This document shows positions 1-64,000 of a stretch of 64,000 bases of DNA, one piece after another (positions within the stretch are counted from its first letter, which is position 1; the number at the start of each line of letters is the position of its first letter). The stretch is taken from NCBI RefSeq assembly GCF_009914755.1, contig NC_060940.1; one strand, written 5' to 3'. Origin of the DNA: the human T2T-CHM13v2.0 reference genome, Homo sapiens. The notes under the pieces are model-generated. The model made no database searches. It was not told the DNA's origin and was given only the letters and a program-made list of their open reading frames with translations. The position numbers and the translations under genes are program-made.

Positions 1-397
1 GAAGGTTGTGGGTTTACTGGAATGATGGCAAGGAACACCTGGCCCACCAAGGGCGGAAAACCCCTTAAAGGCGTTCTTAAACCACAAACAATAGCATGAG
101 CTATCTGTGCCTTAAGGACATGCTCCTGCTGCAGATAACTAGCCAGACCCATCCCTTTACTTTGGCCCATCCTTTTATTTCCCATAAGAAATACTTTTAG
201 TTAATATATAATCTATAGAAACAATGCTTATCACTGACTTGCTGTCAGTAAATATGTGGGTAAATCTCTGTTCAGGGCTCTCAGCTCTGAAGGCTGTGGG
301 ACCCCTGATTTCCCACTCCACACTCTGTATTTCTGTGGGCCTTTAATTCCTCTAGTGCCACTGGGTTAGGGTCTCCATGACCGAGCTAGTCTTGGCA
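1..397 (+). mobile_element. 3' part of a MER9-type solo LTR (HERV-K HML-3 family), truncated by the window edge
   Basis: Matches the recalled MER9 consensus (gaaggttgtgggtttac...aaaccacaaacaatagcatgagc...gggttagggtctcc...cttggca). Ends in CA with no primer-binding site after it. Confidence 0.8.
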
Positions 398-3300
398 CCT
401 GTGCAAGGCACAGGACTCTCCGTTTCCTGCCTATGACATGGGGTCAGAAGGAGCATGGGTAAGACTTGGTACTTTAGCCTCATCCTTCCCAGCAGACTCA
501 GGCCTGGTCTCCAGCATCCCTTCCTCCCCCTTACCTGTGAGAGAAGGACTCTATCCTGGAGGCCAGGATCTTCACAGCAAAACCATGTTCTGAATAACAA
601 TGACTTCCTATCCTGGGATATTATCTCCCAAATCGACCTCATCCAGCCCACCTTTTCTGGGTGACTTGGCTGCACCAACATCCTTCTTTGAGTTCTCTGG
701 GGAGTCCTTGTGGCTCTGGGGGTGACAAGGATGGAGCTGAATCAGATGGGCCTAGCTGGTGAGGGAGGGCTGTCTGCCTCACTTCACCTGGGGGGGCATG
801 TGCCTTATAGAACAGTGTCTGCATACCTTCCTGAGCCTCCAACCCACAGTCCCACCTCATCCTCAGCACCCCTGCAGTCCACCGCCTCTTCCCTCCCACA
901 TCCTGAGCCCTCCCTTCCCATCTGCTGCTCCTCAGCCCACCATGGCATGGCTTCCACCTGAGCACACTGCCCAAAGCACTCTCCCCAGGGTCACCAATGC
1001 CACTGTTAGGGCCCAGCCCAAGGATCTTCTCCAGCCCTGATGTGTGTGACTTCTCAGCAGCACCCCCCACCACTGCACACTCCCTCCTCCTCTTCCCTGA
1101 CCAACATGATCCCCCTGTCCCTCCCTCTCTGGCTCCATCCCCTTCCACCAGTCCTGAGCTGGGGATGTGCCTGGGCCCAGCCTCTTCTCTTTCTCACCTC
1201 ATCCTCTCCATGGCTTCAAATATCCTCCTTCCACCATGAAGTTCCCATGGCAAATCCTAATCCTGGCCCTGATCAGGCTTTACAGATGGAGGGGACAGCT
1301 GCCTCCCAGGCATCACATGTGGCTGACCCTTAAGCGTCACTGAAGACTTGTCTTGTGGGAATGGAATTTAGCTTCCTCCACAAACTGGCCGCTGCTCTGT
1401 GTAGGTCCCCCTTCCCTGTTGAATCACTAATCCTAATCTCCCAACTGGCCCATGGTCCCCTACCTCTGTGGCCAAGCCCTGGGATGGGCATTTCTCCTGT
1501 TTCAAGACTGCCACTTGGAACCCCTCTAATAAGCCCACTGCTCTCTAAGTCAAGCTTCCTAAGCCAGCACTCTCAGGCACCAACCTAAAGCCAGCCTCAG
1601 TTTCTTCCTGCCTCCCACTCAGGTCTAGAAGGGCCAAAACACAGAAGGCTGAAGACCATGCCCCTGCCCTCCCACCTCTGTGCTTTTGTCCAGGCTGCCC
1701 CTGATATTCCATTCTTTCAGGCATGCACACTCATCTTTCTAGGCCTAGGTGAAATAAGCCCTCTTCTCAAATGCCAGAATGACCACTGATGGCAGAATTA
1801 CACCCCATCCCCCAACTTACAGGCTGTGAGGAGAGTGGGGAGTAGGTGGCATAATTTTCCATTCCTACCTAGGCACCAGGGGAACAAAGGAGAGCCCCTC
1901 CCTGCCTTTGGGAGCTGAGGCCTCCTCTCAGAAACCCTCCAGCAAACACAGGCCTGCCTGGATGCCCATTGAGCAAATGGGGACCTGGGACCCCAGGGTG
2001 TGCCCATCAGCCAGGCAGGCCTGCTTGGCTTGGCTTGGCTGAGAGCTCAAAAGTCTCAGCCCTGAGCAGAGTCTGGGTCAGCTTCCAGATAGAACAGCGC
2101 ACCCAGATCCACCCATCCCAGCCAGCCCCATCTTTTCTTCCCTACCCAGCTCTCAGCAGTGGGATTAGGGTGCATTTCCCAGAAATGTGTGGGCCCAAAC
2201 ATGACCCACTGGAAGCATGGAGCAGGAGCCTCAGACAGAGGTTTTGCCAGCACAGAAAGGCATACCAGGGACATGGAGAGAAGCTACTATCCCTCCCCTG
2301 TATCCCACGACATAGAAATAGGACCTCCGGGAGCTCAGATATGGTCCCCTCCTTCTCACCCCAAATAAGGGTGTATGAGGCTCAGAAAGGTCCAGAGTCT
2401 GACCTAAGGACACCGGTCAGAAGGAAACCAGATTCCCTTCCACAGCCACACCCCCACGGCTGCTGCACTGCCCAAAACCCTAGCCACTGAGAGTCTTCAA
2501 TAACTGCATCTGCTGTCACCCCTCCATGAAACTGCCAAGAAGCACAAGGATGCACAAGGACTTCCTCTCCCTTCCGGCGACCCAACAGCTCCCAGGCAGG
2601 GTAACCCCAAGCTCTTGGTAAGTGAGCAGCCATGCCCCACAGTGAAAAACTGCCTGACACTAATGACTGAGCAGACAGGAGTAGGAGGGGCAGAGATCGA
2701 TTGGTTTTCAAGAAGCAGCAAGAGGAAGGGCAGATAGGAGGAGGAACTTACCCTACAAGGTCCCAGAGAAAGGCTGTGTTGACTGGTATGCCCCTGGAAT
2801 GAGGGGAGAAGGAGGAAGGGCCCCCACCCACTGTGAAGCAGCAGTTTTGAGCTCTGAGATCCCAGAAGTGGGGAGGCAGAGACCTGGACCTAGATGAGAA
2901 ACCTGTGCTCCTTGGCGTGTCTAGAATGGGAGGCATGGATAAGGAGAGGGAAGACAAGGCCAGGTGGCCACAGGCCCCATCCTCCCTCCCCAGCTCTGGG
3001 AGCCCACCACCTGCAGAGGGCATCTATCCCCTGATCAGATTTCAAAACAACGTGGCTGGTTCCCCAGAGGCCTCCTTTTACCCATGAGGGTCTGTCCTGC
3101 CCCTCCTCCTTCCTCTGGAGAACCCTGAAGGTCTCATCATCTCTGGGTGAAGCCCTGGGGACCTCCCCAGTGAGAGAGTAGCCAACTTGTTCATGAGGAC
3201 TCCACTGCTCCCTGGTGCCACCCTCTCCTGGGCCCTGGGGTCTCAGGACTGCCATGTTAGCAAAGTAGCCAGTTCCCTGGTGCCATCTGTGTTCCTCACT

Positions 3301-4339
3301 CCAGTCTCTGCCGCTACCCTTGCTCTAATGCAGCTGGTGGGTCCCAGGCTGGAGCTCGAGCTGGCTTTGGGCTTCAATGGGCCACACTTACCAGGGCTGC
3401 CCCAGGAAGGGTGCACTCCCCTTGCCTTGCATCTGGCTGAAGGTTGGCCAGAAGGACGGCTATGGGCCAGGAGGCCCCAGTGGCTCCAGGATACCAGAAA
3501 ACACAGCTATCTGCACTCGGGCCTATCTCCCTATACCCCCAGAAAGGGGCCACTCCTGGCAAGGCCACTGGGTGACAGGAGAACCCGGCATTTGGGGTAC
3601 TTGCACCCCTGAAGATTGAGGGCCTAGGAGACTGGCTGACAGCATAAGCGCCCTGAATGGGGGTCCTCTGCTCAGCTTCCACCCCAGAGGGTTGGGCAGA
3701 ACTGCTTTGGCAACAGCTGATGTAGAGCTGGGCCCAGGCCCTGAGGGGCTGCCCCAGTCTGCCAATCACAGGCACTGAGCATCTCCTCTGCCTTCTGGGC
3801 CTAGAGGCCAGCTGGGGCCTCTGGTTCCTGCTGCCCCCTGCAGGTGCCCTGACAGTCACCTCCTTCCTGAGAGTCACTGGTGATGGTGAGAGGGAGGTGG
3901 ATGGAACCCCCCATCACTGTCTCCCAGAGGACAACTGCACTGGTACCCCAGGCCTCTGAGCTCCAACTGAGAAGCTGGTGGCTCCACCTTCCCATCCTCA
4001 CAGCCCCTTCCCTGCCAGGAGGGAACCAAGTCTCTCCCAGGGGGAACAGAGCTGGCAGCAAGAGGCCAAGGGCAGCTCAGCTGGGGAGAGGGAGCATGCC
4101 CACCTCGCCAGGGCACCCCCCAGGGCCTCTGCTGTGCTCCCAGGGCCCCGTCAGGACAGCTCTGGCATCCATCCTAACCAGCTTAAGTGGGAGCCAGGAT
4201 CTCCCTACAGCCCTGCCCCTCCAGGCCCAGGGACCCAGGCAGAGGCTGTGCCTCTCCATAGCTCCCACCATGGGTTCTGGGCCTCACACAATGACCAGAT
4301 GGGAAGAAGGGCCAGGCCTAGGCAGAACCCGTCTCTTAC

Positions 4340-6620
4340 CCACTCCCCAGATTGAAAAAGAAATAGGTCATTTCACATGTCATGATTTTGTATAAATATT
4401 TGTAAGAAATTTACTAAAAACCTATATGAATTAATAAATTAATTAGATACAATCAGATACAAGATCAACATACAAACTTAAATTGTACTACTGTATAAAA
4501 TTAGTCAATCTAAAAATTAAATGAAGACAAAAATACCATTGGTAAAAGCCTCTTAAAGGAAGAAATAGTCAGAAATAACTTTAAGAAAATAAGAGCAATG
4601 ACATCATAGTGAAAAATTATTTTAAAATGCTAAAAGTAATCAAAGAACTGAATATGTTGAGAGACATCAATATTCAAGAATAACAATGCTTAATATTAAT
4701 ATCAAAATACTAAAAGCTGGATCTATAGATTTAATGCAAATTCTCTAGGTTTTTTCAACAAAAATTTTAAACCTCTTCCTAAAATGCATGTGGATACGCA
4801 AAGGAAATAAAATATATGCATTTTTTGAAAAGAATAACAAAATTTAGTTACTTACACTGCCAATATCTTTTTTTTTTTTTTTTCAGAGACAGGGTCTTGC
4901 TCTGTCACCTTGGCTGGAGTTCAGTGGCAGGATTACAGCTCACTGCAACCTGGAACTTCTGGGCTCAAGTGATCTTCCCACCTCAGCCTCATGAGTAGCT
5001 GGGACTACAAGTGCATGCCACTCATCCCGCTAACATTTGTTTTTTCTTGTAGAGATGGGATCTTGGTGTGTTGCCCACGATAGTCTCAGACCCCTGGGCT
5101 CAAGCAATTCTCCTGCCTTGGCCTCCCAAAATGCTTGGATTACAAGTGTTAGCCACCTTGCTCACCCATCCAGTATCAATTTTTACTGCAATGTTATAGT
5201 CTGGTACTAGCATAAGTATAGATTCATGTAGGCCAACAGAATAGAATAGAAGGGCCACTAATAAACACATTAATTTATGGTAAATTGATTGTGTCAAAGA
5301 TGCCAAGAAATTGTAAAAGGAAAATAAATGTCTTTTCAAAAAATTTTGCTGGGAAAATTAAATATACACTTTGCAAAAGGAAAAAGTGGACTCCTAACTC
5401 AAACCACAGACCCCCAAAAATACTCAGAAAGGGTAATATATCAAAATGTAAGAGGTTAAAGACAAAATTCTTTGGAGAAATCTTATAGTTAATATTTGTA
5501 TTCTTGGGTTACATAAATATGTCTAAGATATTACACCAAAGGCACAATTTTATTAAAAAAATAAATTATACTTTATTGAATTGGAAACTTTTGTTTTTAG
5601 AACATCAAAAAGAATATGAAAACATATGCTGCTTAATGGGAAAAATATTTTAAATTGTATACATTATTTGGGTATATTAGGGTTTATAAAGAACACACAC
5701 ACATATATATTTTATATATATATCATATATATTTTATATAAAATCTCATTTATATATGGAATCTTAAAAACCAAACTCAGAGAAGCTAGTATCTAGAATA
5801 TATAAAAAACTCTTATCGGTCAATAATAAAACAACAATTGACCAATTAAAAATGGACAAAAGATTTGAATAGATGTTTTCCATAGAAGATACACAATTTG
5901 CCAATTTGCTCAATTTCATCAGTTGTTAAGAAAATACAAATCAAACCACAATTAGTACTAGTTGACACCCACTAGAATGGCTATACCAAAGATACAATGA
6001 CAAATGTTAGAAAAGAAGTGGAGAATATGGAACTCACATATGCTGCAAATAGGAATGTAAAATATTCTGCCACCTTGAAAATAAAACAATACGAAATAAA
6101 AATGTGGCTATCCCTCAAAATGTTGCACATAAAATCACTATAGGACACAGAAATTCTAACCCAAAGTTAGTATGCAAAGGAAATTCCTATAATCATACAA
6201 AGACGCTCATATGAATGCACATAACATGTGGTCATGTCCATGCAATAGAACTCCACTTGCCATCCAAGAGGAATAATGTAATGATGCAATGATGCAAACT
6301 ACAACAGAAATGAAACCCAAAAACATTAGGCTAAGCGAAAGGAACCAGACCCAAAAGACCACATAATTCATGATCCTGGCTATTAGAAACTCTGATAATA
6401 GGCTCATCTATAGAGACATAAAATTGATTGTTGTCTAGATCTGACATGGCAAAGGTGAATGCAAGTAGGATGCATTTTCCTCTTAAGGGATACAAATATT
6501 CTAAACTTAGATGGTAATTAAGCTCGCATGGCTCTATAAATATACCAAATAGCCTGGAGTTGTACTTAAAATATGTGATTATATTATATAAAATATACCC
6601 CAGTAAAGCATTTTAAAAAA
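4340..6620 (+). mobile_element. Old L1M LINE fragment (ORF2 3' part and 3' UTR), interrupted by an Alu
   Basis: A-rich, with degenerate L1 motifs (gatacaagatcaacatacaaa, aaaatggacaaaagatttgaataga, aaatcaaaccacaat...cacccactagaatggcta). Confidence 0.7.
4867..5170 (-). mobile_element. AluJ-type SINE
   Basis: Poly-T followed by a diverged reverse-complement Alu dimer. Confidence 0.85.
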
Positions 6621-7129
6621 TTAACAGGTCAACATACACTAAGGTTGTTTAAGATTTTGAGAAACCCAGGGCACAGATTGTAAAAATGAAATCTATTTCT
6701 TGTCCATTTCAAAGCATAATAAAGAAAATGGAGGCAGCAAGCTAACACGCAAAGGTTTGGTTAGTGATGCAGGTGTATTAATGGGCAGGAACCATGTGAT
6801 TCGTTTAACCAGGTCAGAAAAGCAAAGGAAATGATCGTAATTTATTGAAGACCACTCTGACTCAGAGTGACTCAGATTGTTAGGAATGTGAAAGCTGTAC
6901 TCGTAGGTTTGGGCATATTTCTTATCAAACACAGCTCAAAAGAGCCATCTCACAGAAAGGTTATCAACGACTCTCCTATCCGCAGTTTCCTGGAGTTTTA
7001 CAGTTGTCTATCGCCAGCCCTAAAACTGCATTGTAGTCACTCATTCTAAACCCAATGTAGCACTCAAATCTAATACGAAACTCCATTTCATGACTACCAC
7101 GTTCAATAAATTGCCTTTTATTTTTTTCA

Positions 7130-8500
7130 TTTTTTGGCCAGCCCTCCGCATTCCCTCTGTTTGTAGCCCTACCTGTCGCCGCTCGCTCTGGAGCAAAATT
7201 GTCCACCTCGGGAGCTGGGGCTGCGGGTCCGCGTACTGCGCCGGGCGCCCGTGTTGGCTGGTTCAGGAGCTGTGGGGCGGGCTTGGAGCTCACAGGGCGC
7301 AGATGTCCCCTGACAGCCCCGGGAGCCCGCGGCCGCCCCCCGCACCAGGCCGCGCTCCCCTCAGCAGGCGCCCCAAGGGTTCTGATCTGGGCTGGAAATT
7401 GAGCCCAGCAGAGAAGGAGGAGGGGGAGCGCCGACCCCACCCTCCGCTCCGCACGGTCGGCCAAGTAAACCCAATTCCAATTCCGTAATAAAAGGATGCA
7501 GAGGTGCGCAACTAGCTCCGTTCCTTCCTGCTGCCTGCCCTTAAGGGGTGGCCCCACTGTCTCCAAGGCTCAAGGAGCTTCCCCGCCCAGGAGCCCCGCG
7601 ACTCCCCCGAACTAAGTTTGCCAAGCGCCAAGTGTGGCAGGCGGGAGCCCAGGCCTCCTGGCCGCGTCCACCGGGCGATGCAGAGAGCGATGCCAGTTTC
7701 ACTTCCTTCCTCCGGGACCCAGAAAGGTCTGAAGACGGGAAAATACCCCGCGCCGGGTAGGGGCGACCCTAGGAGCCCCACGGATCTATCTCCCAGACGC
7801 CCTACAGAAGGACCCTGCAAGACCTAACCTGCTGAGGCCCCTTCTTTCCACCCTTTACCTCTCGGGGGAGCCATCATTCCCCTGAGTGTCCCCCTAGGTT
7901 ATTCACGCGCACCCCGCATTGACCTCTGGCCTTGGAGCACCCTCGAGTGTTCCCCGCCCGGAACATGGGACTCCACAATTATTCCCCTCCAAAGACTCCT
8001 CCCAAACCTGTCTCCTGGCATCAGCGACACTGACACACTGCGGCAACTGCCCAGGCTGCCCCCTTCCCCGCCCCAACCACCTCGGGGTCTCCACAATGAG
8101 TTCCCCAGGTCGAGGGCTGTACTGAGACCCTGCACAGCGACCCCGACTCACAGGAGGACCCTCCAGCACTCCCTCAGACATCCCGCCCCCCCTACAGGGG
8201 AGACTAGGCCCCACCCTCCACCCAGACGATGGCTTCCCCCAGCCACCCCTAAAAATATGCTTTCCCGGAGACCCCGCACAGGGCGCCTCTGTCACACAGG
8301 GGCGACCCCATAAATCCCTCCCCAGACATCTTCCCCCCTCCCCAGATGGAGATCTCACAAGCGGAGAGCTCCCCTGGAGAGGATCCTCAGAAACCATCCT
8401 CAAAGCCACCACCACAGTCAGAAAGACCCAAGGGAGAATCGTGGGCACGAAACACATCTCCACACATGCACTCCTCCCGGCACTCACGGCCACCTCACCC
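7130..8500. promoter_or_regulatory. CpG/GC-rich promoter-like region with no assigned gene
   Basis: Dense CpG at 7170-7800 against CpG-poor flanks, a GC box (ggggcggg) near 7274, and a C-rich + strand to about 8500. Confidence 0.55.
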
Positions 8501-10657
8501 CATGGAGACCTCAAAATGCTCTCCGTATGTTGCAGGGAAAAGAAAGGGAGAGCCCAGCAGAACTTCCCGCAGGAGAATCCATTTTCCTTTTATTCATTAT
8601 GCAGTGGAGCCTAAGTGCAGGGCACGAAGGATTTTACACAAAATTTTAAGTTGTTAGGTATAGGTTTTCATGGAAATGTAAACATTTAACAAAGATACAG
8701 ATAATAGATAATAAACCCATCCTAAGTACATTATCACTAGGTTTCAGCAATTCTTATTTTGCCATTTATTTTCAACGATCAATCCAAATATCCTAGTAGT
8801 ATTTTAAATCAAATATAAGATACAATATCATTAATTTTGGAAAAACTTAAGTAACTATATCTAACAAGTGAAGATAAAAAAGAAAATATTATCACAACTA
8901 ATATAATTTTTAATATATAAAATAGATAAATTTGTGTATTCACCAGAGTAGACTTTACAACCACTGAAGGTTTTGCATGAAATGTTTTAACATGTTTAGT
9001 CTAATATTTTATCTTCAGACAAAATATCAATACATGAAAACATTCAATTACATATAAAGGGCCATAGATTATGGTTGGAGGAGGAAATCGCAAATTGACG
9101 GTGGGATATTCCAAACCACTGCACTGTGAAAGTAAACGCAAGAAAGAAAATAGGGATTCCTATAGTTCCCGATAAAAGGAAAGGAAAGGTAACTCGCAGA
9201 GAGCCACTCCCTCACTTTGCCATATTCAAATGTCTAGAACAAGGCACAGGTCTGGCCATACCCAAGAAAAGATGAGGATTCAGGTGTAACAAAAGACAGC
9301 AGAGATCATGGGGCATCTTAGGATTCTGCCCCCTACATCCACCCTTGCACAAAAACTTGATCTAACATCTCACATTGGTGGGGATCTGGTGTTCTTGTAA
9401 GAGAAAAGAAAGTCTCAGAAAGTGGTTCCCTTGTAGACTCTGAGGCAGTTGCTCCTCAGCACCTTCTATTTTGGAAGCCAGAAAATTATTTCTTGATTGA
9501 CAAGGGGGGCAGTCCTGTGCACCATAGGAGTCCCATTGTTGACTGCATGTCAGTAGCTGCCACCAGTTATTACAACCAGAACTGCGTGAGTAAACTTCCT
9601 CAGGATGCAGAAGCCGCTCCCGTGAGAACCTCAGCTCCTCTCCATATGCAAACAGACAGATGCAGGCAGCACCAGCAATCTCTTGAACCACTGCAGTGCA
9701 CTGGAAAATGTGAGGTGCGGTGTGTCCCAGTGTTAGAATTATAGACAGGCTTTTGTTTTGTTGATAAGCGCTGAGACCATACAATGCATCGGGGCAAGAT
9801 TAGCTGGGAAAATGATCTTCTGATAAGGTTTTGAACCCAGATGCTCCTCCTTTGTTGTTTTCCCGGAACTGGGTAAATTCAGTTTTCACTTCTGTAGCTC
9901 CCCTAACAATCCCAAGGCCAGGTCTTTTACTGCTTCCCTAGGTGGAGTGACCATTATCGGCCTGGGAGAAGATGAGCTGATTTCATCTCTTCCTTTATAA
10001 CCATGACGTGGGGGCCTCATTTCACATGCACAGATTCCCTCCGAAGACTAGATGAGCAGACCTGAGCCACCCTGGTGCTTGGAGTAACGACAGTCTTGCC
10101 CCAATGCCACTCTCTCTTCCCAACATTGTTGAGTTTTGGGCCATCATGCATTCAGTGCCTCAGTGGACAGAGAACCAAACCCAGGTGCTCTCACAAATCT
10201 GGAGCCAATTCTAAAGTTTTTTTAGCTCCAGCTCAGCTCAGACCACTGTCACCTGCTAGGGACTGTGGGTGACTGTGGACACCACTGGCACCTGCTTGAG
10301 ACTGGGTGACTGGACTCTGAGCTGGGATGTGCTGTGTCCATGTGACACTCCTTCTCTCCAAGAGTTGTTCAAGAAGGTGGTGCCCTAGGAATGCCATCTG
10401 GACCCAGTGAAAGAGGAAGGGCAGGAAGCACCTGGCACCCACTGTTCATCCCACCATCACCCAGTTCCACAATGTGGCTAACTTGAAGATACTTCCTCTT
10501 GATGAAAATCCTAAACAAACAAACAAACAAAAAAATAACAAATAAAACAAAGAAGAAAAAAAGAAAATCCTAATATTGTTGTTTCTTTCAGCAGAAGTGA
10601 TATTTTCTAGTCTTTACAGTTGAGAAGTTCAGGGTCTTATAAGGCCAATTTTTCTCT

Positions 10658-10771
<114 letters not shown>

Positions 10772-10783
10772 CTAGGAAAGTAA

Positions 10784-11117
<334 letters not shown>

Positions 11118-11270
11118 GGGCTCCAGCATTTTTTAAAAGGCATCACTGATGAGAAGCCACACATGCAGATTCCTTTAGATGGTCCCTTTGCAACTGCTTT
11201 GGCTGAGGTTTACACTGCCAGGTTCTGAGGATGCTACTCCCTGCCCATTCACTAAGGTGATCTCCTTTAA

Positions 11271-11310
11271 GGGCTATGAATAGATTGCCAGGGCTATGAA
11301 TAGATTGCCA
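11271..11310. repeat. Perfect 2 x 20 bp tandem duplication (gggctatgaatagattgcca)
   Basis: Seen directly in the sequence. Confidence 0.9.
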
Positions 11311-12123
11311 GAGCCAAGAGGAACTTACTTTATTAAGTTATTTTAAAATTGGGCTCATCGCTTGATGATAGTCACATAAAAAATAAAATAGGACTCCCAA
11401 AGATTTCAAGAGTATTGTGACAAGCTCCTAACAACAATATCTGTTACCTGTGCACTTGTTCCTTCAATGTAATAAACATGCACTTGTGCCAAAAAATCGA
11501 TTTACTCAGTGATTCAAATTCTACCAAATTCTTGTTAGTTACTATATACTCAAAGCAAATTTTAATGAGACAGGTTTGTTCTGGGCTATTTGGAACATCC
11601 AAGAAGTCTAATGACTGAAGCACCATAAGGTGCTACTTTACATGCACATTGTGGTAGAAAAATGTATTATTCTAAAGTATCACCAAGATACCAGAGAAAG
11701 TGCCAATTTTATATATGTCTATTTCAGTTGTAATTTTCCTGTATACTCACCAAGGGTCAGAAGCCATAAATCTTACATTACCCCATGAAAGTTACCATTT
11801 TCATTAAAAACCCATGTCCTTCCTACAGCCAGTACTTGAAACACTGGCACCTTATACAGTCTAAGTACAAGTCTCTCAGCCACTACTGCTTTGTCTAATA
11901 AACTCATGGGACTGCACCGTGATATATACGGTAGACAATGACATAAATTTGCAAACTGTGTAAGTAAAAGACAGTCAAGAGTGGTAACTGCATTGTGTAT
12001 ATAGGTATAATTAAGAATACAATTGCATTTATTCAAGCATTGTTGTATGAACGGATAGAGGTTAAAAACAAAGCCCATTAAAATCAGATTAAATTTAATT
12101 AAAAATATTCTGAATTATGGTCA

Positions 12124-12455
<332 letters not shown>

Positions 12456-12644
12456 CTAATTAATTAATTAATTAAGAATATGGATCCTTCTATAGACCAT
12501 AAAAGATAAGAAATATGATGCCAAAGAAATAAGCTCTTTGCTCTGTTAATTTTAAGGCTTTCATTTTCCAAATCACTACTTAATATGATTTTGTAACAGA
12601 TTTTGGCTTTTGTGGCCTATGGAAAACTCCACTAAGTGACTTCA

Positions 12645-12857
<213 letters not shown>

Positions 12858-14057
12858 CTAGTCAAGTGGGTTATCTTTAAAAATATCATTCTGAGCTACT
12901 AGGATGCTCTAAATTCTATTTTGAAACACATAAAGGCTGCATGATCAGGTCCCTACACTAATGTCCAAATAAGACACAGCTGCTTGGGGCTCTTCTGCAT
13001 CCCAGCACCCCAAGTTTGGGATAAGGGAAAGGTGGAAGCCTCTTCTGCACTCCTGCTGCTGAATCGGGGCTCATTCTTCAGAGTTCCCTTAGGGCAGCTG
13101 CACAACTCAAACTCCATGCTCACTCACAAGACACGCAATAGCAATCACATGACAGGAATGATGGGTGTCATTTATTAGCTCTTTAGTACCTCCAGGCATT
13201 TTTACCAGGACGATAACAGGAAGGGGCTTACTGAAGTAGAGAAGCACCAACAAGAGGACTGGGTGCATCACCACAGCAACAAATGGACCCATGGAGAGCC
13301 ACCCTATTATCTCAGAGGAGGAAAAACTCTAAGGCTACAAGAAGGATTCATCCCAAATAATTACGTAAGCAAGCTACATTCCATGGCAAAAAGAATCCCC
13401 TTCCCTCTGCTCCAGCCCACAAGGCTATGTCAAAGGGGCATAACACAAGTTTCTGCTCACCTTAGTATTATGAAGAGTTGAAACTGCCACTGTGACAGGA
13501 CAAGGATATTCTTTAAAGTTTGAAAGGCAGAAAAATCAAGGAGAGACATTTTGGCTAGACTAAACCCATTTTACGATGTGATTTCTAGAAGGGCCCTGGC
13601 CTTACACATGCGGTGTTGCTCCTGAGTTGGGAATGCAACCGTGAAGCGCTCAGCATCTGTCACCCCTGGCCAGAACGGGATGTGGGGGAGTTGAATGCAG
13701 TGGGAGACTAAAGGGCTGGGAGCCGTCCTCTGCCACACGGTCATCCAGCCGCCCTCACCAAGGCTAAATTAATAGGTACACAGTTAGAGTAAATCTGGCT
13801 GCTTTCAGAGTAACCCCTGTAATGAGTTAATTGCTTAAAAATGATCACTATCTAAACAATATATTTGGTTTCTTGGTTTGAAAGTTTTAATATTTTACCC
13901 ACTGGCTAAGTCAACAAATGCTTGATGTTCTCCTGTAAGGGGGGCAGTTAGACCACGAGCCAAAATGAGGTGATCTCATTTGCTGAACTTAAAACCCAGC
14001 TGAACCTACTTCCAAAATTAATTTTCTGTTCAAATGTCCATAAGTCCATAGAAATGT

Positions 14058-14302
14058 AAATATATATATTTGAATTATATATATATAATTCGAATTATAT
14101 ATATATAATTCAAATAAATATGAATATTATTTCATATATTTATATATTTGAATTATATATAATATATATAAAATTATATATATAATTCAATTATATATAA
14201 TTAAATTATATATATAATTTAATTATATATAATTCAAATATATATATAATTCAATTATATATATAATTCAAATTATATATATAATTCAAATAATATATGA
14301 AT
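14058..14302. repeat. AT-rich minisatellite built from self-complementary aattata(ta)ntataatt units
   Basis: Seen directly; includes a perfect 50-bp palindrome at 14067-14116. Confidence 0.9.
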
Positions 14303-14626
14303 AGATAGCTAATCAGGACTAGACTTATGACAGGAATTAAAGGCACTTCACTATCCCTTTTTATTTTCTCCATTAGTACGTTGTAACCGTGTAGAAATAC
14401 AGTACTTCACAGAATTAACATATTAATAGAAATTTAATCCTGAAGAAAATCATTCTGTGTATAGAATATGCATCTTCTGGGCTTTGTGGTTTCTTTTAAA
14501 TGGCTAGATGATTGAATAGCATACCCTTTACAGACACAGCAAATTTTCCAAATAGCAGCTACTTAGTTTAACTTACTCTTTAGAAAGGAAATATTCTAGG
14601 GAGACACATAGATATTGGAAAGTTTT

Positions 14627-14714
14627 TTTATTTTATTATTATTATACTTTAAGTTTTAGGGTACATGTGCACAACGTGCAGGTTTGTTACATATGTATAC
14701 ATGTGCCATGTGGG
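14627..14714 (-). mobile_element. Very short, 5'-truncated L1PA insertion with a 16-bp TSD
   Basis: L1PA 3' terminus (ttatactttaagttttagggtacatgtgcacaacgtgcaggtttgttac); TSD gatattggaaagtttt at 14611-14626 and 14715-14730. Confidence 0.9.
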
Positions 14715-15129
14715 GATATTGGAAAGTTTTAAGAAAAATCTGATCAACACCAATTTTTTAACTGTTACATTTACACTCAAAACGGGACCATTGCAAAGAG
14801 TCAACAGCAGGGGGCTGAAACAAATGTCTATAAACACTTTGATGTAATGCTTTTCAAATTCCCAAGATCATAAACAGAAGCAGCCTTCTTGGAGCATAGC
14901 TCCTGGTGTTTCACCATTCACACACCAACAGCACTGTTTGGAACCGGTCTTCTTGGAGCTAGGCTCTGCCCCACTGCTCCTGGAGCTCACTTCTGTGGAA
15001 ACCTGCACATATCCCTGCATGCTCTCTGATCTTGTGACTAGAACTCAGAGCCCCAGCCAGCTGAGCTGCAGGTTTTGAGAACAATTCAGCTGCCATGATG
15101 GTAGAACTAAGTGTTCATGATTACAAATT

Positions 15130-15853
15130 TGAAGCCGCCTTTGCAAAAATTGTAACTAAGAAAATCGTGACAGTGAAAGAGAGCTGATCTGACTTCATCT
15201 TGCTTCTAACCTCCAAGGTGTCCTTGTTCATTCCTAGGCAGAGGCCAAACTAACTTTAGGATGAACTTAGTTTATAGTTTAATTTTGAAACAAAGACAGT
15301 AGCAGCCCTTTCCCAAAACAAACCCGCTTCCTGCCTGGGGACTAGCCTGCCTTTCCAGGACTAACAAATTAGCCACAAGATTAGAAATTATGGTTTAGGA
15401 GTCATGCGGCTGAAGGCTGCAAGAGTCTGAACCTCCCCATATTTCTCCTGGGAATAATATCACTATTGTAAAACCTAAGATCAGTGCTTGAGATATTTTG
15501 CAGGCCCTGTGCTGGGCAAAGGTGGCACCACTCCAAGCAATAAACTTGGCTCATCTGGTTTTGTGGCCCCCACCCAGGAGCCATCTCAGTGCAGGAGGAC
15601 AGCTTCAACTCTCTGTGATTCCATCTCTGATCTGATCAATCAGCACTCACCACTTTCTGACCCCCTACCCACCAAATTATTCTTTAAAAAACCATCCCAG
15701 AGTTTTCAGAGAGACTAATTTGAGTAATAGTAAAACTCTGGTCTCCCGTACAGCTGCCTCTGCATGAACTAAACTCTTTCTCTATTGCAATTTGCCTGTC
15801 TTAATAAATCAGCGCTGACTAGGCAGCAGGCAAGGAGAAGTTGGGCAGTCACA
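15130..15853 (+). mobile_element. LTR8-type solo LTR (ERV1)
   Basis: TG...CA termini; matches the recalled LTR8 start (tgaa.ccgcctttgcaaaa...catcttgcttctaacctccaag); internal AATAAA. Confidence 0.75.
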
Positions 15854-16046
15854 AATCTTGCTTCCTTTGAGGAACCAGTTTACAAATGGATGACTATGAT
15901 CAAGGCCACCTTAGTGTTTGCAACATCCAAAGTATTTCCGTTAGTTTCAAATTCATTTGCGGTCACACTCTTTGCTAAAATGGCTACCAGAAATATCACC
16001 ATGATCACTTGGTTTACACTATTGGCAAAGTGGTGGCAAAAGTAGA

Positions 16047-16350
16047 TTTTTGTTTTTCTTTTTGAGACAAGGTCTGGCTCCATCACCCAGGGCTGGTGTG
16101 CAGTGATGTGATCACAGTTCACTACAGCCTCAACTTCCCAGGCTCAGGCAATTCTCCCACCTCAAACTCCCAGGTAGCTAGGACTACTACAGCTGCCTGC
16201 CACCATGCCCGGCTAATTTTTTTAAAAAAACTGTACAGACAGGGTTCACTGTGTTACCCAGCAGGTCTTCAACTCCTGAGCTCAAGTGATCCACTCACCT
16301 CAGCCTCCTGAAGTGCTGGGATAACAGGCATGAGCCACTGAGCTCAGCCG
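16047..16350 (-). mobile_element. AluJ-type SINE
   Basis: Diverged reverse Alu dimer. Confidence 0.85.
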
Positions 16351-17518
16351 CAAAGGGCTCATTTTTAAATGTAGATATACACTGAGGTATACCTACAACA
16401 GACACTATATCTTCAATTGCAGACATACACTGAGGTGATTCAGAATGACAGTATTATCTGGAGTCATGGACAAAGGTCACAAAACTAACTTGTCCCATGC
16501 CTGGCATGATCTTGATCTGCTGCTGCTGCTCAGTGTGAACAAGGGCTGCTCCCTTGTCTTGCACAGATGCAGCCTGCACAGCTGTCCTCACTGTCGAGCA
16601 GGCACCCAGGAAGGCTCTGCTGGAAATGCCTCCCTGCTCTCCCTGCCTGCCAGCTGCAGGTCCCTTCCCTTCACAGCAGTCATGAGGTCAGATTGGAAGG
16701 GAGCCCTGGTGAAGCTGCGTTTCAGTGTCATGTTGGTGCATCTGGGAGGAACCCCATGACTCCACAAGACTCCTTGCACTCTCATGGGCAACTCCAGACC
16801 CCAGCATGCTGCTGCGGATGTCTGAGTACCCACGGAGCTTTGTGAGTGTGGTGGGCATGGGGAGATGCCCCAGAAATGCTTCTCACACTGCAGGAGGCGA
16901 ACGTTGGAGCTTCTAACTCATCAGGTTAATTTCCAAACACATGCAACACTCCCAATGGGGAGGGGCCAGGGCACAGGAATCTGTGGCTATTTAACTTCAT
17001 ATCTCAAGGTTCCTATAAAAACAGATCTTCAGATAAAATGGGGAGGAAAGGACCAGCAAAGGCAACTATACAAAGGGTGACTTAGGTTGAAGCTATAACT
17101 TCTCCATAGTCCAGAGTCCTTAAGACCTTAACAGTGGCCAATTATTTCAAAGGCCAAATGTTTGTCCCTTAAAAAGGGACTGAAACTGGCAGATAGCTTC
17201 TAAAAAGCTATAAAGATATTTATTGTACTGTGTCATTCTAATAGTACACTTGTAAGAGGTTTGCCAAAAAACAATCAGAAAAATGCTTTTCAGTTTATCC
17301 AGGAGGTTATTACAACAATAACACATCAAGACCTACCCATGAATGCCAAAAAATATAAACTGTTATACTAAAGCTGGATAGAGAGAAGTCTGTGGTCTTA
17401 TGCCTATTTCCTTTATCTGCACGATGAAACCTATAAAGATATTGTTTACAGGGTTAACTTGGAGAGCAAATGAGGTATGGAAATTGGTTACACAGTTCAC
17501 CAAAACCTTACAAACTCA

Positions 17519-17719
<201 letters not shown>

Positions 17720-19559
17720 TCAGCTTAAGTGTGGTGATACGAACATTTAAAAATGAAAGATTTCTTCCGGTTTTGACCAGAAAGTAAGTGCCTTTTATTC
17801 TTATGTTCTGCAGAGACTTTGCTCAGACAAAGCAAGAGGCCAAATCACAGTCATAGTCAGATACCTCTGCAGCCTACTCTGCCTATAGACATTTCCAGCC
17901 CAATTTTGGTCACAGGGAGGACTGGACATCTCTGCGGGCATGAAGAGAGGCACCATCAGCACCTTCACACTCATTAAAGGCAGCACAAATTCAGGCCCAG
18001 TGCAGATTAAGGTTGTTCAGGAAACACTCCAGTGCTGTCTGTGTGCAGCATCATGCCTGGCTGGCAGGTAGATAGGAATTTTACAGGTATACCATGCTTG
18101 AATATGTAACACTCAAGTGATACTGAGAACACTGCTGTCTTCTCCTTTTCACAATAACTAACCCGCTCTTGGGACACCAGCTGAGGAACTGCAGATCAAG
18201 GTCACTTCCCAATGCCTGCCATGCAGACAGCATGACAAGCACAGGTCTCTGTGGCTGAGAAATAATCTCCGTATTCAGTGCTTGATAAGGAACACATGAG
18301 TATGAAAGGAGGGTCCTGCTCACAGCCCCTATGTTCCACGTCTCCACAATCTCTTCAAGAAAACTCATTTCTTGTTCTATAGTATCTGCATTCAGTCAAT
18401 TCAGTTGGGTTTTAGGCAGAGACAGCTGTCGGCCTCTGTATCCCTGGGGTTCCTCTCAACATGCCAAGCAGTTTGTGAGACAATCTCAGAAAGTATTTTC
18501 TATCTATCCAATCTCTATCCTATAAAGAACTTGGTGAGGGACCAGCTGAGTGGAGGTTACAGAGGTGAGCGGTGAGGCGTTGCTATCCCAGAGGGTGCTC
18601 TGCAGAAGAGTATGTCTCTATGCTACTTGACATCTTTGTATCAAGATCAAAGGAAAACAGTTCATTTTAAGAGAGTTCATTTATTGTCTGAAGGTTATCA
18701 GATTGGCGGCTCAGATATGGCAATGTTCTCCAAACTCAACTGTGTTTTCAAAATCAAATGGCTCTTGAACATGATATGTTCTTATGAGAGATTCTGCTCC
18801 CTTTCCCCCTAACTCTGCACTATTGAGTATCCCAGGAATGACCCTCCCTCCCAGGGTTCAACTCCACAGCACTCATTAGAGAGCACTTAAACAGCATTGG
18901 CAAGCCCTCAACTTCCTGTCACCTTTACTGGTAAGCTGGACCTGCTGACACTCACCGAAACCACTTGCCCTCCTGGGTCAGTGAGAAAGCTCCTTTTTTA
19001 ACACCAACTCTTCTATCAGCACAGTGGATCCCATCCCACTTTTGCAGAACACTGTTCCCCAAATCACCTCTTCTTGAAGCCTTTCTCCCTCTCTGCCAGA
19101 GATTTCCCCCAATATGAACGTGTTTCCTGTTCCCATCCTGCTCCCCACAGCTTCCCAGAGGCATCCTCTCAATTTGCTCACAGCATCAGGCCCTGTTGCC
19201 AGCTCCTCACCTCCCATCTCTCCTTAACCCACCTCACCCACCCCCATCACTCGCCTCAGACTCCTCTTGCAAAGGTCCTCAGAGTCTTGACACTTACAAA
19301 CCAGAGCCCTTCACCCCAAGGCTCCACTCTCCAAGCTGGCCCTAATCTTGTCCAGGGAATTGCCATTGGCCTAGCTCCTGGGGACTAACACTTAAATGTG
19401 AGTTACCCTGTTTCAATCTGTGTGCACTCCCTCTATGCCTACCTTCACTGGTAGGCTGCCTGCTTCAGATTCTGAGCCGCCATGTGTCACGGCTCACCTA
19501 TATCACCCTATTTGCTTCTTGGTAATCTTCTCTGCCCCAACCTTCCTCCCAACTGTGGT

Positions 19560-20130
19560 CTACTCTCCCCAAAGCCGTCACCATAACCTCTTAAATTAAG
19601 AACACTGCACTCCCCTCCTCAAGATCTACCATGAGCGCCCCCATCAAACTGGAATAAAACCTGAGCTTCTTCCCATGGCCTGCAAGCCAAAGGGCTCTGT
19701 GAGCTGTCGCACTGCCTGTGCAGCCTCATCTCTTCCATTCTTTCCTTCATTCCTCTCACCACGTGGGCCCCCTGGTGTTTGTTCCTTGAACACACATGAA
19801 ATGTGTTTCTGTCTCAGTCTCAGCACTCATCCTACTTCCTGTCATGCCAGCACTTCTTATCGTCCTCGCTTTATAGTCAGGTCACTGTTCAAATGTGACC
19901 TCTCTAGAGATGCTCTTCCTGATCATTCTATTTGAAATAATGAGCCCCTCTCATCACTCTGTCTTTATCCTGCTTTATCGTTTTGCTATTTTCCATAACC
20001 TAAAAAAATGCTTTCCTCATTGCAACATGAGCACATAAAGACAAGGACTGTGTTCAACCTGTCCTCTTCTCTACCCCAGCACTTAGAAGAATGGGACAGG
20101 GTCGGCATGCAGGGGGTGTTTATGGAACGG
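19560..20130. mobile_element. Ancient L2 LINE fragment
   Basis: L2-like motifs (ttcaaatgtgacctctctagagatgctcttcctgatc, cccagcacttagaa). Confidence 0.5.
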
Positions 20131-20299
20131 ACAACTTCTTGGCAGCATTTAGCCCTGTGACCACAGCCTTTCCTATCTTGACCCCTTTGCTCTTCTTTTA
20201 TTATCCTCTCCTGCTCTTCCTCCTCCCACTCTAGCCACTTTACTGGGGGCTTGTCCCTTACATGCTGGTAGTCCTTACACAGCTATCTTCTGTCCACCT

Positions 20300-20780
<481 letters not shown>

Positions 20781-21715
20781 AGCAGGTACTCTTACTCCTT
20801 ATTCCTTATTTCCAGTTCAGATTCATGGTCCAGTCCCATAGATACAAATATTGACTGTACACGGCCACTCTGCTATCTTACAGGCACACCAAATTTAGCC
20901 TGTCTACAGTGAACTCCCCCTTCTTCCAATCCAGCTTTCCCTCCTGTGTCAGCTCTCTCTCTCTAGCTGGAAGTTCCACTTCTGCTTCCTGCCAGCATGT
21001 GCTGAGCATTCCAAATGGCCTGCAGCTCCATGAAGAGGACTGCACCTGATCCAATGCCCATGGAGGGATTTCTATGCAGGTGCCTAGCAGAAGCCATCTC
21101 TTCTAAGCTCTAGCCAGATGCTAAAGGAGAGGGTACTACTGTTCTAAGTATCTTTTCTCTCCTGGCTGCATGGTTGACACTCCTCTACAGGTTAGTGTGG
21201 GGAGGGGTAAATCAATCCCAGCCATCTGAAAAGGGCTTCATATTCAGAATGAGTCTCACCACAGGAATTCTGTGAGAATGATGTAGATGTAAGGACACAG
21301 CTATGGCTTAGCAGGCTACCTAGCAAAGCCTGTGTCCAAGTCTTCCTGGTACCACGTTCCTGGGCAATTTCTGGAGCAGGCACAAGAGGTCAGCAGGAAC
21401 AACAAAGCATTCAGAGCAGCAGCTCCCAGTCACAGCATGCATCAGAAGTGCCCGGGGAATATGGCCTGGGACTCAGCTTAGATCTACATTGGAATCTGTT
21501 GAGGAAGAAACCAGAAATCTCTCCTGCTGCCTTTAATAGCAATTATTCTGTGATAAGAAAAGCAATGGCATCATTTTAAACCATAATGATGATTCAACTC
21601 AAATATGTGTATTTAATGGCTTGCACAGGTTTCTCTTAAAAGATCTGATGATAATTTCAGGAATCTACTTTTAGTTAGAAACATGGCCATACGCTGTGTA
21701 GGAGACCAGTTGTTA

Positions 21716-21922
<207 letters not shown>

Positions 21923-22451
21923 TTAAGATGGCAGTGTTCACATTTGTGCCCATGTGTCCCTTACAACAATTTTGATGAGATAAAATGTCTTTTTATTTTA
22001 AAAATATAAACAGAAGGATATTAAAATATTTTTGGTTTTCTGTAAACATAGGCCCTAAGGTGGACCTGTGGCTATCATATATCTGAAGAAGGAAGTTTTT
22101 AAATTTTTGTAGCATTTAAACTGATTTAAATTGTTTTCTAATTCTATTTACAGAAGTTGTGCATATTTGTTAGGACTATTTACAAATATTTATATTGTTT
22201 GCTGCTATAGAAAATTATTTTTTAAATGACACATTTTGTTATTTGGATGGTATATTTACTCCCCTTAGCACACTAATTAAGCAAAGCTGCAAGTCAGCTC
22301 TTACTCCAGTGTGCCCACTTTACAACACTCCTTATATAAGATGATTAGACACAACAGAGGGAAGACTTAAAGGTGGGTGAGTCTGACTTCAGCATGAACT
22401 AAATATAACTCTATGAGACAAAAATAGAACCTCAAATAAAGCAACACTTAC

Positions 22452-22503
22452 TGGAAGTGGATGTACTGGCTCTTCAAAAATAGCCAGAGATCTATTTGCA
22501 TAT
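22452..22503 (-). CDS. CCNYL1B: Cyclin Y-like paralog exon 6: (R)YANRSLAIFEEPVHPLP
   Basis: 52 bp, ttttatag|...|gtaagt; homologous to RDANRSLDIFDERSHPLT. Confidence 0.88.
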
Positions 22504-23119
22504 CTATAAAATAAGAACGTGCATTCAAGAAATTAATTCGGGAATTGTTAATATCTTAGTAAAATATCTGCTTGGGAGTAGGGCATGGAGGGTGGAGAGA
22601 GATACCTCTTGTTTGCTTTGGTAAAATTTGTTCATCAAAAGAGTTTTTGCAAATTTTTCTCCTGGATCCTGGCCTTCAGAGGGTTTCTTGACCTGTTTTT
22701 CTTCAGCACACTATGTCGTGAACTGTGAAGTCTTTTCTACATTGATGAGCCAGACTTGCCTTTAAATATTGACCCCCGCTAACAGGCAATGGTAATAAAC
22801 TATATCTATTTTCACTCCTCTAACCACATGCTGGAACGCAAGAGCATTTTATAAAGCAGTAGTGGTTGGCAATAAACTTATAACTTGTAATAAATGTGAA
22901 TGAGATTCAGATTTACCAAATCTTCCTTTATTACATGTTTATCATATTTGTTTAAGTAGTTTGAGTTACAAACTTAATTGCCTTTTTATTTTAAAAGAGG
23001 CCAGTCTTAATGAACTTTAAAAAACTAACACATTGTATGCTCATTTAGGAAACCAGTGGTTCTCCAAATGTGGTTTGAGGATCCCTGAGATTCCCTAGGA
23101 GGCCCATGATGTCAAAAGT

Positions 23120-23415
23120 TCTTTTTTTTGAGACAGGGTTTTGCTCTTTCACCCAGGATGGAGCACAGTGGTACAAACATGGCTCACTGCAGGCTTGACT
23201 CCCTGGGCTCAAGCGATCCTCCTGCCTCAGCCTCCCATGGAGCTGGGATGAAATGTGCACACCACCATGCCCAGCTAATTTTTAATTCTTTTCTGGTATA
23301 GATGGGGTCTTGCCACATTACTCAGGCTAGTCTCAAACTCCTGGTCCCAAATAATTCTCCCACCTTGGCCTCCCAAAGTGCAGGAATTACAGGTGTCAAC
23401 CACCACCTATGGCCC
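23120..23415 (-). mobile_element. AluJ-type SINE nested in the Charlie element
   Basis: Reverse Alu dimer. Confidence 0.85.
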
Positions 23416-23746
23416 AAAATGTTCTTATAAGAATACTAATTCAACCTGAGAAGCTGATTGAAAATAAAACATAATTTATTACTTTCTAAAAGTATTAAGA
23501 CATTGCTTGCTTTTTCACTGTTCAACACTTGTAATGATTGCATAAAAGCAAAAGTGGGTAAAACTTCTTGTTTCTCAGTAAGAATAAGGGCTGTGGTACC
23601 AAATTATACTAGTATTCATTACACTCTTCACTCCCCCTTGCAGTTTTTATTAAAATATCCTGCTTCACTTAAGAATATCCTTGATGAAACAGTAAAAATT
23701 AATGGTGTTATTAAGTCCTGAACTCTCTTTTAAGTATTCTAAGTAG

Positions 23747-24800
23747 TGGTGCAGGAAGTCAGGGACCCCGAACAGAGGGACCAGCTGGAGCCAAGGCAGA
23801 AGAACATAAACTGTGAAGATTTCATGGACATTTATCAGTTCCCAAAATTAATACTTTTATAATTTCTTATGCCTGTCTTTTCTGCAATCTCTGAACATAA
23901 ATTGTAAAGATTTCATGGACATTTATCACTTCTCTAGTAATACTCTTATAATTTCTTATGCCTGTCTTTACTTTAATCTCTTAATCCCATTATCTCCATA
24001 AGCTGACAATGTACATCACCTCAGGACCACTATTGTACAAATTGACTGTAAACGTGTGTTTGAACAGTATGAAATCAGTGCACCTTGAAAAAGAACAGAA
24101 TAACAACGATTTAAGGGAACAAGGGAAGATAACCATAAGGTCTGACTGCCTGTGGGGTTGGGCAGAATACAGCCATATTTTTCTTCTTGCAGAAAGCCTA
24201 TGAATGGATGTGCGAGTAGGAGAAATATTGCTGAATTCTTTTCCCAGCAAGGAATAACCCTGGGGAAGAAATGCATTCCTGGGGGGAGGTCTATGGATGG
24301 CCGCTCTGGGAGTGTCTGTCTGATGCGGTTGAGATAAGGACTGAAATACGTGCTGGTCTCCTGCAGCGCCCTCAAGCTTACTAGGATTGGGAAATTCCAG
24401 CCTGGTAAATTCTAGTCAGACCATTTCTCTGTTCTTGAACCCTGTTTCCTGTTAAGATGTTTATCAAGACAATGCATGCACAGCAGGACATAGACCCTCA
24501 TCAGTAATTCTAATTTTGCCTTCACCTTGTGATCTTTTATTGCCTTTTGAAGCATGTGATCCTTGTGAGCTACTCCCTGTTCATACACCCCCTCCCCTTT
24601 TAAAATCCCTAATAAAAACTTGCTGATTTTGCGGCTCAGGGTCGTCATCACGGTCCTACCAATATGTGATGACACCCCTGGAGGCCCAGCTGTAAAATTC
24701 CTCTCTTTGTACTCTTTTTCTTTATTTCTCAGACTGGCCGACACTTAAAGAAAATAGAAAAGAACCTACGTTGAAATATTGGGGGCTGGTTTCCCCAATA
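23747..24800 (+). mobile_element. MER11 solo LTR (HERV-K HML-8)
   Basis: Matches the recalled MER11 start (ggaagtcagggaccccgaac...gaagatttcatggacatttat), with an internal tandem repeat; 6-bp TSD aagtag at 23741-23746 and 24801-24806. Confidence 0.85.
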
Positions 24801-25637
24801 AAGTAGGAAGTTCACATAAACCACTTCTGCATACTGAAGTATGGGTATGTTAAAGAAAAGCACTTGTGATTTAATTGTGAGCTGAACAAGCAAATTTTTA
24901 ACAGAACACCATTTCTATCTGAAAGTTTGACTGACTGTCATTCTCAAAAAGAAGTCAAATGAGTCTGTCATTTCAAGGAAAATAACAAGTATTTGTTGTC
25001 TATAATAAAGCTAAAGCTTTCAAGCTAAAATCAGGACTTGGAAAACTCATACCTACTACTGTGAGCTTGACGGCATCTCAATATTTGAAGACATTTTTAT
25101 AATCATGGTGATACTAATGAAAGTGAGTTTTTGACACTATCAATGAACATGAATTAATATTTTCCAAATAGCCAATGCATAATATTATAAAAGACAGTAA
25201 GTGGAGAGATCCATTTATGGTATGAGAAAGATCAGTGAGTATTAGTGGAATGAATTCATTGATATGTACAATCCCATTATAACTATTTTAATAAGTCAGC
25301 ACTTGTGAAGTTTTGGTGTGGTTAAAGAATACCCACGATTACCTGAAAGCTTTAAAAATACACATTTTTCCTACTACACATTTGCATGAGGCTAGTTCAT
25401 CTTTTTATTTCTTCTTTACAATAAATTGCAAACAAGACATAAACAAATACACTTTGGGACCCTCAATAATTTAAGAGTTAAAAGAGTCTTACAGACCAAA
25501 AAACCCACAAATGATTCACTTTAATACTGTAAAGTAAGCACTCTACAGCTTATGTCTATAGTTATGACCTAACAGCATGTTTCATATTATACAAAGTGAT
25601 GAGCTGGAATAACAAGGCAGGTTTTCAAAGAGCTCAC

Positions 25638-25673
25638 CTGTGCTTTATGTTGTAATATATTGCCAAAGCCACA
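25638..25673 (-). CDS. CCNYL1B: Cyclin Y-like paralog exon 5: (S)VALAIYYNIKH(R)
   Basis: 36 bp, ccacag|...|gtgagc; homologous to CV(A/T)LAIYYHIKNR. Confidence 0.88.
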
Positions 25674-26871
25674 CTGTGGAGGGAAAAAATATATTTGTAA
25701 GAACTGATTTTATCATTGGTTAGGCCTGAATACATGTTTTTAAAAGGGGGAGGAGGAATTCTCTCAGTGGCCCTGAAATCCTCTTGTTCAAAACAGTACC
25801 ATATGAGCACTTTTCTTTTGTTTTAGCTCTCTGGCTTTATAGTGAAAATAGGAGAACCAAAATGCTAGGCAATATGCTGTTAGAAGATGTTTCTGCTGAT
25901 GGTTATTATATATAAATAATTACATATTTTCCCTGTCATTTGCTATTCTACCCATAGAACCTTTCATCCTGTGCAAGTCACTTACATCTATGTGTACATA
26001 AGCTTACATTTAGGCCATATAGTAGTGTTTTGCTTGTTAAGTGGCTAGGCCCTGCATTTCAGCTGATTTAGTTCTCCATCGCCTACTCACCCATTTATCA
26101 TTAGTTCCCTAAAAGCACACAATGATTGTGCTTTATACCAAATAAAGTAATTTAAAATCACCTCTGCATAATTATTAACAGAAAATTTATTAGTAAATAT
26201 AATGCACACAAAAATTGATGACACTTGTAACTATCCTGAAATAAGCAGCACTAAAGAGCATAACACAGCATCATACAATATTCATGACAGGTATTTCCAC
26301 ATTCGTTTAAACAAAATATTAGTGAACAAATACAACTCTTCAGATGTATGTTACTGTGGTCCTCAGTCATCCTCAGATGGTGTGTGTCAGCAAACAGGGG
26401 CTTCTCTTGGATAAGTTCTGTGCTTCCATTTGCCCTCAGCATTTAAAATGAGGCTCAGAATAATTTGAGAAGGCAAATTTGAGTTGTAAAAAGTAGACCT
26501 TACAACATTATTAGCATCTAAGATCGATATTTCTATAGTGCCTCAAACAGTTCCATCTCCAAATTGATTTCAAAATCACAGAATTTGAAGTTACATGCTG
26601 AAAAGGCCACTGAACCTTACATGACACTCCATGAACCACCCATTTTACAAATAAGAGAACCAAGGCTTCAAACTGACTTGCCCAAGATCCCCACATAGTG
26701 CTTTTGTGAACTGCAGGAGTTCACAAAACACTGTGGTATGGTTTAAATTTAAGCATATGCACACATACATAGAAATGACTTGCACAGATGAAAGGCTCTA
26801 TGAGTAGAAAGAAGAGCAAATGACAGGGAAACATGTAATTTATACGTTAGAACCATCACTCCTCCGTGCAA

Positions 26872-27050
26872 AGGAAGCAGTGGCCCCCACGTTTGCTGCA
26901 CACTGGACCACCTAAGGAGCTTTAAAAACAGCCTCACCACCAGCTGGAGACATTCTGATTTAATTGGCATTGTGTATGATTTGGGCATCAGGGTTGTTGG
27001 TAAAGATCCCCAGGTGAATCCAATGTGCTGCAAAGTTTGAGAATGACTGA
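26872..27050. mobile_element. MER5-type DNA transposon relic
   Basis: Termini cagtgg...aagtttgagaatgactg and internal gattctgatttaattgg-like motif. Confidence 0.5.
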
Positions 27051-27419
27051 GTTAGGGTTAAGGTCAGAATCATCTGGGATGCTTTTATCCATATAATGAT
27101 GCCTCACATACTTAACCATTTTTCTAAAAGGCTTGTGAGTGCCAGAGATGGAGGGAATGTGGAGCTGGGAAGATGCATGTGTTTGCAGAGATATATTTTG
27201 AAGAAACAGGTATAAGTGATTCTAATATGGCTCACTCATGCCTTTGAGTACAATGGACTACTAACCATGGAAAACATTTTTGAAAATCTTTCTGAAAGCC
27301 AATTTGCTCTATTAATTTGCTCAGTAAATCTTTATTTCATAAAAGTAAATATACCAAATGATCCCTTCTAAAATTTGAGAGCAAATTAAAACTAACTGTA
27401 TTTCAAAAATAGACTTCCA

Positions 27420-27550
27420 GGCCAGGCGTGGTAGCTCATGCCTGTAATCATAGCACTTTGGGAGGCTGAGTTGGGTGGATTGCTTGAGACCAGGAGTTTG
27501 AGACCAGCCTGGCCAACACAGCAAAACCCCATCTCTAAAAAAGAAAAAAA
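27420..27550 (+). mobile_element. FLAM/Alu left monomer
   Basis: Single Alu arm with an A tail. Confidence 0.8.
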
Positions 27551-28649
27551 TAATCTATTTTAAAACAACTTGTAAGAATTAGACTATGCTGGAAGAAAAA
27601 GCAGAACCTCTACTTGTTTGAGCAAGGTGAAGCTTAAAAACTACTTTTGAATTGCATACTGAAACATCAGAATCTTTTGAAATCATAAGAAACCAGGGAC
27701 TCTAGCCAAAACAGAGTGCCTTTTTACTTAGGGCTGAATACAAACATTAGGTGATGACTCCATAGAGGCCAAAACTCAGGGCTTTAGACACAGGTGGAGT
27801 CCAGTTCCTGATGAAACACAATTTGATCTCAATAATTGTTACACAGGAGAGAGGAAAGTGACATTATTATGAGTGTAAGTTTATCATTTTTAATTAAAGT
27901 AGAAGTTACTGACAAATTAGCTTAAAAAGCTAGTACATTAGAAACAAAATTAAGCTTGTAAGCTAGTCATGTTTATAGACTGGAAAGTTAAGTTAGGGAT
28001 AAGGACATTAACATGCTAAGGTAGTAGTTCTCAAACTGTTTTCCCAAAAATCAATGCTCGTAATCTAAGGAGATGTTAATAATGTTCCCTGGATGCCTCA
28101 ATGGAACTGGGCTTTGTTGTGACTTTTTAAATAAACTTGAACCCATCGTCCAAGGGTGTTTTGAAAAGGCATTTCTGATTGTGGCCTATGAAGTGCTCAT
28201 GCATGATGGCAAAATGTAAATGCAGATATACTATGGCACCACTGGAGGACAAGCTGTTCCTTCTTTCAAGAGTAGTTTCCAAAGTATTACCCATCGTCTT
28301 TGGCCTGTAAAGAACTAATAATTTTTCCCAGAAACTTTCAATAAAAAGCACCTCTCCTTCCCATTAGGTTCAACACTGTCATAACATAAATGCATCAAAT
28401 AAATAGCTACTCTTTTTCTGGGATTGCTTATTTGCTATCTGGCTTTCCCTTCTACCACACAGCATCTAAGGTTAAAAGAGAAACAGAAAGTTCATATTTA
28501 GGTCCCAGAAATCCATATATCATTGACATCAACTTCTTAAACTGCTTGCTGAAAAGGGCAACCAAATGGCTGAAATGACAGAGGATGGCTGTGATGCTTT
28601 TAGCATATGGGGGTCTGTCACTCAGCCCTTGGCAGCCTCGTTTTACTCA

Positions 28650-28796
<147 letters not shown>

Positions 28797-30066
28797 CTAC
28801 AAAAGTGTGGGCTTTTTTCCTTAGTCAAAATGTCAAATAATAAAGCATTAAGGTATTTTTTATACCCCATGACCTGCCTGAGTGTGGTATTGTGAGCAGC
28901 TCTATGGGAAACTCATTGGAGGTGCTTAACTTCTGCAGATGATGTTCGAGGAATGGGTTATAAAATGCTGCCCTTGCTATGATACCAATCGTCAAACCCA
29001 GGAAGCCTCTATTATGAATTCCCTTTATAAATAATGGGAAAAGTTTAAAGTAAGATTTCATGGTTTTTTATTATGCAGTAAAAAGCAGCTGAGATTTTCT
29101 ATTTCTATTATTCATTAACTACAACAAAATGTCATACATTAAATAATATTGGCACAACAGCATTTTTATTGCAGTAAATAAAGACCTAATACTACATTCA
29201 CTAAATTACTAATCCTAAATATACTCATTCAAGAGACAGTGTGATGGAATCAGAATTTTAGAGTCAGAGATTCTGTGTGCCAGGGCTGCTCAGTGACCAA
29301 ACAATTGAGGGGCCATGGGTTTCTCTGGGCCTGTTTCCTTGGGGGAAGATAGAAAAAGTACTACTTTAAGACTCTCACATTTGAAAATCAGATGAGGAAA
29401 ACCACTTCAGGAATTTAACTTTCACTTCGTGTTTACATAAGACTGCTATTACATTACTCAAATGAGAACTTCCGAGAATACTTTGCATTCATTTCAAAAG
29501 TTGATTGATTTTATTCTGTAAGTAATTTGACACACATCATGGCACTGTCCTGCCTCAGTCATGCTGCTCTCTGCCCAGAATACCTATTTCTTTCCTCCTT
29601 ATCCCAGCAAGCTTCACCTCCTCTGCCTTCCGGGATGCCTCTGCCAGCAGCCACACCACAAAACATTTCCGGTTTTGTGTACTCGTCAGTCTAATTCACC
29701 GTGTGTTACATGATAGCAATTGCCTGCAAAGCATCCCCCTGGTGAAAAAGAAAGCCTCTCCAGGGGAGGGAGGGTCCTTCCTCTCCTACCTGCAGCTGCT
29801 GAGCACAGAATGTGGGAGAAATTAAGGAGTTCAATAAGTGCTTGACAAGTTATTTAAATCAGTTACAATTTGGAAGGTAAATCTTCCTACAGTTACAAAT
29901 TGGTGAAATTTATCTGCAGTGCTATCAGAGAGGTGACAGTGAACCTTTTGAGCCCTCTAGAAAATAAACTATTTATAAAACACTTTAAAAGTATCTATTC
30001 ATTTGTCGAGGGTGCAACAGTCAATATGGAAACTGCCTCATCTATGTTTAAAAAAATGCTCTTCCT

Positions 30067-30355
30067 GGCCGGGCACAGTGGCTCACTCCGGTAATCCCAG
30101 CCCTTTGGGAGGCTGAGGCAGGTGGATCATGAGGCCCGGAGTTCAAGACCAGCCTGGCCAAGATGGTGAAACCCCGTGTCTACTAAAAATACAAAAATTA
30201 GCCAGGTGTGGTGGTGGGTGCGTGTAATCTCAGCTACTCAGGAAGCTGAGACAGAGAATTGCTTGAACCTGGGAAACAGAGGTTGCAGTGAGCCGAGATC
30301 ATGCCACTGCATTCCAGCCTGTGTGACAGAGCAAGACTCTGTCTTAAAAAAAAAT
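30067..30355 (+). mobile_element. AluS-type SINE
   Basis: Full dimer; flanking aaaaaatgctct duplication. Confidence 0.9.
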
Positions 30356-31155
30356 GCTCTTTCTTAAAAATAATGGCAGTAACCAAATCCTAGTCACCAA
30401 ATGGTTGAAGAGATCAACAGCATTATTTAAAACCACAAAATACCAATTATTTTAGCTTTTAAAAAAATAACTCACATGAGCCTTCCTTCTTCCTATTGGG
30501 ATATGCTTGTCTGCATCATGTTATCACACTCTTCCATCAGGGTCTCCCACAAGTACATGAAAGACAGGGTAGGGAGGAGATCTAGCAGTTGTTTCTAAAA
30601 GTACACAGTATTTAAAAATTGCCTGTAGCCAATAATCAGAAATATCCATACAGTCTAACACCATTTTGCTTGTTTCAGATGCTTTTCACTGTAAATTCAC
30701 TTACTTCTTAACAAAAATCCCAGATGTTTTTGAACAATATTACTATTTGAAGGACCAAATTCTCCTTCAAGGTAGAAATGTTTTAACTCTAGCTAAACTC
30801 TTATGTCTCTTAAGCTATTCTATTAATGTATATACTTTACATTAACAGTGTATGTATGTCAATGTACATACTTTTATTGCCTGAAAAAACAAAAATAGCA
30901 TGAAAAATAAAAATGGACTCACTCAGATACTTTCATTCAAAGTGAAAGAAAGTATCCCTTAAGGTCACCACTATTAGGGGTAATACAGCATAATACTACG
31001 CGGTAACAAAAGTCAATTCTGAGAAAAAATCCATATATGAGAATAAAAAGAACAGAAAAAAAAACGCACCAAAACGCAGACTAGCTGGTACAGCTTTAGG
31101 TGATACCTGTCCCCATTTTGTTCTATTTAAAATCTCATATAATGAACATATATTG

Positions 31156-31157
<2 letters not shown>

Positions 31158-31199
<42 letters not shown>

Positions 31200-31480
31200 T
31201 TTGAGGAAGTCTTGCTGTGTTTCCCACCCTGGAGTGCAGTGGCCTGAACTCAGCTTACTGCAACCGCCGCCTCCCAAGTTCAACCAATTCTCCTGCCTTG
31301 GCCTCCTGTGTAGCTGGAAATACAGGCATGTGCCATCATGCCGGGCTAATTTTTGTATTTTTAGTAGAGATGGGGTTTCACCATGTCGGCCATGCTGGTC
31401 TCAAACTCCTGGCCTCAAGTGATCTGCCTGCCTCAGCCTCTCAAAGTGCTGGGATACAGGTGTGAGCCACCATGCTCAGC
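31158..31480 (-). mobile_element. AluS-type SINE with a (TG)n microsatellite (31158-31194) at its tail position
   Basis: (GT)n tract directly followed by a reverse Alu. Confidence 0.85.
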
Positions 31481-34101
31481 TCTCAAGATCACTTTTTTCT
31501 CCCCATTTTTTTAAGAGACATCTTTCAGATATTTTTAAAATAATTAATGACTTTTAGCTAACTTAAAAATTTATAACATTTTGTGTACTAACAAAAACAG
31601 CTCCATCTATGTTGCACAGCAATGGGACCACATGGCATGTATGGAGTTTGAATAGAATTCTTACACAAGGCCTGAGTGGAAAAGTGTTATGTGCTTATTG
31701 TAAGTATAAATAGAAATTGTCTGAATTAATGTCATAATTATGTTGAATTTAAACTTAGATTTACACTTATATATGGGTTAAATCATTAAATATGATGGAT
31801 TGACCAGAAATTTATTTTCTCTTCCTTCTGAAATCTCATTAGTATTATTCATAAAATAAACATTATACACAGGACCAGGAGACAAGATTGATGGCAGATC
31901 ATTCTGAGTCAATGATGCAAGGTGAAAAGCTGATAGAGGAGTTGCAACTGACATGGAAGCACAACTTTGGAGCTGACAGGGAGTGACTTGAACAGAAACA
32001 AGTGATCTTCTTTGTTTTGAAGAACCCAACTCAGGCTCCAAAATCAGAGGCACATGGTACCTGGGAAGGTAGGGTGAAATATACAACTGAAGCCAGCAAG
32101 GTCAACTGTAAATCTGTGCTTAGAGCCCCAAGTCCACCTCTCTTCCCATCTTAGAAGGAATTTGGATGTGTATTCTCTGGATATTTTATACCTGAGGGTT
32201 TCTGGGCTCAGAACTACTAGGGCTAAAACCTGGGAAATGGGAATAAATTGCACACACAAAGTGAAACTGCACCTTCCTTCCCAACCCTGCTTCTAGAAAG
32301 CCAGCAGCCGTGCTTGCACTGCCCAGGCAGAAAACTGGGAGATCCTCCTTGGAAGAAAACTAAACCATTGCAAAGAAAATACCCACATATAATACACTGA
32401 GTTTCCCCAAAAGAAAAGCTGGCTTGACCTCCAAATCCCCACAATGAGACCCCTCAGTGAACAAAGGTCCTGCTTCCAAATAGAGAAAGGCAAAGACTAC
32501 CACACATCTCAGGGAAGCCTCCAATGAGAGATCAAAACAACAGGAAAAAGGAATTCTGGGACCAGTAAAAATTAAGGAGCAAAACTTTTTAAAAAAATCT
32601 TAAAATACCCTTAAGGAGATTTTAAAAATTCAATAGAAGGGTTAGCGCAGAAAGTCAAAGAATCTCTAAGAAGCAGAACAAAAGACAAATTGGAAAATAG
32701 GAGGGGAAGAAATTAAAGATCAATGCAGAAATACTGCTATAAGAGGCCGAACATTTGAATCATAAGAATACTAAAATAATAATAAAACAGAGAATATAGG
32801 ACAATTCTCTAAAAGAGATAGTCTGCAGACTTAATGGCTGCAATAAAATAAAAGGTCCCCACAAAGCTGTATTATACAATTTCCGAATCCCAGGAATACA
32901 GAAGGTCTTAAAAAGCTCAAAAATGTAAAAATTGGTTACATATGATGTATCACACAATGGCAATAGTTTCAAGTACAGTATAATGAAAACACAATAGGGA
33001 AATTTCTTCAGAGCCATGAAACTTAGTTTTCACTCTAGAATTTTATACTCTATAACAAAAGAAGGGTTTGGAGAGAGGCTAGATCTCTATACATGTGTGT
33101 CCATGAGCCTTTCCTCAGAAACTGTGCTCCAGCACCACTGGGGAGTAACACAAGGCAGAGGGCAATGCACAGTCTAGGACTCAGGGATCCAACATGAGTG
33201 GGCGCATAAGAGTTCAGAGAGGGCTCCCAGGGAAACAGGCCCAGGGCAGCCTAGGGAAACACAGTCTATCCTGGAGGAGGATAACCAAAGGCCAAGGAAA
33301 GTTCCTTCAAGAAAAAACACAGAACATATGTTTTAGTAAATAAAACATTATTTTTGATAGGCATGTGACAAATGTTACACCACTTGGGGAAGAATAGCTG
33401 TTAAAAAAGAGGCAAAGGAACATAGTCAGAAAATTAATTCCACACACAAAATAATGAAGGAGGTGAAAACAAAGAGGCCAGCTGGGGGCTAATGGTCGTA
33501 TTTGGCTTTATGAGCTATCATGGGCTAGGAAAAGGGGGATTATCTGGGAGAAGTGCAGAAGTGTTCAGATTTCAGAAATATTTAAGAGAAACAATGAAGG
33601 ATGCACAAGGAGGAGGCACAGTCAGAACACTACATGACTCAGCAGTGAATAATATGTGCATAGTCATAATCATGTAAATATCAATTAGTGATTTAATAAA
33701 AAATGGGTTACAGGTGGAAGAAACGGGGAGGGAAATAAGGTCACAGTGGAGTGAGGAAGCTACGCTTTCACCTGCTATGACAGGAAGTCAGGAGAAAGTG
33801 TTGGAGAAAGTAGACTCAGCTATTTTTAATTTTATTTGAATACAAAAGATTAAATATTTAAGGCAGATATTTATATCACAACCAAATTGTGATATAATAT
33901 CACAATCACCCTTAAAAATGGGCACAGTAAGCTACAGACTTTCCTGTATAAATCTGATACTTAGGAAAATAGAAGAGATTTAGAAAGTCCATCAGAAAAG
34001 GATCACACTAACAGCACCGGCTCCCTGTTAAATTTTTAAGGAATCATGACAGACTTTTAATTCAAACAATCAATTTCTTAACTTTTCAAAAGTTTACTTA
34101 C

Positions 34102-34136
34102 ATAATATAGGTGAGAGCTGCTCCTCTTTTCTTGCA
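34102..34136 (-). CDS. CCNYL1B: Cyclin Y-like paralog exon 3: (V)QEKRSSSHLYY
   Basis: 35 bp, ttcttag|...|gtaagt; homologous to VREKRKSNHLNH. Confidence 0.85.
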
Positions 34137-34394
34137 CTAAGAATGAAAAAATAACTAATCAATTCTGGTATAAATACCATAGAATAAAAGTAGTTGCTAA
34201 TCATCTGATTATCACTATATAAAATGAGATAAAATTCCATTTTAAAAAATTCTTACCAACAAAAGTTATCATTTAAATAATCCGGCATAAAGTAAAATCT
34301 AAAAATATAGTTTTATTTTTGACCTAACAGATGTTCTATTACACAAAAATGAAAGAATCCCCATGTACACAAGGAAAGGCAAAACAAATTAGGC

Positions 34395-35095
34395 AACGTG
34401 TATGCCCTCCAAATCTCATGTTGAAATGTAGTCCCCAGTGTTGGAGGTGGGGAAGTGTTTGGATCACGGGGGCAGATCCCTCATGAATGGCTTAGCGCCA
34501 TCCCCTTGGTGATGAGGGAGTTCCTGCTCTGAGTTCATACATGATCTTCTTGGGTTTTTGTTGTTGTTGTGGTGGTTGTTCTGAGATGGGGTCTCACTCT
34601 GATGCCCAGGCTGGAGCACAGTGCCATGATTATGGTTCACTGCAACCTTGACCTCCTGGGCTCAAGTGATCCTCCCACCTTAGCCTGCGGAGTAGCTGGG
34701 GCTGCAAGCACGAACCACCACACCTGGCTAATTTTTAAATTTTTTGTAGAGACAGGGTCTCACTATGTTGGCCAAGGCTGGTCTCAGACTCCAGCCTCAA
34801 GTGATCTGCCTGCCTCAGCCTCCCAAAGTGCTGGGGTTACAGGCATGAGCCACCACACCTGGCCTGATCTGCTTGTTTAAAAGAAGGCGGCACCTCCCAC
34901 TCTCTCTTGCTCCTCCTCTCACCATGTGAGAGATGACTTCACCTTCCACCATGATTATTAGTTTCTTGAAGCCCTTGCCAGAAGCAGATGCTAGCACCAC
35001 ACTTCCTGTACAGCCTGTAGAACCGTGAGCCAATAAAGCCTCTTTTTTTATAAATTATCCAGTCTCAGGTATTCCTTCATAGAAATGCCAAAATA
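34395..35095 (+). mobile_element. MST-type MaLR LTR interrupted by an AluJ (about 34555-34865, minus strand)
   Basis: ccaaatctcatgttgaaatgta...ggaggtgggg and agaaccgtgagccaataaa MaLR motifs flank a reverse Alu. Confidence 0.75.
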
Positions 35096-36485
35096 CAGGA
35101 CAGATGAGAAATTTAGCTAATAAAAAATTTACCTATTGTATATCTGAACCCCTAAGCAGTAGTGTTTTCTGATTCTACATTTACACATAGCTTACTTTCA
35201 TTACCAAGATCTAATAGCTGACAGCTCTAAGAACCAGTTTCTGGCCAGGAGCCAGTCTTTAGATGCACTAGAATCCCTGCAAGCATCCAATGACTGATCG
35301 GTCGTCTACTAATATGTTACTGAAAAAATAAACAGGTCTTTACACAACTGAAAAGTAGCCTAGCTTAACTCAAATGTTAACATGAGTGTGCCAACCTAAA
35401 TGAACTTGGTATCCTCAGGACACAAAATCATTTCATTCTAATACAGGTCCAAAGAATAAAAGCTACAAGGGGGACTTGGGCCACACTTTGTTCCCTACAA
35501 TGCCTCCTTCTTTGAAGTTGAGCTGGTCTCACTGACACACATTTCTCACTGCTGAAGAGACAGGGGCATGGGGTAGGTTTTCTTCCACTTCCATACACTC
35601 TATGTGTGAGAAGCCCATGGCTCTGGAAGAAACTGAGAAATACAACAATCCTAACCAGAAGTTACCAGCTTGAGACAGGCAAAGTCCATACAAACTATGA
35701 AAATGCAGGGGAGAAACCCATTTTTTATTGTGCTGCATTACTTCAGATGTTATTATAGAAACCCCACTTCTTGTATTCTTGCTGTTGAAAACAACTGAAA
35801 AACATGGTGTATGGCTTTTTTGAAAAAACAGTAAGATTTAGCAGAATGTTACAAAAAAATAAGCAGGAGTACAGAAAACTCCTACAGTTCTAATTCTCAT
35901 CCTAAAACAAGCAGGATGTGGAAACTTTACACTAGTTTCACACACTAAGGCTAACCTGGAAAACAGCACAGGCCATGTTTACATTTCCATTACATTCGAA
36001 TGAAAAAGTTCTGAGTAGCATGAACATGGATGTGACAGGCTCATGCGGTTAGAGCACTGTGTAAAAAGGAGGCCAAAATCACGGATCCAATCTAGAACAA
36101 CAGATTCTTTTGATTTGTTCAAGTGAACTCCAAGCTGTAGCCTAAATCTTATCACTCATCATTAACATGTACTCTTTGGAGCAAGGGAAAAATGGGAAAG
36201 ATGTATGAAGAAAAAGGCATACATCCATGACTACTACACCAAATCATGTGGCCAATTAATTGCATTGATAAAAATGTCATCAAACGTGGAGACATAAAGC
36301 CTGCATGTTTCCATGAACAGTGTCAACTAAAGGAAATTATGTCACATATTAAAATAAGACAAGTAAATATATAAAAAGTTGAAATTTTTTTAACTAATAT
36401 CTGAGTTCCTCTAAATACTTTCTGTAATACATGAAACAGAAAGTTTGTAGTTTTTTGCTTGGAGGAAGAAACAATATTGTCTTAC

Positions 36486-36545
36486 CACTCATTTGATATT
36501 TTCTCAGGAAGAGTGTGCTTTCCCCTGGACAGTCAGAAGCAAAAT
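36486..36545 (-). CDS. CCNYL1B: Cyclin Y-like paralog exon 2: (N)FASDCPGESTLFLRKYQMS; 5 codons shorter than CCNYL1 but in frame
   Basis: 60 bp, ctctacag|...|gtaaga; homologous to [26 protein letters not shown]. Confidence 0.85.
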
Positions 36546-36992
36546 CTGTAGAGGAAGAAGGAAAAATGTGATAATTTAAGTGAGTAGAAAAGATTCTTTT
36601 TAAAGCTACACATCCATTTTAATCACTTTTAAGAGTCTTGAGAAAAGTTTTTAGTGATAAATGTAAAGAAAATAAAGGCCACAATGTCCCAATTCTACTG
36701 GAGAATGCAAAAATCACAGAAGTTCTCCACGTATGTGGAATAAAACCAGGCTGTGTCTGGGACTTCATTTTAGAACTTGCACCTAAATAAACTGATGCCA
36801 CTTTTAGATGAATCATACACACGCCCTCCTCCTTCTACTTATCAAATATACCCACCCTCCTCTATGCTGCTATTACCAGCGCATTTCAGGGAAAGTCTCA
36901 AGCAGCAAGTGATGCTGTGGTCAATTACTGTCAGACACCGGCTCAATATAGCAAATATGTTAAAATAAAGAGCTGTTTTGGGCAAAAAAACA

Positions 36993-37180
36993 ATTTTTTA
37001 AAGAGACAGGGTCTCACTCTGTTGCCCAGGCTGGAGTGATGCAATGGTGCGATGGAGCCAGCATAGCTCACTGAAGCTTCAAACTCCTGGGCTCAAAATA
37101 TCCTCTTGCAGCTGAGACTATGGGTGCAAGCCACCATACCTGGCTAATTTTTAACCCTTTTTTTTTGTAGAGACAGGGTG
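36993..37180 (-). mobile_element. Partial Alu (right arm/FRAM-like)
   Basis: gagacagggtctcactctgttgcccaggctggagtg... Confidence 0.7.
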
Positions 37181-37870
37181 ATACATGAGACGTACATGAA
37201 AATGTGTTGTAAATCCTAAAGAATGATATAAAGAGTCTATTTTGGGCTCTCATCCAACACTACCCATCTACTACCTAGTGTGTAAAACCACTCCGAGGCC
37301 TACCTTACACCACCAAACGAGGAAAAACTTTCACAAGTACTTGCATGCTTTGTGTATAAAGGTACAATTCATTCACATACTATCTTTGTTCATTCTTTCA
37401 CGATTTTTTAATATTCCGAGAGTACAGTACTTTCCAGCAACAAAGCCACATTCATCATGAAGCTTAATTATTCAAACGTTTAAATAAATTAAGAGGTCAA
37501 CCAATGTTTAAACAGAAGAGCTGTAAGACACTTCCTCTATAGCAATGAAATCTGTAGCATACATTTTCTATTTTGAAAACTTAGTTTCTGCCTAGCCTTG
37601 GGGGATGAGAAAGGGGCCAGAACTGGGCACTGGGGTAGGGAGGAGGAGAGAAACCACCAGATGCTACAGGGAAAAAAAATTGGTTGCAGGGGGGAGGTGG
37701 GGGACGTAGGCACGAGGCAAGGCCAGTCCTCCTGCCTGGTGCCTGGGCCTAGGAAACCTGGCTAGGGGCAGGAGGGAGGAGTCCGAGGCTGTGGATGCCT
37801 CTGGGGGGACCTTGGGACAGCGGCTGCCAGAGGCTCACCTGAGGGCAAACACTATCAGTCGCCTCCTTAC

Positions 37871-38246
37871 TTTTGGGCATCTCCTGGTCACTGATGTGTT
37901 GCAGGTCATGGCCCTCGCGGGCTCCGAAATCCGACTGGGCAGGCTCCACAGCAGTGGGGTGTGGGGATTTTTTTTTTTTTTTACTGCCACCTCTGCCTCC
38001 GTGAGGTTATAGCTGCAGGGCGGTTCCGCCCACAGCACCCTGCGCTGGCTTTGCTTGGGGCTGGCATCAGGGAGCAGCATGTTCCATCTGCGGCGCCTCC
38101 GCTCCTCTCTGCCTTGGCCTACACCTTTGCTTGACGCTGCCTCATAGATGTCAGCGCTGCAGGACAGCTCCCCAGACCTCCTGCGCTGGCCCCGCTTGAG
38201 GCTGGCGTTGGTGCCCAAGCAATAGCTCAGCGTGGGCTATCCCCAT
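37871..38246 (-). CDS. CCNYL1B: Cyclin Y-like paralog exon 1: internally duplicated and frameshifted 5' part, intact 3' part (AVEPAQSDFGAREGHDLQHISDQEMPK); in-frame internal ATG at 37880
   Basis: Homologous to CCNYL1 MGNTLTCCVSPNASPKLGRRAGSAELYCASDIYEA...VEPAELDFGEGEGHHLQHISDREMPE; donor aaaa|gtaagg at 37870. Confidence 0.75.
37968..37982 (-). repeat. A15 mononucleotide tract inside exon 1
   Basis: 15 T on the + strand, counted directly. Confidence 0.95.
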
Positions 38247-38559
38247 GGGGTAGCCCGGCTCCTCTCCAGCAGCTTGGGCCTTCCCTTGCTTCCAAGTCTG
38301 CAGAGCTCAGCACTTCCACCTCTTCCCAGGAAAGGCACGCTGGCAGGGCCAGCCCCGGCTATGGGGCTGCACCCCACTAGCAGCCCGCACCCCGCCTCAG
38401 CCGCCTCCCCTGAGCTGACTTGTCTGCAAGGGTCCCTTGGGAATCTGCTTGGTTTATTTAGAATGGGTCTAGATGCAACAAGCCTGAGAGTTGTGACTGC
38501 GGAGAAGAGAGCACAGATGGAGCTCCTCCTCCTCCCACCGCTTCCCACCAACTGAAGGA

Positions 38560-38720
38560 GGTTGCCCTGCCAACCGCCAGAGCTCCCTCCCGGTTCCCAG
38601 GAACCAATCAGGCCCAGAGACCCCTCCACGTGCCCCCGCCCCCATTGTGATGTAGGAGCCTAGGCACAAGGCTCACTAGGCCCTGCCATGCCGGCAGCCC
38701 CGCCCCCACCTTTCATTCAT
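38560..38720 (-). promoter_or_regulatory. Candidate promoter of the cyclin Y-like paralog
   Basis: CCAAT at 38604-38608, E-box CACGTG at 38627-38632, GC boxes at 38634-38643 and 38698-38707, about 350-450 bp upstream of the first ancestral ATG. Confidence 0.5.
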
Positions 38721-38808
38721 TACTGGCTGCTGGGAGCTTTCAGGTTTCTCCACTGTGAGGAAGATCTTATGTTTTCAACAAAAGAAGAGGCTTATGTAAA
38801 AGAAAACT

Positions 38809-39199
<391 letters not shown>

Positions 39200-39205
39200 T
39201 CATAA

Positions 39206-39512
<307 letters not shown>

Positions 39513-39819
39513 AGGTAAGCACTTTTAATTAATTATGTACTAGGTGCATAGCTCCAGACAAAGAACAATGCCTAGAATTAGACTTCTGCTTATGTAGAAG
39601 GATCAAGTATAAGGGCATGAATTTGTAGACAACTAAAGCAAGTATCAGAAGAAAAATTTTAACTTAAATGATCTGCCAGGGGCACTGATTAATTCGAAAC
39701 AAATTTCTAAATTTTGGAGACATTTTTATTTTATCTGTTATCTTAAAACTATCTATATATAGCTATATATAGGATATATATATATGATAGGGCCTCACTC
39801 TCGCCCAGGCTGGAGTGAT

Positions 39820-40130
39820 TTATGTAATCTTTCTCATCCTCGGTTTATCTAAAAAATATGAATAATAACACAAATTTTATAAACTTGCTCTAAAGATTAA
39901 ATGAGGGAAATATAATACTGCTCCTTCCATATATTGAATGCTTACAAAATTACAGGCATTGTGTCTAGATTTTTACATATGTACCATACGTAAGCCTCAT
40001 AACAAGCCCATTTTTAAAGGTGAGAAAACTGAGACTCAGATGAGCTAAAAACACATTCACGATCATGTAGTAATAAGCGATGGAACTGGGATTCAATCCA
40101 GTTCTGTCTGACTCCAAAGGTGGTGCATCA
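39820..40130. mobile_element. MIR fragments
   Basis: cccattttt.aaggtgagaaaactgagactcaga...gtctgactccaaag MIR core. Confidence 0.65.
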
Positions 40131-40572
40131 TCTTAACGAAGACCAAGTTATACCCAGCACATGAAGGTACTCAAAAGATGTGGATTCCCTTTTACTATCC
40201 CCTTATGTGTGAATTTCAGTGGCTTTCACAACCTCAGAACAACCCCACACACCCTCCCAGGTTGCCTTTCAGTGGTTCCATTCTTCCTGGGGATGATTAG
40301 GAATCTGCATATTTAGACTACTTCTTCAATCATCTCCTTACAAACATGTGTGGATAAAGAAATGAAATTTTCTAGGCCGTAGGTTACTAACTGTGAATTA
40401 ATTGTCTAGTTTATTTATTGCAAATTTATTTGCAATACATTTATTATATGAAAAAAAATCACACTGTCTACTGAATTTGTGCAGAAAGATCCCAAAGTAC
40501 ACTGCAGGAACATCTTACTGACTACACAGGAAGGCTAGCCCAAACACACAAAGCCAGAGTCCCTCCAAAGGT

Positions 40573-40697
40573 CAGGTGTGGGGTGGTTCTTTCCTGTAAT
40601 CCTAGCAATTTGGAAGGCCAAAGTGAGTGAATCACTTAGGGCCAGGAATTCGAGTCCAGGCTGGCCAACACAGTGAGAGCCAGTCTGCATAAAAAAT
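40573..40697 (+). mobile_element. FLAM/Alu monomer
   Basis: Diverged single Alu arm. Confidence 0.65.
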
Positions 40698-42096
40698 TAC
40701 TTTTTATTAGTATAATTAAAAAGAGTACCTCTAACATTGCTTTAGGATAGAGAGCTCTGGTCTAGAATTCAAGATATGGAGTTACGAGTCCCAGTGTGGT
40801 TACTTAACTACTGTTGTGACTGTGGGCAGGTTATATAATCACTGTGATTCTCAGCCCTTTCTTTGCAAATAACCAGCATTGGAATAGATGACTTTTTAAA
40901 GCCCTGACCAGCTCTACCATTCAATGATTCTGTATCAGTGGATACTTGTCAAAACCATAATTTACTTGTCTAGTGATGCCCTGAGGTGTTCCTGTGGTCA
41001 CAGGAAATGTGGAAATAATATAGTCATATTGGTCATAGGAATTATGACCATATGGTCAAATATGGTCGTAGGAAATAAATTTGGCTTTGCTTTTAAAATG
41101 GGTGATTTAACCACATGGAATCTATGACTATTTTGAGAAACAACATGAGACAGTCAATGTGATGCAGCCTGATGTGGTCCCAAAGCGTTTCTGCAGGATA
41201 AGAAACTCACTCACAAAAGCATTCACTTCCCCGTGAATATACCAGTGAATCCTCTAGCCACAAAAACTTACAGTCCATATATGTTGTAATGTCTAATACT
41301 TGTGTGAATTACTGCATTCATAACGCACTCCTTGAAAGGGTATGGCCTGCTTCCCAAAGTCCTTGGTACTGGAAGCCCAACTTCCATTCAGTAACTGGAA
41401 AGCCCTCTCCCACCTTCTCCCATTTCCTTCCATGACTGCTGGATTATGAAGGAACTGAAAACCACAATAAGTGAGGACTGGTTAAAGAAACAAGTGATGT
41501 TTATCCTGAGAATGACTGACAACATTTCAGTGAAAAAATGAGAGTAGTATTTGAATAACTGAAGGTCTACCGCAGAAGAGGGTTTCAGCTGGATGTGTTC
41601 TGCAGACTCCTAGGATCCACGGCATGGTAAGCCCCTAGTGAATGTTTATTGAGTGAATAAATCCTGTACTGCTCCCACAGCATGGACCAAGACCATGGGC
41701 CGCCATGGGGTCCTGCGGCTGAACTGGGCCCTGGCAGGAGCAGTCCCCTCACTCTCCTTTGATCAGAAGGCTGCATGTGTTCTACATTTCAGAAGTAACC
41801 CTGTGAACTGGGACATCCAGACTCCAAATGATGAGTAACATTTGCTTCGAATTTTTCAAAAAGCTTTATTCATCCAACAGTTGGGTTATTAAAAGTTACC
41901 TTGGTAAAATAAAGTACTTTGGCTTCACTTTCTATAAACAGTTTCCTCAAACACTGACTATGTGTTACATCAGAAATCAATGTGTTCTGTCTACTTTGTC
42001 TCTGTTATCTCAAGAACCAATTTTCCTTATCTTCAATTAGTCTTAGTGTGATATGTAACAGAGTCAGGTGTTATCACTATTATCTCAAAAGCGTGT

Positions 42097-42240
42097 TTCT
42101 TTTTTTATTTTATTTTTTTATAGAGATCAGGTCTTGCTCTGTTGCCTAAGCTGGTCTCGAACTCCTGGCCTCAAGCAATCCTCCTGCCTCGGCCTCCCAA
42201 AGTGTTGGGATTATGGGTGTGAGCCACCACAGCCAGCCTG
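42097..42240 (-). mobile_element. FLAM/Alu monomer
   Basis: T tract plus a reverse left arm. Confidence 0.8.
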
Positions 42241-43959
42241 AAAATCTGTTTCTTAAGGAGTAATGCAGAACACATAACATTCTTAAATATACCCCAGCCT
42301 TCTCCAGCTAAGCCAAATTGTTTAAGAGTTCTATAATATTTAAGATTCAGGATACTGTATTTCAACCTCCCTAAAAACAATGTATTAAATCTTAGAATGC
42401 ATGTGCCATAATGTCACTTTTCTGACAAATAGTAAAACATTTCATGAGCTTGGTACAATAACGTGAAATAAAATGGTAAATTTTAAAAAATTAAAATATA
42501 CATCCTGCTTTTTTTTTCAGTTACATATGTCAAAAATAGTAACCTAGACCAAGACATCCATTTCAATCAGTAGACATTTCAAGCCACAAGATTTAACAAT
42601 AAACAATATTGGGTGTAGGTAACAATCCCCAGCTGGATCAGGGAAGCCCTAGCTCTACGTGGTATTACGGTATAAAGATAGTGTCTCTCTTCACTGGCAG
42701 AGAGGGATGGCCTATCCCTGAATACAGGATGGGGTCAGTCTCACTGCACTTTCATGAGCCATTTTATCAACCACACTTTGCATTTCTTTCCTAAGCTAAA
42801 TACACATCTTTTTGGGAGAAGACACAGCACTACATGGTACCAAATACTAACCAAAAAAATCATACAAAAAAAAACCAGATAAATAATAAAGCATTCAACT
42901 GCTAAAACACAGCAACATTAAGCCACCTCAGTTTTCTTTTCCCAATGCTTGCAACACCCTCAATCCCTCATCTTATGATGAGGGAACAACATCTTATGAT
43001 GGGGAACAACATGTGGTATGACATGGGGGAGTTACATCTCAACACTATGGAAAACTTTTAGAGCTCAACGTTAATTTCCAACAGAAGTAAACAGCTAATG
43101 AGTCTTTGAAACTTTTTTGTTCAATGATGCACTGGCAAAAATAGCTCATCCTCTTACAATATTTTCTGTTATCGCTGTAGTTATGTGAGAAAGAGATTTT
43201 CTATTTGTCTCAACTGAGAAGACTTCACTGTCTGATTCTTTCTTCAGGAACCATGCACCTCCTTGCACTGTCACTCAGCTACTCAGAACATCTCTTGAAC
43301 ATCTCTTGAACAATTCTGTTGTTGGAAGTTTATAATGTCAGGTGCCAGCACACTTGAAATGCGTGAAAATGAGGTGATACACACAACACTTCTGTTCAAG
43401 TTTTGATTCAGCCTGCCTCAGTGTCCTGGCCTCTTTTCTCACTGGATACAATGGACAGGCCATCAGCATCAGACTGTGTTCTGAATAATCAGAGGACATT
43501 GTGTTTTGCTTTCATCTGAAAAGATAATAAATAAATCAGGAAACCAGAAAAAGTCAAAGCCATGAGTGATTATGATGCCAGATACTGGCTATTTTTCTCA
43601 GATTAACTGTCCAAATGACCAGTGCTACCAGACAGTCACAATCTTGTCTGTGGGAATGTGAGAGAGAGACAGACCCGCTTACAGTAAAATTTAACAGTGT
43701 TTTCCTAGTTCCTTCCTGGCTCTACTGATGTCACAGTCCTAAGATTAATTCATCAAAGTTTCATTAGGGATGATCACAGTTTTTAAATGGGCTTTGTAGA
43801 AAAGTTAAATCATTTTAAGAAACAGCAGCTCCTATTGTATTGAGGAGCTAACAAGTTTTGGTGGCTCTTCTGTTAAAGTAGCATAGATTTCTAACATTGT
43901 TTGATCTTAAGACAAACAAAACATTGGTTTTTTCATTTTCCTTAGAGTATGATTCATGA

Positions 43960-44375
<416 letters not shown>

Positions 44376-45429
44376 GAAACACTATCTTATTATTGCACAG
44401 CTTTAATAATGTAAAATATTTACTCACAACTGCTTATAATATTGTCAATAATTTATGATATTTTGTCTGTAACTTGTTCCCCAGTCATTGGGCTACAGAC
44501 CACACTAGAAAATAACTGTCCACATAGTGGCTACAAACATTTAAATTTTAAAAAAAAGCTTCTTACCGACAGGTACTTGTACACACAAAGCATTCTCTCT
44601 TTCCCAATAGAACTTCACATTGCATTGAAATAATCCACTTATTTATAGTAAAACAAATCTTGCTTAAAAAAATTTACCTAGCCAGATTTATTCAGAAGTA
44701 GATAAACTTCATTTAAGGTTAGGGTTATTATATTGTCTGTTGCCCACATAATCTTAACATTATAAATACGTCAGAGGAAGACACTGTCATAATACACAGC
44801 ATTTGGACTACTAAACCACTTCTTTTAAGATGAAGAGTTCTAAAAACATAGTTCAAGTGTCTAATTCGAGCAAAACCAGCGAGTTTCAGTGGAATACTGC
44901 AGGAGACGCCCTTTCTCCCTCTAGGGATTACTGGGTTTTAGTAGAAAAGAAGTGAGGATTGCCTGGGCTCTTTCTGTTCCTGAGGCCGTTTTGCAATCAC
45001 CTTTTTTTTTCACTTAAAAGGTTGCAGAGTTCTCAAGAACAGTCAGACTCACTGTTGAAGGACGCGAGTCCCGTGTGTTGAGCTAGTTTAGACCATCTCC
45101 TTGTTCTCCTGGGTAACCTGGCGAATGGACGCTGCCTGCTATGCAGGCTGCTGAGGTGCGTTGTCCAGACTGACAATGGGAGGGCTATTTTGCGCTCTTT
45201 GCACCCCAGGGTACCCAGAGGGATGGTGCAGCAGCCAAAACTTCCTGGGATCTGGGAAAAGCCTCTGTTCTGAATGATGGAAATCTCATTGTTCTTTATG
45301 GGAAGCTCCTGGGGGTGAGCTGCAGCTTCCTGGTTCCAAATATTGGGGTCGCCATTCATTATTTGGGCTGTCAGATCCTTCCGGAATATTTCAGAGAACT
45401 TCAGGCCATCATCCCCTAGCAGAGCCATG

Positions 45430-46900
45430 GACTGTTCCACCGCGGCAGCTCGCCTTGGGGGAGGTTGTGAGGGTGGTTATTCCACATGTGAGTGCCAAGT
45501 GTACCTGGAGGTTGCCCTTAGTGGTGAAGGCCCTACCGCAGATGGCGCCGCTGAACGGCTTCTCCCCAGTGTGGGACCGGGCGCGGGCCTGCGGAGGGCC
45601 CTCCTCTCTGCTGAGGAACTGCAGGCTGAAAGGGGACCCTCCTTGCCCACCGGCGGAGGTGGCGGGGGCGGTGGTCAGGTCCGGGGCGCCTCGTGGCCAG
45701 GGACGGGCGGGCGGGCTGGCTGTCCAGCCTCTGGGTCCTGAGCGCTATTCCCTGGGCTCCTCCAGGTTGCCCAGGTCGGGGACTTGGGGCGGAAGCGCTT
45801 GCCCAGCACCAGGACAGGTTCTATGCCCCGGTCTTCCGCAGCGACAGGTTGGGCGCTGGCCCTTGCAGCGCTTCGCGGGGGCGGACAGCAACAGGAGACA
45901 TTGGCTGTGGCGCGATGCCGACCAGCAGGCGGGGAAGACACTGCTGTGAGAGCTGAGGCAGAAGAGGACTTGACAGGCTGGGCGCCGAGCTCACGAGGGG
46001 CCCTGGCTTCAACGCTGAGGCGCGGACGCCAAAAAGGCTGCGAGAGGCGAGACCCGCGATGTTGGCGGTAGGGTCGCGGGTCGGTTCCGCGCTGGGGGCG
46101 GCCAAGGATAGGAGTCGGGAAGAGCAGCTGGAGAGCCGGGGGCGCTGGAGCCGGCGCAGGCTGGGACAGGAACTGGGAGCCTGAGCCCGCGGGGTTGGCT
46201 GGGGCCCGAACGGAGAGCCGGAGCGCCCGGCGCAGGTTCAGCGGGGGCAGCTGGCTGGCCAGGGTGGACGCGCTCGGGACTGAGCGAGGGCGGCAGCCGC
46301 GGCGGTGCCTGAGGGCCCCGGGGCTGCGGATCTGCTGCATGAGCTGTCTCTGGGGGCCCTGCCTGCGCGGAGCCAGGAGCCGCTCCAGTCTCCCGGCACA
46401 GCCACCCCGCAGCCTGCCTCCAGGCTCCCTGTAGGAACCGCGCCGGCGCCACCTGGTGCTCAGCGACGTCTCCAGCTCCTGCGGTGCTGGGCGCTTGGGC
46501 CTCTGGCGGCGCCCAGGGCAGGTCCCCCATCCCCGACGTCTCTGCTTCTACAGGCTTGGCATCCTTCTCTGCGGGCCTCGCCTTGCCTTTCTAGCGGGCT
46601 CCTCAGAGACCACTCTCTTGGCTTGGTCTCTGGGCGAGCTGGTAGGAGAAGGTTCTGGAGTCCTCGGCGGGTGGGGCCCTAGGCTGTGTGCAGTGAGATC
46701 AGCAGGGGCGGGGTTCAGCGGCTCTTCTGCTCCAGGAAGTCCAGCTGCTGGAGCTCCGCACAGTTTCTCGCTGAAGTCGATCTCCGGCCAGCTGCTGCTC
46801 TCCACCTGCTGTCTGGGTCGTGGGGCTTCCCCCAGTGGCCTACTGGGGAGTCCCCACCGGGAGCAGCAGCTCCTCCTCCATCTTGAGGAGTGGGGCTTGG
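45430..46900. promoter_or_regulatory. CpG island formed by the SALL retrocopy
   Basis: High GC and abundant CpG embedded in AT-rich flanks. Confidence 0.7.
46009..46530 (-). CDS. Putative 173-aa Pro/Ala-rich ORF within the SALL retrocopy, mostly in non-ancestral frames
   Basis: ATG-initiated with good context (gggATGg); only VAPARFLQGA retains the SALL frame. GC-rich DNA produces such ORFs by chance. Confidence 0.25.
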   Translation of the reverse strand: MGDLPWAPPEAQAPSTAGAGDVAEHQVAPARFLQGAWRQAAGWLCRETGAAPGSAQAGPPETAHAADPQPRGPQAPPRLPPSLSPERVHPGQPAAPAEPAPGAPALRSGPSQPRGLRLPVPVPACAGSSAPGSPAALPDSYPWPPPARNRPATLPPTSRVSPLAAFLASAPQR

Positions 46901-48889
46901 CCTGCTTGCACCCAGACAGCCTGTCATTGGTGCCTCTCAACCATCTACACGCACACATATGCACACACAACAGCTCACTCTGTGACATGTGCATGCGTCA
47001 CACACACATACATATGTTCAGACACAAGCTGGTTGTCTGAAAGATTGAACAGCTCAGAAAACTACCAAGAAAAAAAAATAAACAGGGGACGTCTCTGAGT
47101 TAACAGAAGGGAAGATAAGAAATGAGGTTGCTAGAATTGTTTATGTAATAAATATAAATCAAAAGATATATATTTTAATACATCCAATATTATAGCAAAA
47201 TTCTACCTTATGCTCCAGCATCCCTGCCTTCAGACCATCATTCAGAGCATGGTGACTCTCCGTTTATGCTGAATTCCAATGATACGGGAAATTTCTCATT
47301 CAAGGCAAATTGGAAGCAGCGATCACATATCTCTACCTTTATTAAATAGTCACACTGTCAGGAGATTGACCTTCACTAAAGATGGAACTATTTTATATTA
47401 GAATATGGTATACTTCTGACATGATTTTAGTGTATAATGTTTAAGAAGCAAAGAAAAATAAACCAACAGTTACAATTCTTTAAATCTGATTACTTCAAAA
47501 AATATACGTATTCATCCTGGAAAATTCACTTGTATGAGTTTCCCCAAAATGCTGAATATGTGAGACATCGCTTCATTTAATTCTCCTTCTTTCTCTATGT
47601 AATATATTTTAGAATTCTAGCTGTTAATTTATTACTGTTTTATGTTTTTCAAATTACAAAGAGCTATCCGTAACCGGTATTTCAGAGTATTCCCGGAAAG
47701 ACTACAAAGCCATCACTAATCTTTTAAAAAAACAATGACTCACTAACAGACGGCATTTTGACATTCATGTTGCTCTATGGTAAATACTTTAAAGACACAT
47801 TTCTGGGCATCTCATTATCCTTGTGGATAAATAGTTCCAATTTTTACTTGAATTACTCCACTTCATCAAAAAGTGAAAGATAAATTAGGAAAATTATTTC
47901 ATTTTAAGAAGCATACTGTCAATAATATTAATTAGAAAAAGAGTCAATCAAAGGTTAAAGAGATTACTTGTACTTTTAACAAATAAAATCATTTGTGCTT
48001 TATGCAAGTTTGTTCATACAGAAAAATCGGAACAATATCTGTTAGGGAAGATGATGATAATGCCAGTACTCATGATGACACACAGCAATGGTGAGAAGCA
48101 ACTGAAACCAGAAGAAGACTGGAAAAAGGGCGAGGGGACACCACTCCTTAGTTTACACTTGGAAGTAGAAGCTTATTTGCTGAGGGTTTATCCTAAACTC
48201 ATCATCCTAAGATTTTTGTTTCTATAAATTGAAATATAATAAATATAATGAATTGGTTCTGAACACCCATTAGAACAATCACACTAAATAATTAATATAA
48301 TTTTTAAGAAAAATGGGATAAGTGAAAAATATGTGAAGGCAGTTTAAAGAGAAATATGACAGTCTTATTAAACAACATACTTATTTTATAAAGTGTTATA
48401 AAATGTTCATCTTAACTTGTAGTATTTCTGTACACTTTTGCTTGACATATGTTGTTAAGTCAATATGTGAATCACAAAATACATAAAATCTCCTTTCTCT
48501 TAATGCTTTTATATTGACATGAGTTTATTGTGCTATAGGATGAATGTTTATGCCCTTCCCCCAAAATTCATATGTTGAAACCTAACGCCCAGTGTGATGG
48601 CATTTGGAGGTGGGGTATTTGGTAGGTGATTAAGTAGTGAGGGTGGAGCTATAAGAGTTTATAACAGATTTCCCTAAAATTTAATAGCTTGGTTAAATAA
48701 TTTTATTGTCTGTCATGGTTTCTATGGGTCAGAAATTTGAGAGCAACTTGGCTGTAGAGTTATGGCTTGAGATCTCTCATGAGTTTTAAATCAGGTATTA
48801 TGGACCCCCTCCACAGGTCTGCTTGACTATCCTGCTTGAATTTTCCACAGAACTAGGGACCCAACACTCTTAGTCAATTTTTTGAAATA

Positions 48890-49120
48890 GTTTTAGTAGG
48901 AATCTTACTAGGTCTTCTTTATACAACTGGTAAAATTTGATTATGAATTCATCTGGTCTTGGGCTTTTTCTAGTTGGTAGGCTTTTTATTACTGATTCAA
49001 TATCACAACTCATTGTAAGTCTGTTAAGGAATTCAATTTCTTCCTAGTTCAATCTTGGGAGGTTGTCAGTTTGCAGGAAATTTATTCAATTCTTCTATAT
49101 TTTCTAGTTTGTGTTTGCAT

Positions 49121-49159
<39 letters not shown>

Positions 49160-50190
49160 AAATCTCAGAAGTTTTGTATTACTGTGGGGTAGGTAGTAAT
49201 GTCCCCTTTGTCATTTCTTATTGTGTTTATTTAGATCTTCTCTTTTGAATCTTTTGGATTTTTTCATTGGTCTAACTAGCAGTCTATTAATCTTATTTAT
49301 TCTTTCAAATTATTTCCCATTATTTTCAAAGATTTTCTAGATTTATTCCTTAATCTTATTCTTTACCCTAAAGTCATTCAGGAGCAGGTTGTTTAATTTC
49401 CATGTAATGGTATTGTTTTTAGAGATTTTCTTAGTATTCATCTCTATTTTTATTGCACTATGTTTTCAAAATGTGTTTGGTATGCTTTTGGTTTCTAAAA
49501 ATTTGCTAAGGATTGTTTTATGACTGAATGTCTGTTCAATTTTAGATTATGTGCCATGTGCAGATGAGAAGAAGGTATATTCTGTTATTTTGGGGTGGGG
49601 AGCTCTCTAGAAGTCTATTAGGACCATTAGGTAGGTGTTAAGGTCCCAAATATCTTTGTTAGCTTTCTTTCTGGATGATCTAATATTGTCAATGGGGTAT
49701 TGAAGTCCCCCACTATTTTTGTGTGATTATCTAAGTCTCTTCATAAGGCTGTAAGATCTTGCTTTATAAATCTGGGTTCTCCTGTATTGGGTGCATATAT
49801 ATTAAGGATAGGTTTTTTTTCATTATGTAATTTCCTTGACTTTTTTGTTCTTTGTTGGTTTGAAGTCTGTTCTGACTGAAATTTGAATAGCAACCCCTGC
49901 TTTATTAGTTTTCCTTTTGCTTGGTAGATTTTTCTCCATCCCTTTATTTCAAGCCTATGGATGTTATTGCATTTGAGATGGGTCTCTTGAAGTTATAGTT
50001 GGATCTTGCTTCTTTACCCAAGTTGCTACTCTGCCTTTTAACTGGGGGGCATTTAGCCTGTTTATATAAGTTTAATGTTGATATGTGTGGATTTGATGCT
50101 GCCATTTTGTTGTTAGGTGGTTATTATGCAGACTTCATTGTGTGGTTGCTTTATACTCTCAATAGTCTATGTATATGAGTGTTGTGTGTG
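48890..50190 (-). mobile_element. L1 ORF2 fragment (L1PB/L1M-type) containing a (TG)n tract at about 49124-49157
   Basis: Reverse L1 motifs (aagtcattcaggagcaggttgtttaatttccatgta, gatgagaagaa.gtatattctg). Confidence 0.8.
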
Positions 50191-50214
50191 TGTTTGGTTT
50201 TTGTGTGTGTGTGT

Positions 50215-50342
50215 ATTTTTAGTATAAACAGGTTTTCACCACATTGGCCAGGCTGGTCTCGAACTCCTGACCTTGTGATCTGCCTGACTTGGCCTCCCAA
50301 AGTGCTGTTGGGATTTCAGGCATGAGCCGCCATGCCCAGCCG
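50215..50342 (-). mobile_element. Alu left-arm fragment
   Basis: gtatttttagta...ggctggtctcgaactcctgacc... Confidence 0.75.
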
Positions 50343-51100
50343 CATGACCACATTTTAAGAGGTGTATTTACAAACATGTACAGAAAAAAGAAGGAAGTTG
50401 TTAACAGTGGTTATCTCTGGCTGGTAGAACTACATGTGACTTTTAAAAAATACATGTTTTAAGTTTTCTAAAATGAACACATATCATTTACTAAAAAAAA
50501 GGTAAAGGAAAAAACTCAGTGGTATATGTATCAGTATATATGTAATGCTTTCTGCTTGGATACTGTTATGAAAACCTGAAATATCTTGAAATATGATAAC
50601 AGGTTTCTCATGTATCACATAAACTCCAATGAAAACTTCAGCTTCCAGCTCCTTGTTAACTACCATAATATGTACATGAAACCTATTCACAGAACTCTGG
50701 AGGTTAATGCTTTACTTTGAAGGAAAAAAAAATCATTCTACAACTTAACAGGAAAAGGATATCCTCTCTGTAGTTTGAAAGGAAACTGGAGATAGAGCTT
50801 TATAAAAAATGCATTAGTTGCTAACCAAGAAGAAACCCATCTGAGGTGTAAGTGCATTTCACACATCAGTTCAAAAAACAATACTGCCAAGGCCTTTGGA
50901 ATTTGGAGAGAAAGACTACCTAAGAAAAATAAAATATGGGGTGGGTTGTTGTAAACAAATAAGTCCAAGAACCTGATGAGTTCAGGCCACAATTGTGCTC
51001 TCATATGCTTCTTCCTGATCTATGCAGTTTTACACAGACCTGGCAGGTGATGTGCTTTGGAGAAACAGATTTGTGACTCTCAAGCCATGTGTAGTGCTGA

Positions 51101-51508
<408 letters not shown>

Positions 51509-51535
51509 TGAACTCAGGGCATCCTCAAAACCACC

Positions 51536-51579
51536 TGTATTAGTCAGGGTTCTCTAGAGGGACAGAACTAATAGAATGG

Positions 51580-51633
<54 letters not shown>

Positions 51634-52021
51634 GAGTTTATTAAGTATAAACTCACACATGATCACAAGGTCCCACAATAGGCCATCTGCAAGCTGAGGA
51701 GCAAGGAAGGCCATTTCGAGTCTCAAAACTGAAGAACTTGGAGTCTGATGGTCAAGGGCAAGAAGCATCCAGCATGGGAGAAAGATGTAGGCTGGGAGGC
51801 TAAGCCAGTCTAGCCTTTTCACATCTTTCTGCCTGCTTTATATTCTGGCTATGCTGGCAGCTGATTAGGTGGTGCCCACCCAGATTAGGGGTGGGTCTGC
51901 CTTTCCCAGCCCCTGGACTCAAATGTTAATCTCCTTTGGCAGCACCCTCACAGACACACTCAGGATCAATACTTTGCATCCTTCAGTCCAATCAAGTTGA
52001 CACTCAATGTTAACCATCACA
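51536..52021. mobile_element. MLT2A-type solo LTR (HERV-L) with an internal (TA)/(TG) microsatellite
   Basis: Ends tgtattagtcagggttctctagagggacagaactaata and ...taaccatcaca; flanks ccacc/ccatc. Confidence 0.85.
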
Positions 52022-52088
52022 CCATCCTATGAAGTAGATACCACTGCTGTCCCCACTTAACAGATGAAAGAGGTGAGGCACCTTGTTC

Positions 52089-52148
52089 TAGCTCACATAA
52101 CTAAGAAGGAGCTTTTTAGCTCACATAACTAAGAAGGAGTTTTTTAGC
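52089..52148. repeat. 2 x 28 bp tandem duplication (tagctcacataactaagaaggag.tttt)
   Basis: Seen directly. Confidence 0.85.
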
Positions 52149-52329
52149 CAGGATTGAACCTAGGGAGTATGATTCCAACTCACATTCTTAGCATCTGTTT
52201 TGCCTGTCAAGTAGCCTTATTAGTGGAGAGAAGCACCAGAATAACCCCAGGGGGGACCTAGCCCATGTGATTTGCTTTTACAGTTTATACTTCAGTTTGC
52301 ACAAAAGCATTGAACCAGGAATGATAGCA

Positions 52330-52570
52330 CATGTTGATTAAATGGTTCTTATGAGCCAGGCATTGCCTTAAGTATTTTACAGATAACAATTGCATTATCC
52401 ATTATAAGCCTAGGAGTACTATTATCCCCATCCCCACTTCACAGGTGAGAAGACTGAGTTACAGAGAGTTTAAGTAACTTGCCCAAAGTCACATAGTTAA
52501 CAAGTAGCAGAGCCAGGATCCAACCCCAGGCCTTCTGATCTAGAGCTTGTACTGCTGATCTCTATGCTGT
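52330..52570. mobile_element. MIR
   Basis: acaggtgagaagactgag...aagtaacttgcccaaagtcaca MIR core. Confidence 0.75.
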
Positions 52571-52736
52571 GGGATGTACTTCTAGGGAAATGTGTTGTAT
52601 ACTGGTTCTATGTCAAGCCTTGTTTAAAGTGTGTTATTTGGATCATCTCATTGGAAATGTCCCTAACACACTGCCAGAAAGCAGCTGGGAAGTAGTTTCT
52701 TCAACCTAACAGCTGGTTCTCTATTAAAATGTTACC

Positions 52737-53388
<652 letters not shown>

Positions 53389-53607
53389 TAATAAAGCTCT
53401 AGTGCCTTTTTTTCCTTCATCCCCACCCCCGACCCCCTACCCTCTCCATCATCCATCCATCCACCAAAAGAATTAGGAGAAATTGAAATGGCAGTCAAAC
53501 TATCCCCAGCATGGTGAAAGCCACCAAAATCACTGGGAGCCCCCACTTTACTGGAGAGACATTTGCTGCAGGTGGCTGAGGGATCAGGAAAGAGGTGAGG
53601 CTCTTGA

Positions 53608-53792
53608 ACGGTGCTCCTCGAAATGGGATTCCCTAGACCAGCAACATCAGCGTCACCTGGAAACATACTAGAAATGTAGCGTCTCCAGCCCCAGCCCAGA
53701 CCACGAGCTCAGAGGCTCTGGGAGCAGGGCTGGTGTGTTTCATGATGCCCTCTAGGTGATCCTGGTGCACATTCAAGTTTGGGAACGACAGC
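53608..53792. mobile_element. MER5A-type relic
   Basis: agaccagcaacatcagcgtcacctggaaac...caagtttgggaac. Confidence 0.55.
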
Positions 53793-54794
53793 CCAAGGAG
53801 ATGTGGAAGACAGGGTGAGGCCCCAAGCTCAGAGCCCTGAGTGGGATACGAGTAACTTGGAAGTAGTAATAATTAGGTGGGAACTCTCTCCCTCAGTGAA
53901 TTGGAGCAAATTCAGTTTTCCTTGTAAAGGCTTCACTGTCCCTTTCCTTCTGATGGAAGCATCTAGGTGGCATGACAGAAGCATCTGGAAGGGCCAGTCC
54001 TCCAGGTGAACCTCTGGAGGTAGGTCAAGTCTAGGAGCACAGACAGTTGGTGTTGCTGTTGGGAAAAGTTTAATACTCGGTCCCCTCTTTTATAGCTGTT
54101 GGAATTGAGGCCCACTAAGGGCAAGGAAGAGGCAGAGCCAGGACCCAACACCGGAACCTCTGACCACATAATCTGCCTGTCAGCACCTTTCCCCAAATCT
54201 TTTTTGGGCCCAGTTGTGTGTTCCTTGGACTTCGCTCTCTCCTCCCCTTGTGTGCATGCTCTGGAGTGTACGTGCCCACCTAACTCTGCTGGGCTTGACC
54301 TTCACTCTGCCCTGCAGAACCACCCTGAGTCCCACAAACATGATGTTCTGGAAGGCCTCAGTTCCCCCTCGGTTCCTTAGCAGCTCTGGCAGGTGCTCAG
54401 GGGAGACAGAGGCACCGAGGGGAGGCAGAAGCGCCAAGGGGAGGTGGATCAGATGAATTTGGAAAGTTCTCCTGAAGAAGAGAGTAGGGAAGAGGAGCAT
54501 GGCTTGGCAGAGAAATGTGGAAAGGCAAGACATTTGAGAAGACATAGAGGTGAAACCCACTGATACTTAGAGAGGCTATTTCTTAATGCAAAGGAAAAGT
54601 ACTAGTAATATAAAAACAAAACTTTCACTAAAGCATATGGGCTATATGATCCCACTTTATTTTCCAAAGATGTATAGATTTACACAAGAGTCTGGAAATC
54701 TACGTCAAAACATTTGCAGTGATTATCTCTGGATGCTGCAATTGCAATTTCTGTTTCATTTTTTTCTTATTTTCTGCATTAAGCATTCATTAAA

Positions 54795-59120
<4,326 letters not shown>

Positions 59121-59759
59121 TTTGCATTTATCTGATCTGAACATATTTCTCTGTGCTTATTGCAAAATAGGATTTTTATCTCTGTCTTGCTTAATAGGGT
59201 ACTGATCCTCCAAAAGCTTACGTGCCTTCCCAAAAATCATGTAGTAAAAATAGAATAATTGTTGAAATGCAGGCTCTGGAGCCCAAATCCTGGCTTTTCT
59301 ACTTATTAGCTGTGATGCTCAGGCCTCGGTTACCTCATCTGTAAAATGGGAGCAACCATAACTGCCTAAAAATGTGTTGTGAGATTCAGAAATAAAATAC
59401 GTCAAATTACCACCACTACCTGACCCTTAAGAGAATCACTCTATAAATGACAGCATGATTATCATCTTCAGACAAGAAAGGGTGAGGGCTGCATGATGTG
59501 AGGTGGATTCTCCTGACCATTGCTGCCTGTGCATGTTGGTGGACTGGCTTCTCCCTTTGCTGAATGTTTTTCCCACAGATATTAGATAAAATGTAGAGTT
59601 GTCATTCAGGGAGGGAGACAGACAAATGGGAAATCTGTATCTCTCTTGATCCCAGATTAGTTGTTTAGAGAGCCCAAATAATCTGCTGTGGTGGTACCTG
59701 AGAGCTGGAATCAGAAGAAAAAACAAAAAAGAGCTCTTATTTTTTGGAATGATCTTTGT

Positions 59760-60435
<676 letters not shown>

Positions 60436-60556
60436 AGAATCCCAATGGGCTCCTTCTAGCCAAAGGTCATTGGTCCAACTTTAGTTTTCTGTGCTATAAT
60501 ATGACACAGTGATGTGGGAAAAAAAGAATAATAATATTATTATAATTATTACCATG

Positions 60557-60853
<297 letters not shown>

Positions 60854-61617
60854 TTAATTAATTTTTTAAAAAAATTATTATGGAATTTGGAAAGATTGGG
60901 GCACTTGCAATTCAATTCAGGTAGGTCTTCTGATCTTGGAATTCACAAGTTATCAAGCCAAATGCTGCAGCTACCCAGGAAAGATGCAAAAAGTGAAACC
61001 TCTGCATGTTTCCTCACCCTGCCTCCTAACCAGCCCCTCCATCCCGCCAGTTCCATGCGGGGTCGTAGGGAGGCAATATCCCTTCTTAGAACTGAGAGAG
61101 AGCACATGCTAAGGAGGTCTGAGACTTACTCTCTTTTTTTCAACGAATTTAATTCTTTTCCAAAGATAAAATATAAACATGCAAAGATTCTCTGTAACAA
61201 TGATGATATATGAGCTACCATTTATTAGATTCTTAACCCTGGGAGGGCCCACACAGATCTCTCAGCATGTGTTATTCCATTTAATACTTACAGAAAACCC
61301 TGAGTTCACAACCGATGCTAGAGATGGAGAAAATGAGGACCAGAGGCAAATAACTCGAGTATTATAACATTGCCCAAAAACTGAAATTCTTAACCATCCA
61401 TTGTGACATCTAAAAACCCGGCCTCCTTCCTTTCTGCTGAGTTTATCTTGCTCTACACCTGAATAATAGTTTCAATAAACTCCACCAGGTGTCATCTACA
61501 TATTTTTTCACAAATATGTCAAGATACAGTTTATTATCCTCTGAATGCTAACAAATTCTGGAGACGCAAAACCTACAGGGTGTGTATAAATAATTTGACT
61601 CAGCGGTGTAAATATGA

Positions 61618-61930
<313 letters not shown>

Positions 61931-62325
61931 AATGCTATTTAAACAAATGAACAACCTGGTTTCTCTAAGTTGTTGTGTTACTTCTTCTCTCTTGGATTTT
62001 TTATTGGCTCTCTGATGCCAATAGGAATCTGTTCTAAAACTGATTAGCCCTGAGAAAGACTCTGTAATCACATAAATCTGAAGTTAGGCATGCTTTCAAT
62101 TTTTGTTTAGAAGAGAGATTTTTTTTTCCAAACAGGACGTGTTTCCCAAAGAAACATTAGTGTCTTTTATATTCTAAAACATGTCTGCTTCTGCGATTTC
62201 AAAGGACAGTAGGTCCAATTCTGCTTGTAACTGGCCAATTTCAGTTACTGTGAAAGACCGGTGGAGGAAGTGGTTTGTGAATAAGGTTTGAATAAAGCAT
62301 ATTATTAGACCTCAAGGAGAATCAC

Positions 62326-63202
62326 TAGATTCTAACGTAGTTTTTCTTGCATTGCATTAATAAAGCAACGTTGTTATGAAGGTACGGCAATCTTGTCTTC
62401 TCTTGTTGGTTTGAAAGCTTGTTTTTTGTTGTTGTTGATCGGCCTTTGGATGGTCTACCCTAAGGACTAATTCATTTGGTTCTGCAATGCGTCATCGCTA
62501 CGACCATGCCTTAAGTCTCAGAACACCTAGGGAGATAAATAGAAGTTATTTTTGTTATCTGGGCTTTATCAATACATTTCAGCTTGGAAAGATTATATGA
62601 CTTGCCCTAAGTCCCACATTCAGCCACAGGGAAGGCTGAGCACAGTTCTAGGCTAAACCTTAACATACTGAAGACAGGAGGAATCTGGGGGATCCCAGGC
62701 TCATCTCTTACTTTACTGCTGATGTCAAAGACAATCAATAGAGGCCCAGCACAGTGGCTGACACCTGTAATCCCAACACTTTGGAAGGCTAAGGCAGGTC
62801 AATCACTTGAGGCCAGGAGTTCGAGAGCAGCCTGGCCAACATGGTGAAACCCCATCTCTACTAAAAATACAAAAATCAGCTGGGCATGACACCTACTCAG
62901 GAGGCTGAGGCACAAGAATGACTTGAACCCAGGAGGTGGAGGTTGCATGAGTCAAGATCGTACCACTGCACTCCAGCCTGGGTGACAGAACAAGACTCTC
63001 TCAAAAAAAAAAAAAAAAGAGAGAGAGAGAGTGAGAATCAATAGATTCTAATGTAGTTTCCCTTACATTGCATCAATAAAGCAACATCATTATGAAGGCA
63101 CTGCAATCTTGTCTTCTCTTGTTGGTCTGAAAGCTTGTTTGTTGTTGTTGTTGATCAGCCTTTGGATGGTCTGCCTTAAGGACTAATTTGCTTGGTTCTG
63201 CA
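62326..63202 (+). repeat. Diverged direct repeat of about 160 bp (62326-62486 and 63042-63202)
   Basis: tagattctaa.gtagttt...aataaagcaac...gcaatcttgtcttctcttgttgg...taaggactaatt...ttggttctgca occurs twice. Confidence 0.9.
62743..63035 (+). mobile_element. Alu SINE with an A/(GA)n tail
   Basis: Dimer; TSD aatcaataga. Confidence 0.88.
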
Positions 63203-63223
63203 GAAGCCAGTAGGGTCAGAGGC

Positions 63224-63635
63224 TGTTACAGACTGAATTATGGGCCCCCCTCAATCTCCTAGAATTCATATATTGAAATCCCAAGTCCCAGTGCCTCAGA
63301 ATGCAAGCGGGCTTGGAGATATGGTTTTTGCAGAAATCATTAAGTTAAAATGAAGACATTAGAGTGGGCCCTATTCTTAATTCTAAAAGCTGGTGTTCCA
63401 ATTACAGGTGGAAGGTTTTGACACAGACACACATGGAGGGAAGAGAATTGTGAAGCCATGGGGAAAAGACAGCCATCTGCAAGCCCAGGAGAGAGGCCTA
63501 GAGCAGACCCTTCCCCCACAGCCCTCAGAAGGACCAGCCCTGCGGACACCTTGACCTGGATTTCCAGGCTCCAGAACTGTGAGAAAATAAATTTCTGTTG
63601 CTTTAAGTGACTGCAATCTGAGCATACTAATACCT
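63224..63635. mobile_element. MLT1-type MaLR LTR
   Basis: cagccatctgcaagcc.aggagagaggcc...ccagaactgtgagaaaataaatttctgttg. Confidence 0.8.
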
Positions 63636-64000
63636 GGGCCATCGCAGCTGCCTTACCGATGATGATTCAGAGGCCTAAGGTGTCCTGATGCTGAGCTCTA
63701 CACACCAAGACGGTGCCTCTGAAGCTAACAGTGCCAACTCCAGAAACCACAGACTAACCAGTTGTTTGGTGCTTACACACCCCACATCTGTCCTAGATAC
63801 CCTGGAGGCACAGCACCAGGCTTCCTCCCCAGCAAATCTCAGTGGAAGGTGTGAAATTGGAGCCTTCTTGGCCAATTGGTCTGAGGTTGAGTTGACCTCC
63901 TGCCTTTCTCTCGACAATTCTCTGGCCAGGGAAGGTTTTCCTGGGAAATCCTCACTCATGTGTGGACTTGTGGAGGCTGTGCTCACCCAGACCGCCTGTT

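What the first reader, a model, noticed from the sequence alone, without database searches (positions are those of the whole stretch)
37871..38080. An A15 tract sets the reading frame of the cyclin Y paralog's N-terminus
Seen: an ATG at 38080 (context aacATGc) reads MLLPDASPKQSQRRVLWAEPPCSYNLTEAEVAV into a 15-A run. With A15 it leaves the cyclin frame, overlaps the internal ATG at 37880, and after splicing stops in exon 2 (83 aa). With A16 or A13 it joins the cyclin frame (...VKKKKKSPHPTAVEPAQSDF...) and gives a 352- or 351-aa full-length cyclin. Known: mononucleotide runs this long are slippage-prone, and ribosomes can slide on poly(A) lysine codons. Inference: tract length (germline allele, somatic microsatellite instability or slippage) could switch the locus between a repressive overlapping uORF and a long cyclin with a poly-Lys, NLS-like N-terminus, resembling phase variation.
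Basis: partly seen in the sequence, partly recalled or inferred. Interest (0 to 1): 0.8.

Follow-up and report, generated by a model that had tools for sequence, protein, structure and literature searches.

The report
Poly(A) insertion breaks CCNYL3's N-terminus
The 15-A run is real and does decide the reading frame, but it is a late insertion into the old N-terminal coding exon of a decaying cyclin Y-like gene copy, one of several breaks there, so it looks like ordinary pseudogene damage and not a switch.

Summary
An uninterrupted A15 (minus strand) lies at 37968-37982. The ATG at 38080 reads into it.

That model is not the annotated transcript. In NR_158158.1 no tract length from 11 to 19 gives more than 95 aa.

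In T2T-CHM13, 34 of 34 other copies of this exon that cover the site lack the run. They read straight through a conserved "VAVAP" coding stretch, and CCNYL3 has a net +14 nt there. The near-miss in frame therefore reflects ancestry: the upstream ORF is the old N-terminal coding sequence.

CCNYL3 carries other N-terminal lesions:
- a 4-nt insertion just after the ancestral ATG-GGG start (38246);
- a weakened ancestral donor;
- a derived donor at 37839;
- a stop-bearing extra exon.

Six AUGs precede the cyclin AUG.

Best reading (0.8): a lineage-specific, slippage-prone poly(A) insertion in a transcribed pseudogene. A length-controlled switch is arithmetically possible but unsupported. Tract-length variation between people could not be tested here. 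Interest is low.

The parts
37968..37982 (-). Uninterrupted A15 run (T15 on the + strand). It is a net +14 nt relative to every other copy of this exon in the genome.
   Evidence: length and coordinates; 34 of 34 copies that cover the site show a 14-nt gap here.
37871..38080 (-). Exon 1 part of the ORF from ATG 38080. It totals 83 aa with the 37871 donor and 84 aa with the RefSeq donor, and overlaps the ATG at 37880. Upstream of the tract it is the old N-terminal coding frame.
   Evidence: Ancestral continuity.
37878..37880 (-). ATG that opens the intact 285-codon cyclin ORF under ancestral-type splicing. It is the seventh AUG of the RefSeq leader.
37869..37871 (-). Ancestral exon 1 donor: the exon ends at 37871 and the intron starts GTAAGG. 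Position -1 is A in CCNYL3 and G in 32 of 33 genomic copies. The processed copy on chr16 joins exon 1 to exon 2 exactly here.
37837..37839 (-). Donor used by NR_158158.1 (CAG|GTGAGC). It is derived: 0 of 33 genomic copies have GT here. It adds 32 nt and breaks the cyclin frame.
38244..38246 (-). Ancestral start codon (ATG GGG). It now opens only a 31-aa ORF.
   Evidence: ATG at this site in 24 of 35 other copies.
38236..38239 (-). 4-nt insertion just after the ancestral ATG-GGG-A, absent from all 34 other copies that cover it. This is the first frame break. Placement is uncertain by a base or so.
37993..38206 (-). Two copies of a tandem unit of about 141-144 nt inside the old N-terminal coding region (37993-38065 and 38137-38206). 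The ATG at 38080 lies at the start of the second unit.
30476..30594 (-). RefSeq exon 4 (119 nt). It is absent from the processed copy. If included, the cyclin frame ends at a stop within it (a poison exon).
10658..36545 (-). Remaining coding exons of the 285-codon cyclin ORF: 36486-36545, 34102-34136, 28651-28751, 25638-25673, 22452-22503, 21746-21865, 17520-17686, 12654-12816 and 10658-10771. No stop or frameshift under ancestral-type splicing.
   Evidence: Cyclin_N hit: exon 9 alone E 0.047; the close processed copy reaches E 5.8e-8.

Best explanation
The A15 run is a CCNYL3-specific poly(A) insertion (net +14 nt) into the old N-terminal coding exon of a cyclin Y-like gene. The ancestor read in one frame from an ATG-GGG start (now 38246), through one or more units of about 144 nt and a conserved VAVAP stretch, into the cyclin part. 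The insertion shifts the frame by -1. That is why one more A (or two fewer) would rejoin the two frames. It is one of at least four lesions in the N-terminal part of a transcribed pseudogene. The others are a 4-nt insertion just after the start codon, a weakened ancestral donor with a new stronger donor 32 nt downstream, and inclusion of a stop-bearing extra exon. What is left is a long leader with six upstream AUGs ahead of an intact but probably poorly translated 285-codon cyclin ORF. Shown here: the tract, the frames, its absence from all other copies, the ancestral splice pattern and the other lesions. Inferred: that the tract varies in length between people like any A15 run, that such variation has no selected function, and how the run arose (unknown; no retroelement sequence accompanies it).
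For: Tract is derived:
- MAFFT of CCNYL3 with the 35 other copies of this exon found in the same genome. All 34 that cover the site lack the run and show a 14-nt gap; 1 (L045) is deleted there.
- the longest A/T run in the 25 short fetched loci is 4 or less.

Ancestral frame was continuous:
- the closest relative is an intronless copy at C16:23.776 Mb, 86-87% identical in exon 1 and 90-96% in exons 5-10. It reads QAEVAVAPHPTAVEPAQSD in a 180-codon open frame across the site and on into exons 2-3.
- a more distant processed cyclin Y-like copy (L019, chrX) reads DEVAVAPAAAEPPEFDFGEGEGHHLQHISDREMP in one frame with its cyclin part.

Splicing:
- the intronless copy holds exons 1, 2, 3 and 5-11 contiguously, has no exon 4, and has exon 1 ending at the 37871 donor.
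- the ancestral donor has G at -1 in 32 of 33 genomic copies against A in CCNYL3. The RefSeq donor GT is present in 0 of 33.

Other evidence:
- the 4-nt insertion after ATG-GGG-A is absent from all 34 covering copies.
- there are 4 stops between 38246 and the tract in that frame.
- six AUGs precede 37880.
- the RefSeq transcript gives at most 95 aa at tract lengths 11-19.
- substitutions polarised with two outgroups give 7 synonymous and 13 non-synonymous on the CCNYL3 branch, against 8 and 14 on the dead processed copy (17 unresolved). CCNYL3 therefore shows no sign of being more constrained.
- RefSeq labels the gene a transcribed pseudogene (hub table). A preprint's introduction says CCNYL2 and CCNYL3 are typically treated as pseudogenes.
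Against: - The 285-codon cyclin ORF has no disabling lesion, while the processed copy has 3 frameshifting indels and 1 stop over the same stretch, plus a 3-nt deletion. Pairwise dN/dS is 0.58. Both could mean the cyclin part was kept by selection for part of its history. Against this, all four disabling events falling on one named branch has a chance of about 6% if the branches are equal, and the polarised counts show no difference.
- The ancestral donor GT is still present, so an ancestral-type mRNA may still be made.
- The tract's length in other people, in apes and in GRCh38 was not seen. If in-frame alleles are common, the locus would be less dead than described.
- Only one genome was examined.
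Confidence: 0.8

Rival explanations
1. Germline or somatic changes in tract length toggle the locus between a repressive overlapping upstream ORF (A15, A14) and a 351-353-aa cyclin with a poly-Lys N-terminus (A13, A16, A19), with functional consequences.
For: The arithmetic holds under ancestral-type splicing. A15 exceeds the roughly 10-repeat [A/T]n hypermutability threshold (PMC2940325). The ancestral donor GT and an intact 285-codon ORF persist. The ATG at 38080 has A at -3.
Against: The tract is a derived insertion into coding sequence. The curated transcript gives at most 95 aa at any length. 38080 is the fourth AUG, and a 6-codon ORF from 38087 overlaps it. The long product would lack the ancestral Met-Gly start. 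A16 would itself be a polyA track that lowers output. The substitution pattern gives no sign of constraint. No paper among the 5 that hold CCNYL3, or the 20 listed of 21 in the related search, deals with the tract, judged by title and abstract start.
Confidence: 0.07
2. Translational recoding. On the A15 allele, ribosomes that start at 38080 slide by -1 on the run and make some long cyclin without any DNA change.
For: Ribosomes slide on homopolymeric A, and A11 was enough for robust sliding products in an E. coli cell-free system (PMC4363877, passages). PolyA tracks cause stalling and frameshifting in eukaryotic cells (PMC5263891, passages). The needed shift is a single base.
Against: The cited work describes sliding as having no single outcome and as leading mainly to premature termination and mRNA decay. 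The isoform and initiation problems of the switch model apply here too. Nothing in the sequence beyond the run suggests programmed frameshifting, and none was tested.
Confidence: 0.05
3. Miscount. The true length in this genome is not 15, because homopolymers are hard to size, and the frame relation described is an assembly artefact.
For: Accurate sizing of A/T homopolymers is described as very challenging on current platforms (PMC11878640, abstract only). The whole argument turns on a single base.
Against: No read-level data were available, so nothing points to an error at this site. Whatever the exact count, the derived nature of the insertion and the other lesions stand.
Confidence: 0.04

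Closest known systems
Frameshifting indels in the first coding exon of duplicated, transcribed pseudogenes
   Same: A lineage-specific indel whose length is not a multiple of three disconnects the start of the ORF from the rest. Several independent lesions accumulate, and RefSeq already labels the gene a transcribed pseudogene.
   Different: The indel is a pure 14-nt poly(A) gain with no retroelement attached. Its length is expected to keep changing, so the lesion could in principle revert.
Coding mononucleotide microsatellites that shift frame by slippage (for example the A-runs hit in mismatch-repair-deficient tumours; recalled, not from a call)
   Same: An A-run inside an ORF whose length modulo 3 decides the downstream frame. 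Run lengths above about 10 are hypermutable (PMC2940325).
   Different: In those genes the reference state is in frame and functional. Here the reference state is out of frame, the gene is annotated non-coding, and the run is longer than typical coding runs.
PolyA tracks as translational attenuators, and ribosome sliding (Koutmou 2015, PMC4363877; Arthur 2017, PMC5263891)
   Same: Eleven or more consecutive A inside a translated frame. Stalling, sliding and frame loss are expected for ribosomes that started at 38080.
   Different: Those tracks lie in bona fide coding sequences. Here translation of the upstream ORF is itself unshown, and the tract is a recent insertion and not a conserved feature.
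Bacterial phase variation by homopolymeric tracts (contingency loci; for example the Bordetella paper seen only in the listing)
   Same: Tract length modulo 3 turns a long ORF on or off.
   Different: Phase variation is a high-rate, reversible switch selected within clonal populations. Nothing comparable is shown or expected for a single-copy human germline locus, and the 'on' state here needs an unannotated isoform.
Cyclin Y / cyclin Y-like 1 genes
   Same: The exon-intron layout of the cyclin part matches, and a 285-codon ORF with a Cyclin_N-type box is present. The exon 1 coding region is recognisably the same as in CCNYL1-like processed copies (VAVAP ... LQHISD.EMP).
   Different: The N-terminal Met-Gly start is disconnected, an internal duplication of about 144 nt is present, and the nucleotide identity of the CDS to the CCNYL1-like copies is only 74%.

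Membership tests
Cyclin Y-like (cyclin box protein) | Cyclin_N domain above Pfam's curated cut-off | tested here: inconclusive
   CCNYL3 exons could only be scanned one at a time. Exon 9 alone (55 aa) gives Cyclin_N E 0.047, 13.9 bits against a cut-off of 23; exons 8 and 10 gave nothing. The contiguous 169-aa frame of the close processed copy (83% aa identity over the aligned 151 aa) gives Cyclin_N E 5.8e-8, 32.9 bits.
Cyclin Y-like (cyclin box protein) | N-terminal Met-Gly start (myristoylation/palmitoylation signal) joined in frame to the cyclin part | tested here: not met
   ATG-GGG is present at 38246, but it is followed by a 4-nt insertion and 4 stops in its frame. The A tract adds a second frame break. 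The role of the signal is taken from the introduction of 10.64898/2025.12.15.694124.
Cyclin Y-like (cyclin box protein) | Uninterrupted ORF through the cyclin exons | tested here: met
   285 codons from ATG 37880 under ancestral-type splicing. This is not the case in the RefSeq transcript, which gives 27 aa.
Phase-variable (contingency) locus | Hypermutable simple repeat within an ORF | tested here: met
   An uninterrupted A15 lies in the ORF from 38080. The [A/T]n threshold is about 10 (PMC2940325).
Phase-variable (contingency) locus | A change in repeat length turns a functional product on or off | tested here: inconclusive
   The ORF goes from 83 to 352 aa only under an unannotated isoform; in NR_158158.1 it is at most 95 aa at lengths 11-19. 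Function of any product was not tested.
Phase-variable (contingency) locus | Observed reversible length variation among individuals or cells | not testable with these tools
   Only one human genome is held. The exon 1 search found CCNYL3 itself as the only 100% match, and the next best is 87%.
PolyA track (translational attenuator) | At least 11-12 consecutive A within a translated coding sequence | tested here: inconclusive
   The run length is met. Whether the ORF from 38080 is translated was not testable. It is the fourth AUG of the leader.
Transcribed pseudogene | Disabling lesions relative to the ancestral coding structure | tested here: met
   A +4 nt and a +14 nt indel in exon 1, a derived donor adding 32 nt, and an exon 4 with stops.

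The most novel reading that the evidence does not exclude
The tract is length-polymorphic in humans. In carriers of A16 or A13 alleles, transcripts that still use the ancestral donor (37871) and skip exon 4 encode a 351-352-aa cyclin Y-like protein. This protein would have a Lys-rich insert and no lipid anchor, that is, a soluble cyclin Y-like isoform present in some people and absent in others. A15 carriers might make traces of it by -1 ribosome sliding. This would be a microsatellite-controlled presence/absence polymorphism of a protein isoform in a gene now filed as a pseudogene.
Probability: 0.05. Interest if true: 0.55.

Novelty: new member of a known kind. Interest (0 to 1): 0.2.

Why it matters
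As it stands this is a worked example of how a duplicated gene loses its N-terminus: two indels, a donor shift and a poison exon, with the cyclin box left open. It also shows why 'one base from a long ORF' should be expected at such loci and is not, on its own, a sign of regulation. It would matter more only if in-frame alleles turn out to be common and expressed. CCNYL3 would then be a polymorphic gene/pseudogene, which is of interest for annotation and for cyclin Y/CDK14-18 biology. The tract is also a practical hazard for annotation, because a single-base homopolymer miscount changes the predicted product from 83 to 352 aa.

Tried and rejected
- Retroelement tail: I asked whether the run is the tail of an Alu or L1. 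The alignment shows a pure A gain with no extra sequence, so this was rejected. How the run arose stays open.
- Near-identical paralogues for comparing tract length: none exists. The exon 1 search gives one 100% match (the window itself), one locus at 81-87%, and the rest at 66-71% apart from two short fragments of one broken copy (77% and 82%).
- Constraint on the cyclin ORF: pairwise dN/dS is 0.58, but the polarised counts are equal on the CCNYL3 and dead-copy branches, with 17 sites unresolved. The result is inconclusive and is not used as support either way.
- A short BLAST probe across the tract aligned through the gap in only 3 of 35 loci. It was replaced by a MAFFT alignment.
- Pfam on single CCNYL3 exons was mostly too short to score.
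- Literature: 5 papers hold 'CCNYL3', and 21 hold CCNYL2, 'cyclin-Y-like protein 3' or related terms (20 listed). By title and abstract start none concerns the tract. I read passages of two of them only. Their supplements were not opened.

Full report
**1. What is there**

On the gene's (minus) strand the window holds an uninterrupted run of 15 A at 37968-37982. It is one of 8 A/T runs of 12 or more in the 64-kb window.

The ATG at 38080 (context tggaacATGc) reads 33 codons into the run, then four Lys and an Asn, and continues out of the cyclin frame. The cyclin frame itself is open upstream of its ATG (37880) only as far as 38006.

**2.

The single annotated transcript is NR_158158.1. It uses a donor at 37839 and includes a 119-nt exon 4 (30476-30594). 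In that transcript:
- the ORF from 38080 is 84 aa;
- the ORF from 37880 is only 27 aa.

Under that model:
- 38080 gives 83 aa;
- 37880 opens an intact 285-codon ORF through the cyclin exons.

I changed the tract length in a script. Under this splice form the ORF from 38080 is 351 aa (A13), 57 (A14), 83 (A15), 352 (A16) and 353 (A19). Under the RefSeq form it never exceeds 95 aa for lengths 11-19.

**3. The isoform is the ancestral one**

The window's genome is held (T2T-CHM13; the window is C16:39060001-39124000). A DNA search with exon 1 (37839-38300) found 38 places:
- the window itself at 100%;
- one locus at C16:23.776 Mb (81-87%, two matches);
- 33 further matches at 66-71% on C4 (193.28 Mb), C9, C10, C13, C14, C15, C20, C21 and C22;
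- two short fragments of one broken copy on C20 (77% and 82%).

The C16:23.776 Mb locus is an intronless copy. It holds exons 1, 2, 3 and 5-11 contiguously, with exon 1 ending exactly at the 37871 donor and no exon 4.

This copy's homology also runs 360 nt upstream of the RefSeq start at 38567. Transcripts that contain 38080 are therefore not in doubt.

In 33 genomic copies the ancestral donor has G at -1 followed by GT in 32, whereas CCNYL3 has A at -1. At the RefSeq donor, 0 of 33 have GT. The present-day annotated donor is thus a derived site that adds 32 nt and breaks the frame.

**4. The tract is a derived insertion into coding sequence**

I fetched all the other exon 1 copies and aligned 36 rows.
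- All 34 copies that cover the site lack the run and show a 14-nt gap. They read GTAG (30 of the 34; minor variants in 4) followed by a short GC-rich stretch.
- One copy (L045) is deleted there.
- The longest A/T run in the 25 short loci is 4 or less.

The intronless copy reads QAEVAVAPHPTAVEPAQSD in a 180-codon open frame that crosses the site and continues into exons 2-3. A more distant processed cyclin Y-like copy on the X (L019) reads DEVAVAPAAAEPPEFDFGEGEGHHLQHISDREMP in one frame with its cyclin part.

The tract (+14, equivalent to -1 in frame) broke it. This explains why A16 or A13 would rejoin the frames: ancestry accounts for it without any design.

**5. Other lesions**

- The ancestral start is the ATG-GGG at 38246; this site is ATG in 24 of 35 other copies.
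- CCNYL3 has a 4-nt insertion directly after it, absent from all 34 copies that cover it. Four stops follow in that frame.
- Since +4 and +14 sum to 18, the 38246 ATG is in the cyclin frame, but this does not rescue it.
- The ATG at 38080 is an internal Met of the second of two units of about 141-144 nt. That site is ATG in 18 and ACG in 9 of 35 other copies.
- In the annotated leader, AUGs at 38246, 38145 and 38087 precede 38080, and six AUGs precede 37880.
- An in-frame allele would thus yield, at best, a protein starting at an internal Met without the N-terminal Met-Gly. The introduction of a preprint describes the N-terminal lipidation signals as essential for cyclin Y membrane localisation, and says CCNYL2 and CCNYL3 are typically treated as pseudogenes (10.64898/2025.12.15.694124, passages).

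**6. Is the cyclin part alive?**

A protein search with exon 9 found only 8 places in the genome, so the roughly 35 dispersed exon 1 copies lack a cyclin box.

Compared with CCNYL3's 285 codons, the intronless copy has three frameshifting indels, a 3-nt deletion and one stop; CCNYL3 has none. Pairwise dN is 0.064, dS is 0.109 and the ratio is 0.58.

Polarised with two outgroup copies, the CCNYL3 branch has 7 synonymous and 13 non-synonymous changes. The dead copy has 8 and 14, and 17 sites are unresolved. This is mixed evidence: an open frame, but no excess constraint.

For family membership, the contiguous frame of the intronless copy reaches Pfam Cyclin_N at E 5.8e-8 (32.9 bits, cut-off 23). 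CCNYL3 exon 9 alone reaches E 0.047.

**7. What is known about such runs**

- [A/T]n runs behave as microsatellites above about 10 repeats (PMC2940325, passages), so length variation at A15 is expected. It could not be checked here.
- Ribosomes slide on homopolymeric A. A11 was enough for robust truncated product in an E. coli cell-free system, and in eukaryotes the resulting premature termination leads to mRNA decay (PMC4363877, passages).
- PolyA tracks of 9-36 A lower protein and mRNA output in many systems (PMC5263891, passages).
- These points make both the slippage and the sliding ideas mechanistically possible. They also predict weak output from any ORF that crosses the run.
- Homopolymer length is hard to measure (PMC11878640, abstract), and the frame argument rests on a single base.

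**8. Verdict**

The best reading (0.8) is a lineage-specific, slippage-prone poly(A) insertion that is one of several N-terminal lesions in a transcribed pseudogene.

The switch model (0.07), recoding by sliding (0.05) and a miscount (0.04) are not excluded.

No paper among those listed by two searches deals with the tract. I judged this from titles and abstract starts, and read passages of two papers.

The finding is a new instance of a known kind and of low interest. That would change only if population and expression data show common in-frame alleles on a translated isoform.

Noticed in passing
L002/L014 = G000:C16:23775110-23778999: An intronless (processed) copy of a CCNYL3-type mRNA, 86-96% identical by exon. 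It has three copies of the ~144-nt exon 1 unit against two in CCNYL3. Its start codon is changed to ACG, and it carries several frameshifts and a stop. Its homology continues 360 nt upstream of the RefSeq transcription start, into a masked repeat.
   Followed up: partly
G000: C4:193.28 Mb; C9:42.3, 47.7, 77.2 Mb; C10:26.60-26.67, 26.97, 49.18 Mb; C13, C14, C15, C20, C21, C22: About 35 dispersed copies of CCNYL3-like exon 1 plus the start of intron 1, at 66-71% identity. They have no cyclin-box exon nearby in the genome-wide exon 9 search. Twelve lie on C10 in three clusters with a spacing of 1.8-4.7 kb, and many lie in subtelomeric, pericentromeric or acrocentric regions. The two whose frames I translated (L005, L009) run into stops. 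What they belong to was not worked out.
   Followed up: partly
window 30476-30594 (-): RefSeq exon 4 (119 nt) has no counterpart in the processed copy. The cyclin frame hits a stop inside it, so it acts as a poison exon in the curated transcript.
   Followed up: partly
window 37837-37871 (-): Donor shift. The ancestral donor lost its -1 G, and a new consensus donor (CAG|GTGAGC) arose 32 nt downstream by a change seen in none of 33 other copies.
   Followed up: yes
window 38236-38246 and 37968-37982 (-): The two exon 1 insertions (+4 and +14) sum to 18. The ancestral ATG is therefore again in the cyclin frame, but four stops lie between them.
   Followed up: yes
L019 = G000:C23:64246443-64249595 (-): A processed CCNYL1-like copy on the X chromosome whose frame is open over about 360 codons apart from one stop. 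It is 93% identical in nucleotides to another processed copy on C19 (L017), which is heavily broken.
   Followed up: no
window 37981-38067 (-): A 28-codon ORF from the ATG at 38067 ends at a TAA formed by the T before the run and its first two A. The other copies have TAG at the same place.
   Followed up: no
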